In this document: positions 1 through 64,000 of the stretch, in pieces
Layout of the letters: each line of letters begins with the position of its first letter
Position numbering within the stretch: the first letter of the stretch is position 1
Assembly (NCBI GenBank): GCA_002269645.1
Contig: NIVC01000446.1
Coordinates: 186,001 to 250,000, forward strand
DNA from: Macrostomum lignano
Taxonomy: Eukaryota
Length of the DNA: 64,000 nucleotides
Reading direction: 5' to 3'
Notes under the pieces: generated by a model
The model's database searches: none
Told to the model about the DNA's origin: nothing
The model's input: the letters and a program-made list of their open reading frames with translations, nothing else
Translations under genes and position numbers: made by a program

Positions 1-1220
1 ATCCGGGCCTACGATCCGCACGGGGGCGCCGACAACAAGCGGTGACTGACTGGCCTGCACGAGACGTCTAGCATTGACAAGTTCAGCTATGGTGAGGATT
101 GTGGGCAGTTTCGGCCGCGTGTTGGCGTCGGTTAGACCCTGGTTTTAGGGCCCGGTGGACACTAACTTTAGAACTCGGTAGAGACTGACTTTAGGGCTCG
201 GTAGACACTAACTTTAGGGGTTGGTTGACACTGATTTTAGGGTCCGGTAGAAACTGATTTTAGGGCCTAGTAGACACTGACTTTAGGGCCCGTTAAGACA
301 CCAATTTTAGGGCCTGGGAGACACTGATTTAAAGGCCCTTTAGGCTTTGATTTTAGGGCCTGGTAGACACTGAATTTAGGGCCCAGTAGACACTGATTTT
401 AGGGCTTGGTAGACACTGACTTTAGGGCCCGGTGGACACTGGTTTTAAGGCCTGGTAGGCTGTGATTTTAGGGCCTGGTAGACACTGATTTTAGGACCTG
501 GTAGACACTGATTTTAGGGCCTAGTAGACACTGACTTTAGGGCTCGGTAGACACTGACTTTAGGGCCTGGTAGACACTGACTTTAGGGCCTGGTAGACAC
601 TGACTTTAGGGCCCAGTAGACACTGATTTTAGGGCTTGGTAGACACTGACTTTAGGGCCCGGTGGACACTGGTTTTAAGGCCTGGTAGGCTGTGATTTTA
701 GGGCCTGGTAGACACTGATTTTAGGACCTGGTAGACACTGATTTTAGGGCCTAGTAGACACTGACTTTAGGGCTCGGTAGACACTGACTTTAGGGCCTGG
801 TAGACACTGACTTTAGGGCCTGGTAGACACTGACTTTAGGGCCCAGTAGACACTGATTTTAGGGCTCGGTAGACACTGACTTTAGGGCCCGGTGGACACT
901 GGTTTTAAGGCCTGGTAGGCTGTGATTTTAGGGCCTGGTAGACACTGATTTTAGGACCTGGTAGACACTGATCTTAGGGCCCGGTAGACACTGATTTTAG
1001 GGCCCGATAATTCTGCCGGCCTCCAAAAACATTCCAAGCTCATTCAATTGAACTCTTTATTGAAGGCGTGGCACATCGCGGCTCCTCGATTCGGATTCCG
1101 CGTCAGTGCAGCGACGAGGGCTGCGGCTACATAGAGGATCGTCGTCCAGCTTCTAACTGTGATCCCTACAGCGTAACCGAAATGATCGTGCGCACCACCT
1201 GCCTTGGCGAGACTGACTAG
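1..1220 (+). CDS. GLUL: Glutamine synthetase (GSII), last two exons <1-91 and 1066-1220; in-frame TGA at 43-45, so possibly a pseudogene, null allele or base error
   Basis: Spliced translation [30 protein letters not shown]|[50 protein letters not shown] matches the GSII C-terminus (LTGxHET, RxxSIRIPR, EDRRP, NCDP). Donor G|GTGAGG at 92, acceptor AAG at 1063-1065, phase 1 consistent. Confidence 0.93.
140..1005. repeat. 23-bp minisatellite (GACACTGACTTTAGGGCCTGGTA) filling the GS intron, with a 230-bp higher-order period
   Basis: Visible tandem units; the variant block GGTGGACACTGGTTTTAAGG recurs at 431, 661 and 891. Confidence 0.95.
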
Positions 1221-1344
1221 GTGTATTATTGTGTACACTTCGCTTTGTCCTTTTTATCCTCGTCTCGCTTTCCCTTCCTTATCTTGCTCGCGGCGACCCC
1301 CTCTAGGCATATGGCTGTTAGGTAAAGAGTGTACATTGTTTATA

Positions 1345-2200
1345 TCTCCTTGCCCCATTGTATCGTAAATGAAGGTACATTTTCTATGGCTCCTCTCTGC
1401 CCCATTGTATCGTAAATGAATGTACATTATCTATGGTTCCTCTCTGCCCCATTGTATCGTAAATGAATGTACATTATCTATGGCTCCTCTCTGCCCCATT
1501 GTATCGTAAATGAATTTACATTATCTATGGTTCCTCTCTGCCCCATTGTATCGTAAATGAATGTACATTATCTATTGTTCCTCTCTGCCCCATTGTATCG
1601 TAAATGAATGTACATTATGTATGGCTCCTCTCTGCCCCATTGTATCGTAAATGAATTTACATTATGTATGGCTCCTCTCTGCCCTACTGTATTGTAAATG
1701 AATGTACATTATGTATGGCTCCTCTCTGCCCCATTGTATCGTAAATGAATTTACATTATGTATGGCTCCTCTCTGCCCTACTGTATTGTAAATGAATGTA
1801 CATTATGTATGGCTCCTCTCTGCCCCATTGTATCGTAAATGAATTTACATTATGTATGGCTCCTCTCTGCCCTACTGTATTGTAAATGAATGTACATTAT
1901 GTATGGCTCCTCTCTGCCCCATTGTATCGTAAATGAATTTACATTATGTATGGCTCCTCTCTGCCCTACTGTATTGTAAATGAATGTACATTATGTATGG
2001 CTCCTCTCTGCCCCATTGTATCGTAAATGAATTTACATTATGTATGGCTCCTCTCTGCCCTACTGTATTGTAAATGAATGTACATTATGTATGGCTCCTC
2101 TCTGCCCCATTGTATCGTAAATGAATTTACATTATGTATGGCTCCTCTCTGCCCTACTGTATTGTAAATGAATGTACATTATGTATGGCTCCTCTCTGCC
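1345..2200. repeat. 47-bp minisatellite downstream of the GS stop, alternating two-unit variants
   Basis: Unit TATGGCTCCTCTCTGCCCCATTGTATCGTAAATGAATGTACATTATG; period 47 measured between 1623 and 1670. Confidence 0.95.
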
Positions 2201-2892
2201 CTGTCGTATCTTAAATATCGTACTCTAATATCTGAAGCGCATTGACATCATACTCGTAGCTATGCTCGTATACTTACGCAAAATACATTGATAGAACTTA
2301 TAATAATATACTTGATCTTAATAAGAATTCTGTTCTATAAGATATTATATTCTGAATTCTATTGTAACATAAGAATGAGAATAAAAATTGCTGTGCCGTT
2401 TCGTCGGGCTTAAAAACATGCCGGAACGCCGAACTTTCTGTTAGTGTTGCTGCTTTTTCTTTTGCTGCTCCTACTGCTGCTTTTAAATTCGTATAAAAGA
2501 TATTAAAAGTTTGTTTTTATAGCATTTATCATTTATTGAAGAATTCGACCATTCATTATAAGACACTGTCAAATCATATTCAACCAATGTTTCTGTTTTT
2601 TTGTCTATAGTCAAAACATTGTCAAAGTATCACTAGAATATTCAGTTTTATCGGGACGTAAACATTCGTTAATAGTGCAAATTTATAAGTTTGGTCCTAT
2701 ATCTACATATAGGAGCGGCAGGCGGAAGTAAAGAAATGGTTATATGCAATATTTCTTTCAGACAAAAAATAAAACTGTAAGTTATTTTAACTATCGTTTC
2801 ACAGTCTTGACAAAGTTGCATACCAGAATAGCCTGCAGTTTGGAAGCTTTGAAAGGCACACAATATGTACAGTGTTGAATAGGCTGCACCGT

Positions 2893-3235
2893 CTATGGTC
2901 AAAACACTGTCTATAGTAAAAACACTGTCTATGGTCAAAACACTGCATGTCTATGGTCAAAACACCGTCTATGGTCAAAACATAGCACGTCAATGGTCGA
3001 AACGCTGTCTATGGTCAAAACACTGTCCATGGTCAAAACACTGCATGTCTATGGTCAAAACACCGTCTATGGTCAAAACACTGTCTATGGTCAAAACACT
3101 GTCTATGGTCATAACACCGTCCATGGTCAAAACACCGTCTATGGTCAAAACACTGTCTATGGTCAAAATACCGTCTATGGTCAAAACACCGTCTATGGTC
3201 GAAACACTGTCTATGGTCAAAACACTACATGTCTA
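2893..3235. repeat. 18-bp minisatellite (TCTATGGTCAAAACACTG)
   Basis: Visible tandem units; source of the MVKTLS-repeat ORFs. Confidence 0.93.
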
Positions 3236-4047
3236 TAGACAAATGTCAAATGTCATCACGGTTGCTAAGAGTGCAGCCTGGTTTGCTCACACACTGCGAT
3301 TCCTGTCCCGCCACTTTGCCACAACTCGCCTGACCGGTCAGTCCGGAATATCGCGGCCAAACCCATCCGAAAAAATGCACAATTCCTTCGCCAGCAATGT
3401 TATGTTGCAAGATAAGCTAAGATTGACGCGAAGCAAAAAAAGAGTTGCACCAAAACGATTTGCTTGAAAGCGAACGGACTTATGAATTTCTGAAATGCTA
3501 AGGATTAAGAAAATTTTCGCCCCTGTTAGATGGTGGTAAAGAAATATTGTACATGTCTGCGATAAAGAAATAGCCAAGTATATTGGATGCACGCACAGCA
3601 TTGCACGAACTACAGACCCAACCCAATCCAGCCCCCCCCCACCTCATTTCAGAACCGATTCCCGACCGACCTACCACAGCAAAGTGATAGCTGTTGCTGT
3701 TTATTACGAAGTACGCAGCAGATCTGGCATAAATGTTTAGCTGTCCGAACCCTGCCCAGTTGCTGTTGACACTGACTGCAACCGGTTAGATAATTTATTT
3801 GGTTTTGACAGGCCAAACAGTCATCACTGGTAAGTCGCCTATGCATGTAGTTTCAATTGTAAATTATGAGCCGAACTATATAAAATTTTAAATACGAGTA
3901 TTAAATGTTACTTTCATAATTTTGTGAAAGCAATCTCTAATCAATTGCTGGTCGATTTTACAAGCTCGAAGTTATTCAAACGCTGAATTTCGCTTTAAAG
4001 TTGTGAGCTAGCAGAAGTTACTATGGCAATACCTTTTAAGCTTGCGA

Positions 4048-5989
4048 AGAGTCGAGCTTGTGAAGAATCGAGCTTGTGTGAAGAATCGAGCTTGTGTGAA
4101 GAATCGAGCTTGTGTGAAGAATCGAGTTGTGTGAAGAATCGAGCTTGTGTGAAGAATCGAGCTTGTGTGAAGAATCGAGCTTGTGTGAAGAATCGAGCTT
4201 GTGTGAAGAATCGAGCTTGTGAAGAATCGAGCTTGTGAAGAGTCGAGCTTGTGAATATTCGAGCTTGTGAATAGTCGAGCTTGTGAATAGTCGAGCTTGT
4301 GAAGAATCGAGCTTGTGTGAAGAATCGAGCTTGTGTAAAGAATCGAGCTTGTGAAGACTCGAGCTTGTGAAGACTCGAGCTTGTGAAGAGTCGAGCTTGT
4401 GAAGACTCGAGATTGTGAAGACTCGAGCTTGTGAAGACTCGAGCTTGTGAAGACTGGAGCTTGTGAAGACTCGAGCTTGTGAAGACTCGAGCTTGTGAAG
4501 ACTGGAGCTTGTGAAGACTCGAGCTTGTGAAGACTCGAGCTTGTGAAGAGTCGAGCTTGTGAAGACTGGAGCTTGTGAATAGTCGAGCTTGTGAAGAATC
4601 GAGCTTGTGTGAAGAATCGAGCTTGTGCAAAGAATCGAGCTTGTGAAGACTCGAGCTTGTGAAGACTCGAGCTTGTGAAGACTCGAGCTTGTGAAGAATC
4701 GAGCTTGTGAAGAATCGAGCTTGTGAAGAGTCGAGCTTGTGAAGACTCGAGCTTGTGAAGAATCGAGCTTGTGAAGACTCGAGCTTGTGAAGTTTCGAGC
4801 TTGTGAAGACTCGAGCTTGTGAAGACTCGAGCTTGTGAAGACTCGAGCTTGTGAAGTTTCGAGCTTGTGAAGACTCGAGCTTGTGAAGACTGGAGCTTGT
4901 GAAGACTCGAGCTTGTGAAGACTCGAGCTTGTGAAGACTCGAGCTTGTGAAGACTCGAGCTTGTGAAGAGTCGAGCTTGTGAAGAGTCGAGCTTGTGAAG
5001 ACTCGAGCTTGTGAAGACTCGAGCTTGTGAAGACTCGAGCTTGTGAAGTTTCGAGCTTGTGAAGACTCGAGCTTGTGAAGAATCGAGCTTGTGAAGAGTC
5101 GAGCTTGTGAAGACTCGAGCTTGTGAAGACTCGAGCTTGTGAAGACTCGAGCTTGTGAAGTTTCGAGATTGTGAAGACTCGAACTTGTGAAGACTCGAGC
5201 TTGTAAAGACTCGAGCTTGTGAAGAATCGAGCTTGTGAAGAGTCGAGCTTGTGAAGAATCGAGCTTGTGTGAAGAATCGAGCTTGTGAAGAGTCGAGCTT
5301 GTGAAGAGTCGAGCTTGTGAAGACTCGAGCTTGTGAAGAATCGAGCTTGTGAAGAATCGAGCTTGTGAAGACTGGAGCTTGTGAAGACTCGAGCTTGTGA
5401 AGACTGGAGCTTGTGAAGAGTCGAGCTTGTAAAGACTCGAGCTTGTGAAGAATCGAGCTTGTGAAGAGTCGAGCTTGTGAAGAATCGAGCTTGTAAAGAC
5501 TCGAGCTTGTGAAGAATCGAGCTTGTGAAGACTGGAGCTTGTGAAGACTCGAGCTTGTGAAGAGTCGAGCTTGTGAAGACTCGAGCTTGTGAAGAATCGA
5601 GCTTGTGAAGAGTCGAGCTTGTGAAGAATCGAGCTTGTGAAGAATCGAGCTTGTGAAGAACCGAGCTTGTGAAGACTCGAGCTTGTGAAGACTCGAGCTT
5701 GTGAAGACTCGAGCTTGTGAAGACTCGAGCTTGTGAAGACTCGAGCTTGTGAAGACTCGAGCTTGTGAAGACTCGAGCTTGTGAAGACTCGAGCTTGTGA
5801 AGAATCGAGCTTGTGAAGAATCGAGCTTGTGAAGAATCGAGCTTGTGAAGAATCGAGCTTGTGAAGAATCGAGCTTGTGAAGAATCGAGCTTGTGAAGAA
5901 TCGAGCTTGTGAAGACTCGAGCTTGTGAAGAATCGAGCTTGTGAAGAATCGAGCTTGTGAAGAATCGAGCTTGTGAAGAGTCGAGCTTA
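4048..5989 (+). repeat. 16-bp minisatellite (TCGAGCTTGTGAAGAC/GAA), about 1.9 kb
   Basis: Long visible tandem array; same family as 15390-17225 in the opposite orientation. Confidence 0.97.
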
Positions 5990-6093
5990 CGAAAAGCCCA
6001 GATAATAAAGTTTAACTGATACTCGACAGCACAGAAAGATTGAATTGTTTCACACCTTCGACCTTCTCATGATTTCGCCATGCAGCCCTCAGC

Positions 6094-6525
6094 ATGGACC
6101 CCTATCGAGCATCGTTCCGCACTGCCTGTCGCCGAGCTGCACCAGGCGACCTGCAGCATCAGCAGCAACCGCAGCATCCGCCACTGCGCCGGATGCGCTC
6201 GGAGCCGGGCTTTACCGATCATTCCTCATCTGGCGGCCATCGTCAGCTGGCGAATTGGCAGCTGGCCAACTGTCACAATGGCCAGCAAATTCGAGCTGCT
6301 CTGATGGGCGTCCAACGACTTCAACGATGCCTGGACTCCATTGAAGCTGGGGTGGCTAAACTGGCTCACGATCGGCGGGAGATGTCGGACAGTCTGGCTC
6401 GCCGCGGCACCGAGCTTGCTGTCGCTGCTGGCGAACTCGCCGCAACAAAGCGTCAGGCTGCCCAGCTGGGCGAAGCTTTTGACAGGCTGACAGGTCAGCT
6501 GGATGACTGCGCACAGAAGTGCTGA
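6094..6525 (+). CDS. Orphan 143-aa protein with a C-terminal coiled-coil-like segment
   Basis: GC-rich ORF; acceptor-like CCCTCAG one base before the ATG; heptad-like LQRCLDSIEAGVAKLAHDRREMSDSL...LDDC. No family recognised. Confidence 0.55.
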   Translation: MDPYRASFRTACRRAAPGDLQHQQQPQHPPLRRMRSEPGFTDHSSSGGHRQLANWQLANCHNGQQIRAALMGVQRLQRCLDSIEAGVAKLAHDRREMSDSLARRGTELAVAAGELAATKRQAAQLGEAFDRLTGQLDDCAQKC

Positions 6526-6619
6526 CTGCTCCAGCTGAGTAGGTACTTGGCTTCTGCTTTTGTCATCGCAGGTTACAGTCAAAATCAGACTTACTAATGC
6601 CCAGGGGTCACTGTTGTCT

Positions 6620-8120
6620 GTTGTGGGGTCACTCTCTAGTGTCTGATGTGGGGTCACTCTGATGTCTGATGTGGGGTCACTCTCTAGTGTCTGATGTGGG
6701 GTCACTCTCTAGTGTCTGATGTGGGGTCACTCTCTAGTGTCTGATGTGGGGTCACTCTATAGTGTCTGATGTGGGGTCTCTCTCTAGTGTCTGATGTGGG
6801 GTCACTCTCTAGTGTCTGCTGTGGGGTCACTCTAGTGTCTGTTGTGGGGTCACTCTCTAGTGTCTGATGTGAGGTCACTCTCTAGTGTCTGATGTGGGGT
6901 CACTCTCTAGTGTCTGCTGTGGGGTCACTCTAGTGTCTGTTGTGGGGTCACTCTCTAGTGTCTGATGTGAGGTCACTCTAGTGTCTGTTGTGGCCTTGTG
7001 GGGTCACTCTCTAGTGTCTGATGTGGGGTCACTCTCTAGTGTCTGATGTGGGGTCACTCTCTAGTGTCTGTTGTGGGGTCACTCTCTAGTGTCTGTTGTG
7101 GGGTCACTCTCTAGTGTCTGATGTGGGGTCACTCTCTAGTGTCTGATGTGGGGTCACTCTCTAGTGTCTGTTGTGGGGTCACTCTCTAGTGTCTGATGTG
7201 GGGTCACTCTCTAGTGTCTGTTGTGGGGTCACTCTCTAGTGTCTGATGTGGGGTCACTCTCTAGTGTCTGTTGTGGGGTCACTCTCTAGTGTCTGTTGTG
7301 GGGTCACTCTCTAGTGTCTGTTGTGGGGTCACTCTCTAGTGTCTGTTGTGGGGTCACTCTCTAGTGTCTGATGTGGGGTCACTCTCTAGTGTCTGATGTG
7401 GGGTCACTCTCTAGTGTCTGATGTGGGGTCACTCTCTAGTGTCTGATGTGGGGTCTCTCTCTAGTGTCTGTTGTGGGGTCTCTCTCTAGTGTCTGTTGTG
7501 GGGTCACTCTCTAGTGTCTGTTGTGGGGTCACTCTCTAGTGTCTGTTGTGGGGTCTCTCTCTAGTGTCTGATGTGGGGTTACTATAGTGTCTGATGTGGG
7601 GTTACTCTAGTGTCTGATGTGGGGTTACTATAGTGTCTGATGTGGGGTCACTATAGTGTCTGATGTGGGGTCACTCTCTAGTGTCTGATGTGGGGTCACT
7701 CTCTAGTGTCTGATGTGGGGTCACTCTCTAGTGTCTGATGTGGGGTCACTCTGATGTCTGATGTGGGGTCACTCTCTAGTGTCTGATGTGGGGTTACTAT
7801 AGTGTCTGATGTGGGGTCACTCTCTAGTGTCTGATGTGGGGTTACTATAGTGTCTGATGTGGGGTTACTATAGTGTCTGATGTGGGGTCACTCTCTAGTG
7901 TCTGATGTGGGGTTACTATAGTGTCTGTTATGGGGTCACTCTATAGTGTCTGATGTGGGGTCACTCTATAGTGTCTGATGTGGGGTCACTCAAATTGCTA
8001 TCTTTTCAATGAAACTGTCTGATGTGGGGTTACTATAGTGTCTGTTGTGGGGTCACTCTCTAGTTTCTGTTGTGGGGTCACTTTATTGTCTGCCGTGAGT
8101 TCATTCTAGTGTCTGTTGTG
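6620..8120. repeat. 25-bp minisatellite (GTGGGGTCACTCTCTAGTGTCTGAT)
   Basis: Visible tandem array that starts after a donor-like AG|GTACTT at about 6543. Confidence 0.96.
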
Positions 8121-8515
8121 TGGTCATTCTTTTTTAATGTTAATTCCTGCAACTGAGAAATCAACATATCGGTGTCTCGCTAAATCAAAGCAATAAAACG
8201 TATTTTCAGTATTTATCGAAAACAGATTCACAAGTATTATTTTTTATCATACTTGGCTGGCGGCCTCTTATCTGTCACACTGTTTATATTATTTGCTGTA
8301 GACTATAATTATAGCGTTAGCGTTGGCCTTAGCCGAACTTAACCAAACTACAGAATATGCTAGTGTGTCTAATTTCAAAATTTCGCAAGCTTTTATTTAT
8401 AATAACTAAGAATAACGCATATGTTTATAGCTGTGGATCGGTGGTGCAATATGCGTTCTTGTTGCATTCTTAGATTAAACAAGACCTTCTGCTGCATTAA
8501 ATCACCTGTATTGTA

Positions 8516-9732
8516 CACCATTTTACCTCCAAAGTCTTGTTCAAAAGAAACAAGCAGAACTTCAATTCAAACACTTTAAGAAATAACAGCCCTTGCGGAA
8601 ATTCAAATCAAACAAAGTCCCTTTCTATTGAAACAGAGGAACTTCAATTCAGACTGTCTGTGGCCAAAATTGTCCCCGAATGACGCGCATGCGCAGATTT
8701 GAAATTCAAAAGAAACAAGTCACATTCTATTTCGACAGATTTTTGCACATAGGTACAAGTACATTTTAGTACATTAATCTAATTTTTTGTTTTTCCTGTA
8801 CTGCATATATAATTGTACAATCGTTGCGCAACAAGAAATGATATGAATGCTGAAAATCAGATTGAAGAAGACAATGAATTGCTAGAAGATGGAATCGATG
8901 AATTTGAAGCAGAATTCAATGAAGATATCATGTAACCGCAGCCTTGGCAGGGTGCTATTGTTTAAGCAACAGTGACGAGACCGTATCATCAGGGCTGCTG
9001 ATCGTGGGGATGACTTGTGAAACTGGCACGCCAACTTAGAGTCAAGAGGTCAACAGCGAACACGATTGTGAGGTCAGGGAGAGCGGAAAAGCAGCCTACG
9101 AGATTCCGGACACCATTCAGGTCAAGCGGTTTCCACCATACAGTCCATTTTTTAGTCCTGTGGAGAACTCAATCTCCTGTTGGAAGGCTGCTCTGAAGAG
9201 AAAACTGGCAGCAGGCCAGCAAAATTTCATCGCTCCGATAGCTGAGCAGCATGGGAATCAGTCAATGGCAGCCTATCAGCGAGACATTCTGTACAACATG
9301 GTGGACAGAACCATTGGCTGCATCTCTGTGGACAAATGCATTGAGTGGTTCAACCATGTGTTTACATGCGTCCCTCGCTGAGTGGGTGGACAGGCAATTG
9401 ATGGTCAGGTGTCTCAAGTTGGCCAACTGACACTGTCTTGCTCCTGTTTTTCATTTTACTCTTACGAGTATGTTCGTCGATATGTTGTGTTTTATCCCTT
9501 TGTCGAAATAGATGTGAATTTGTTTCTTTTGAATTTCAAATCTGCGCATGCGCGTCATTTGGGGACAATTTTGGCCACAGACAGTCTGAATTGAAGTTCT
9601 TCTGTTTCAATAGAAAGGGACTTTGTTTGATTTGAATTTCCGCAAGGGCTGTTATTTCTTAAAGTGTTTGAATTGAAGTTCTGCTTGTTTCTTTTGAACA
9701 AGACTTTGTTCAAAAAAGGAGGTAAAATGGTG
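8516..9732 (+). mobile_element. Internally deleted Tc1/IS630-family DNA transposon with about 225-bp TIRs and TA TSD
   Basis: TA|CACCATTTTACCTCC ... GGAGGTAAAATGGTG|TA; arms 8516-8737 and 9501-9732 are reverse complements. Internal frame 9130-9381 reads FPPYSPFFSPVENSISCWKAALKRKL, the [PA]YSPxxNPIE motif carrying the catalytic Glu of DDE_3 transposases. Confidence 0.9.
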
Positions 9733-10757
9733 TATTGAATTTGGATTTATTAGTGGTTTTTCAAAAGTTCCAGAACTGTCTTGCCTTAACTCTGTAGCGC
9801 CTCAAACAGTTGAAACACAATATACGGTTATTTATAATCTTATAAAGCAAAAGACGTAAAGTTAATTTTTGTTCTATTTATAGACTAGTTGTACGAGTAC
9901 ACCTTTATTCGTGTTGCAGTTAGCATAGCATCAAGTGAGGATTTACTATAGACAGTCTCGGCAGTGGATCGACAGCCTTTTGGCCATAGACGCTCTCTGC
10001 AGTTAGCGAGCGGAGAAAGAGAAGAGAGAGAACTCATGATCAACGAGATAACACAATACATTGATTCGTAGCATTTGACCAATATCATATTGCCAAAAGG
10101 TTGATACTAGCTCTTTAACACAGAAATATGATCAGTGGAGGCTATTTTTATAACCCTGTAAAAGTTTTGGAAGAAAAACAAGTCTTTAGAAAAGCAAAAA
10201 ATGAAAGTTCTGCTAGTTACTTTTTTGCTTTTATTCTGTGGAAAAGTTATTGCGTTAAGAAGACAGCTTTTACCCCCCCCCCGAAAACACACACAACTTC
10301 TTTCGTCTGACTGAACTTTCTTTGATATCGCTTCAATGCATGGCCTGGAACTTGTCCATAAGGAACGCAGATCCAAGAAGACTCTTGAGCTGCTAAAGAG
10401 ACGAGAAACTTTCAAAGTCAATGCAAAGACGAGAGCGAATATTAGCCGCTTCTGAAGAGTATAGATTGGCAAACAATTTCAATACAATTGCAGAGAATTG
10501 CAAAGCATAGGTTGCTGGGGAGGGGAGCACAGTTCGCTGTGCAGATGCTCCTGACACGAAGCGATTCCGGCACAAGTGTTTAGCGTCGGTAATGTCTGCA
10601 GAAATTTTTGCTGACTGTCAGCCAGTAAGCAGATCTGCGCTTTTTCTTTCTTCGTGTAGCATTTCTTTATATAATCCGTTTCAAAATCGAAAGGCTTCAA
10701 ATTCGAGAAGAGAATAGGGGCTGTTTGAGCTTTTCAACGAAACAGAAAAGGTGAGAA

Positions 10758-13700
10758 ATGAGACGATCTGGGCGCTACATTGGCCTATGCGGTGTTCTAT
10801 TACTGGTTGTGGCTCTAGCAGGAGCTACCAGCACTAGTAAGTTGTTATAATTACCATTAGCAGCCAATATCAGTCATATTTATCTAAACTAATCGAATAA
10901 TAAAACATAAATATCTTGGTTTTTAGAGAAAGCGGTACGGCTGCACCTGCGCAACTGCCGGCAGAGCTCTGACTACAACGGCATCTCGAGGTGCACCGGC
11001 GCTATCGATGGAAACACCAACCAGAGATGGACTATCCACGGTCACAGCACCACAAACCAGGATGCTCGACCGTGGTGGGAGACTCAAGTTGAGCAGCTGA
11101 CTTATTTCACTAAGGTGCGCATCTTCAACAGGCTGTACTGCTGTCCGGACAGGCTGACAAACTTTGTTATCAAGGTCGATGGCCACGTCTGCGCTCGGTA
11201 CAAGAGAAAGACGTCGTTCTCCGTGAAAGCGTTCAGCTGCAATCGGAAAGGTCGAATTCTACGAATTGAGAGCAGGATTCGCACGTTTCTGACGCTGGCG
11301 GAAGTCCAGGTGTACGGAGTGGCCATGGGACCAGCCACTGCAGCACGTAAGAGGGAGTCACACAAATAGAATGACGCTGGTATATACAATGAAAGTTCAT
11401 GGGGTTCGATTCTCGACCCTCTTGGAACAATTTTTGTCCTTGAGCAAGACACTTAACTCTGCATTGCTGTGAAATGGGTGCCAGCATCAGCTGGGGTAAT
11501 TGAGGGTGTGTGGCGACTTCCCAGTCCTTGGACTGAACAGCCGTACGCAGCCTTCAGATGCACCGCGCAATTGCTATCTAATCTGTCAATAGATTAAGTG
11601 TTCACCAGTAATTTATTTAATTCACCAGTAAAACTTTGGAATCCGTCACGAACTGGTTCATTTTTTAACCATTTTTCAGCGCCGATTCCCCTGTCTGACT
11701 GCGCTCAGAGCTCCAACTATTTGGGCCGATCCAAATGCACCGGGGCCATCGATGGCAACACCAAACAGCATTGGACTTTTACTGGCATGAGCACTACCAA
11801 CCGCGACCCGAGACCCTGGTGGCAAGCTCGCACCAAGGTGCCATCGAAGATCATGCAGGTTCGAATCTTCAACAGACTCGACTGCTGCCCGAATAGGCTC
11901 AACAAGTTCTTCATCAAAGTTGATGGCAAAGTCTGCGCCCAGTACAACAGCTTCGCTGCCTTCTCCGTGTGGACGTTCAACTGCAACAAAGTTGGCAGCG
12001 TTGTGCGAATCGAGAGCCGAAAAGCAACCTACCTGACACTGGCCGAGGTGCAGGTGTTTGGAGAGGCCTTGAAAACTGGCCGTATGTAGATTTTTATGAT
12101 AAAAAACTTAGTATATCTATTTATTGGGGCCTTTTATACAAGAGCAGATCAGCGTCTGAGTCTCGCGCCATCGAGATCCCTGGTTCGATTCCTTGCGTGG
12201 CCACATTAATTTCGAGCTTGTGTGCAATAATCATTTGCCCAATAGGCCAAGCCCCAAGGCACAAAGGGTGTAAAGAGCCGCTGTACACAAATGCGCGCCT
12301 GTGTACAGTATTGGCGCGCTTGTATTGTGCTCAGGAAGGTTGTGGGAGTCGATTAAGATTCTTCATTTTGACTAATCTTATGCCAATATTGAACTCAACT
12401 AATTTCAGCTCGACCAGTAAAGTTGCGCCTGAGAAACTGTCGTCAGAGCTCCGATTACAACGGCATCTCGCGGTGTACAGGAGCCATCGACGGAATCAAC
12501 AAGCGAGTTTGGTCGGCGGCAACTCAGAGCACGACTAACAACGATGCTAAGCCGTGGTGGGAGACTCAATTAGATGAGGCGACTCAGATTAAGAAGGTGC
12601 GCATCTTTAACAGGCGGGACTGCTGCCCGGAGAGGCTCAACAACTTCGTGATCAAGGTGGACGGTCGCGTGTGCGCTCGGTACCGCAGTTCGAAATCGTT
12701 TAAATCGAAAACATTCAAGTGCAACCGAAAAGGCCGGGTTATTCGCATTGAGAGTTTGAAGCGAACTTACCTGACTTTGGCTGAGGTGCAGGTGTTTGGA
12801 ATTATGCTGCCACAGACTAATGCGCAAGGTATGCTGGACTACTAGTTGCTACGAGCAATAAGTTTGAAAAATTCGAAATGTTGCCTTGTCAAACTCATCG
12901 AACCAATTTCAGGCCTGCTAAAGCTGTCCGACTGCTCGCAGAGCTCCAACTACAATTCGCGTCAAACGTGCTCAAAAGCTATCGATGGAGTCACGAGGCA
13001 GCGGCTGTCAGCCAGAGCTCCAATGGCCATCACTCGAAACGATGCCAACCCCTGGTGGGAGGCTCGAACCGAGGCACCCGCCAGGATCAACCGCGTCAGG
13101 ATCTTCAACCGGCAGGACTGCTGTCCCGAGAGGCTGGGAGACTTCGTCATCAAAGTCGACGACGAGGTCTGCGCTAGGTACAACAGCGGCCCGTTCTCCG
13201 TGTGGACGTTCGACTGCAACAAGTCGGGCAGGACTGTGCGAATTGAGAGCCGAAAGAGAACTTACCTGACACTGGCTGAGGTGCAGGTGTTCGGGAAGCT
13301 GCTGCCGCAGGAGGAAGCGGCGTGTAAGCAAAATGAATTGTCCTTTTTTGAACCATTGCCCATTTTTATGCAGGCACTTTCGCAAACTTGAATGCTATAC
13401 ACATTGGGAACAGGGAAAATTTGGGAATGTGATGGTCAGGCTTTGGAAAAGAGGGGGAGAGCAGAGATCATTTGGGGCTTGTGCGGGAAAATTGGCCTGA
13501 GTGTGCTACATGCCTGACGATCAGAAAGTCAGGACTGCTGTACCGTACACCCTGTGTGAGCGTGTGCATGAGCGCGTGCCTGCGTATACAGTATTAAAAC
13601 AAACTCCCAAATTCTCGTCCAAAACCAAAATTCTGTGTTATCTTCCTGTTAACCAGTGCACCCAGTCCGACTGAAGCTGCGCAACTGCCGGCAGAGCTCC

Positions 13701-16700
13701 GACTATCGCGGAAAGTCCCGCTGCACCGGGGCTATCGATGGAAACACCAACCAGAGATGGACTATCCACGGTCACAGCACCACTAACAATGACCGTCGCC
13801 CATGGTGGGAGGCCCAGACAGAACAGGTGACTCGATTCTCAAGGGTGCGCATCTTCAACAGGCTGTACTGCTGCCCGGACAGGCTGACAAACTTCGTTAT
13901 CAAGGTCGACGGTCAGGTATGCGCTCGGTACCACAGCAAAAGTTCGTTCAGCGTGAAATCTTTCAACTGCGACATGGATGGCAGGGTGCTGCGTATTGAG
14001 AGTTTGAAGCGAACCTATCTGACTCTGGCCGAGGTGCAGGTGTTTGGATTCGAGTATGGACCCACGTCGATGTCTTGTAAGTTGCGTGTCTTATGCTACA
14101 TTCTATCTATATAAAAACTATAGCTAGTTAGGCAAGTTAAGCGTAGTCGATCAGGGTTAGTACGCTCTGAGCTTGTTTGTTGCGACCCCTAAAGTGGGTG
14201 AGCTGCACAAGCCGCCTAGCAGACAACCCGCCTAGCTTCCATAATTTCAGGTCGGGTTTTCTAGATCACAAGTTATGCGAATTTATTCCTGTGTAGCTAG
14301 AGTCTTCTGAAGATTTTTTTGAAGAATATATGATAATAACCTCAGGAACAGCAACGCCAACCTCTAGGCTCCTAACTTGGGGGCCTACTCAGAACTTTTC
14401 ATTTCTCAGAAGGGGATTTAGCACCAGGGGCGCCAGCACCAGGGGCGCCAGCACCAGGGGCGCCAGCACCAGGGGCGCCAGCACCAGGGGCGCCAGCACC
14501 AGGGGCGCCAGCACCAGGGGCGCCAGCACCAGGGGCGCCAGCACCAGGGGCGCCAGCACCAGGGGCGCCAGCACCAAGGGCGCCAGCACCAAGGGCGCCA
14601 GCACCAGGGGCGCCAGCACCAGGGACGTCAGCACCAGGAGCGCCAGCACCAAAGGGCACCAAAGCTACTGCAAGGGGTCCCATATGTTTAACCAGTCAGG
14701 AGCGCGGCCCCCTTGCCCCCTAGCTTTGCCTCTGCCTGTACTCCAACTGTCACAGGGTACAGAAGTTAAGCAAAGCGATTGGTGATTCACCTGCCCTAAG
14801 ACTTCATCAACCGGTTGGTAACAACAATGCCACGACAGTTAACTACACTTTTGAATGCTCGCGCTTCCTTCATACATCAATAGTCTGTTGCTGAGTCAAT
14901 GCTAAATTGTGAATGTAAACCAACCAAACTGCAGCCCAGTTGCGCCTGTCCAAGTGCCAGCAGAGCTCCAACTATCGTGGCAAATCATTCTGCACTGGTG
15001 CAATTGACGGAAACTTAAAGCAGAGCTGGACCATCAGCGGCATGAGCACTACTCAACTGGACCAGCGTCCTTGGTGGCAGGCTCAGACAGACAAGCCGTC
15101 TTACATCGCCCAAGTTCGAATCTTCAATCGGCAGGACTGCTGTCCGAACAGGCTGGACAATTTTGTTATCAAAGTTGACAACGCCATCTGCGCCGAGTAC
15201 AAGGGCGGCCCGTTCTCCGTGTGGACTCTGGACTGCAACATGATTGGCAGCGTTGTGCGAATCGAGAGCCGCAAGAGAACCTACCTGACTCTGGCTGAGG
15301 TGCAGGTGTTCGGAGAGCCTGCTAGTGAGTTATTGACGGAGCAATTGTTTGTACAAGTTTGTCTCGAACTATTGTAGGCATCGTGTCACTTTCACAAGCT
15401 CGATTCTTCCCAAGCTCAAGTCTTCCCAAGCTCAAGTCTTCACAAGCTCGATTCTTCCCAAGCTAGATTCTTCCCAAGCTCGAGTCTTCCCAAGCTCGAG
15501 TCTTCCCAAGCTCGAGTCTTCACAAACTCGATTCTTTACAAGCTCGACTCTTCACAAGCTCGATTCTTCACACAAGCTCGATTCTTCCCAAGCTCAAGTC
15601 TTCACAAGCTCGATTCTTTACACAAGCTCGATTCTTCACACAAGCTCGATTCTTCACAAGCTCGATTCTTCACAAGCTCGACTATTCACAAGCTCGAATA
15701 TTCACAAGCTCGACTCTTCACAAGCTCGATTCTTTACACAAACTCGATTCTTCACAAGCTCGATTCTTCACAAGCTCGATTCTTCACAAGATCGATTCTT
15801 CACACAAGCTCGATTCTTCACACAAGCTCGATTCTTCACACAAGCTCGATTCTTCCCAAGCTAGATTCTTCCCAAGCTCGAGTCTTCCCAAGCTCGAGTC
15901 TTCACAAGCTCGATTCTTTACAAGCTCGACTCTTCACAAGCTCGATTCTTCCCAAGCTCAAGTCTTTACAAGCTCGACTCTTCACAAGCTCGATTCTTCC
16001 CAAGCTCAAGTCTTCACAAGCTCGATTCTTCCCAAGCTAGATTCTTTACAAGCTCGACTCTTCACAAGCTCGATTCTTCACAAGCTCGAAACTAGACAAG
16101 CTTGATTTTTCACAAGCTCGATTCTTCACAAGCTCGATTCTTCACAAGCTAGATTCTTCCCAAGCTCGAGTCTTCCCAAGCTCGACTCTTCACAAGCTCG
16201 ATTCTTCCCAAGCTCAAGTCTTCACAAGCTTGATTCTTCCCAAGCTAGATTCTTCCCAAGCTCGAGTCTTCCCAAGCTCGAGTCTTCACAAGCTCGATTC
16301 TTTACAAGCTCGACTCTTCACAAGCTCGATTCTTCACAAGCTCGATTCTTCACAAGCTCGAGTCTTCACAAACTCGATTCTTTACAAGCTCGACTCTTCA
16401 CAAGCTCGATTCTTCCCAAGCTCAAGTCTTCACAAGCTCGATTCTTTACACAAGCTCGATTCTTCACACAAGCTCGATTCTTCACAAGCTCGATTCTTCA
16501 CAAGCTCGACTATTCACAAGCTCGAATATTCACAAGCTCGACTCTTCACAAGCTCGATTCTTCCCAAGCTCGATTCTTCACAAGCTCGATTCTTCACAAG
16601 CTCGATTCTTCACAAGATCGATTCTTCACACAAGCTCGATTCTTCACACAAGCTCGATTCTTCACACAAGCTCGATTCTTCCCAAGCTAGATTCTTCCCA

Positions 16701-17799
16701 AGCTAGATTCTTCCCAAGCTCGAGTCTTCCCAAGCTCGAGTCTTCACAAGCTCGATTCTTTACAAGCTAGATTCTTCCCAAGCTCGAGTCTTCCCAAGCT
16801 CGAGTCTTCACAAGCTCGATTCTTTACAAGCTCGATTCTTCACAAACTCGATTCTTCACAAGCTCGAAACTAGACAAGCTCGATTCTTCACAAGCTCGAT
16901 TCTTCCCAAGCTCGATTCTTCACAAGCTCGATTTTTCACAAGCTCGACTCTTCACAAGCTCGATTCTTTACAAGCTCGATTCTTCACAAGCTTAAGTCTT
17001 CACAAGCTCGATTCTTCACAAGCTCGACTTTTCACAAGCTCGATTCTTTAATTCACAAGCACGATTCTTCACAAGCTCGACTCTTCACAAGCTCGATTCT
17101 TCACAAGCTCGATTCTTCACAAGCTCGAGTCTTCACATGCTCGATTCTTCACAAGCTTGACTTTTCACAAGCTCGATTCTTCACACAAGCTCGATTCTTC
17201 ACATGCTCGATTCTTCACAAGCTCGAAACTCGAAAAGGCTCGAAATTTTAGACGCAAATCTTTTTAAGCATACATGATGTATAAACTTTCGAGCTTTTAA
17301 GAAATGGTTTTGTGAAACGCAACATCATATCAGCCTGCAGTTGACACGACAAATATTTAATTAAATGTATGCATTTTTGCTTCGGACACAAATCGATACT
17401 GTATGCAGGCGTGCTCACACAGAGTTTGGTCCTCATTTAGCGTGTGAATGTGTCTGGTGCAGCTACTCCCCGCTATTAACTAACCTCACCAGTGCATCTG
17501 TCAACCTTACAGACAAAGAATGCTACAGACAGCAGGAGGACTTCGTCGGTTCGTCCAACGTCACAGCCAGTGGCAAGCCCTGCCAGTCCTGGTCTGTGAA
17601 GCGCTGCACTCGCGGCACCAGAGGTGTCAGCTGTCACGTGCCCAGCATGTACGTCGCTGAGGCGGGACTCACAGGTAACAACTGTCGCAATCCCGTTGAC
17701 TACATGCGAGACCGGCCCTGGTGCTACACGGCTACCCCACCAGATGGGAGTACTGCAGCGTGCCCGAGTGCTGAGCTGGGCTTCCAATTCATCTCTTAA
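10758..17799 (+). CDS. Secreted protein: signal peptide + 6 tandem F-type lectin (FTP/fucolectin, F5/8C-like) domains + C-terminal kringle, about 935-940 aa
   Basis: Exons 10758-10836 (MRRSGRYIGLCGVLLLVVALAGATST), 10927-11346, 11680-12081, 12409-12828, 12913-13323, 13657-14076, 14935-15324, 17513-17799 (17774 if a 1-nt frameshift is corrected). All introns GT-AG, phase 1. Each lectin exon has QSS, AIDG, PWW, NRxDCCPxRL and LTLAEVQV[FY]G; the last exon has the kringle motifs SGKPCQSW, NNCRNP, PWCYT. Confidence 0.9.
11398..11575 (+). mobile_element. tRNA-derived SINE, family A, in lectin intron 2
   Basis: B-box GGTTCGATTC, then GTCCTTGAGCAAGACACTTAAC core; the 3' body CAGTCCTTGGACTGAACAGCCGTACGCAGCCTTCAGATGC is shared with 52470-52670. 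Confidence 0.75.
12150..12345 (+). mobile_element. tRNA-derived SINE, family B (degenerate)
   Basis: B-box GGTTCGATTCC and body motif GCCGCTGTACAC shared with 31895-31990 and 50169-50525. Confidence 0.6.
13465..13590 (+). mobile_element. SINE family B 3' fragment
   Basis: CATGCCTGACGATCAGAAAGTCAGG...TACACCCTGTGTGAGCGTGTGC matches 31905-31985. Confidence 0.6.
14420..14655. repeat. 15-bp GC-rich minisatellite (GCACCAGGGGCGCCA) in lectin intron 6
   Basis: Visible tandem units. Confidence 0.95.
15390..17225 (-). repeat. 16-bp minisatellite (CACAAGCTCGATTCTT), inverted copy of the 4048-5989 family, in lectin intron 7
   Basis: Unit is the reverse complement of the 4048-5989 unit. Confidence 0.96.
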
Positions 17800-18044
17800 C
17801 ACTGCGGCGATTTATGACAGAAAATTAACCGTTTTTGGTGGCGGCCACTCGAAATCGTCTAAGTTGGTGACTGTTCTCGAAATAGATGGCTTTGAAAGCC
17901 TTCTTCTTTCAGTCTGAAAGATAAAATATATTAATTATGTGCTACTCGTCAGTACCGGCAGTGTGAGCAATTATGGTATAAGGGATCAATAGTTTCTCAT
18001 AATATACTTGTATTTATCTGTACATTGATGAGTTTATTTCATAG

Positions 18045-18045
18045 C

Positions 18046-18138
<93 letters not shown>

Positions 18139-18166
18139 GCTGTCTGTCTGTCTGTCTGTCTGTCTG
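18045..18166. repeat. (TGTC)n microsatellite
   Basis: Direct reading. Confidence 0.98.
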
Positions 18167-19586
18167 TTGAATGCTTGCATAAGCATATAGTTAAAGTATA
18201 CAAATTACATAGTTAGGTAGTAAGCTACTGAACTTAGTCTGTTCAGTAGTGTTGCAGGTCTAAAATGCCTCTTTTCTAAGTCCAGAAACCTGTAATGGAA
18301 TGCAATGATGAATAAAAATGGAGAGTTACATTAAAATTAACAGAACTGAATCAAAACAGGTTGTGTGAGAATCAAGCTATTGGAAACTACATGTAGAGTA
18401 TCTTCTATTATCCACGAGTATGGGCTGTGGCTTACCCCGCCCTTGGAAATTCCACATTGATGCCCGCAAATAGCAATGTTAACTTTAGATTGGCTTGGCA
18501 AATGCACTGTACTGTATATAGTACTGCAGTATATTGTAATGACTAAAGTGAAAGGCTTACTGCAGTAGAACTTCTGCAAAACTAATCTCAAATGCAATTC
18601 ACCCCTGCTTGACTGCAGAACAACACAAATACGTGTTAAAAAGTAAACGTATCAATGTAATTAATCAAAAAATATATACACGCACAAATAAAGCAACATG
18701 GTTTTTTCAGTACTTATAAAACGTCTTTTTTAAATTAGTTTGTACAGTAGCGATTGCATTGTAAATGAATGAGGCGTGAAGGCGTGATGGTTATTTTTGT
18801 CTTCTTGTTGAATAGACTTCCGTAGATCTGGAAAAGTAAAAGTTTGGCTTGAGAAAAAACAGTGCCGGGTGCTTTTTATTTATAGGTATTGTAATTTAAT
18901 AAAAAATTCTACAGTTCGGGAATATATACGTGCGGGGGTTAAATTGTGCAATATACGTTTAAATATTGTCTGGTAGAAATTGTAGAAAAAAGAACAGTCT
19001 GGATATATAATAAGTTAATCGGAACAGATTCGGACACATCATGTCAAAACATAAATAGCCAGCTAATTATAACTTTTTTGAGAGTAGGGCAACTTAATTT
19101 TTTTTCTGGTAATAAATACCTAAAATTTTAAGAAAATATAAAATCATTTAAATAGCATAATCTATTTTTATGTAGGTGTTATATAAATATGTTTTCGAAA
19201 AATTTTTATGCTGTATTAAACTGGAAAAAGAAATCAAACTGGAATAGCAAATAAAAAGCTCGTATATAAAAGCGATCATGTTACAGTGTGCCATTAGTGC
19301 GTCTGTATAGTAAAACAAGCAATAAGAATAGCTAATCGATCCATACATCGGAGGCAATATAAACATCAATTTTACATTATTATTTTTAACTGAATACTCA
19401 AAAGTTTTGAAGTAAAGTACACTAAAAAGAATTAGATTTTATTCGTTAACTAATCACGAAAATTTGTTATTAAGAACTATCGATCCTAAGTTAATTCGAA
19501 AGTTGGTATGAAAAAACAAACAAAATCAACCAAAAAAAATGTCAGCTACTGAGGCAGACCCTGCATTTTATCGTATGAATTACCGC

Positions 19587-19695
19587 TAGGGGGTGTTCGG
19601 GGTTCGGAGTCGGGTCGGGGATCCGGGTTCGGGGAGGGGTACCGGATTTGGGGTTAACCCCGAAACCCGAAAAACTGCCGTCCCGAACACACCTA
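19587..19695. mobile_element. 109-bp hAT-type MITE with 8-bp TSD
   Basis: ATTACCGC|TAGGGGGTGTTCGGG ... CCCGAACACACCTA|ATTACCGC; TSDs at 19579-19586 and 19696-19703. Confidence 0.85.
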
Positions 19696-20628
19696 ATTAC
19701 CGCCAATTATTTTATCTGGTACAAATTTTGTCTAGCTAAGTAACCTTTCATTTTAACTTAACCTTTTTTTGTTAAATTGCTTGCCCAGCGCACACGCTCC
19801 CCACCTTCGCACTACGCGATTTTTTCAATGATTTTTATGTCAAATATTTACATGTAACACTTACATGCAGCGGAAACAAATTAAAATTAAGGGGGGTATT
19901 TAGCCTGCTACATGTACACAACATTATTTTAACCGTTTACAGCCAAATCATACATGTTAATTTTTTAGTTCGCAAATCATATAGAAAACTTCTGCTCAAC
20001 TCATAAATTGTGCATTTCTCTATATCCAAACGGAAAAAGCCACGACCTCTGCTGTCACCATAACCATGTTAAATAGCTAAAGCATGTCGAAATAGCTTAA
20101 CTAATCCAACGACCAGAATTAAGGCGAATTTGCCTTGGCCGCCGCTGAGATCATTGGCTGAGCTGGTTGGTCCCATAGTTGGTTTGTTGCCCCTGTCCGA
20201 TGGACAGTCGTCTGAAGATTACACGGAAATTACGATAGCAATTTCTATACATGCACTTTGTATCTGCAGCTTTCGAGAGCTACATGAAGAAACAAGAATG
20301 CACTAACTATAGCTAAGTCTAGTTGTTCTATAGGATTTTTGCAGTCTACTCTGAACAGCGGGTTGATTCTACGAGCATAATTTAGAAGCATGTGAAACGT
20401 CATTAAAAAGCATTAATACCCATGCTTTAAGGGCTTTAATGGGAAAATCAGAGGGCGCCGTTAGGCTCCCGAGGATTTCTCATTGTACCATAACCTTTGT
20501 ACCCGCTGGGCACTTATTCTTGCCTTTTAATGCCATATAGACTACATTTAAGCCCGCTTGCTGGAAAGAAATATCGAATAAATTGTCTATGTTAAACTTA
20601 CTTTAATGCAAATTAGCGGGCAGTTAAT

Positions 20629-21929
20629 GGGCCGTATGCAGAAAGCTTAGTCCAGACTAGCTAGTCCGGGCTTGGGTAGTTCAGTCTATGATCTATGGAC
20701 CAGCTACCCTAGTTCTGACTATAGTAGACCGGTCTAACTTTGTATAAGAGTTAGAAATCTGAAGTTTTAACCCTAAGTTAGAAGATAGGTAGAAATTCAT
20801 AAAATGCCCAGGCGCATTGAAGGGCGAGGCATAAGAGCACAATGGAACCCCTAGATAGCTATTAGAAAGGCAAACAGAAGCAGCTTTAAGATAATTAATC
20901 AACTGTCAAGTCAATTTGAATAGCCGAATCTAATAAAGCCCCTTTCCATTCCAGTTAGTAGCGTCACCCCGCCGCAGGAACAATGGCGACTAAACCGGCC
21001 GGGAAAAGCAAACTGAGCAGCGGCCTGACTTAGAGAACAACGCGGCACGCGGCATCTTCTGGCGCACCCTGAGGGAGAAACACGTGAGGCCCACCTACAG
21101 ATTCCAACCCAACCCGAAGCTGCCCAAGAAGGCGAGATCAACCCCAAACAGCTTGACAACCGAGAGAGAGAGAGAGAGAAGACTGTTTAATCATCCATGG
21201 ACAAAGTTAAGAGACGGAAAACTAAGTACTTTTTCTATAATCGTTCTATCCCAAATTTTATCCAACTCAACAAATAGATTTGCGAAAGCCCGAATAATCT
21301 CTAACCCTCACACTTAGCAACCTACTAGAACTAACTAAATTCATGTACAACTAGGGGGCTGTGTCCCAGATTGTTATTGCTCAAAACCCCCCGCCGTTGC
21401 TAACAACGCGAAGACATCCCACCGGCGGCGGGGGAGGCCAAAAATGCTAATTGGTATAAATAGACGCTCATCTCAAACTGGAGCGGCGCTTCGTTTTTCT
21501 GCGCAGTTTTCGATCTCGAATTGCTCCATTTGAATTAGTCTCTGGATTATCCAGTTGGCACGAATCTGTCTTCAATATAATTACTTGTCTTAATTGTCGC
21601 GCAGAGCAAATCCTAGGGAGACTCAAACTCAGCTTAGATACTAGGAGATCCCGTCAGTTTATACGGTTTTCTCTGACGGCCTGATTGGAGAAATTAGAGC
21701 TGTACGAACCTTAGACCGCTAGACATCTATCTTAAGAAAGTGAGAACACAAACTCAAAGGCTCCAGAGAAAAACGCGTATACTTTGCGTTTCTGCATACC
21801 AAATCCAGTCCAGACCACAAGATTCTATAAATAGAATCTATAGAATCTATAGTTTATAGAATCTGTGGTCCAGACTAGCTAGCTTTTCAAGACCGGACTA
21901 CCCTAGACAGAGCTTTCTGCATACGGCCC
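20629..21929. mobile_element. Non-autonomous PIF/Harbinger-type element, 1.3 kb, 19-bp TIR, 3-bp TSD
   Basis: AAT|GGGCCGTATGCAGAAAGCT ... AGCTTTCTGCATACGGCCC|AAT; no transposase ORF inside. Confidence 0.8.
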
Positions 21930-22216
21930 AATGACATTTAACGCCCGATTATTTTGTCCCACTTTGTCAAGGACACAAATGTCTATGGCACAATAATAGT
22001 AATACCCATGCTTTAAGGGCGTTAATGGGCTAAAGTACCTGGTACTAATAATCAGCTTTGATCATGTCTGCGCTTGTCAGTTTAGTTTATGATTCACCCT
22101 TGATTCACCATGGCCATATAGACCGATTTTTTGACGACTTTACAAGCTTCTAAAAATACCATTTCAATCTCGCCTTTGTTAAAAGTGACTTCAATTTTAG
22201 CGACAAAAAGCGAACA

Positions 22217-27021
<4,805 letters not shown>

Positions 27022-27064
27022 GGTCTGCTGACTGCTGAAATTATTTAGATGGCAAAAGTTGTCT

Positions 27065-27660
<596 letters not shown>

Positions 27661-29204
27661 ACTATCGATCTCATAGATACAACTCAAACAACTCACGACA
27701 GCTCTAGCCTGAGAAGTGTGTGGGAACGCGGTTAAAATGGCGTGATTAAGTGCAGCAGTGCGAGACAGCGTGAACTGAGACCCCTAGGCAAAATTTACTG
27801 TTTCAAGCAGAGACAGAGAGAATGCTCTTTCACAGAGAGCTCTTGGCTATATAGCCAGGGCAAGCCACTTCGAGCTGGGCTCGCGGTTGTCACAGTGCAA
27901 ACTATTCTGGTATGATCGTGGAGCTCAAATTAAACAATAATATTAAAAACCATTGGCATGAGAGGCAGAAATCTAGATAGAGAAAATTTGTTCAAACAGC
28001 ACCTTTGCAATCCGAAAACGCCTTAGAGAAGGCGCACAAGTAGTTCCAAATTGGAGAAAGAAGAGATAGACTCAAACAATAGAACGGCATTCCTATGAAT
28101 AGCATTCTCCGCAGAAGCTACAGAGGTACAAAGGCACCCATTCAACCGTCTGACGTGAACTCTACCTAAATTTATATCGAGCCACTCGTCTTTCCACTAT
28201 AGCCGAAAAACTTCTCCCTCAAAAGAGGCTGCCCTGCACACTTGCCCAGAACAGCAATGAGCAGCCCAGGCGGCACGGGCCAATAGAGGACTTGGCAGAA
28301 ACTGCATGGCGGGTTCTGCATGGGCGCGGGCCAAACACTACAGAGCGACAGGGCCAACCCCAAGTGCGGAACAGAACACGGGCTGACTTTTTGTTGCGCA
28401 CCTTCTCAAACAAGAATCAAGTCGCCAGCCCTCCAGATATCCAGATATTTGACGATTCTGCCAGAAGGTCGGATTTTTTCTATAGGCGCCAGTGCAGTAC
28501 ACCCCTGTGCGCCTATCAGCTCTGCGCCTCAGGACACCCTGACACTTCTCAAGTTTCACTGATCAAGACTCGACAGTGAGCAAGCCTCGACTGCCGGACA
28601 TTCTGAGCTAAGTCTCTCAAGCATTTAGTCATCACCCGGCGATTTCCAGGTGCACCAGGAAGGGGAACTCCCCCCTCTCTTGGTAGTTCTTCTGTTAAAC
28701 GTATATTAAATAAGCAATCGGATTTTCTACCACAGTGAAGCTTACTGACAATATACGGATGTTTGCTTCTGAAAGTACCGCTTGCAGTGCTTCATTCCAG
28801 TAGTTATTAGAAGCTTCCTTCAAGCCAATTTCCAAATGCTCAAACATGTGCAGGTATGCACCACTCCCCCCATACAGCCCACAGCATCAGTCAGTCTCTC
28901 ACTGAGAAGCCTGAAAAGGCTGAAAAGCCACCCGCATCGTGTTGGCCAGGATGTGAATTTTATCATTCATTTTAATCATCCCTGCTAACTCATATCGCTG
29001 CACAGTTTATGACTGTTGAGGCACACGCGCGAAACGTGGACAGGCACTGGAGCTAACATCCCACTACCAAACCCGCTGCTTGATGGGTCAGCTGCTTCTC
29101 TCCCTATGCACTCGCCTGTGCATGCAGATGCTGCATAAAAGCGGCTCAGAAAATGCCATTGTCAGATAGCTGCAGTCATCTTTTTTAGCTTAGGAAAACA
29201 GTTG

Positions 29205-31130
<1,926 letters not shown>

Positions 31131-31894
31131 ATTTTGCGTTTGCATAGATCAGTTCGACCACTGTTTGCGATGCTCTGGCTCTCTTGACAATGACAAAAAT
31201 GCTGAAATTTCTGGAGCTATTAGTAACTATCATTTCTGCTTTGAGTTCTCTTTATCTGTAAGCCTATAAAATGCTACCTACGGTAGAATTCTCCTAACAC
31301 AATATTGGCTAATAACTTTTCACAAAAATAATACTTCTGTTGTAGTGACCTTAGCGAAATTAATCCTGCACGACGTCACTTCAATATAAAGTGCGTGGTA
31401 AAGCAGGTAAAAGCGTTCGATTCAGGTGCCGATATGCGAGACCGCCTGAACTGAAGCCGAATTTACTGCTTCAAGAGAATACTCATTCACAGAAGGCTCT
31501 TCGGCCTGGGCACGCTGTGCAAACTATTCGTGCATGATCGCCGAACTCAAATCAATTTGACAATAATTTAAAAAACCATTGGCATGAGAGTTAGAGATAG
31601 AGCATATTTATTTAAACAGCACCTTTGCAACCCGAAAACGCACTAGAGAACAAGTATAGCTAGTTCTTCCAAATTAGAGAAGGAAGAGAGCAGACTCGAA
31701 CAGAACGCAGAGGTGCAAATGCACCAATTAACCTGTCTGACGGGAACCCCAGAGAAGGTAAAATTACATCGAGCCACTCGTCTTTCCAGTAGCCTTTTAT
31801 TGCTCCTTTACAGAAAGGGTCTTCAATCAGTGAAGATTAAAGGTCATATATGGGAGCGGTCGAACGTTTAGTGTAGATGACAAATCTTAAATGC

Positions 31895-31990
31895 ACAGAG
31901 AGTGTACGTGCCTGACGATTAGAAGGTCAGGGCCGCTGTACACCCAGTGTGAGCGTGTGCAGTATGAGTTCGTGCCTGCGTGCGAGGAGC
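31895..31990 (+). mobile_element. SINE family B 3' fragment
   Basis: GTGCCTGACGATTAGAAGGTCAGGGCCGCTGTACACCCAGTGTGAGCGTGTGC is shared with the other family B copies. Confidence 0.6.
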
Positions 31991-32349
31991 ACTACAAAGG
32001 TTTATCCTCGCTTAAGTTGCTCTTCCTATAAATAATTTTACCTACATTCGTTGTAGAAAAATACCCTGGAATCAATGCCTTTACTTTCTAAACAATATAC
32101 TGCGACATTCACCCGCTAGGGCGTTAAAAACCTCAGTACCTGTACGACACTTTCTAGCCGAGCTCTTGGAACGGGATCGCGAGTACTTTCGTGCCATGAC
32201 TATGACTATCGCAGCGGCTTCAATAGCCTGCTGTTTCGTTGTTTGCAACCGTCAGCCAGTGCTAACGTGCGACCTAAGTTACTATGCTGACGAGGCTCAC
32301 TGACTGAGCACTGACTGGGCCTGGGGTGATAAAACAACAGGTCTTCAGG

Positions 32350-32902
32350 GTTAAGTCTCGATCTCGGATCCCAATCCCGAATCATAATCCCGAATCTCGA
32401 ATCCTAAATCCCGAATCCCAATATCAAATCCCGATCTTGAATCCCGAAACCCAATATCGAATCCCGATCTTGAATCCCGAATCCCGAATCCCAATATCGA
32501 ATCCCGATCTTGAATCCCGAATCCCGAATCCCAATATCAAATCCCGATCTTGAATCCCGAATCCCGAATCCCAATATCGAATCCCGATCTTGAATCCCGA
32601 ATCCCGAATCCCAATATCGAATCCCGATCTTGAATCCCGAAACCCAATATCGAATCCCGAATCCCGAATCCCAATATCGAATCCCGAAACCTAATATCGA
32701 ATCCCGATCTCGAATCCCGAATCCCAATCTTGGATCTTGAATCTCGATCTCGAATCCCGAATCCCAATCTTGGATCTTGAATCTCGATCTCGAATCCCGA
32801 ATCCCAATCTTGAATCCCGAATCCCAATCTTGAATCTCGAATCCCGATCTCGAATCCCGAATCCCAATCTTGGATCTTGAATCTCGATCTCGAATCCCGA
32901 TC
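32350..32902. repeat. Compound GAATCCC-based minisatellite
   Basis: Tandem GAATCCCGAATCCCAATATCGAATCCCGATCTT units. Confidence 0.93.
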
Positions 32903-33909
32903 CGGTAAATAATTTAGCTGACTACTTTGAATCCGAAGGCCACTCCAGCGTTGTTCATCGTGCTGTTCCTCTCTCATTTTTATCGCCCGATAAATCAACG
33001 TACTTAGTTTTCTATTTCATTCTGTTAGAATTCATCACAGACACTAAAAATTATGTAGTAATCAGTAGTACATTATATGACTTTAAATCCAGACGAATTT
33101 CATGTCAATTTCATGTCTCAGGGAGTCGATAATCTGTGGTTGGAAGGCGTGCGTATTTTATCGATATCGAGGTCATTGTAAAATTAATTGGTCCTGAAAA
33201 AGACCCTTGACCCTTGAGTCTTGAGTCTTGACCCTTGACCATGCCTGACTGCACCGTGGATTTTGGGGTCAACTGGGCCCCATTAATCGGATTTCGGCCA
33301 CCTCAATCAAGAGCAGGACAGCTCAAGAGCGGAGCCTAAAGTGCAAAATAATCAGCGAGCCTTCTTCAAGTCATTAAGATGGAATTTTTTTAGAGAAGAC
33401 TACTTCTCGTATGAATAATATGCATGGTAATACTGAAAGTACTGCTTACGGTGCTTCATTTCTATAGAAACTGAAGGCTGATTTCCTAAAGCTCAAACAT
33501 GTCACAGAACAGGTAGGCCTTAAAAACATCCCCCGTTCCCCACCACACAGCCCCGCAGCATCAGTCAGTCTCTTACTCAGGGAAGCCCCAATATTGAAAA
33601 CTACCCGCATCGCGTTGACCAGGTTATGAATTTTAATCATCCTTGCTATGCAGTACCGCTGCTCAGCTGATGACTGCTGAGGCAACAGGCGCGAGATGTC
33701 TCAGATGCCACACGTGGGCAGGCACTGAGCCAGCACACATCAGCTGAGCAGGACACCTGAAGACCCACTGCCAAGCCCGCTGCTTGATGGGTCAGCTGCT
33801 TCTCTCCCTATGCACTCGCCTGTGCATGCAGATGCTGCATAAAAGCGGCTCAGAAAATGCCATTGTCAGAATAGCTGCAGTCATCTTTTTTAGCTGAGAA
33901 AAACAGTTG

Positions 33910-35041
33910 ATGATGCTGGTCCTGAGACTGGGAGCAGCGCTTGCGTTTGCGGCGTCTGTTGCCCTTGGAGACAAGACATATGAGTATTCTTACCTGGGTT
34001 GCTTTGTTGACTCAGCTGACCGCGACCTTAACGGCCTGACCAACATCACCAAGATGGCCGACTTTGAGGTGAGTATAGTGTGAACTGACTAACTACGCTC
34101 GTAAATATCTATTTAACAAAAATAAAACTAGCCAAGTATCAAAAACTAACTAATTAACCAACCAAAATAAACTTCAGGTACAGAGCTTCGGGGCGGTACA
34201 GGGCACCGCAATGACTCCAGACTACTGCGCCAACGTGTGCTCTCTCGGAGGTTTCCCACACTTCGGTCTGCAGTCAAATATCGAGTGCTTCTGCGGCCGG
34301 TCCTACGGATCCCATGGCCAGGCTGAGGACACAGACTGCAACACACCGTGCGGAGGCAATGCTTCAATTAACTGCGGTGGACCGTGGCGCAACTCGGTCT
34401 TCGCTATGCGCTACGGTTCTGGTGAGATTTGGTCGTTTCTAAGAAATTACCTCAGTATAATTCAAATTGCAATTCATTCAATTCTTTGGTGATCTGGAAT
34501 CTACACTCAGTGCATTAGAAGCAGGCGTAGCATAGGAAGGCAAGTGTCGAGTCGGACTTTTAACTCCCTTCGGAGTAGTCCTGGGTCAAGTTGAAGGGGT
34601 TGGCACTGAAAACTGGTCACTTGTAGTTGAGGCTTCCATTTATTGCTTAAGTTGATAGGCCCTTGGCGTTTTTGCGTTTTATTTGAATACTAAAACTGAA
34701 TATACACAGTGAATCTTACAAAATCTCACGAATTTTATTAATCACTCCAGCTGCGCTTGCTCATTGCTCGTCCACCTCCCGCAGACAACGGCTGCCGCTC
34801 GTCGTACCGCCCGAACCCGAGCCGGCCCGAGCTGGTGGTGAGCAGCTCCTACTCGAAGGCCACCTACTGGACGGAAGCCATTCCGAATGTCACCGGCTGC
34901 ATTCAAATGTGCAACACCGCCGCTAGCAGCTGCCTGGCGGTGCTTTTCAACCGACAGGCCCGGCTCTGCCACCTGCTGAAGTTCGCTCTGGTGCCGCAGG
35001 CTCTGAGCACCGTCGATGGAGAGTTCTATGCTCGTGGCTAA
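33910..35041 (+). CDS. Secreted WSC-domain + PAN/apple-like protein, copy B, 219 aa
   Basis: Exons 33910-34068, 34178-34421, 34785-35041; same exon lengths (159/244/257) as copy A. Confidence 0.88.
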
Positions 35042-35801
35042 AATTATTTTACATTCTCGTTCATAACGATTAAATTTGTGTTTGAGTTGATCAGTTCGAC
35101 AGCTTATCTGCGTTGCTCTGGCTCTGTAGACAATGACAAAAAATCGATAAATTCCATGAGGCCATTCTGTCTTGGTCTGAACTATCTTTTTCCATAAATC
35201 TCTCGAAGGTTACTATTTGCGGCAGAACTGTACCAACATTATATTGGCTAATACTAGTGTATGTTTTCTCAAAAATAATACTGCTGTATGTCCTTGATCT
35301 CTTGTCCTTGTAGATAAATATAAATTCACTTTTAGTAAACTGCATCTCATTTATAGTTGAATACTTTTACGCTCTTACCTGGATTTTACAATCACAAATT
35401 TTAATTAGGAATTAATGCTATGTGATGAAATCACTAACTAGAGATTAATACCTGATTAATAGAATCACTAATTAGGGATTAATATCTGAACAGTTATAGT
35501 AGTGATGAAAAATAGAATCGCTTTACAATGACGAGTTAGACGATGCTGAGTTAGTCAGTACGGACGGAACTTCATCATCGCAATGAGCGGCTCCTCACTG
35601 ACAGGACACGGCTCTGTATTGATAAATGCAGCTCTAATGCTGGTTAACAATAAAAAGTGCTGTTAAACGGAAACTCCGAAGTCATACTGTGCGTGGCAAA
35701 CAAATAAGCTGCACTTTAACCAAGGTAGAAACCTTGTGCACACAGTGAGTTGGACTAAGGATGAATACGGACTATCTGATACTTTGTTTATCCAAGGCCA
35801 T

Positions 35802-36062
35802 TCATTGCAGCAGCTGGTTGTCTTGCTTGTCCTTTCGCTGCTTTCGCTGCTCTCGACACGGCGTGGCCGCAGTCGAGCCGGAGACGAGCTGCCTGAGCTT
35901 GCTCAAGTCTGAGCTGATGCTCCCGCTGTTGTGCGCCTCCTGCTGCTGTTGAACTGCCGCCGCTGCCGCCCCTGCGGCTATGTCGCCGTCGCGAAGTCCC
36001 CCGCAGCGCTGGTAATAGTTTTCCCAGATGGCGTGCAGCTGGTGCTGCTGCTGCCTCTGCTT

Positions 36063-36104
<42 letters not shown>

Positions 36105-38994
36105 AGGAGGCTGGCATTCTTCATCGGAGCACTGCTCGGACAGCGAGTTAGAGACGAGCCTGCTCTGTGAGGGGTAGAGCGAGGGAAAGGTGGTTAATTC
36201 ATACCTGTTGACTTCCACAGAGCCTCAGAACCTCAGATACAGTTGCTCACAGGGCAGAGAAATGGGAATCTCCAACTTTCTTGCGTGTTCCTAAACAACA
36301 GGACTCAACAGAACCCAACAGGACTCAGCAGAGCAGCAGTTCCCAGCTAACTCACAGTCACCACGGACTCGTCCTGAGCGGCAGCCTTAGACATGTACAC
36401 GGGATTCTTGGCGATTCGCTTGAGCTCATTCAGGTGGCTCCTGTTGAGCTCGAGCATCTTGGCCCGCATCAGCTGCTGCACGTGCCTCTGCTTTGAGATT
36501 GAGTAGTCCTGCAGAGACTTCTTGTGCTTGCGAATCTCCGCCAGCTTCTGCTTGAGGCGCGGCCACAGGTCGTCTGGGGCGGCTGGCGCGGTGAAGTCGA
36601 ACAGCGCGAGCTCGAAGTGCCGATCAGCCGCCGACTTCTTGGAAAAGGTGACCAGGCAGCTCTGGGTGAGGCTGAGCATGTCGCCGAGCCGCAGCTTGAG
36701 AAACTGGAACACGTTGCCGTCAAAGTGGTTGATGAGGCCGAGAACCACGCTGCGCTGATCTCTGCTGGTGCAGCGGACCACCAGAAGCTCGTCTCCGATC
36801 GGCTGCACCGACTTGAACCGGTCGTAGCTCTCGAAGCTCACTTTGCCCTCGTTGACTCGGTCCACCGAGCAGTACTCCTCGTTGATGTAGTAGCGAACCA
36901 CTTTGTGGCCCGTCAGCTGACCCACTGTCATGAAGTTGTTCTGCAGTCGGGCAGAGGGCGAGTTGCATTTGTGACGAGTTACGGGACTTCTGCTGTGAGA
37001 TGCATGTCTGAGCTCACTATGCCTTGGGTTTTACACTTTTTCAACTCAGATCAGCTTCACCTGGAAGAGCCCAGTCCAGCCCCACTCTCCCCTGGAAGAG
37101 CCCAATCCAGTCCCACACTAACCTGGAAGAGCCCAATCCAGTCCCACACTCACCTGGAAGAGCCCAATCCAGCCCCACTCTCACCTGGAAGAACCCAATC
37201 CAGTCCCACACTCACCTGGAAGAGCCCAATCCAGCCCCACTCTCACCTGGAAGAACCCAATCCAGCCCCACACTCACCTGGAAGAGCCCAATCCAGCCCC
37301 ACACTCACCTGGAAGAGCCCAATCCAGCCCCACACTCACCTGGAAGAGCCCAATCCAGCCCCACACTCACCTGGAAGAGCCCAATCCAGCCCCACACTCA
37401 CCTGGAAGAGCTCAATCCAGCCCCACAGTCACCTGGAAGAGCCCAATCCAGCCCCACTCTCACCTGGAAGAGCCCAATCCAGCCCCACTCTCACCTGGAA
37501 GAGCCCAATCCAGTCCCACACTCACCTGGAAGAGCTCAATCCAGTCCCACACTCACCTGGAAGAGCTCAATCCAGTCCCACACTCACCTGGAAGAGCTCA
37601 ATCCAGCCCCACACTCACCTGGAAGAGCCCAATCCAGTCCCACACTCACCTGGAAGAGCTCAATCCAGTCCCACACTCACCTGGAAGAGCTCAATCCAGC
37701 CCCACACTCACCTGGAAGAGCCCAATCCAGTCCCACACTCACCTGAAAGAGCCCAATCCAGCCCCACACTCACCTGGAAGAGCCCAATTCAGTCCCACAC
37801 TCACCTGGAAGAGCCCAATAAAGTCCATCGAGTCCTCAGCCAAGTCGCATTTGCAGCACAGCAGCCGCTTCAGGTTGCCCGTGTCGTACACGATGAAGTT
37901 GCCATCCTGGCACAGCACCAGCCTCTTGTTGTTGCTGGAGACGGCAAAGTTCTGCGGTCCACAGCCGATGTTCATCACCACGTGGTTCAGGAAGCTCCTG
38001 GCGGCGAGGCTGAAGACGCTGAAGCAGATGGGGACGCTGCCAGCTCGAACCAGCAGGAGGCGGTCAGCCGTGACCCACTCGAGCCTGTCGAACACGATCT
38101 TCGGGCTGCTGTCATCGAAGAGCTCGTAGATGAGCGGATTGTCCTTGCAGCTGAGCCACAGCACCAGGTAGCTGGAGGCGCAGCGGTCCGTCCACAGGCT
38201 GGCGATGCTGCCATCGCGGCACTTGATCTCCACGAAGCTGTACTCGAACACGTTGTTCACGCTCTCCATGTGAATGTTGGCCATGTTGAGCAGCTGCACC
38301 AGACTGCCGCTGACCAGCACCATCAGGTTGGACTCGTTCTGCGGGAGCGGTGGCTGTTATCGGGTCAGCTGGGTAGCAGTGCACAATGTCCCTGACTGTT
38401 ATCGGGTCAGCTGGGTAGCAGTGCACAATGTCCCTGACTGTTATCGGGTCAGCTGGGTAGCAGTGCACAATGTCCCTGACTGTTATCGGGTCAGCTGGGT
38501 AGCAGTGCACAATGTCCCTGACTGGTATCGGGTCAGCTGGGTAGCAGTGCACAATGTCCCTGACTGGTATCGGGTCAGCTGGGTAGCAGTGCACAATGTC
38601 CTAACTGATATCGGGTCAGCTGGGTAGCAGTGCACAATGTGTCCTGACTGATATCGGGTCAGCTGGGTAGCAGTGCGCAATGTCCCTGACTCTAATCGGG
38701 TCAGCTGTGCAGTGTGAATCCCACCATAAGCAGTCATGCCAAACGCACAGCGGCAAAGCGACTCACCTCAGACACCGGAAAGATGGAGACTGTCAGATCG
38801 CAGATTCCGGTGCCAATCTGCGATTCCAGCTGCATGTTGGTCCGGTTGAAGATGAACAGATTCTCCATGTTGCTGTCCAGGACTACTAAATAGTCCTTGA
38901 GAATGCAGGTCTGGGCAGGGGTGAAGGCGAGCTTGGCAGTCTTGGGCAGCACGCCGTAGTGCCAGTTGTACATGGTGGCGTCAAAGTGCGACAT
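35802..38994 (-). CDS. Uncharacterised protein of about 574 aa; beta-strand-rich (propeller-like) N-terminal two-thirds, then coiled-coil and polyQ
   Basis: Exons (minus) 38994-38767, 38353-37805, 36940-36356, 36164-35802; all phase 0 with GTGAGT donors and CAG acceptors; GC-rich codons. No family recognised with confidence. Confidence 0.8.
37045..37819 (-). repeat. 31-bp minisatellite whose unit contains the exon end and 5' splice site (ATTGGGCTCTTCCAG|GTGAGTGT)
   Basis: Plus-strand unit CACCTGGAAGAGCCCAATCCAGTCCCACACT, about 24 copies; the terminal unit overlaps the real donor at 37804. Confidence 0.95.
38354..38710 (-). repeat. 42-bp minisatellite ending exactly at the 3' splice site of intron 1
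   Basis: Minus-strand unit GGACATTGTGCACTGCTACCCAGCTGACCCGATAACAGTCAG; real acceptor GATAACAG|CCA at 38354. Confidence 0.93.
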
Positions 38995-39284
38995 TTCCGC
39001 TGCAGGCCTTGTGGCTTCCGGATCGGTGCACGAAGCGTCCTGCAGACGTTTTCAGTATATTTTTGTCCTTGTGGGAGCTAAGCAGCTCTCAGTCTTCAAA
39101 TATAACTTTTAAAGCGACTGTACCAAGATGCGACCTTTGCCATAGACAGTCAAACACCTAAATTTGAGTCGGTTTAGTTGCCAGCGAATTAAGATTATTT
39201 GAGCTCAGATGCAAAGAAAGCATCTATAAAAAGTCACTACTGAAGTTACAATTCTAAAATGCCGCTTTCAAAAAGTTTTTTATC

Positions 39285-39585
39285 TATAAATGTCTGCTGT
39301 CCCGAAGTACCCATCCATATAAATGTCTGCTGTCCTGAAGTTTCCACACAGAAATGTCTGCTGTCCTGAAGTTTCCACACAGAAATGTCTGCTGTCCTGA
39401 ATTTCCCATCCATAAATGTCTGCGTCCTGCTGTCCTGAATTTTCCACACAGAAATGTCTGCTGTCCTGAAGTTTCCACACAGAAATGTCTGCTGTCCTGA
39501 AGTTCCCATCCAGAAATGTCTGCTGTCCTGAAGTTTCCACACAGAAATGTCTGCTGTCCTGAAGTTCCCATCCATAAATGTCTGT
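39285..39585. repeat. 31-bp minisatellite (AAATGTCTGCTGTCCTGAAGTTTCCACACAG)
   Basis: Visible tandem units. Confidence 0.92.
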
Positions 39586-40024
39586 TTCTGGATACAAGAC
39601 GTATCTTTAAAAGAAATTTTCACCCATAAAATTTTACGAAGTCGAAGAAAAGTTGCAATATTTTGTATACACTTTTATATTATATACTTGCATACTTTTT
39701 TATTGATTAGCGCAATTTTTGAACGCCATGAAGCCTGGAAGTTGTCAGGCAATGCAACACAGTTGTATTTATTTAATATGCAGACAAAAACATTTCAAAG
39801 GAGTTACTTGCAGTAGGTAGTGAAACACGTTTACACGGGATTTTAAAACACAATAATTATAAGTGTTAAATTTACTTATTACCAAGTAATGTCGTACATA
39901 AATATAAAACTGAACAAGAATGCAGAAATTAAAGGTCAGAAAGCGTGTCAATAATTTTACAAACCTGCGTCTTTCTGGATATCAATAAATAATAATTAGC
40001 TATGCTCCTAATGAAAAGCAAATC

Positions 40025-40600
40025 GTAGATAATCTCACCCCAGTTAATCTCACCATAGCTAGATAATCTCACTCCAGTTAATCTCACCTTAGCTAGATAA
40101 TCTCACCCCAGTTAATCTCACCATAGCTAGATAATCTCACCCCAATTAATCTCAACATAGCTAGATAATCTCACTCCAATTAATCTCACCATAGCTAGAT
40201 AATCTCACCCCAGTTAATCTCACTATAGCTAGATAATCTCACTCCAGTTAATCTCACCATAGCTAGATAATCTCACTCCAGTTAATCTCACCATAGCTAG
40301 ATAATCTCACCCCAATTAATCTCACCATAGCTAGATAATCTCACCCCAATTAATCTCAACATAGCTAGATAATCTCACTCCAATTAATCTCACCATAGCT
40401 AGATAATCTCACCCCAGTTAATCTCACTATAGCTAGATAATCACACTCAATTTAATCTCACCATAGCTAGATAATCTCACTCCAATTAATCTCACCATAG
40501 CTAGATAATTTCACCCTAATTAATCTCACCATAGCTAGATAATCTCACCCCAGTTAATCTCACAATAGCTAGATAATCTCACCCCAGTTAATCTCACCAT
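40025..40600. repeat. 34-bp minisatellite (AGCTAGATAATCTCACCCCAGTTAATCTCACCAT)
   Basis: Visible tandem units. Confidence 0.95.
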
Positions 40601-40756
40601 AAATAAATAATCTCCCCCATTGGACAGTTAAAACCCAGATAACTTCACCCCACGTGATCTGTCAAAAACCAGGATAATCCCACTAAGAAGAACGGACACT
40701 ACTGACAGTAATAAGTAGTACAAAACCAGCAAGTCACAGGTTAAAATCGCTTTCAT

Positions 40757-43700
40757 TCAGTCTTTGCCGCCCTTCTTCTGCGACACGGTGCCGGGTTTCT
40801 GCTGGGCATCCGGGTGGCTGGCCAGCTCGTGCGGACAGGTGGACACTGGCGAGGCCAACAGAGTCTCCTTCAAATCAAAGAAGACGCCGGAATCGTCTTT
40901 AGTCAGGAAGGTGACGGCTTTGCCATTTTTACCTGCCCGACCGGTTCGACCGATTCGATGCGTGTAGGTCTGGATGTCCTTGGACATGTCGTAGTTGATC
41001 ACTAGCGACACGTCCTTGATGTCGATGCCGCGGCTGGCCACGTCGGTGGCTACAAGGATGTCTTTTGTGCCGGCTTTGAGACTGCTCAACGCGAAGTCGC
41101 GCTGCTCCTGACCTTTGTCGCCGTGAAGGGAGACCTGCGAGGCGAGAGCGGGAGAGAGGGGAAGAAGTGAGACCGCTAATTAAGGTAGCCGAGACTTTGG
41201 AATTGCAGGGAGCTTGATATGTGCAGGGAACTTATGGAATTGCAGGGAGCTTGATATGTGCAGGGAACTTATGGAATTGCAGGGAGCTTGATATGTGCAG
41301 GGAACTTATGGAATTGCAGGGAGCTTGATATGTGCAAGGAACTTGTAGAATTGTAGGGAGCTTGGGGAATTACAGGGAGCTTAATATGTGCAAGGAACTT
41401 GGGGAATAGCAGGGAGCTTGATATGTGCAAGGAACTTGTAGAATTGCAGGGAGCTTGGGGAATTACAGGGAGCTTGATATGTGCAAGGAACTTAGGGAAT
41501 AGCAGGGAGCTTGATATGTGCAAGGAACTTGGGTAATTGCAGGGTGCTTGGGGCATTGAAAGGAGCTTGGGGTTTTGGAGTGAGCTTGGGGTTGTGCAGG
41601 GAGCTTAGGGTTGTGTAGGGAGCTTGTTGTGCAGGGATCTTGGGGTTGGGTACGGAGCTTGTTATGTAGGGAGCTTGGTGTTGAACAGGGAGCTTGGGGT
41701 TGTGCAGGGAGCTTGGGGTTTTGCAGGGAGCTTGGTGTTGTGCAGGGAGCTTAGGGTTGTGTACGGAGCTTGTTATGCAGGGAGCTTGGGGTTGTACATA
41801 GGAGAATCGTAAAGATTATGGCGGACTTACGCTATTATATCCCATTCTCTCCAGGCCCTTAGTAAGCAAGTCGGCGCCCCGCTTATGATTAACAAAGATA
41901 ATGATCGGCGGATCGATGCCTCGCTCGAGCATCTGCTGCAGTTTGATTCGTTTCTGATCCTCGGACGTCATCATGATGACGGTCTGTTCCACCCGTTCGG
42001 TCGGCTTGCCAATGGAGCCGATGTACACGATGGCAGGCCTGCGCAGATAGGTCCGCGCGAGTCGCTCTACAGCAGGCGGCATTGTCGCTGTGAACATCAC
42101 CGTTTGACGGAATTTTCTTTTAGTAGCAAAATTGCTCATTAAGAAATCTTCGGATTCGACCGCTTCGGTGTCGGGCTTCTGGTTGCTAACTGGCAGGTAT
42201 TCGAGCACTTTCTGCACCTCGGGTTCGAATCCCATGTTGATCATCTTGTCGGCTTCGTCTAGGATAACGTAGGTGCACTGGCCGAGTACTAGGTAGCGAT
42301 TCTCGAGGACGTCCAACAGGCGGCCCGGTGTGGCGACAACAATCTCGCAGCCTTGGCGAAGCTTGAAGCCCTGGAGGATGGGGAAATCGGCGATTTCACC
42401 ATTCTAGGTGTTGAACTGCATGGATTTCTTAGAAAAATTATTATAGTGTAAAGAGATGAGATAGGGGATGAGGTAATTTCCCCTATTTCCCCTGAGGTAA
42501 TCATTGAGTAGAGATATGGTATTATTAAGTAGGGGTACGGGATCATTGAGTAGGGATATGGTATCATTTAGTAGGGATATGGGATCATTTAGTAGGGATA
42601 TGGGATCATTGAGTAGGGATATGGGATCATTTAGTAGGGATATGGGATCATTTAGTAGGGATATGGGATCATTGAGTAGGGATATGGGATTATTGAGTAG
42701 GGATATGGGATCATTTAGTAGGGATATGGGATCATTGAGTAGGGATATGGGATTATTAAGTAGGGGTACGGGATCATTGAGTAGGGATATGGGATCATTT
42801 AGTAGGGATATGGGATCATTTAGTAGGGATATGGGATCATTGAGTAGGGATATGGGATCATTGAGTAGGGATATGGGATCATTTAGTAGGGATATGGGAT
42901 CATTGAGTAGGGATATGGGATTATTGAGTAGGGATATGGGATCATTTAGTAGGGATATGGGATCATTGAGTAGGGATATGGGTTATTAAGTAGGGGTACG
43001 GGATCATTGAGTAGGGATATGGGATCATTTAGTAGGGATATGGGATCATTGAGTAGGGATATGGGATTATTAAGTAGGGGTACGGGATCATTGAGTAGGG
43101 ATATGGGATCATTTAGTAGGGATATGGGATCATTTAGTAGGGATATGGGATCATTGAGTAGGGATATGGGATTACTGAGTAGGGATATGGAATCATTGAG
43201 TAGAATTATGGGATTACTGAGTAGGGATATGGGATCATTGAGTAGGGATATGGGATTATTGAGTAGGGATATGGGATTATTGAGTAGGGATATGGGATTA
43301 TTGAGTAGGGATATGGGATTATTGAGTAGGGATATGGGATTATTGAGTAGGGATATGGGGATCAGTGAAAAGTAGAACAAACCCAGCCGTAAACGAACCT
43401 GTTCCTCTCGGCTCAGACCGCCGATCACGGATACAATCTTGATGCCTAAAGGCTGGCCAAATTTGTAGGCCTCCTCCTCAATCTGCTGGGCCAGCTCTCT
43501 TGTTGGCGCCATAATCAGAGCGTACGGACCCTGCTCGGCGTCTTCGGCTCGTTCCAATTTCGGCAAACTCATAATCCAGGTAAGCAGAGGGATTAAGAAG
43601 GCGGCGGTTTTACCCGAGCCGGTCTCGGCTACGCCAATAATATCGCGATTCTGTAGGCCGATAGGAATAGCCTGCCGCTGCACGGGGGTCGGCTCCTTGT

Positions 43701-45942
43701 AGCCAACAGCCTCAATGACCTCCACGAGTTCGCGGCGCAGTCCGGCCTCTGACCAGTTGCGCAAGGGCCTGGGAATTTTGCCGCCCTTAGTTGAGATGCT
43801 GAAATCTTCGCGAAATATTCGCCAATCGCGTTCGGTCATCTCGTCCAGGCCTTTGGCCGACCAGTGACGATCGTCGAACTTTTGACGCGCCTCGCGATTT
43901 AAGATATGATCGAGGCGCTTCTCCTCTTGAGCTTTCTGGGCGTCCGAGCGGCGGTCTTCCAGCAGCTTGGAGTAGAACCGGCCCATCTCCTTGCGCTGGG
44001 TCTTCACGTCAATGCCGGCCAGGTGACCCCGGCCGAATAGTTGCACCTGGGGTGTGAAATGGGGTGGCGGTTTAGCGATAGTTGCACCTGGGGTGTGATA
44101 TGGGGTGGCGGTTTAGCGATAGTTGCACCTGGGGTGTGATATGGGGTGGCGGTTTAGCGATAGTTGCACCTGGGGTGTGATATGGGGTGGCGGTTTAGCG
44201 ATAGTTGCACCTGGGGTGTGATATGGGGTGGCGGTTTAGCGATAGTTGCACCTGGGGTGTGATATGGGGTGGCGGTTTAGCGATAATTGCACCTGGGGTG
44301 TGATATGGGGTGGCGGTTTAGCGATAATTGCACATGGGTGTGATATGGGGTGGCGGGATGGCTATAATTGCACCTGGGTGTGATATGGGGCGGCGGGATG
44401 GCTATAATTGCACCTGGGGTGTGATATGGGGTGGCGGGATGGCTATAATTGCACCTGGAGTGTGATATGGGGTGGCGGGATGGCTATACTTGCACCTGGG
44501 TGTGATATGGGGTGGCGGGATGGCTATAATTGCACCTGGGTGTGATATGGGGAGGTGGGATGGCTATAATTGCACCTGGGGTGTGATATGGGGAGGTGGG
44601 ATGGCTATACTTGCACCTGGGTGTGATATGGGGTGGCGGGATGGCTATAATTGCACCTGGGGTGTGATATGGGGTGGCGGGATGGCTATAATTGCACCTG
44701 GGTGTGATATGGGGAGGTGGGATGGCTATAATTGCACCTGGGGTGTGATATGGGGAGGTGGGATGGCTATACTTGCACCTGGGTGTGATATGGGGAGGTG
44801 GGATGGCTATAATTGCACCTGGGGTGTGATATGGGGTGGCGGGATGGCTATACTTGCACCTGGGTGTGATATGGGGTGGCGGGATGGCGATAATTGCACC
44901 CGGGGTGTGATATAGGGCGGCGGGTTGGACAGTTAAACGTGGGACCAGCGGTGGCGTCAAAAATTGCAACTCTCAATTGACTACCGATATGTAGCGTAGT
45001 AAACAATAAGCTGAAATTCACCTGGTGCTTATCCTTATACAAGTTGTTATAATCCTGACTAGTATCCTCTGTGGCGTCCCATTCGAACACAAACTTTCGC
45101 TCGTTCTGCCTGCGCTGCTTCTTTCTAGGCTTCTTGCCGCCCAAATAGCGCTCGCGAATCGCTTCCAACACGCGACTGTCCGTCCCTGCGTCTCCGACTC
45201 CGCCCCGGTCCCGGCCTCGATCCCGGTCCCGATCGCGATCCCGATCACGATCACGACCACGGTCCCGGTCTCGATCTCCTCGACGGTCGCGGTCGCGGTC
45301 CCGATCCCGATCGCGGTCCCGATCCCGATCGCGGTCCCGATCCCGATCGCGGTCTCGATCCCGCCTGTCCGCCAGCTGCTGGTCCTGCTGCGCCTGCAAC
45401 TGCTGAGCCCGCATCATTTCCACCTGTTCCGCTCGCCTCTTCAAAGCTTCCGCCGCCCTCTCCTCCTTGGTGAGAAACTTCGGCTTGGCCTGCTCAGCTT
45501 CCAAAGCTTTCTTACGGGCCAGCACCTCTTCCAGACTCAGCGGCCCGGCTTTCTTTGCCGCCTGTTTGTCGTCATCTGCTGTCTTCTGCTTTTGCGACGA
45601 CTCGGCAGCAGACTCCGCCTCCTGCTGCTGGTCGGCGCTGCTCGATTTCTTAGATGCTTCTTTTTCTTTACGACGGCGTTTTCCGTCCGCCGCGTCGCGA
45701 TCTCGACTGCGGCTCCGGCTGCGATTGCGGCGCTTCTTCTCGCGCTTCTCTTTCTTCTCCTTCTTCTCCTTTTTTTCTTTTTTCTCTTTCCGACTCTTTG
45801 AAGTTGTTGCCGATGTTGCCTCGGGCTTTTCTTGCGCTGTAGCCGCCGCTTCTTCAGGCGGGGGCGGCTGCTGCTGCGACGGCGCCCTTGGCGAAGATGG
45901 TTGAGCACTGTCAACGTCCATTGAGTCGCCGTCGCTGGTCAT
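40757..45942 (-). CDS. DDX23: U5 snRNP DEAD-box helicase DDX23/Prp28, about 828 aa
   Basis: Exons (minus) 45942-45022, 44046-43399, 42370-41831, 41134-40757; all phase 0. RS/RD-rich N-terminus, [80 protein letters not shown]. An upstream in-frame ATG at 45999 is an alternative start. Confidence 0.96.
41195..41800. repeat. GGGAGCTT-core minisatellite (about 37-bp units decaying to about 20-bp units) in DDX23 intron 3
   Basis: Visible tandem units. Confidence 0.9.
42510..43360. repeat. 21-bp minisatellite (TCATTGAGTAGGGATATGGGA) in DDX23 intron 2
   Basis: Visible tandem units. Confidence 0.96.
44037..44915 (-). repeat. 40-41-bp minisatellite whose unit contains the 3' splice site plus the first 10 exon bases (CACACCCCAG|GTGCAACTAT)
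   Basis: Plus-strand unit ATAGTTGCACCTGGGGTGTGATATGGGGTGGCGGTTTAGCG, about 21 copies; the terminal unit overlaps the real acceptor at 44047. Confidence 0.95.
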
Positions 45943-46065
45943 TATCACCTTTTTGCCTACTGCTGAAATTTGTTGCGGCGAGAATTTTTGCATATTCATC
46001 TACTGTTAGTAGACTGTTGGAGACAGTATTGCAGATAAATTATGTCTGATTTTGTTATGGATAGA

Positions 46066-46229
46066 AATATCTATCTTTCTATCTATCTGTCTATCTATCT
46101 ATCTATTTATCTGTCTGTCTGTCTGCCTATCTATCTGTCTATCTATCCATCTATCTGTCTATCTATCTATCTATCTGTCTATCTATCTATCTATCTATTT
46201 ATTTATCTATCTATTTATCCATCTATCTG

Positions 46230-46297
<68 letters not shown>

Positions 46298-46685
46298 CCA
46301 ATCAATCTATTTATCTGTCTGTCTGCCTATCTATCTGTCTATCTATCTATCTATCTGTCTATCTATCTATCTATCTGTCTATCTATCTGTCTATCTATCT
46401 ATCTATCTATCTGTCTATCTATCTATCTATCTGTCTATCTATCTATCCATACATGCGCAACCTCCAAAATTTGGTCGGCCGTGCGACTTACATGTGAATG
46501 AAAATGGCATAACGCAATTTTGGGTAGACGGCAGGAGTAACTATGACTGTCTTATAAGGGCTAAATGCCTCGTCATAAAATTAGTACTACGTCTGTGTTT
46601 TTTGGGCTGGGCATTTTTGCGACTTACCTTGGTTGGCCGCCAAATCGGTCGGCCGGATCGGCCGACTGTTGCGCATGTATGTATG

Positions 46686-46750
<65 letters not shown>

Positions 46751-46822
46751 ATCTATCTATCTATCTATCTATCTATCAATCAATCAATCTATCTATCTAT
46801 CTATCAATCTATCTATCTATCG
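46066..46822. repeat. Two (TATC)n/(TCAA)n microsatellite blocks (46066-46450, 46683-46822)
   Basis: Direct reading. Confidence 0.96.
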
Positions 46823-47359
46823 ATCAATTAAAAAGAATTTTAAATAACAGACAACAAAAGCCGAGCCAGATGAAAACGTATTAAGAGAAATACTGAAATA
46901 CTTTTTGTGTTGCAACAATCAGAAAATATGAAAACTAACAAGGGTAGAAAAAGACAACTACAGGCAAAGGTCAGGTGCATAGCAAACGAAAAAAGCGCAT
47001 GCTGAGAGGCATGACTAGCGAGCAAACAGGGTGAAAAAGGTTTGTGGGTTCGATTCGCTGTGAAAGCCCAGACGACAGACAGTACGGTTTGCACAAGCAG
47101 CTGCAAGTGGTAGCGATTTGAGAAAAAAATTGCACGAAAAGTTGTTGAAAAGGCAAAGTATTATTAAGAAAACGGCATATATAAACTTGTTGGAGGAAAA
47201 GATCAATAGAACCTTTAAAAATGTAAAACCTTGACATTTAATATTTAATAAATTAATTAATAACCATTAGAAATAGCCTTTGACATTTCGGTTAACTTTC
47301 ACATTACTAATACTGTCATTAATGCTACGAGTACTCCTAATACTAATACTAATCCAATT

Positions 47360-48122
47360 TCAAGTGTATTTAGATAGTGGCTAGAGTGAACCAGCTGTAG
47401 CAGGGTTGTGGCCATAGACTAATCCAATTTCAAGTGTATATAGATAGCGGCTAGAGTGAACCAGCTGTAGCAGGGTTGTGGCCATAGACTAATCCAATTT
47501 CAAGTGTATATAGATAGCGGCTAGAGTGAACCAGCTGTAGCAGGGTTGTGGCCATAGACTAATCCAATTTCAAGTGTATATAGATAGCGGCTAGAGTGAA
47601 CCAGCTGTAGCAGGGTTGTGGCCATAGACTAATTTAATTTCAAGTGTATATAGATAGTGGCTAGAGTGAACCAGCTGTAGCAGGGTTGTGGCCATAGACT
47701 AATCCAATTTCAAGTGTATATAGATAGTGGCTAGAGTGAACCAGCTGTAGCAGGGTTGTGGCCATAGACTAATCCAATTTCAAGTGTATATAGATAGCGG
47801 CTAGAGTGAACCAGCTGTAGCAGGGTTGTGGCCATAGACTAATTAAATTTCAAGTGTATATAGATAGTGGCTAGAGTGAAACAGCTGTAGTAGGGTTGTG
47901 GCCATAGACTAATCCAATTTCATGTGTATATAGATAGTGGCTAGAGTGAACCAGCTGTAGCAGGGTTTTGGCCATAGACTAATCCAATTTCAAGTGTATA
48001 TAGATAGTGGCTAGAGTGAACCAGCTGTAGCAGGGTTTTGGCCATAGACTAATCCAATTTCAAGTGTATATAGATAGTGGCTAGAGTGAAACAGCTGTAG
48101 CAGGGCTGTGGCCATAGACTAA
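47360..48122. repeat. 70-bp minisatellite with GGGTTGTGGCCATAGACTAAT core
   Basis: Period 70 (47401 vs 47471), about 11 copies. Confidence 0.96.
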
Positions 48123-48300
48123 TGAGCTCGTCAAGAGTCACTAAAACTGACTAGATCGAAAAGTGAGGCGCCTGCAACAAAACTATTTTTTTTAAAACGC
48201 AGCATTTTAATGGTAACATTTTCGTCAATTACAAACTTTCGATACATATCGGTAGTCAGACAAGCGAGAGAAAAAAACCGCGCCCACAAACACGAAAAAA

Positions 48301-51300
48301 TCAGACGGGACGCACGTCAACTAGAAATAACTGACGTTTCAGAGCGCTCGGCAGAGGCAGCCGATCGATTTTGGCAGAATAATTAGCCGGCCCCAGCAGG
48401 GAGTGCATCTTCAAAGCGGTGGATAGCAACAGACTGGGAGGCTGGCTTAGCCATTCGGTTAAAGTTCGACCAGCTTCGATGGCTGATTCTGGCAGCTCGC
48501 TCTGATCCTGAGCATCAGTCGCTGTGGACAAGATGGCGCGTTTAATAGCGGCAATCCAAGCTGGGCCAGACGGCAGCTTGAACATGATGATGAATACCAG
48601 GTAGAGAATGCGGAGCTTAGCCAATGCCAGGCTCGATAGTGAGCCGCACAGAGACGAAGTTGGCGCAGGCGCAACGAGCAGTTCGGAGGCGCGCGCACCG
48701 CTGGCAGCCAGGCAGATTAGATCAGGTAGATTAATCCTGCGGAAAATGCAGATATTGGTTAAATTGTTTCTTAGGCAGTTGCCATGGGCATTTTAAAGCT
48801 GTTTGCTAGAGCATTGCCATGGGGATTTTTAAGCCAGTTGCTAGGGCGTTGCCATGGGGATTTTTAAGCTGTTTACTAGAGCATTGCCATGGGGATTTTT
48901 AATCCAGTTGCTAGGGCGTTGCCATGGGGATTTTTAAGCCAGTTGCTAGGGCGTTGCCATGGGGATTTTTAAGCCAGTTGCTAGGGCGTTGCCATGGGGA
49001 TTTTCAAGCAAGTTGCTAGGGCGTTGCTATGGGGATTTTTAAGCAAGTTGTTAGGGCGTTGCCATGGGGATTTTCAAGCAAGTTGCTAGAGCGTTGCCAT
49101 GGGGATTTTCAAGCAAGTTGCTAGGGCGTTGCTATGGGGATTTTCAAGCCAGATATATATAGTAATAAATTACTAAAGAAAAACAAATTAAACAAGCAGC
49201 AAACCTATCAGGCGGGAAGTAAGCGGCTAGAGAGAAATCCTTCGGATGATGCAAGCAGTTGTAGCCAAGCAAAGCCTCCATAGTGCCAAACGGGTCGGCT
49301 TTTGGGCCGCCGATGTCGCCGCGCAGGAAGGCTACGGCCGTGGACACGATAGACGGCATCACGGGAAGCGGATCGGCTCCGTTGCTTAGCAACAAGCGGA
49401 CGCAATCGGCGTGCGATTTGTCAGCCAGAATGCTAAGCGGGCTCTGGTGAGCGGTGTTGACAATGTTAATAGCCTGCGGACAGTGCAGCACCAGGGCTCG
49501 GATCTGAGAAGGCATTGGTCAGAGATCCGAACCTTTAAGACTCGTACTATGAGTAGTATGAGTACCATATTTTCTATAATCCATATTTTATCCGATAGAT
49601 CACTAATTTTATAGTGAATGGAATTCTTAGGATTTCAAGAATTCTACCAAATTGTTGAATTCGAATAATCTGTAAACATGGAGTCCTGAGGCTTAGCAGT
49701 GTAAAGGATAAAGGTAGAGACGTTGGTAATTTATTTGACTTTCAAAATTTACTAAATTCTGGCCTTTAAAACACCCAGCTATCCCAGTCAAAAGGAAACT
49801 ATCTAGATGACGGTAAACACGCCCGACTCTCGCGCAGAGACCCCGGGTTCGATTCCGCGCGCAAACGCATTCATTTGGGGCTTGTGTGCACGAAAATTAG
49901 CGGGTGGTTGTCCTGCGATTCATACACAAGCCGCAGAGAGTGTACAATCAGGAGTCAGCGGAATGGGCAGAATGGCCTCAGCTCTGGTGCTGTGGGACTG
50001 TCGCCGAAGGCATTGCGCCAGGGTGCCAGCAGCCCTTCTTCTGTGTTGAGTATTTTATACACTCCGTCACTTGAAAGCAAATCTCACTGTTTTGCACTTT
50101 GCAAAACAAAGGCAAATGCAAAGGCACGGAATGCTCAAGCGATGGGAAAAGTGTGTTGCTACAGGTGGGGGGGGCGTAGCCCAGCGGTAGCGCAGCTGCT
50201 CTGGTGTGCCAGCGACCCAGGCTCGATTCCAAGTGCAGTCACATTAATCTGGGGCTGAATTGGAATCTCGGCTTGGCTCTGCTCGTGCAATTAACGGCCT
50301 TGAGAGCCAACCCCCCAAGGCGCAGTGAAGTGTACATGCCTAACCATAAATAAAGTTAGGGCCGCTGTACACTCCTGTGTGAGTGTGTGCCTGCGTACGT
50401 ATCCGCGCGCTTGTATGCCTGCTCAGGGGAGTCGGCGGAATGGGCAGCAATGCCTCTCGCCGGTTGTGTGCCTATGTCGCTTAAAGTGCGCCAGGGTGCA
50501 CACAACCCCCTGCCTCTAATAAAAAGTGTTGCTACAGGTGGAGACTGTGTTGGGAAGGCTGCCTTGAAGGTTGATGATGAATGATGAATGATTACAATTC
50601 GTTTCTTTGAGGACAAAACATCGCTTTTTATTTCTTTGCTCTCGGATTAAGTGTCGGAACTTTCCGGACACACCTTGTATATCATACGCCAGAACACGGA
50701 GCTAATGAACCAATCACTCACAGCCTCGCAGTGGCCCTCGGTGGCCGCATAGACTAATGGCGTGTTGCCATTGGCATCGGTTGCAGTGCAGTCGGCTCCG
50801 TGCTGCAGCAGAAAGTCCACCCCGATGGCGTACAGAGCCGCGCAGTGCAGCGGGGTGCCATCGGAGCACGGATGCTCCATGACCGGGTCATCTTCGGGAC
50901 CGAGAAAGTCAAGATTAAAAGCGACAGGCTCCGGCTTCACGTTGACAGGATAGCCGCGTTGAACCAGAGCTCGCATCGCTTCCATAGCAACGCTACCCTG
51001 GCAACTATAGAGTCGCCTAGCGGCGCTAAGTACGCAATCGTTGCCAATAGCAACGCAGCCGGAGTCTAGCAGAGCAAACAAGCGATCTCCGGTCAGAGCC
51101 GGTGAGCTCTGAAGAAGATCTTGGAATAGAGCAGTCTGAGCTGGGCCGGACACCAGCGACAGAAGCTGTGGCGCATCCTTAGGACTGAACTTGGCCAGGT
51201 GATACCGGATGTGCCTGCAGAGCTTGTAGCGCAAATTCCTCTGCGTATTAAATCGATCCGGCCGAGTTTCGGCCGCCTCCGTTACCAAGGCCAACACGGC

Positions 51301-51444
51301 TGGTAAATTGCCATAGACAAAGGCCAGCTCTAATAATTTATCGAACGAAGCGGCATTCTCATAGGCTATGGTTCTTAATAGTTCTTTAAGCAGCTGGGGA
51401 CTGTGAGACTTCAGTATGTACTCCTGTTGGCGAGCGTCGGCCAT
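48301..51444 (-). CDS. Ankyrin-repeat and SOCS-box (ASB-like) protein, about 485 aa
   Basis: Exons (minus) 51444-50722, 49503-49205, 48736-48301; phases 0 and 2 consistent. Ankyrin motifs GTPLHCAA..LLQHGAD, GNTPLVYAATEGH, QSPL..CVRLLLSNGADP; C-terminal PPSLLLSTALKMHSLLG...IDRLPLPSALKRQL is SOCS-box-like. Confidence 0.88.
48780..49150. repeat. About 34-bp minisatellite (TTTTAAGCCAGTTGCTAGGGCGTTGCCATGGGGA) in ASB intron 2
   Basis: Visible tandem units. Confidence 0.93.
49820..49900 (+). mobile_element. SINE family B 5' (tRNA-like) fragment
   Basis: CCCGGGTTCGATTCC B-box followed by CATT..TTTGGGGCTTGTGTGC, as in the 12150 and 13465 copies. Confidence 0.55.
50169..50525 (+). mobile_element. Full-length tRNA-derived SINE (family B) with A-rich tail and 16-bp TSD, in ASB intron 1
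   Basis: A-box GTAGCCCAGCGGT, B-box GGCTCGATTCC, tail AATAAAAAA; direct repeat GTGTTGCTACAGGTGG at 50153-50168 and 50526-50541. Confidence 0.88.
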
Positions 51445-52469
51445 GATGTTTTTGTAACACAGATTCGATCAGTTTTTTGGGAGTTTTGTCTACAGTTTCT
51501 TCTGAAATAATTAAGAATTAGAAAACTAGTTAGTAAACTATAATATATTTGTGCCATTTAATGCAATAGACAGTCATTAATTATTTAAATAAACTTTACT
51601 AAATAGCCAGATACTAGCTCGTATAATAGCTAGATGGGCCACTCGAGCAAGTTTGCTTATAAGCTACTTTCAGTTCAGTAGTAAGTTAAACAGAGGCATT
51701 TTAATGCATTTTTAAAGCCAGTGCTCATTTATTGGCTCTTAGCCCCAGCTTAAACCCTCCAACCGCGCCTTTCCCCGCCTCGTCCTAATTTTTATTGCCT
51801 TTCTCGGAATTCCAGCCTAAAGCGGCCATGTACATTTCAGTGGACTGGCCAATGTACATTATTTCTGAACCAATTAGCAAGTTGTTTACGCCTGCAAGCT
51901 TGGGCTTCTAAACTTATTAAAGTAATCCCAGCTGCCTTTATTATAAAATAGCTTATATATTCTTCTTTGCTACTGAACTGTAAGTAGAAAGCTGTTTTAT
52001 TAAGTATATATGCCTGAGTGGGCTCACTTAGTATAGATATTCTAGTTATGTGCTAATAACTAATCAGATTCATAGACAAGCGCCCTTTCCACTGAAACTT
52101 GAGCAGGCAACACTAAATCTATCCTAAGTCTTATTTACGAGCATATTAGCAAAATAAGTTTATCGAACAATAACACACAAATAAGACGGTTTCTAATTCT
52201 GCCCTTGTATTTACAAGCGCGCAAAAAAGTCTAGGCAAGGATCGCCACTAGAAGTTACCGTTGTATCATAGGATGCAGCACGCCTAAAATTGTAAAAATT
52301 ATTCGAAGGCTTTCATGTTTACGTGTATGGTGTATATAGCGATGCTTGCCTTCAAAAGAAGCATTCTATTAGACTGTTATAAAGAAACCCGCACTTGCAA
52401 TAACTTTTTTTACGATTCTTGTCTTGCTAACGGTTTCAACGGGCTTTAGCTGTTTATTAGAGTTATGTG

Positions 52470-52670
52470 AGGGTTGTCGACTTGTGTTAAGAGCGTCGGA
52501 CTCACGACTTTGAAGGTCGGGGGTTCGATTCCCGATTCCACTGGGCAAGAAACTTAACTTTGGTACCAGCATTAGCTGGGGTAATTGAAGGTGTGTGTGG
52601 CGACTCCGCAGTCCTTGGACTGAACAGCCGTACGCAGCCTTCAGATGCGCCGCGCAATAGCTGCGGCTGA
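52470..52670 (+). mobile_element. tRNA-derived SINE, family A
   Basis: tRNA-like head GTTAAGAGCGTCGGACTC...GGGGGTTCGATTCCC; body shared with 11398-11575. Confidence 0.78.
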
Positions 52671-52868
52671 GCTGTCGGTTGCACATCTGCCCAATAGGGC
52701 AGGTGTAGTTATCAATATTATTATTAAAGATATCTTACTACCCTATGCTATATTATTTGATAGAAAACTAAAAATTAGATCATGGCTGAATAGCTGGAAT
52801 CGCCCTGCAATAACTTTGGTAACTTCTAGTGGTCTTTAAAACCAAGATTAGCAGTGGCAAAACAAGCT

Positions 52869-53741
52869 TCACAAAGCGCTATTCAGATAGTCAACAAACA
52901 GTTCAGTAACAGCGGCAGCATCAGTAGCCGCAGCAGCCGTGGCCGGTCTAGACCTCAGGCCAGTTAGAAACTGTTTCCTGCAGCGTTGCAATTCGCCCAT
53001 AGTCAGCTGCCTAGTATAGGTGAGCCTGCGCTTACACCCGGCAATGATGAGTTCGTCGCCTGGCAGGGCACCAGTCTGAGCAGCCATCACCCGTTGCATA
53101 ACGTCGCGCGTCGCTGCGTCGAAATTCGGCAGAAAATCGGAAGCAGCTGACGGCCTAGACTGAGTGGATTGGTTAGGCCGATCCGGCGCTCGATTGAACA
53201 GCGCCTGGCACACATTCGAGCATTGTAACGGTTCCGCGTTAGGTGCCAGAACTAGAGGCGAATCCCAACGATTAGTGGCATTTGGCTCTTCAAATCTTGC
53301 GCACAATTGGTCGAATAGATCCTCAGGATAGCGATCCTCTACAGGCCGTTGAGCGTTCCAACTTTTAGCCGTTTCTGGCGACACGTCGCAATGTATAAGG
53401 CATTGAGTATGTCTGAGATGCTTCACAGAGCAGTACAGTTCGTATCTGTAGCCTTTGATATAGTTTAACGAATCTAATATTACAACATCAGTTGGTGATG
53501 CCGCTAAGCGTTGTTCAGTTTCAGATTTCAAACACGAGCGCGCCTCTTTTTCGGCCGCGGCGCCAGCATAGATGGCGGTCTTGACTGCGGCGCCAGCTGT
53601 GGTAGAGCCGGATACACAGATCGATTCGTCTATGAGGCTGACCCGACGATCCGGGAACTTAACTGACAGGTACTCGATCAGCTGACGAGCTCGAGTCGAC
53701 TTGCCCGATGAGGGAAGTCCGCAAAGCAGGACCAGTGGCAG
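52869..53741 (-). CDS. KTI12: KTI12 (Elongator-associated P-loop protein), intronless; CTG occupies the initiator position
   Basis: Frame from 53741: (L)PLVLLCGLPSSGKSTRARQL...DSLNYIKGYRYELYC...RFEEPNATNRWDSPL; 873 nt including stop. KTI12 orthologs begin MPL[VI]. Confidence 0.92.
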   Translation of the reverse strand: MPLVLLCGLPSSGKSTRARQLIEYLSVKFPDRRVSLIDESICVSGSTTAGAAVKTAIYAGAAAEKEARSCLKSETEQRLAASPTDVVILDSLNYIKGYRYELYCSVKHLRHTQCLIHCDVSPETAKSWNAQRPVEDRYPEDLFDQLCARFEEPNATNRWDSPLVLAPNAEPLQCSNVCQALFNRAPDRPNQSTQSRPSAASDFLPNFDAATRDVMQRVMAAQTGALPGDELIIAGCKRRLTYTRQLTMGELQRCRKQFLTGLRSRPATAAAATDAAAVTELFVDYLNSAL

Positions 53742-53774
53742 AAGTGAGTAGGGTGTAGCCGGTAGGTGAGGGTA

Positions 53775-54465
53775 GTGGCCATAGACTAATCGGATTCCTA
53801 TATATATACAGAAGCTGGGGTTGTGGTCATAGATTAATCGGATACGTATATACAGCTAGCAGCTAGGGTTGTGGCCATAGACTAATCTGAGTCGTATATA
53901 CAGCTAGCAGCTGGGGTTGTGGCCATAGACTAATCGGATACGTATATAAAGCTAGCAGCTGGGGTTGTGGCCATAGACTAATCTGAGTCGTATATACAGC
54001 TAGCAGCTGGGGTTGTGGCCATAGACTAATCGGATACGTATATAAAGCTAGCAGCTGGGGTTGTGGCCATAGACTCATTGGATACGTATATACAGCTAGC
54101 AGCTGGGGTTGTGGCCATAGACTCATTGGATACGTTTATACAGCTAGCAGCTGGGGTTGTGGCCATAGACTAATCGGATACGTATATAAAGCTAGCAGCT
54201 GGGGTTGTGGCCATAGACTCATTGGATACGTTTATACAGCTAGCAGCTGGGGTTGTGGCCATAGACTAATCGGATACGTATATACAGCTAGCAGCTAGGG
54301 TTGTGGCCATAGACTAATCGGATTCCTATATATATACAGAAGCTGAGGTTGTGGCCATAGACTAATCTGAGTCGTATATACAGCTAGCATCTGGGGTTGT
54401 GGCCATAGACTAATCGGATACGTATATAAAGCTAGCAGCTGGGGTTGTGGCCATAGACTAATTGA
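53775..54465. repeat. 48-bp minisatellite with GGGTTGTGGCCATAGACTAAT core, immediately upstream of KTI12
   Basis: Visible tandem units; core shared with 47360-48122. Confidence 0.95.
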
Positions 54466-55274
54466 ATCGATAATTTACACAAATACATTTAAATACATCC
54501 TTTATAAAAAATAAAACAATTAGGCAGAAAAAATTCCCAGCAACAAAGATAAAGAAGGCTGATATAAACAAGCTCATAGCTTTTTTTGCCAGAAACTTTT
54601 TGTTGTATTTTTGACACTTAATTGAGGAAATATTTTATCAAATCAAACAGAAATGTAAGCACCGGTTGTTAGCAGCATTGAGCTAATAGTTAGGCAATTA
54701 TAAAAATGCAGTATACAAGCTACATGTAATATTTCTTGTTGAATAATTAAGAACACACTAAAATAAATGTACATTTAGAAAGTTTGTAAATACGATGAAT
54801 TAACAGCACCATACTAGCTATATAAAAAATTAATAGCTTAGCTCAACTACATAAAATGCGATACAATATAGACCTGCAGAAAAACTTACAACGGTAAAGT
54901 TGGCATCAATATAAAAATACACTGAATTTGAAATAATGCAAACTAAGCTGTTGTTTTAAAAGTACTTAAAGTGCTTTAAAAACTGGTTATGATTTTATAA
55001 TGAAACTATTTGATTTCGACAATGTGGTGGCTGATATAAACGCTGTCTATACAGGTCCGCTATAACTACCGAAAAGGCAGCGGTGTAAAATGTCTATGGC
55101 CAATCCTGCCAATACGAGTATTGCCGCTATTACTTATACTAAGAGGACAGGAAAGGAGAAGGAATAGAGAGAGAAGATGAAGATGAGGAAATTCTGTTAC
55201 TATGAACACCGTCACAACAACTACATGTTCGAAATCGAATGCTAACATTGTGACGAAAATCATATTTTAGGTGT

Positions 55275-58200
55275 CTAATCTTCAAAGTAGAAACGTGATC
55301 GTTTCCTCGGTGGAGACACGAATTCTGCTTCTTCTAGTGGAGGAGGAGGAGGCGGCGGGGGCGGCGGAGCCACAAAAGCAGCCTCAACAACAGACTTCGA
55401 CTTTCGACCGCGTCTATTCTTTGGCTGATCTGCAACAGCAGCAGAGATCGTGATTGGATCCACATTTTCTACATCTAGCTTCTCGTTGCTAGTTGAATTT
55501 TGGCTTGGCAACGGTTCTGTGGGAACTGCTGCTGCTGCCTTCGATTTGCGACCTCCGCGACGCTTCTTCTCGGCGATGCCATCAGCGGCAGCGGTGGCGG
55601 GCGGCTCGAGATCGTTGTTGGGATCTTGAATTAAATTTTAAAGTTGCTATGCGTGTAAGAACCTGATCAGTATTGCCTGATTGGTATTTCTATGCTGCTG
55701 GGTAACCAGTTGCTATGCAGCTATGCAAACAGTTGCTATGCGGCTTGATAAAACGTTTCTATGCAACTAGGTAACCCGTTGCTATGCAACTAGGAAAGCC
55801 ATTGCTATGCAACTAGGTAAACCGTTGCTATGCAGCTTGGTAACCTGTTGCTATGGCGCTTGGTAACCTGTTGCTATGGCGCTTGGTAACCTGTTGCTAT
55901 GGCACTTGGTAACCTGTTGCTATGGCGCTTGGTAACCTGTTGCTATGGCGCTTGGTAACCTGTTGCTATGGCGCTTGGTAACCTGATTCTAAGCAGTTAT
56001 GTAAACGTTGCTATGCAGCTTGATAACCCGTTGCTATGTAGCTTGGTAACCTGTTGCTATGCCGCTTGGTAACCTGTTGCTATGCAGCTTGGTAACCTGT
56101 TGCTATGCAACTAGGTAACCCGTTGCTATGCAACTAGGAAAGCCATTGCTATGCAGCTAGGTAAACCGTTGCTATGCCGCTTGGTAACCTGTTTCTAAGC
56201 AGTTATGTAAATAGTTGCTATGCAGCTTGATAACCCGTTGCTATGTAGCTTGGTAACCTGTTGCTATGCCGCTTGGTAACCTGCTGCTATGCCGCTTGGT
56301 AACCTGTTGCTATGCAGCTTGGTAACCTGTTGCTATGCAGCTTGGTAACCTGTTGCTATGCAGTTATGTAAACAGTTGCTATGCAACTAGGTAACCCGTT
56401 GCTATGCAGCTAGGTAACCTGTTGCTATGCTGCTAGGTAACCAATTGTTATGCAATTGCAGAACTGCTACTACTATCACTGACCAACTGACGTAATCCTC
56501 ATAATTTTACCATTCTCTCCGGATTTTTTCTTTCCATCAGCCTCGCAGTCGGCAGTCCCGCCGCCAACGTCAATCTGGCCGGACAACACGGCTTCGTAGT
56601 CCAATTCAACTGGAGCACCGCCAGGGACCGCCAATCCGGCGTCATTTGTTTTACCTGTCGATTTCTTTTTACGACCCCGTCGTTTCTCGTCAGTTTTCTT
56701 TGACGATTCCTCTTCGTGGACGCAGCTACTATTAGTAGTAGCATTATTGTCGGTTGGGGGTGCAGCCGTGTTTTCATCGGCATCGGTGGCGACAGCAGCT
56801 GATGGTTCCTCCTCTTCGGGTCGATAGTCTGTCCGGAAGTTGTACACAACCGGTTCGGCGGCAGCTTCTTCCCATGGCGCCGGCGCCTGATCTGGCAGGC
56901 GCTTGAACGCAAACTTGTAGACGCCGAAACCCGCCATGCCGGTGGTGTACCACCATTTCTCTACTCTGTAGAGACCGTCGTATCTGCGATTTGGGATTTA
57001 ATAATGCTCTGCTCATTCATGAGATACTTTACATGTATTGTTAAGAAAGGGAAACTAATATGATGGGATAATTGGGGAGATACGGGAAGGATAATGTAGT
57101 TGGGATAAATTGGGAATAATGGGAAAAATCATATAGTTGGGATAATTGGGCATAATGGAAAGAACAATGTAGTTGGGATAATTGGCGATAATGGGAAAAA
57201 TCATGTAGCTGGGATAATTGGGGATAATGGGAAAAATCATGTAGCTGGGATAATTGGGGATAATGGGAAAAATCATGTAGCTGGGATAATTGGCGATAAT
57301 GGGAAAAATCATGTAGCTAGGATAATTGGGGATAATGGGAAAAATCATGTAGCTGGGATAATTGGCGATAATGGGAAAAATCATGTAGCTGGGATAATTG
57401 GCGATAATGGGAAGAATCAAGCAGTTAAGATAATTGGGCAATGAGGATTATGGAAAGAATCATCATGTAGCTGGGATAATTGGCGATAATGGGAAGAATC
57501 ATGTAGCTGGGATAATTGGCGATAATGGGAAAAATCATGTAGCTGGGATAATTGGCGATAATGGGAAGAATCATGTAGCTGGGATAATTGGCGATAATGG
57601 GAAGAATCATGTAGCTGGGATAATTGGGGATAATGGGAAAAATCATGTAGCTGGGATAATTGGGGATAATGGGAAAAATCATGTAGCTGGGATAATTGGG
57701 GATAATGGGAAAAATCATGTAGCTGGGATAATTGGCGATAATGGGAAAAATCAAGCAGTTAAGATAATTGGGGAATGAGGATTATGGAAAGAATCATCAT
57801 GTAGCTGGGATAATTGGGCATAATGGGAAGAACCATATAGTTGGGATAATTGGGGATAAAGATAAAATCATGTAGTTGGGAACTGGGAAGAATCAAGCAG
57901 GCGGGATAATTCCTCACCTATAATAGCCTTCAGGCGGGGCAAACTCGCTGCGCAACTTATAACCCCGAATAACTCGGACAGACTGTCCATTCTCGGCCGA
58001 GCGCACCAGGGCGGCATTATTCCTGCTCAAAGCTTGATCCTTAGTCTGCGGCGCTGTGCGCAGATTTTTCGGATTCGATTTGGTGCCTTTCAAATCGCGA
58101 CCGCCCTCGCCAGTGTAGGTGAAATGGCTGCCCAGATCGATGTCGTCCTCGTAGCCACCGGACAGGGCGATCGAGTAGGCCCCGTCCGTGCCGCCGTGGA

Positions 58201-59610
58201 TGCCGGCCACCGTTGGCCGGTGCAGTCCCGCTAGGCAGGCGTCAATTCGAGTCTCGAACAGGGTGCCCACGGCAACGCCGGCTATGGCGCCGTAGATGTT
58301 CGGCCGGTTTTTGGCCACCTTGGGTCGGTCGAATACACTGCTACCGCTGGCAGCGGCTGCTCGGCGGGCTCGGCGACTGCCGCCTGGGGGCCGGAGGGGG
58401 GGGGTTGAGACAGCGGATTAAAGAGACTATTGTACTAGCGAAGGATTCACACCTGTGTAATTTAACGATTCAAAACTGGTCCATACACTGTAGATTCACA
58501 CCTGGTCACACATTTGTGAGATTCACACCTGGTCACACATCTGTGAGATTTACACCTGGTCACACTATAAGATTCACACCTGGTCACACATTTGTGAGAT
58601 TCACACCTGGTCACACTATAAGATTCACACCTGGTCACACATCTATAAGATTCAAACCTGGTCACACTATAAGATTCACACCTGGTCACACATCTATAAG
58701 ATTCAAACCTTGTCACACTATAAGATTCACACCTGGTCACACTAAAAGATTCACACCTGGTCACACATCTATAAGATTCACACCTAATTTCAGTATAAGA
58801 ATCAAACTAAATCATTATATAAGATTTACACTAGGTCACAAATCTAAGATTCACACTAGGTCACAAATCTATAAGATTCACACTAGGTCACAAATCTATA
58901 AGATTCACACTAGGTTACAGATCTATAAGATTCACACTAGGTCACTAAAATATTCACTTTAAGTCACATGTATAAGATTCAGTCCAGTCCACTGCAAGAC
59001 GCACAGCGCCCACCGTAAGATTCACACTAAATACGAGCTAGGCCTAAACTAGCTAAAAATCACACAAATAGATAGCATGTAAGACACCTCAGCAGCCTTC
59101 CATCTACTACTCACCGCCCTCGCCATCGCTGTCCTCATCTTTGCTGTCGTACTCATCATCATCGTCGTCAGAGCCGCGACCGCGCCGACCCGACGACGGC
59201 ACCCAGTTCTCCTCGCCGCTGTCGTCTTTGCCGTAGCCGTCGCACTGGCCAATGTACTGCGGCGCCGGCCGGCCCTCAAGCCTGCGACTCGACCGCCTGG
59301 GCGCTTCGTCGAGTTCAGCCGCCAAACGGCGAGCTAAAACGGCGTCGGAATCGGCGTCCTGGACAGCTTCGGGCTCGCCGGCTGCATCAGATGATCGGCT
59401 GACAGGTTTCGGCTTGTTAGACTGTCGGCGATTCTTATTATTAGAGATCAAAGACTGCCGCTTCTTAGACGCCGCAGCCGTTGGCAGCTTAGAAATCGAA
59501 GGCTTTGTCCATCGTTTCGGTGGCGAATTTAAAGCGCCGAGTTCGCCAAGAATGCGCCGATTTTCGGCGAGATTTTTCAGACGACGCTGTTCGTATTCGC
59601 TTAGAGACAT
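55275..59610 (-). CDS. Stand-alone SRA/YDG-domain protein (UHRF1-type SRA without UBL/TTD/PHD/RING), about 594 aa
   Basis: Exons (minus) 59610-59115, 58383-57918, 56983-56511, 55624-55275; phases 1/2/1 consistent, 1785 nt. SRA motifs HRPTVAGIHG, SIALSGGYEDDIDLG..FTYTGEGGRDL, VRVIRG, RYDGLYRV, FKRLPDQAPAPW. The exon 3 donor (GTAAAA) is the weakest part of the model. Confidence 0.9.
55695..56455. repeat. 23-bp minisatellite (TTGCTATGCAGCTTGGTAACCTG) in SRA intron 3
   Basis: Visible tandem units. Confidence 0.94.
57050..57900. repeat. 36-bp minisatellite (GGAAAAATCATGTAGCTGGGATAATTGGCGATAATG) in SRA intron 2
   Basis: Visible tandem units; 12-aa period in the ORF track. Confidence 0.95.
58490..58990. 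repeat. 24-27-bp minisatellite (AGATTCACACCTGGTCACACTATA) in SRA intron 1
   Basis: Visible tandem units. Confidence 0.92.
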
Positions 59611-59724
59611 GGCTTATTAGCATGCAATGATGGATGAATGTGCGATTGTAGCTAAGGTTGGTGTAACAACAAGTACTGAATGAATTTAAATTGAACCATT
59701 TATTCTGAAGCCTAAATCAAATCT

Positions 59725-60575
59725 TTCCTGAAGTAGACCCTGAATCTATTCTGAAGTATTACCTGAATCTAGCCTGAAGTAGACCCTGAATCTAGCCTAA
59801 AGTAGACCCTGAATCTAGCCTGAACTAGACCCTGAATCTAGCCTGAAGTAGACCCTGAATCTAGCCTGAACTAGACCCTGAATCTAGCCTGAAGTAGACC
59901 CTGAATCTAGCCTGAAGTAGACCCTGAATCTAGCCTGAAGTAGACCCTGAATCTAGCCTGAAGTAGACCCTGAATCTAGCCTGAAGTAGACCCTGAATCT
60001 AGCCTGAAGTAGACCCTGAATATAGCCTGAAGTAGACCCTGAATCTAGCCTGAAGTAGACCTGAATCTAGCCTGAAGTAGACCCTGAATCTAGCCTAAAC
60101 TAGACCCTGAAACTAGCCTGAACTAGACCCTGAATCTAGCCTGAAGTAGACCCTGAATCTAGCCTGAAGTAGACCCTGAATCTAGCCTGAAGTAGACCCT
60201 GAATCTAGCCTGAACTAGACCCTGAATCTAGCCTGAACTAGACCCTGAATCTAGCCTGAAGTAGACCCTGAATCTAGCCTGAAGTAGACCCTGAATCTAG
60301 CCTGAAGTAGACCCTGAATCTAGCCTGAACTAGACCCTGAATCTAGCCTGAAGTAGACCCTGAATCTAGCCTGAAGTAGACCCTGAATCTAGCCTGAAGT
60401 AGACCCTGAATCTAGCCTGAAGTAGACCCTGAATCTAGCCTGAAGTATTACCTGAATCTAGCCTGAAGTAGACCCTGAATCTAGCCTGAACTAGACCCTG
60501 AATCTAGCCTGAAGTAGACCCTGAATCTAGCCTGAACTAGACCCTGAATCTAGCCTGAAGTAGAGGCTGAAACTA
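59725..60575. repeat. 23-bp minisatellite (AGTAGACCCTGAATCTAGCCTGA) between ALG13 and the SRA gene
   Basis: Visible tandem units. Confidence 0.96.
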
Positions 60576-60966
60576 GACTTGAGAACTAAATCAAACCCGA
60601 TTTAGTCATACAGAAATCTATTTAATAATTCAGGCTAACAATTTGAGTTTTTTAAACTAGAAAAAGAAATTTTTAAGCTGCAAAATCCTGCATCTTTTAG
60701 AAGACAACAATGCCGCAAGCAGAAAAACTCAGCACTTGTATTTATTGAAACTTATTAACTTAAGAGAGCTAACTTCCATATACTAAAAATGGTTTGTAAT
60801 TGTAATACACTAAATTGCTATAACACACGTACAATATTGGTCTGTAAATTATATCAACGCGATCGAAGATCTTTTACAATTCGACTGTTTATTGATTAAA
60901 AGTACATATATTGTACTTTTGCAAAAAATGATGCAAAGAATTATCAATGAAAATAACTGACGCTGT

Positions 60967-63104
60967 CTAATCCCCATCGCCGAATCCCATAACGCTGTCA
61001 AGGAATTTGGCGAATTTCTCCGGTTCGCCTCGAGGAAACGGTTTCAACTGGCTTACGGGGGTCAGGCGTTTAAGGGCGTCTTCAAGGTCGACGCATACCG
61101 TTGTGTCCAGGTGTCCGTCTCTGGAACAGGGGACACATTAATTACTTATTAGTTTTATATTATATTTGTTGGCGTGGCTGTTAGGGGTCATAGTCTATGA
61201 CTGTTAGGGTTAATTGTCTATGGCTGTTAGGGTTAATTGTCTATGGCTGTTAGGGGTAATTGTCTATGGCTGTTAGGGGTATTTGTATATGGCTGTTGGG
61301 GTCATAGTCTGGCTGTTGAGGCCATAACCTATGGCTGTTTGGGTCATGATTTATGGCTTTTAGGGGTCATAGTCTATAGCTGTTAGGGGTCATAGTCTAT
61401 GGCTGTTAGGGGTCATACTCTATGGCTGCTGGGGTAATTGTCTATGGCTGTTGGGGGTCATAGTCTATGACTGTTAGGGGGTCATAGTCTATGGCTGTTG
61501 GGGTAATTGTCTATGACTGTTAGGGGGGTCATAGTCTATGGCTGTTAGGGGTAATTGTTTATGGCTGTTAGGAGTAATTATCTATGGCTGTTGGGGGTAT
61601 TTGTCTATGGCTGTTGTGGTCATAGTCTGGCTGTTGATAACCTATGGCTGTTTGGGTCATGATTTATGGCTTTTAGGGGTCATAGTCTATAGCTGTTAGG
61701 GGTCATAGTCTATGGCTGTTGGGGTAATTGTCTATGACTGTTAGGGGGGTCATAGTCTATGGCTGTTAGGGGTAATTGTCTATGGCTGTTAGGAGTAATT
61801 ATCTATGGCTGTTGGGGGTATTTGTCTATGGCTGTTGGGGTCATAGTATTTGTCTATGGCTGTTGTGGTCATAGTCTGGCTGTTGAGGCCATAACCTATG
61901 GCTATGGCTGTTTGGGTCATGATTTATGGCTTTTAAGGGTCATAGTCTATAGCTGTTAGGGGTCATAGTCTATGGCTGCTGGGGTAATTGTCTATGACTG
62001 TTAGGGGGGTCATAGTCTATGGCTGTTGGGGGTCATTGTCTATGACTGTTAGGAGTAATTGTCTATGGCTGTTAGGAGTAATTGTCTATGGCTGTTAGGG
62101 GTCATAGTCTATGGCTGTTGGGGGTCATAGTCTATGGCTGTTTGGGTCATGATTTATGGCTTTTTGGGGTCATAGTCTATGGCTGCTGGAGTAATTGTCT
62201 ATGGCTTTTAGGGGTCATAGTCTATGGCTGTTGGGGGTCATAGTCTATGGCTATTGAGGTAATTGTCTATGGCTGTTGGGGGGTCATAGTCTATGGCTGT
62301 TGGGGGTCATAGTCTATGGCTGTTAGGGGGTCATAGTCTATGGCTGTTGGTGGGTCATAGTCTATGCTAATTTGGGTCAGAGTGGAGTCTATGGCTGTTG
62401 GGGGTCATAGTCTATGGCTATTGAGGTAATTGTCTATGGCTGTTGGGGGGTCATAGTCTATGGCTGTTTGGGGTCATAGTCTATGGCTGTTAGGGGGTCA
62501 TAGTCTATGGCTGTTGGTGGGTCATAGTCTATGCTAATTTGGGTCAGAGTGGAGTCTATGGCTGTTGGGGGTAATTGTCTATGGCTGTTGGGAGTCATTG
62601 TCTATGGCTGCTAGGGGTCATAGTCTATGATTGTTGGGGTCATATATTATGGCGGTTGGGGGTCTTCGAAGGGGTCATAATCCACTGCAATTCAAAGCTA
62701 CAAAACATGGAAATTGAATTTATTACTTGCCTAGCAACCCGGTGAGCCAGTTCAGTTTGATGATTATGCATCAAATCGTCGTTGACAACAACTAGTAAAC
62801 GTTTTCCGGCATTCAATGACTCCAACACGCTGCCAGCTCCGGCGTGGCTAATCACTAATCCTGCGGCGGCGATATCGGCAGCCAGGGACGGCTTAAATCG
62901 ATAGTAACTAACGGAGAACCGACCCTCTAATGGGTAATCCCGAGCAGTGTGAGCTACAGGTTCGTAATCGCCTCGACCTATTTGCATAACTAAGCCGTGA
63001 TAGCCCAGCTGGTCGCAGAGGATTTTATGCAATTCCGGAGAATCTAATCGGCGGATTAAAGCGTCGAAAGAAGTTGTGCCGACAGTGGCAAATACGTTGG
63101 GCAT
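60967..63104 (-). CDS. ALG13: ALG13 (UDP-GlcNAc transferase catalytic subunit, short form), 175 aa, with a GC-AG intron
   Basis: Exons (minus) 63104-62731 and 61120-60967: MPNVFATVGTTSFDALI...QIGRG...LVISHAGAGSVLESL...LLVVVNDDLMHNHQTELAHRVAR|DGHL...LKPFPRGEPEKFAKFLDSVMG. The frame joins through donor AG|GCAAGT. Confidence 0.93.
61180..62640. repeat. About 22-bp minisatellite (GGGGTCATAGTCTATGGCTGTT) filling the ALG13 intron
   Basis: Visible tandem units. Confidence 0.95.
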
Positions 63105-63244
63105 AGCGACTGGCTCTTTGTTATTGGTCTTTATCTTTGCTGCACTGTCTGAAGTTGTCCTGGTGTCTTGGTCTGGAAAGCGTTGAGTGAAGAATATCAT
63201 TGTATGGAAATCTGGCAGTTACCCTTGTGTCCGCCAATTTCACT

Positions 63245-64000
63245 TTTTCAGCCCCGTGTCTGTCAGTTCCCACTTATGTCAGTCAGTTCCCACTTATGTC
63301 TGTCAGTTCCCACTTATGTCTGTCAGTTCCCACTTGTGTCTGTCAGTTCCCACTTGTGTCTGTCAGTTCCCACTTATGTCTGTCAGTTCCCACTTGTGTC
63401 TGTCAGTTCCCACTTGTGTCTGTTCATACCCACTAATGTCTGTCAGTTCCCACTAATGTCTGTCAGTTCCCACTATGTCTGTTAGTTCCCACTAATGTCT
63501 GCCAGTTCCCACTTGTGTCTGTCAGTTCACACTTGTGTCTGTCAGTTCACACTGTCTGTCAACACCCCCTCTCGTTGGGTCTATCAATTTCACCCGTGTC
63601 TTTCAGTTCTCTACTGTGTTTACCAGCTCTTCCTTGTCTGTACAGTTCCTTGTGTCAGTAGTCCCTCTGGGTGCCAGTTCCCCTGTGTCAGTCCCCTGTG
63701 TCGTGTGTCAGTTGCACCTGTGTCAGTTCCTCTGGGTGTCAGTCCACCTGTGGGCCAGTTTCCCTGTGTGTCAGTTCCCCCGTTTGTCAGTTGCACCTGT
63801 GTGTCAGTTCCTCTGGATGTCAGTCCACCTGTGTGTCAGTTCCTCTGGGTGTCAGTTGCACATGTGTGTCAGTTCCTCTGGATGTCAGTTGCACATGTGT
63901 GTCAGTTCCTCTGGATGTCAGTCCACCTGTGTGTCAGTTCCTCTGGATGTCAGTCCACCTGTGTGTCAGTTCTCTGTCTGTCAAACTCCCATTGTGTCTG
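63245..64000. repeat. 20-bp minisatellite (TGTCTGTCAGTTCCCACTTA) and degenerate derivatives
   Basis: Visible tandem units running to the window end. Confidence 0.92.

What the first reader, a model, noticed from the sequence alone, without database searches (positions are those of the whole stretch)
53735..53790. KTI12 has no AUG: pyrimidine tract + CTG sits where an SL-donated AUG would complete MPLV
Seen (minus strand): ...CACCCTACTCACTTCTG|CCA CTG GTC CTG CTT TGC GGA. CTG occupies the Met position, a roughly 35-nt C/T-rich tract precedes it, and the nearest ATG (53782, last minisatellite unit) is out of frame and ends after 34 codons. Knowledge: KTI12 begins MPL[VI]; flatworm SLs end in AUG that can initiate translation. 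Inference: the site looks like a 3' splice site (TTCTG for TTCAG); trans-splicing there yields exactly AUG-CCA-CUG-GUC. Options: non-canonical UG acceptor, A>T error or variant of CAG, CUG initiation (poor context), or dead copy.
Basis: partly seen in the sequence, partly recalled or inferred. Interest (0 to 1): 0.75.

Follow-up and report, generated by a model that had tools for sequence, protein, structure and literature searches.

The report
Flatworm KTI12 borrows its start codon
In the flatworm Macrostomum lignano the KTI12 gene has no start codon of its own and almost certainly gets its AUG from the trans-spliced leader, a known flatworm trick; the odd CTG at the splice site is most likely an error written into the assembly when it was polished with RNA-seq reads.

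Summary
The window is Macrostomum lignano assembly Mlig_3_7. An intronless KTI12 gene lies on the minus strand (53738..52869). CTG sits exactly where Met should be, and there is no in-frame ATG in the 40 open codons upstream. A second genomic copy has the same sequence.

GenBank annotates both copies as 5'-partial proteins starting at 'PLVLL'. In this assembly transcripts were cut at mapped trans-splice sites, so the mRNA 5' end lies at 53738-53740. The species' 35-nt leader ends in ATG. Leader plus exon reads M-P-L-V, the N-terminus of 139 of 161 homologues. The two copies differ by 7 synonymous and 2 non-synonymous changes (dN/dS 0.09), so the gene is under selection and not dead.

The site CTTCTG is the published acceptor motif [T/C]TNCAG with A replaced by T. 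T is also the leader's base at that offset. The assembly was polished with RNA-seq reads. At the neighbouring gene's acceptor one copy reads ATTGCATG (leader 3' end) where the other reads ATTCCCAG. I therefore favour a polishing artefact of a true CAG (about 0.7) over a real UG acceptor (about 0.15).

I could reach no transcript or DNA reads, so this split is unresolved.

The parts
52869..53738 (-). Intronless KTI12 coding sequence from codon 2 (CCA) to the stop TGA (52871-52869). It encodes 289 residues and is annotated in GenBank as a 5'-partial protein.
   Evidence: Pfam PF08433 E=1.3e-73 with full profile coverage. It is 100% identical to annotated protein P0001, which starts 'PLVLLCG'. 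The other copy's protein is PAA54849.1, 'BOX15_Mlig019088g1, partial'.
53739..53741 (-). CTG in the position of the missing initiator codon. The T at 53740 is the base in question (NIVC01000446.1 position 239740, calculated).
   Evidence: Sequence. Identical in the second copy, L002.
53739..53744 (-). CTTCTG, the published M. lignano trans-splice acceptor motif [T/C]TNCAG with T instead of A at position -2.
   Evidence: Sequence. Motif from PMC8629364.
53741..53775 (-). Pyrimidine-rich (74% C/T) 3' end of the presumed outron.
   Evidence: only 1.5% of 35-nt windows reach this pyrimidine content.
53697..53720 (-). Intact Walker A / P-loop, GLPSSGKS. It would be lost if splicing or initiation moved downstream.
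   Evidence: Translation. The next downstream AG would start the exon at 53699, which removes the P-loop.
53678..53782 (-). Out-of-frame 34-codon ORF from the nearest upstream ATG. It overlaps the KTI12 start and would interfere with any initiation on an mRNA that had not been trans-spliced.
   Evidence: There are 21 ATGs in the 800 nt upstream.
53770..54462 (.). 48-bp minisatellite directly upstream of the acceptor: 14.4 copies here and about 7 in the other genomic copy.
   Evidence: TRF.
59621..59628 (-). ATTGCATG, the last 8 nt of the leader, sitting in the assembly exactly where the other copy has the acceptor ATTCCCAG. It lies 10 nt before the ATG of the upstream SAD_SRA (UHRF1-like) gene. 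This is the local precedent for leader bases being written into the assembly.
45963..45968 (-). Control: canonical acceptor TTTCAG of the DDX23 gene. The annotated 5'-partial CDS (from 45960) begins at the first in-frame codon after it.
   Evidence: DDX23 identity.

Best explanation
This is the M. lignano KTI12 gene. KTI12 is an Elongator-associated P-loop ATPase. The gene is single-exon, sits in a same-strand gene cluster, and is present in two diverged copies in the assembly.

Its pre-mRNA is SL trans-spliced immediately before CCA (53738). The 35-nt spliced leader, which ends in AUG, supplies the initiator codon, so the mRNA reads ...UUGC-AUG|CCA-CUG-GUC and encodes MPLVLLCGLPSSGKS... The gene has no start codon of its own.

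The non-AG dinucleotide (TG) at the acceptor is most likely not biological. The assembly was polished with Pilon using RNA-seq reads. Leader-bearing reads overhanging the acceptor carry T at position -2. I infer that they converted a true CTTCAG acceptor into CTTCTG in both copies.

What is shown:
- the sequence, the two identical copies and the annotated CDS start;
- the leader sequence and the acceptor motif (literature);
- RNA-seq polishing (literature);
- leader bases at a neighbouring acceptor;
- purifying selection.

What is inferred:
- that leader-to-KTI12 junction reads exist;
- that the true genomic base is A.
For: Transcript start.
- P0001 and P0121 are annotated 5'-partial and start at Pro2.
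- The annotation cut transcripts at sites where leader-trimmed reads mapped, then ran TransDecoder (PMC5730564).
- The frame is open for 40 codons upstream, so a partial ORF beginning at CCA means the transcript begins at 53738-53740.
- Control: the DDX23 5'-partial CDS begins 2 nt after a canonical TTTCAG.

Leader.
- It ends in ATG.
- All reported flatworm leaders do, and this AUG can initiate translation (Cheng 2006, as cited in PMC12582326).
- PMC10468722 describes the final ATG of the Macrostomum leader as the translation start codon.

Reading frame.
- Leader plus exon translates MPLVLLCGLPSSGKSTRARQ.
- 139 of 161 homologues start MP[LF][VI].
- The only AGs nearby would start the exon 47 nt upstream (out of frame) or 39 nt downstream (P-loop lost).

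Gene is alive.
- The two copies differ at 9 of 870 nt: 7 synonymous and 2 non-synonymous.
- dN/dS is 0.09, binomial P=0.0013. Non-coding mismatch between the copies is 2.8% and dS is 3.3%.

Artefact.
- CTTCTG differs from the motif [T/C]TNCAG only at -2, and T is the leader's base there.
- At the SAD_SRA gene, L001 reads ATTGCATG| where L002 reads ATTCCCAG|. All three clustered differences go towards the leader. A rough chance estimate is about 5e-5 for the 7 acceptor copies inspected.
Against: - I could retrieve no leader-to-KTI12 read, no DNA-only read and no independent assembly. Both the junction and the true base are therefore inferred.
- The artefact model has a weak point. At KTI12 only position -2 is changed, in both copies, while -3 to -8 also differ from the leader and were left alone.
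- With a soft-clipping aligner the T would never be aligned, because the match score never recovers after -1. So end-to-end mapping is required. The paper states that mode for its transcriptome mapping, not explicitly for polishing.
- Even with end-to-end mapping, changing -2 alone needs RNA and DNA evidence to be nearly balanced.
- The DDX23 acceptor, which mismatches the leader in a similar way, was not altered in either copy.
- The local precedent is a single site. It could in principle be a biological footprint, namely gene conversion by cDNA of a trans-spliced mRNA.
Confidence: 0.65

Rival explanations
1. The TG is real. KTI12 is trans-spliced at a constitutive, sole UG 3' splice site, recognised through the intact upstream CTTC context, and the leader AUG still initiates translation.
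For: - Both assembled copies, about 3% diverged at silent sites, carry TG, and both are under purifying selection.
- The annotated transcript start sits exactly there.
- TG is the non-AG 3' splice site validated in 36 human genes, where it also has a pyrimidine at -3 (PMC2374985).
- From my own knowledge, not read here: Aroian et al. 1993 (Mol Cell Biol) found that C. elegans can splice at acceptors whose AG has been mutated.
- A single changed base is what a point mutation gives. It is harder to get from read-overhang polishing.
Against: - In humans TG sites are never the sole acceptor. They need an AG within 28 nt, and AG>TG mutants shift splicing to neighbouring AGs. Here the nearest AGs are 47 nt up and 39 nt down.
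- The substituted base is exactly the leader's base, in an assembly polished with RNA-seq.
- An unambiguous leader-derived overwrite sits about 5.9 kb away in the same locus.
- For a gene whose only AUG depends on exact splicing, an acceptor mutation should be strongly selected against.
Confidence: 0.15
2. The leader-like bases are biological footprints. cDNA copies of trans-spliced mRNAs recombined with their genes and carried the leader's last bases (TG here, GCATG at the SAD_SRA gene) into the genome.
For: The SAD_SRA acceptor in L001 matches the leader for 8 nt, while L002 keeps CAG. KTI12 is intronless, as a gene converted from cDNA would be.
Against: - There is no longer leader sequence and no poly(A) remnant at KTI12.
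- From my own recollection, not checked here, KTI12 is also intronless in humans, so the lack of introns says little.
- The documented RNA-seq polishing explains the same pattern without a new mechanism.
- It would still leave a non-AG acceptor to be explained.
Confidence: 0.05
3. KTI12 is translated from the genomic CUG, or another non-AUG codon, on an mRNA that is not trans-spliced.
For: CTG occupies the Met position. CUG is the commonest non-AUG initiator in eukaryotes (general knowledge).
Against: - The context is poor: C at -3 and C at +4.
- An unspliced leader region would carry 21 upstream ATGs in 800 nt. One is an overlapping 34-codon out-of-frame ORF.
- The annotated transcript does not include the CTG as a codon.
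Confidence: 0.03
4. Dead or decaying copy: a start-codon mutation (ATG>CTG) in a pseudogene.
For: There is no ATG. The gene sits next to an expanding minisatellite.
Against: - The 289-codon frame is intact in both copies, with full-length Pfam coverage and an intact P-loop.
- dN/dS is 0.09, P=0.0013.
- These two copies are the only M. lignano KTI12 proteins the search returned.
Confidence: 0.03
5. An upstream coding exon with an in-frame ATG is cis-spliced onto this site.
For: The frame is open for 40 codons upstream. A few homologues in the database carry N-terminal extensions.
Against: - The acceptor would be the same non-AG site.
- The annotated transcript starts at CCA in both copies.
- 139 of 161 homologues begin directly at MPL[VI].
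- The upstream open frame runs through minisatellite units that differ between the copies.
Confidence: 0.03

Closest known systems
[quoted passage not shown]
   Same: The leader ends in AUG. The recipient gene lacks its own AUG at the conserved N-terminus. The junction puts the leader AUG in frame, directly before codon 2 of a conserved protein.
   Different: This is a different species, a free-living macrostomorph; from memory, Cheng et al. worked with Schistosoma, and I could not read that paper here. No experimental junction or protein data were available to me. The assembly shows TG instead of AG at the acceptor.
M. lignano SL trans-splicing as annotated by the TBONE pipeline (Wudarski 2017, PMC5730564; Ustyantsev & Berezikov 2021, PMC8629364)
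   Same: The 35-nt leader and the acceptor motif [T/C]TNCAG at the exon-outron junction. The gene is conserved and sits in a same-strand cluster. The repeat-adjusted distance to the upstream gene is 844 nt, below the paper's 1-kb operon threshold.
   Different: Position -2 of the motif is T. Neither paper, in the parts I read, discusses genes that depend on the leader AUG or non-AG trans-splice sites.
TG 3' splice sites in U2-type introns (Szafranski et al. 2007, PMC2374985)
   Same: TG in place of AG, with a pyrimidine at -3.
   Different: Human TG sites are only alternative sites, paired with an AG within 28 nt. Here no AG lies within 39 nt, the site would be the sole one, +1 is C rather than a purine, and the reaction is trans-splicing.
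Assembly errors introduced by short-read polishing (Pilon) with spliced RNA-seq reads
   Same: The bases changed are those where reads overhang a splice boundary. The new bases equal the sequence on the other side of the junction, here the leader.
   Different: I know of no published description of leader sequence being written into trans-splice acceptors. Here it is inferred from one clear site and one single-base site.

Membership tests
KTI12 (PF08433), Elongator-associated P-loop ATPase | Full-length match to the family profile | tested here: met
   E=1.3e-73, profile positions 2-271 of 271. 38-43% identity over about 100% of the length to annotated metazoan KTI12 proteins.
KTI12 (PF08433), Elongator-associated P-loop ATPase | N-terminal Walker A motif GxxxxGK[ST] directly after MPL[VI] | tested here: met
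   PLVLLCGLPSSGKS. 139 of 161 homologues start MP[LF][VI]. Only the Met codon is missing from the DNA.
Gene whose initiator AUG is donated by the flatworm spliced leader | The species has a spliced leader ending in AUG | tested here: met
   The contig is M. lignano. The leader is ...TTATTGCATG, followed by GTAAG in the SL RNA gene.
Gene whose initiator AUG is donated by the flatworm spliced leader | No genomic in-frame AUG able to give the conserved N-terminus | tested here: met
   No in-frame ATG between the stop 40 codons upstream and CCA, in both copies. The first internal Met is about residue 225.
Gene whose initiator AUG is donated by the flatworm spliced leader | Trans-splice site mapped immediately before codon 2, in frame | tested here: inconclusive
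   Indirect only. The 5'-partial CDS starts at CCA in both copies, in an annotation built from leader-read peaks, with the DDX23 site as a control. I did not see the reads themselves.
Gene whose initiator AUG is donated by the flatworm spliced leader | Canonical AG acceptor at the junction | tested here: not met
   The assembly reads CTTCTG| in both copies. I judge this most likely a polishing artefact, but as the sequence stands the feature fails.
Gene whose initiator AUG is donated by the flatworm spliced leader | Leader-to-mRNA junction reads, and a protein starting with Met-Pro | not testable with these tools
   No Macrostomum transcripts in the searchable collections.
Functional TG 3' splice sites (Szafranski 2007) | TG used as an alternative to an AG no more than 28 nt away | tested here: not met
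   The nearest AGs would start the exon 47 nt upstream or 39 nt downstream. Rule.
RNA-seq polishing artefact at a trans-splice acceptor | The assembly was polished with RNA-seq reads | tested here: met
   PMC5730564, Methods, 'Genome assembly'.
RNA-seq polishing artefact at a trans-splice acceptor | The deviant base equals the leader base at the same offset | tested here: met
   At -2 the leader has T and the acceptor consensus has A.
RNA-seq polishing artefact at a trans-splice acceptor | The same kind of overwrite is seen at other acceptors of the assembly | tested here: met
   One clear case: the SAD_SRA gene, L001 ATTGCATG| versus L002 ATTCCCAG|. I could not make a genome-wide count.
RNA-seq polishing artefact at a trans-splice acceptor | DNA-only reads show A at the site | not testable with these tools
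   No read data or independent assembly could be reached.

The most novel reading that the evidence does not exclude
The TG is real. An essential, conserved gene whose only start codon comes from the spliced leader is trans-spliced constitutively at a sole UG 3' splice site with no AG within 39 nt. That would break the rule, drawn from human data, that TG acceptors work only beside an AG. It would also show that 3' splice-site definition in this flatworm can rest on the upstream YTNC context alone.
Probability: 0.15. Interest if true: 0.7.

Novelty: new member of a known kind. Interest (0 to 1): 0.3.

Why it matters
Biologically this is one more clean example of a gene that depends on the leader's AUG. 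Initiation from the flatworm leader AUG is established (Cheng 2006, as cited in PMC12582326), and the Macrostomum literature already treats the final ATG as a start codon. That part is ordinary.

The practical point may matter more to users of the genome.

- Mlig_3_7 was polished with RNA-seq in a species where about a third of genes are trans-spliced, so leader bases may have been written into acceptor sites.
- That would create false non-AG acceptors and false differences between copies.
- It could also be one reason why only 9,551 of 21,754 trans-splice regions matched the acceptor motif (PMC8629364).
- It may mislead gene prediction and the design of promoters or reporter constructs.
- Gene predictors that require an ATG will miss or truncate genes like this one. 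No second M. lignano KTI12 from any other annotation appeared in the search.

If the TG turned out to be real, it would be a rare natural case of a sole non-AG acceptor.

Tried and rejected
Direct transcript evidence. All of these found nothing.
- A search with the N-terminal 111 residues for Macrostomum fragments found nothing above 51% identity.
- An exact look-up of the Met-initiated 290-residue protein was not on record.
- A scan of JGI metagenome contigs for the 5' 44 nt gave 0 hits.

Published gene tables.
- No paper mentions 'Mlig019088'.
- Supplements of PMC8629364, PMC12582326, PMC5730564 and PMC5816591 hold neither that name nor KTI12.

More copies or loci.
- The third protein search, with SAD_SRA exon 1, returned one UniRef protein (source assembly not stated) that has no contig on record.
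- Look-ups of two window ORFs were not on record.
- I therefore could not make a wider survey of trans-splice sites. I also could not compare flatworm orthologues, because the best 120 hits are all from other phyla.

Other checks.
- There is no SL RNA gene in the window, allowing up to 3 mismatches.
- Counts of leader 3' k-mers in the window are not above chance. The second TTGCATG (26256) lies inside a carboxylesterase intron.
- A scan for clusters of differences between the two copies mostly picked up misaligned tandem repeats.
- Rfam and ARAGORN found nothing relevant near the gene.
- JBC 2006 (Cheng et al.) is not held, so I cite it through PMC12582326.
- I dropped the ALG13-like gene as a second control because its CDS start can be read in more than one way.

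Full report
**What is in the sequence**

On the minus strand the window reads ...ccctactcacttCTG|CCA CTG GTC CTG CTT TGC GGA... The CTG is at 53741-53739. From CCA (53738) an open frame of 289 codons runs to TGA at 52871-52869. It matches Pfam KTI12 over the whole profile, E=1.3e-73, and has an intact P-loop, GLPSSGKS.

The frame stays open for 40 codons upstream, to a TAG at 53858, with no in-frame ATG. The nearest ATG (53782) is out of frame and opens a 34-codon ORF. The 35 nt before the TG are 74% pyrimidine, which only 1.5% of 35-nt windows of the 64-kb window reach. A 48-bp minisatellite (53770-54462) abuts this tract.

**Where the window comes from**

- The protein search found one 100%-identical protein, P0001. 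It has 289 residues and starts 'PLVLLCG' with no Met.
- It lies on NIVC01000446.1 of GCA_002269645.1. A second cluster member, PAA54849.1, is named 'hypothetical protein BOX15_Mlig019088g1, partial [Macrostomum lignano]'.
- The window is therefore the Mlig_3_7 assembly of a free-living flatworm.
- The second copy lies on NIVC01002851.1, in a locus with the same gene order: Glyco_tran_28_C, SAD_SRA, KTI12, ankyrin, DDX23, all on one strand.
- The 38 nt before CCA, including CTTCTG, are identical in the two copies. The minisatellite differs: 14.4 copies against about 7.
- All other homologues are at most 43% identical and come from other phyla. I could make no comparison within flatworms.

**Is the gene alive?**

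The two copies differ at 9 of 870 coding positions. Seven changes are synonymous and two are not: dS 0.033, dN 0.003, dN/dS 0.09. The binomial P for at most 2 non-synonymous changes out of 9 is 0.0013. Non-coding mismatch in the flanks is about 2.8%. Both copies have therefore been under purifying selection since they split, and a dead copy is unlikely. With its first internal Met near residue 225, the protein can only be made if translation starts at or next to the CTG position.

**Where the mRNA starts**

- The annotation of this assembly did not guess transcript 5' ends. Reads containing the spliced leader were trimmed and mapped, and the peaks were used to cut transcripts. ORFs were then called with TransDecoder (PMC5730564).
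- Because the frame is open upstream, a 5'-partial ORF that begins exactly at CCA means the transcript begins at 53738-53740. This holds in both copies.
- A control in the same locus behaves as expected. The DDX23 gene in this copy is annotated 5'-partial, and its CDS begins at the first in-frame codon, 2 nt after a canonical TTTCAG.

**The leader**

- The leader is CGGTCTCTTACTGCGAAGACTCAATTTATTGCATG, followed by GTAAG in the SL RNA gene (PMC8629364; PMC5173321).
- Joined to the exon it reads AUG CCA CUG GUC, which translates MPLVLLCGLPSSGKS.
- Of 161 KTI12 homologues fetched, 139 begin MP[LF][VI] and 7 more have that motif after an extension.
- The only AG dinucleotides nearby would start the exon 47 nt upstream, which is out of frame, or 39 nt downstream, which is in frame but removes the P-loop.
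- All reported flatworm leaders end in AUG, and that AUG can provide the start codon (Cheng 2006, cited in PMC12582326). PMC10468722 states that the Macrostomum leader likely contains the final ATG, which it labels the translation start codon.
- I therefore rate the leader-donated AUG at about 0.9. It rests on annotation and sequence logic, not on reads I could see.

**The TG**

The published trans-splice acceptor motif is [T/C]TNCAG, sitting right at the junction. The site here is CTTCTG, so only the A is replaced.

Two facts point to a technical cause.

- The Methods say the Canu assembly 'was polished with Pilon v. [quoted passage not shown] In a species where about 30% of genes are trans-spliced, reads that overhang an acceptor carry leader bases. 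At -2 the leader has T.
- The same locus holds a clear overwrite. Ten nt before the ATG of the SAD_SRA gene, this copy reads CCATCATTGCATG|CTAATAAGCC where the other copy reads CCACCATTCCCAG|CTAATAAGCC. The three clustered differences (-2, -3, -5) all turn an ordinary CAG acceptor into the last 8 nt of the leader. A rough chance estimate is 8e-6 per site, or about 5e-5 for the seven acceptor copies I looked at. These are also exactly the mismatches that lie inside the stretch (-1 to -8) where leader and outron are similar enough for an aligner to extend through (this reading of aligner behaviour is my inference).

**Limits of the artefact reading**

- At KTI12 only -2 is changed, although -3 to -8 also differ from the leader.
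- A soft-clipping alignment would stop at -1, so it would never present the T. The model therefore needs end-to-end mapping. The paper states that mode for its transcriptome mapping, not for the polishing step.
- Even then, RNA and DNA evidence would have to be nearly balanced at this site.
- DDX23, which mismatches the leader in a similar way, was left intact in both copies.
- The precedent is one site. It could instead be biological: gene conversion by cDNA of a trans-spliced mRNA.

Against a real UG acceptor stands what is known from humans. TG 3' splice sites occur only as alternatives to an AG within 28 nt, never as the sole site. AG>TG mutations move splicing to neighbouring AGs (PMC2374985). 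A strongly conserved gene whose only AUG depends on exact splicing is a poor place for such a change to persist in two copies.

My weighting:

| Explanation of the TG | Probability |
|---|---|
| Polishing artefact of a true CAG | about 0.7 |
| Real TG, however it arose | about 0.15-0.2 |
| CUG initiation, pseudogene or upstream exon, together | under 0.1 |

**Context**

The SAD_SRA stop (55275) is 1,537 nt from the junction. That is 844 nt after subtracting the minisatellite, which is under the 1-kb repeat-adjusted threshold that PMC8629364 uses for operons. KTI12 may therefore be a downstream gene of an operon. This is inference only.

**Comparison and verdict**

The gene works like the leader-AUG-dependent mRNAs reported by Cheng et al. 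2006. As the assembly stands it fails one defining feature, the AG acceptor. It also fails the rule for known functional TG acceptors. It is a new example of a known mechanism, and it already sits unremarked in GenBank as a 'partial' protein. The odd base is probably an assembly error with an identifiable cause. Interest is low to moderate. The useful by-product is the warning that Mlig_3_7 may carry leader-derived bases at trans-splice acceptors.

Noticed in passing
window 59608-59628 (minus strand); L001 4116-4131 versus L002 3227-3242: At the start of the SAD_SRA (UHRF1-like) gene, this copy has the leader's last 8 nt, ATTGCATG, where the other copy has the acceptor ATTCCCAG. A fourth difference, at -10, also goes towards the leader. 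This looks like leader sequence written into the assembly, or into the genome.
   Followed up: partly
window 44037-44928: Intron 1 of the DDX23 gene is filled by a 41-bp minisatellite of 22 copies. Each unit repeats the real 3' splice site plus the first 10 nt of exon 2 (CACACCCCAG|GTGCAACTAT), which gives about 22 decoy acceptors upstream of the one used. The KTI12 minisatellite likewise abuts its acceptor.
   Followed up: partly
window 53770-54462 versus L002 9595-9969: The 48-bp minisatellite upstream of KTI12 has 14.4 copies in one genomic copy and about 7 in the other. Each unit carries an ATG and several AGs.
   Followed up: partly
window 45958-45968 (minus strand): At the DDX23 trans-splice site the leader AUG would be followed by CAG UAG. 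That is a two-codon upstream ORF ending 16 nt before the gene's own ATG. At the SAD_SRA gene the leader AUG opens an out-of-frame ORF that overlaps the start. So the leader AUG is in frame for only one of the three genes here.
   Followed up: no
window about 52440-52700 (between KTI12 and the ankyrin gene): A stretch whose plus strand looks by eye like the 3' half of a tRNA (GGTCGGGGGTTCGATTCCCGATTCCA), possibly a SINE or tRNA relic. ARAGORN and Rfam found no tRNA. The two copies differ by a cluster of 3 substitutions here.
   Followed up: partly
window 2895-4630, 14330-14785, 27049-27735, 46042-46497, 58213-58962: Many long ORFs in the window are just translated tandem repeats, for example SIYLSIYL... 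and GASTRGAST... The locus is very rich in minisatellites, which also made whole-locus alignment of the two copies unreliable.
   Followed up: no
window 11598-14114 (plus strand) and 23131-26609 (minus strand): Other genes in the window are a multi-exon gene with several F5/8 type C (discoidin) domains and a carboxylesterase-family gene with canonical GT-AG introns.
   Followed up: no
window 42869-63738 = L001; L002: Five genes (ALG13-like Glyco_tran_28_C, SAD_SRA, KTI12, ankyrin-repeat, DDX23) lie on the same strand in both copies. The repeat-adjusted gap before KTI12 is under 1 kb, so part of this may be an operon.
   Followed up: no

What the first reader, a model, noticed from the sequence alone, without database searches (positions are those of the whole stretch)
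55275..59610. SRA-only protein with a CDCA7-like N-terminal helix: candidate alternative hemimethyl-CpG adaptor for HELLS/DDM1
Seen: N-terminus MSLSEYEQRRLKNLAENRRILGELG, a disordered basic/acidic linker, an intact SRA domain, then RRGRK-type basic motifs and a terminal RKRSRFYFED; none of UHRF1's UBL, TTD, PHD or RING domains. Knowledge: UHRF1 SRA flips 5mC of hemimethylated CpG; CDCA7 senses hemimethylated CpG with zf-4CXXC_R1 and recruits the remodeler HELLS via an N-terminal helix. Human CDCA7 as I recall has EKRALNIKQNKAMLAKL, the same RxxN[IL]xxNxx[MI]LxxL spacing as QRRLKNLAENRRILGEL here. Inference: a CDCA7 analogue in which SRA replaces the zinc finger, i.e. a possible unrecognised branch of the methylation maintenance or reading machinery.
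Basis: partly seen in the sequence, partly recalled or inferred. Interest (0 to 1): 0.8.

Follow-up and report, generated by a model that had tools for sequence, protein, structure and literature searches.

The report
SRA-only methyl-DNA reader with CDCA7/WDR76-type helix
This is an intact flatworm gene for a protein that has only the methyl-cytosine-flipping SRA domain of UHRF1, and its conserved N-terminal helix is the same motif found in two known partners of the chromatin remodeler HELLS (WDR76 and, more distantly, CDCA7), so it may be an unrecognised HELLS adaptor, although binding has not been tested.

Summary
Window 55275-59610 (minus strand) holds a 4-exon GT-AG gene encoding 594 aa, identical to Macrostomum lignano PAA82841.1. 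SAD_SRA is its only Pfam domain (E=5.7e-47), and the fold model best matches UHRF1 SRA bound to hemimethylated CpG.

The gene is not an orphan. It belongs to an old animal and fungal family of SRA-only proteins. A likely member, Cryptococcus Uhf1, binds hemimethylated DNA in published work.

About 110 of 120 relatives carry the N-terminal motif xSxYExxRLKNIExNxxxLxxLGL. A profile of that motif searched against 1.84 billion proteins finds:
- WDR76-like WD40 proteins (E~1e-6); WDR76 is a HELLS/MUS-30/Irc5 partner in three kingdoms
- one zf-4CXXC_R1 (CDCA7-type) protein (E~1e-7)
- PHD, bromodomain and Myb proteins

In all 120 mammalian CDCA7 sequences, the profile's best match is the published HELLS-binding helix (9-11 bits; 0 of 5000 shuffles; HHalign P=9e-6). 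A second motif, RRSxR, usually follows the helix.

Published tables list M. lignano with DNMT1, DNMT3, UHRF1 and HELLS but no CDCA7.

The HELLS-adaptor reading is plausible and apparently unpublished, but it rests on sequence and literature only. No interaction was tested. Nucleosome binding or dimerisation remain live rivals.

The parts
55275..59610 (-). Whole gene, ATG to stop: SRA-only UHRF1-like protein, 594 aa (M. lignano PAA82841.1)
   Evidence: Gene model. Product identical to P0122. NCBI gene span of 4336 bp on NIVC01000446.1.
59115..59610 (-). Exon 1 (aa 1-165 plus 1 nt); donor GTGAGT
57918..58383 (-). Exon 2 (aa 166-320 plus 2 nt); acceptor ...CCCCAG, donor GTGAGG
56511..56983 (-). 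Exon 3; acceptor ...TCGCAG, donor GTAAAA
55275..55624 (-). Exon 4 including the stop codon; acceptor ...TTCAAG
59536..59604 (-). N-terminal amphipathic helix motif, aa 3-25 (LSEYEQRRLKNLAENRRILGELG). Conserved face: Y6, R10, N13, N17, L21, L24.
   Evidence: 34.4 bits against the leave-one-out family profile. AF2 helix at aa 5-23 with pLDDT about 90. The motif is in 110 of 120 family members. It is shared with WDR76-like and zf-4CXXC_R1 proteins. It is related to the CDCA7 HLBH.
59272..59298 (-). Second conserved motif RRSSRRLEG, aa 105-113 (family consensus RRSxRxxGK)
   Evidence: R106, S108 and R110 are invariant or nearly so in alignment A2. The same R[RK][ST]xR follows the helix in 20 of 45 non-SRA motif-bearing proteins, against 2.0 expected.
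57918..58294 (-). SRA domain, first part (aa 196-320). It contains the thumb (HRPTVAGIHG), the 5mC pocket (GGYEDD, FTYTG) and the finger.
   Evidence: Pfam PF02182, E=5.7e-47. UHRF1 SRA chains at E~1e-37. Foldseek best match 3f8j_B, E=1.5e-17.
56887..56983 (-). SRA domain, second part (aa 321-353), after intron 2
58046..58087 (-). Extended 'NKR-type' finger GTKSNPKNLRTAPQ (aa 265-278). N272 and R274 align with N489 and R491 of UHRF1, and the loop is 6 residues longer than in UHRF1.
   Evidence: Alignment to UHRF1. P270, N272, L273, R274, T275, A276 and Q278 are invariant in the family.
56662..56685 (-). Basic motif KRRGRKKK (aa 421-428), AT-hook-like but without Pro
   Evidence: the region is disordered in AF2
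55539..55568 (-). Basic motif KKRRGGRKSK (aa 498-507)
55395..55415 (-). Basic motif RRGRKSK (aa 549-555). The poly-Pro tract and terminal RKRSRFYFED follow.

Best explanation
The locus is an expressed-type, intact gene of the flatworm Macrostomum lignano. It encodes a member of an ancient opisthokont family of SRA-only, UHRF1-like proteins, the kind represented by Cryptococcus Uhf1.

Shown here:
- The SRA domain keeps the thumb, the 5mC pocket and an extended N-x-R finger.
- It models onto UHRF1 SRA bound to hemimethylated CpG.
- The family-defining N-terminal module is an amphipathic helix followed by an RRSxR motif. The same module heads WDR76/Cmr1-like WD40 proteins and at least one zf-4CXXC_R1 protein.
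- The helix is significantly related to the CDCA7 HELLS-binding helix.

Inferred:
- The SRA domain flips out 5mC at hemimethylated CpG in accessible DNA.
- The helix docks onto the N-terminal coiled coil (CC2) of HELLS, as the CDCA7 helix does. This would bring the remodeler to newly replicated methylated DNA.
- The RRSxR motif may act as an arginine anchor on the nucleosome acidic patch.
- The lineage-specific C-terminal tail with three RRGRK motifs adds non-specific DNA affinity or nuclear import.
- M. lignano is reported to have HELLS, DNMT1, DNMT3 and UHRF1 but no CDCA7. There, this protein and WDR76 would be the available HELLS adaptors.

I put the identity of the protein as a hemi-mCpG-reading SRA-only family member at about 0.9. 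I put the HELLS-docking step at about 0.45.
For: - Gene and protein.
- SRA: Pfam E=5.7e-47. UHRF1 SRA chains at E~1e-37, with V224, Y243, D246, Y255, T256, N272 and R274 aligned to the thumb, pocket and finger. AF2 pLDDT is about 90 for aa 190-355. Foldseek best match is mouse UHRF1 SRA with hemimethylated CpG, E=1.5e-17, TM 0.72.
- Family: 404 hits. The best 120 are SRA-only proteins from sponge, cnidarian, molluscs, annelids, echinoderms, hemichordates, amphioxus, crustaceans, hemimetabolous insects, chytrids, Glomeromycota and Basidiomycota, including Kwoniella. The motif is in 110 of 120 members.
- Motif elsewhere: 883 representatives at E<=1e-3 among 1.84 billion proteins. They include P0262, named 'WD repeat-containing protein 76-like' by NCBI, whose propeller is DDB2-like. 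They also include the WD40 protein P0253 and P0180, which carries PF10497 zf-4CXXC_R1.
- Domains on motif-bearing proteins are all chromatin-related: SRA, PHD, WD40, zf-4CXXC_R1, bromodomain, Myb.
- CDCA7: the best profile match in 120 of 120 mammalian CDCA7 is aa 117-132, inside the published helix (aa 112-130). It scores 9-11 bits, single-sequence E=5.9e-5, and 0 of 5000 shuffles reach it. HHalign gives probability 83%, P=9.3e-6.
- Bipartite module.
- Literature:
  - Deleting the CDCA7e helix abolishes HELLS binding (PMC11343034).
  - HELLS-WDR76 association is reported in Neurospora, yeast and human (PMC4714748, bioRxiv 650028).
  - Uhf1 binds hemimethylated DNA and promotes 5mC (bioRxiv 149385).
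  - The M. lignano gene set and 5mC status come from PMC10538959 and PMC11292947.
  - Daphnia, thrips and Cryptococcus are also listed with HELLS but without CDCA7, and they carry this family.
Against: - No interaction was predicted or measured.
- The match to vertebrate CDCA7 is only 9-11 bits over 16 columns. It lacks the Y-E start and LGL end of the motif.
- It is not known which part of WDR76 binds HELLS, and the human WDR76-HELLS association is salt-labile.
- The motif is also on PHD, bromodomain and Myb proteins, so the shared partner could be something other than HELLS.
- Most species with this family also have CDCA7 and full UHRF1, so the protein is not simply a replacement.
- uhf1 deletion alone barely changes 5mC in Cryptococcus.
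- I could not confirm that Cryptococcus Uhf1 itself carries the motif; only its Kwoniella relatives were seen.
- The RRSxR motif was not detected in human CDCA7.
Confidence: 0.5

Rival explanations
1. The helix plus RRSxR module is a nucleosome- or histone-binding module, or binds some other shared chromatin partner, rather than HELLS. The SRA-only protein would then simply be tethered to chromatin and would read hemimethylated CpG for a methyltransferase (DNMT1 in animals, Dnmt5 in Basidiomycota).
For: - The non-WD40 N-terminal half of WDR76 (aa 1-310) carries its histone, SIRT1, GAN and Ku interactions (bioRxiv 650028).
- WDR76 is an acidic-patch interactor by mass spectrometry and in an AlphaFold-Multimer screen (bioRxiv 2024.06.26.600687).
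- RRSxR resembles the arginine anchor of the CENP-C motif (from memory).
- The module sits on many reader types: PHD, bromodomain, Myb.
- Uhf1 acts in the Dnmt5 maintenance pathway.
Against: - The helix aligns residue for residue on its conserved face (F/Y, R, N, N, L, L) with the CDCA7 helix, whose deletion abolishes HELLS binding.
- HELLS-WDR76 co-purification is conserved across fungi and mammals.
- The two functions are not exclusive. The helix could bind HELLS while RRSxR binds the acidic patch.
Confidence: 0.25
2. The N-terminal helix is a homo- or hetero-dimerising leucine zipper, as the CDCA7/CDCA7L segment was first annotated. It would make the SRA protein bivalent or let it pair with other motif-bearing proteins, with no remodeler involved.
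For: - The conserved positions are spaced 4-3-4-4-3, with Asn at core positions, as in dimeric zippers.
- The CDCA7 segment was originally called a leucine zipper that binds c-Myc (PMC10538959).
- Some proteins carry 2-4 tandem copies.
- The Uhf1 EMSA shows multiple complexes.
Against: - The helix is short, about 19-23 residues.
- It ends in an invariant Gly (LGL), which caps the helix.
- The CDCA7 helix is now assigned to HELLS CC2 by deletion analysis.
Confidence: 0.12
3. The resemblance to CDCA7 is convergent or due to chance, and the motif has no specific partner. The protein is just a minimal 5mC reader.
For: - The CDCA7 match is weak in bits.
- Short amphipathic helices are common.
Against: - 0 of 5000 shuffles reach the score, and the hit falls exactly on the functional helix.
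- Y6 and N17 are invariant and E7, R10, N13 and L21 nearly so, from sponges to fungi.
- The same motif is found at library-wide significance in WDR76-like and zf-4CXXC_R1 proteins.
Confidence: 0.05

Closest known systems
Cryptococcus neoformans Uhf1 (CNAG_00677), an SRA-only 'Uhrf1-like' protein
   Same: - SRA is the only recognisable domain, with no Tudor, PHD or RING.
- Close relatives in Kwoniella (P0097, P0113) align over aa 1-360 of the window protein at 41-60% identity. They carry the same N-terminal helix and RRSxR motif.
- Uhf1 binds hemimethylated DNA selectively.
   Different: - The flatworm protein has an extra disordered tail of about 235 aa with three RRGRK motifs.
- It sits in a DNMT1/DNMT3/UHRF1 genome rather than a Dnmt5-only one.
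- The sequence of Uhf1 itself was not inspected here.
UHRF1 / UHRF2 (Np95, ICBP90)
   Same: - Same SRA fold (Foldseek E=1.5e-17, 45% identity).
- Thumb Val, pocket Tyr/Asp/Tyr/Thr and finger Asn and Arg are conserved.
   Different: - No UBL, tandem Tudor, PHD or RING, so no ubiquitin-ligase route to DNMT1.
- The finger loop is 6 residues longer (GTKxNPKNLRTAPQ).
- The long UHRF1 insertion after the finger helix is missing.
CDCA7 / CDCA7L / CDCA7e (HELLS activator, hemimethylated-CpG sensor)
   Same: - A non-enzymatic reader of hemimethylated CpG combined with an N-terminal amphipathic helix.
- Window residue n aligns with human CDCA7 residue n+108. Y6/F114, R10/R118, N13/N121, L14/I122, N17/N125, L21/L129 and L24/L132 match.
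   Different:
- Vertebrate CDCA7 lacks the Y-E and LGL ends of the motif, and no RRSxR was detected in it.
- HELLS binding is shown only for CDCA7.
WDR76 / Cmr1 (DDB2-like WD40 protein; partner of HELLS, MUS-30 and Irc5)
   Same: - Same N-terminal helix motif at library-wide significance (P0262 43.7 bits, E=1.5e-6; P0253 E=1.4e-6).
- A following basic R-S-x-R-L motif (KRSLRLLRK in P0262).
   Different: - A WD40 propeller takes the place of SRA.
- Its role lies in the DNA-damage response, not demonstrably in 5mC reading.
- The region of WDR76 that binds HELLS has not been mapped.
Plant SUVH and VIM/ORTH SRA proteins
   Same: SRA domain homology (E 1e-24 to 1e-29 to SUVH4/5/6/9).
   Different: Those are fused to SET, or to PHD and RING. 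No such domains are present here.

Membership tests
SRA-only UHRF1-like family (Uhf1 type) | SAD/SRA domain as the only globular domain | tested here: met
   Pfam finds only PF02182 at aa 196-353, E=5.7e-47. AF2 shows only a helix at aa 5-23 and the SRA domain as ordered.
SRA-only UHRF1-like family (Uhf1 type) | N-terminal motif xSxYExxRLKNIExNxxxLxxLGL | tested here: met
   34.4 bits against the leave-one-out profile. The motif is present in 110 of 120 relatives.
SRA-only UHRF1-like family (Uhf1 type) | RRSxRxxGK motif between the helix and the SRA domain | tested here: met
   RRSSRRLEG at aa 105-113. R106, S108 and R110 are conserved in A2.
SRA-only UHRF1-like family (Uhf1 type) | Extended finger GTKxNPKNLRTAPQxxDQ | tested here: met
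   aa 265-282. The invariant columns P270, N272, L273, R274, T275, A276, Q278 and Q282 are all kept.
SRA-only UHRF1-like family (Uhf1 type) | Selective binding of hemimethylated CpG | not testable with these tools
   Shown only for Cryptococcus Uhf1 by EMSA (bioRxiv 149385). Here it is inferred from conserved pocket and finger residues.
UHRF1 proper | UBL, tandem Tudor, PHD and RING domains flanking SRA | tested here: not met
   None of these was found at E<=1. The protein is not a UHRF1 orthologue. Funabiki et al. list a separate M. lignano UHRF1, PAA75535.
UHRF1 proper | SRA 5mC pocket, thumb and NKR finger | tested here: met
   V224, Y243, D246, Y255, T256, N272 and R274 align to the UHRF1 residues. 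The residue roles come from established structures (2zkd, 3f8j, 3clz).
CDCA7 family | zf-4CXXC_R1 (PF10497) hemimethylation-sensing zinc finger | tested here: not met
   No PF10497 hit. The sequence has no Cys cluster.
CDCA7 family | HELLS-binding helix (HLBH) | tested here: inconclusive
   A sequence relationship is supported: 9-11 bits at the HLBH in 120 of 120 mammalian CDCA7, 0 of 5000 shuffles, HHalign P=9.3e-6. Only mammalian CDCA7 could be sampled.
CDCA7 family | Physical binding to and activation of HELLS/DDM1 | not testable with these tools
   No multimer prediction was available, and the M. lignano HELLS sequence could not be retrieved.
WDR76/Cmr1 family | N-terminal helix motif followed by a basic RSxRL motif | tested here: met
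   The same profile hits the WDR76-like P0262 at 43 bits. Its KRSLRLLRK is weakly matched by the second-motif profile.
WDR76/Cmr1 family | C-terminal DDB2-like seven-bladed WD40 propeller | tested here: not met
   No WD40 hit in the window protein.

The most novel reading that the evidence does not exclude
The N-terminal helix, usually followed by RRSxR, is a portable docking module for HELLS/DDM1, possibly combined with an acidic-patch anchor. It is shared by CDCA7, WDR76/Cmr1, the SRA-only family and a set of PHD, bromodomain and Myb proteins. HELLS would therefore be served by a family of interchangeable chromatin-mark adaptors. In lineages that kept HELLS but lost CDCA7 (Macrostomum, Daphnia, thrips, Basidiomycota such as Cryptococcus), the SRA-only protein would be the hemimethyl-CpG adaptor that targets or activates the remodeler.
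Probability: 0.35. Interest if true: 0.85.

Novelty: new variant of a known kind. Interest (0 to 1): 0.66.

Why it matters
HELLS/DDM1 is the one remodeler needed for maintaining DNA methylation, and human HELLS is inactive without CDCA7.

Three questions remain open:
- What recruits or activates HELLS in the many species that have it but lack CDCA7?
- What is the conserved HELLS-WDR76 association for?
- What do the widespread SRA-only 'UHRF1-like' proteins do?

A shared, sharply conserved N-terminal module on CDCA7-type, WDR76-type and SRA-only proteins would tie these three questions together. It also makes them directly testable with helix-face point mutants and pull-downs. M. lignano (RNAi, transgenesis), Daphnia and Cryptococcus are all workable systems.

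If the module binds something else, it is still an unannotated, ancient chromatin motif. It has no Pfam model, yet 883 representative proteins match it.

Tried and rejected
1. PDB sequence searches with the N-terminus and with the motif profile gave only chance-level hits. No solved chain carries the motif.
2. The homologue search with human CDCA7 returned only mammals. Invertebrate, plant and fungal CDCA7 helices therefore could not be tested.
3. The search with P0180, the zf-4CXXC_R1 protein with a perfect motif, found only itself. Its organism and family breadth remain unknown.
4. The Wassing et al. supplement holds no sequence text for the HLBH alignments.
5. A profile of the second motif (RRSxRxxGK) finds nothing significant in human CDCA7. 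I therefore dropped the idea that 'TRSRSRILG' in CDCA7 is its counterpart.
6. The WDR76 truncation study does not say which half binds HELLS.
7. Single-sequence AF2 of P0218 (helix motif plus an uncharacterised domain) gave pLDDT 42 and is unusable for fold search.
8. Pseudogene or annotation artefact: rejected. The reading frame is intact across four GT-AG exons, all family-invariant residues are kept, and there are near-identical paralogous copies.
9. Bacterial or contaminant origin: rejected. The gene has spliceosomal introns, is identical to an M. lignano contig, and has eukaryotic neighbours.
I treat these as leads only and do not count them as evidence.


Full report
**What is at the locus.**
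The region 55275-59610 holds one minus-strand gene with four exons: 59610-59115, 58383-57918, 56983-56511 and 55624-55275. All three introns are GT-AG.
- The spliced product is 594 aa and is identical to Macrostomum lignano PAA82841.1, a 'hypothetical protein / YDG domain-containing protein'.
- The 4336-bp gene sequence of contig NIVC01000446.1 occurs identically in the window, and the annotated gene span equals the finding's coordinates.
- Two further 597-aa copies, at least 90% identical to each other, exist in the assembly (PAA52439, which is 98% identical to the window protein, and PAA54848).

**The SRA domain.**
Pfam finds only SAD_SRA (aa 196-353, E=5.7e-47). Nothing else appears at E<=1, so UBL, Tudor, PHD and RING are absent.
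- The nearest solved sequences are UHRF1 SRA domains (E~1e-37), followed by UHRF2 and plant SUVH proteins.
- In that alignment these elements are kept: the thumb (HRPTVAGIHG, V224), the 5mC pocket (GGYEDD with Y243 and D246; FTYTG with Y255 and T256), and the finger Asn and Arg (N272, R274).
- The residue roles come from the published UHRF1-DNA structures, not from a test here.
- The finger loop is six residues longer than in UHRF1 (GTKSNPKNLRTAPQ). This longer loop is invariant across the family.
- An AF2 model built on a 33-sequence alignment has pLDDT of about 90 for aa 190-355 and for an N-terminal helix at aa 5-23. The rest is disordered.
- Foldseek places the model closest to mouse UHRF1 SRA bound to hemimethylated CpG: 3f8j_B, E=1.5e-17, target TM 0.72, rmsd 2.4 A, 45% identity.

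**The family.**
The protein is not an orphan. A search of 5.8 billion proteins gave 404 hits, and 119 of the best 120 carry SRA as their only recorded Pfam domain, at about 330-500 aa (the exception, P0095, also has a kinesin domain and looks like a fused gene model).
- Animal sources: sponge, octocoral, molluscs, annelids, nemertean, brachiopod, echinoderms, hemichordates, amphioxus, Daphnia, barnacle, spiders, pycnogonids, thrips, hemipterans and odonates.
- Fungal sources: chytrids, Glomeromycota, Endogone and many Basidiomycota, including Kwoniella.
- Many hits align over aa 1-360 of the query, which includes the N-terminus.
- The alignment shows three conserved blocks: the helix motif (Y6, E7, R10, N13, N17, L21, L24, G25), an RRSxRxxGK motif (R106, S108, R110), and the SRA domain.
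- 110 of 120 relatives carry the helix motif at 10 bits or more. The exceptions are broken gene models, a few members with weakened motifs (for example P0078 and P0100), and two odonates in which the motif has decayed.
- Cryptococcus Uhf1 is an SRA-only 'Uhrf1-like' protein from the same clade as Kwoniella. It was shown to bind hemimethylated DNA selectively and to promote 5mC in parallel with Clr4 (bioRxiv 149385).
- Funabiki et al. also flag SRA-without-RING 'UHRF1' homologues in their survey (PMC10538959).
- The kind of protein is therefore known. Its N-terminal module has not been discussed in any paper I could find.

**Is the helix CDCA7-like?**
The CDCA7 HELLS-binding helix (HLBH) is defined experimentally. 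Deleting aa 74-105 of Xenopus CDCA7e abolishes HELLS binding, and the helix is predicted to pack on HELLS CC2 in animals and plants (PMC11343034). In human CDCA7 it is placed at aa 112-130 (PMC12885070).
- I built a 25-position profile of the SRA-family motif (A1).
- I scored it against 120 real mammalian CDCA7 sequences.
- In every one, the best match is KRALNIKQNKAMLAKL, human aa 117-132, inside the HLBH. Scores are 9-11 bits and the single-sequence E-value is 5.9e-5.
- None of 5000 composition-preserving shuffles of human CDCA7 reaches 9 bits.
- Profile-profile comparison gives 83% probability and P=9.3e-6.
- The ungapped alignment (window residue n to CDCA7 residue n+108) matches Y6/F114, R10/R118, N13/N121, L14/I122, N17/N125, L21/L129 and L24/L132. 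These lie on one helical face with 4-3-4-4-3 spacing.
It remains a weak match, tested only on mammals.

**Where else the motif occurs.**
Searching the profile against 1.84 billion representative proteins gave 883 hits at E<=1e-3. The listed hits are not only SRA proteins.
- P0180 has a perfect motif (46 bits), then RRSAR, then a zf-4CXXC_R1 domain (PF10497, E=1.6e-7). This is a CDCA7-type architecture.
- P0262 has the motif at aa 78-102 (43 bits), then KRSLRLLRK, then a WD40 propeller. NCBI names it WD repeat-containing protein 76-like (Macrosteles), and its propeller is closest to DDB2.
- P0253 is another motif-plus-WD40 protein.
- Among the 79 hits of 100 aa or more, the recognisable chromatin-type domains are SRA (5), PHD (4), WD40 (2), zf-4CXXC_R1 (1), bromodomain (1) and Myb (1).
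- The motif is N-terminal in most cases: 82% start within the first 40 aa.
- In 20 of 45 non-SRA proteins it is followed 19-61 aa later by R[RK][ST]xR, against 2.0 expected.
- The unit is thus a bipartite module attached to different chromatin or DNA readers.

**Why HELLS is the leading candidate partner.**
Two architectures that carry the module are independently known HELLS partners.
- One is CDCA7, as described above.
- The other is WDR76:
  - Neurospora MUS-30 (LSH/DDM1) co-purifies reciprocally with WDR76, and the two genes interact genetically.
  - Yeast Cmr1 proteomics recovered Irc5.
  - Human WDR76 and HELLS co-purify reciprocally, though the association is salt-labile (PMC4714748, bioRxiv 650028).
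- Funabiki et al. list M. lignano with DNMT1, DNMT3, DNMT2, UHRF1 and HELLS, with CDCA7 'not detected' and 5mC present. Low-level 5mC is also noted in PMC11292947.
- The same 'HELLS present, CDCA7 absent' state is listed for Daphnia pulex, two thrips, Cryptococcus and Coprinopsis. All are lineages that have the SRA-only family.
- One anecdote of co-loss: the odonate members have a decayed motif, and the odonate Ladona is listed without HELLS.
- These are consistency arguments, not tests.

**What weakens the HELLS reading.**
- No complex prediction or experiment was possible.
- The segment of WDR76 that binds HELLS is unmapped.
- The N-terminal half of WDR76 also binds histones and other partners.
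- WDR76 and HELLS are both reported acidic-patch interactors. The module, or its RRSxR part, could therefore be a nucleosome anchor.
- The motif is on several other reader types.
- Most species with the family also keep CDCA7 and UHRF1.
- uhf1 deletion alone has almost no effect on 5mC.
- A dimerising zipper is also possible.

**Most likely mechanism.**
- Shown: an intact SRA reader of the UHRF1 type, carrying a conserved N-terminal helix plus RRSxR module that it shares with WDR76-like and CDCA7-type proteins.
- Inferred: the SRA domain flips 5mC at hemimethylated CpG in linker or unwrapped DNA. The helix docks on HELLS CC2. RRSxR may contact the acidic patch. The RRGRK tail, which is specific to Macrostomum, adds DNA affinity or nuclear import.
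- Confidence: about 0.9 that the protein is a hemi-mCpG-reading member of the SRA-only family, and about 0.45 that it docks to HELLS.

**Novelty and verdict.**
The gene itself is an annotated hypothetical protein and a new member of a known kind, the SRA-only UHRF1-like proteins. The new element is that its family-defining N-terminus is the same module found in WDR76/Cmr1 and is related to the CDCA7 HLBH. This suggests a portable HELLS-adaptor module. I found no paper making this link, although subscription journals are outside the library. The idea is worth an AlphaFold-Multimer run and a pull-down, and it is scored as interesting but unproven.

Noticed in passing
window 55690-56454, 57064-57881, 58492-58945, 59720-60576, 61175-61499: Each of the three introns of the gene is largely filled by a different tandem array: 23 bp x33, 36 bp x22, and 27/51 bp x9-18. 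Two more 23-bp arrays lie just upstream of the ATG (x37, 94% matches; x14). Similar repeat-derived ORFs occur all over the window.
   Followed up: partly
window 62640-63200(-), 52869-53531(-), 50647-51444(-), 41816-45999(-), 11598-14114(+), 23131-23709(-): Neighbouring genes by Pfam:
- ALG13-like Glyco_tran_28_C
- KTI12
- an ankyrin-repeat protein
- a DDX23/PRP28-like DEAD-box helicase with an RS/RD-rich N-terminus
- three tandem F5/8 type C (galactose-binding-like) paralogues
- a carboxylesterase exon
The first three are also the called neighbours on the M. lignano contig.
   Followed up: partly
M. lignano proteins PAA52439, PAA54848, PAA82841 (P0001, P0121, P0122); UniProt model P0002: Three near-identical copies of the gene (594-597 aa, at least 90% identical; P0001 is 98% identical to the window protein) sit on different contigs. 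This fits the duplicated M. lignano genome. One UniProt model (P0002, 534 aa) is frame-shifted through the start of the SRA domain and looks like a mis-splice.
   Followed up: no
P0082 (Hetaerina), P0091 (Ischnura): The odonate members of the family keep the SRA domain, but their N-terminal motif has decayed (EYSCVLRGNIINKLNFL; below 0 bits). The odonate Ladona fulva is listed without HELLS and without CDCA7 in Funabiki et al. This may be a case of co-loss.
   Followed up: partly
P0210, P0242 (fungal); P0124, P0128, P0147, P0194, P0229: Some proteins carry the helix motif two to four times in tandem. Two fungal proteins have two copies followed by an SRA domain.
   Followed up: no
P0218, P0172, P0140 (P0140 is from the oomycete Aphanomyces euteiches): The helix motif, with RRSxR in P0172 and P0140, is fused to a shared uncharacterised domain of about 150 aa (..LLFxRxxxxxYVxCGRLxYxxH..PxxFxWxLxD). 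It has no Pfam or PDB match. Single-sequence AF2 was too poor (pLDDT 42) to classify it. It could be another DNA or chromatin reader.
   Followed up: partly
P0186, P0203, P0205, P0175; P0222, P0233, P0249, P0217: Two further motif-bearing groups end in small Cys-rich segments: 'CPECDGP..RF.C.DP.C.HE', and 'CP.C.G......G..RKH.PC'. They have no family assignment.
   Followed up: no
window protein aa 105-113, and the family motif RRSxRxxGK: The second conserved motif resembles the arginine anchor of the CENP-C motif (from memory). WDR76 and HELLS are both reported nucleosome acidic-patch interactors (bioRxiv 2024.06.26.600687). The motif may therefore be an acidic-patch anchor.
   Followed up: no
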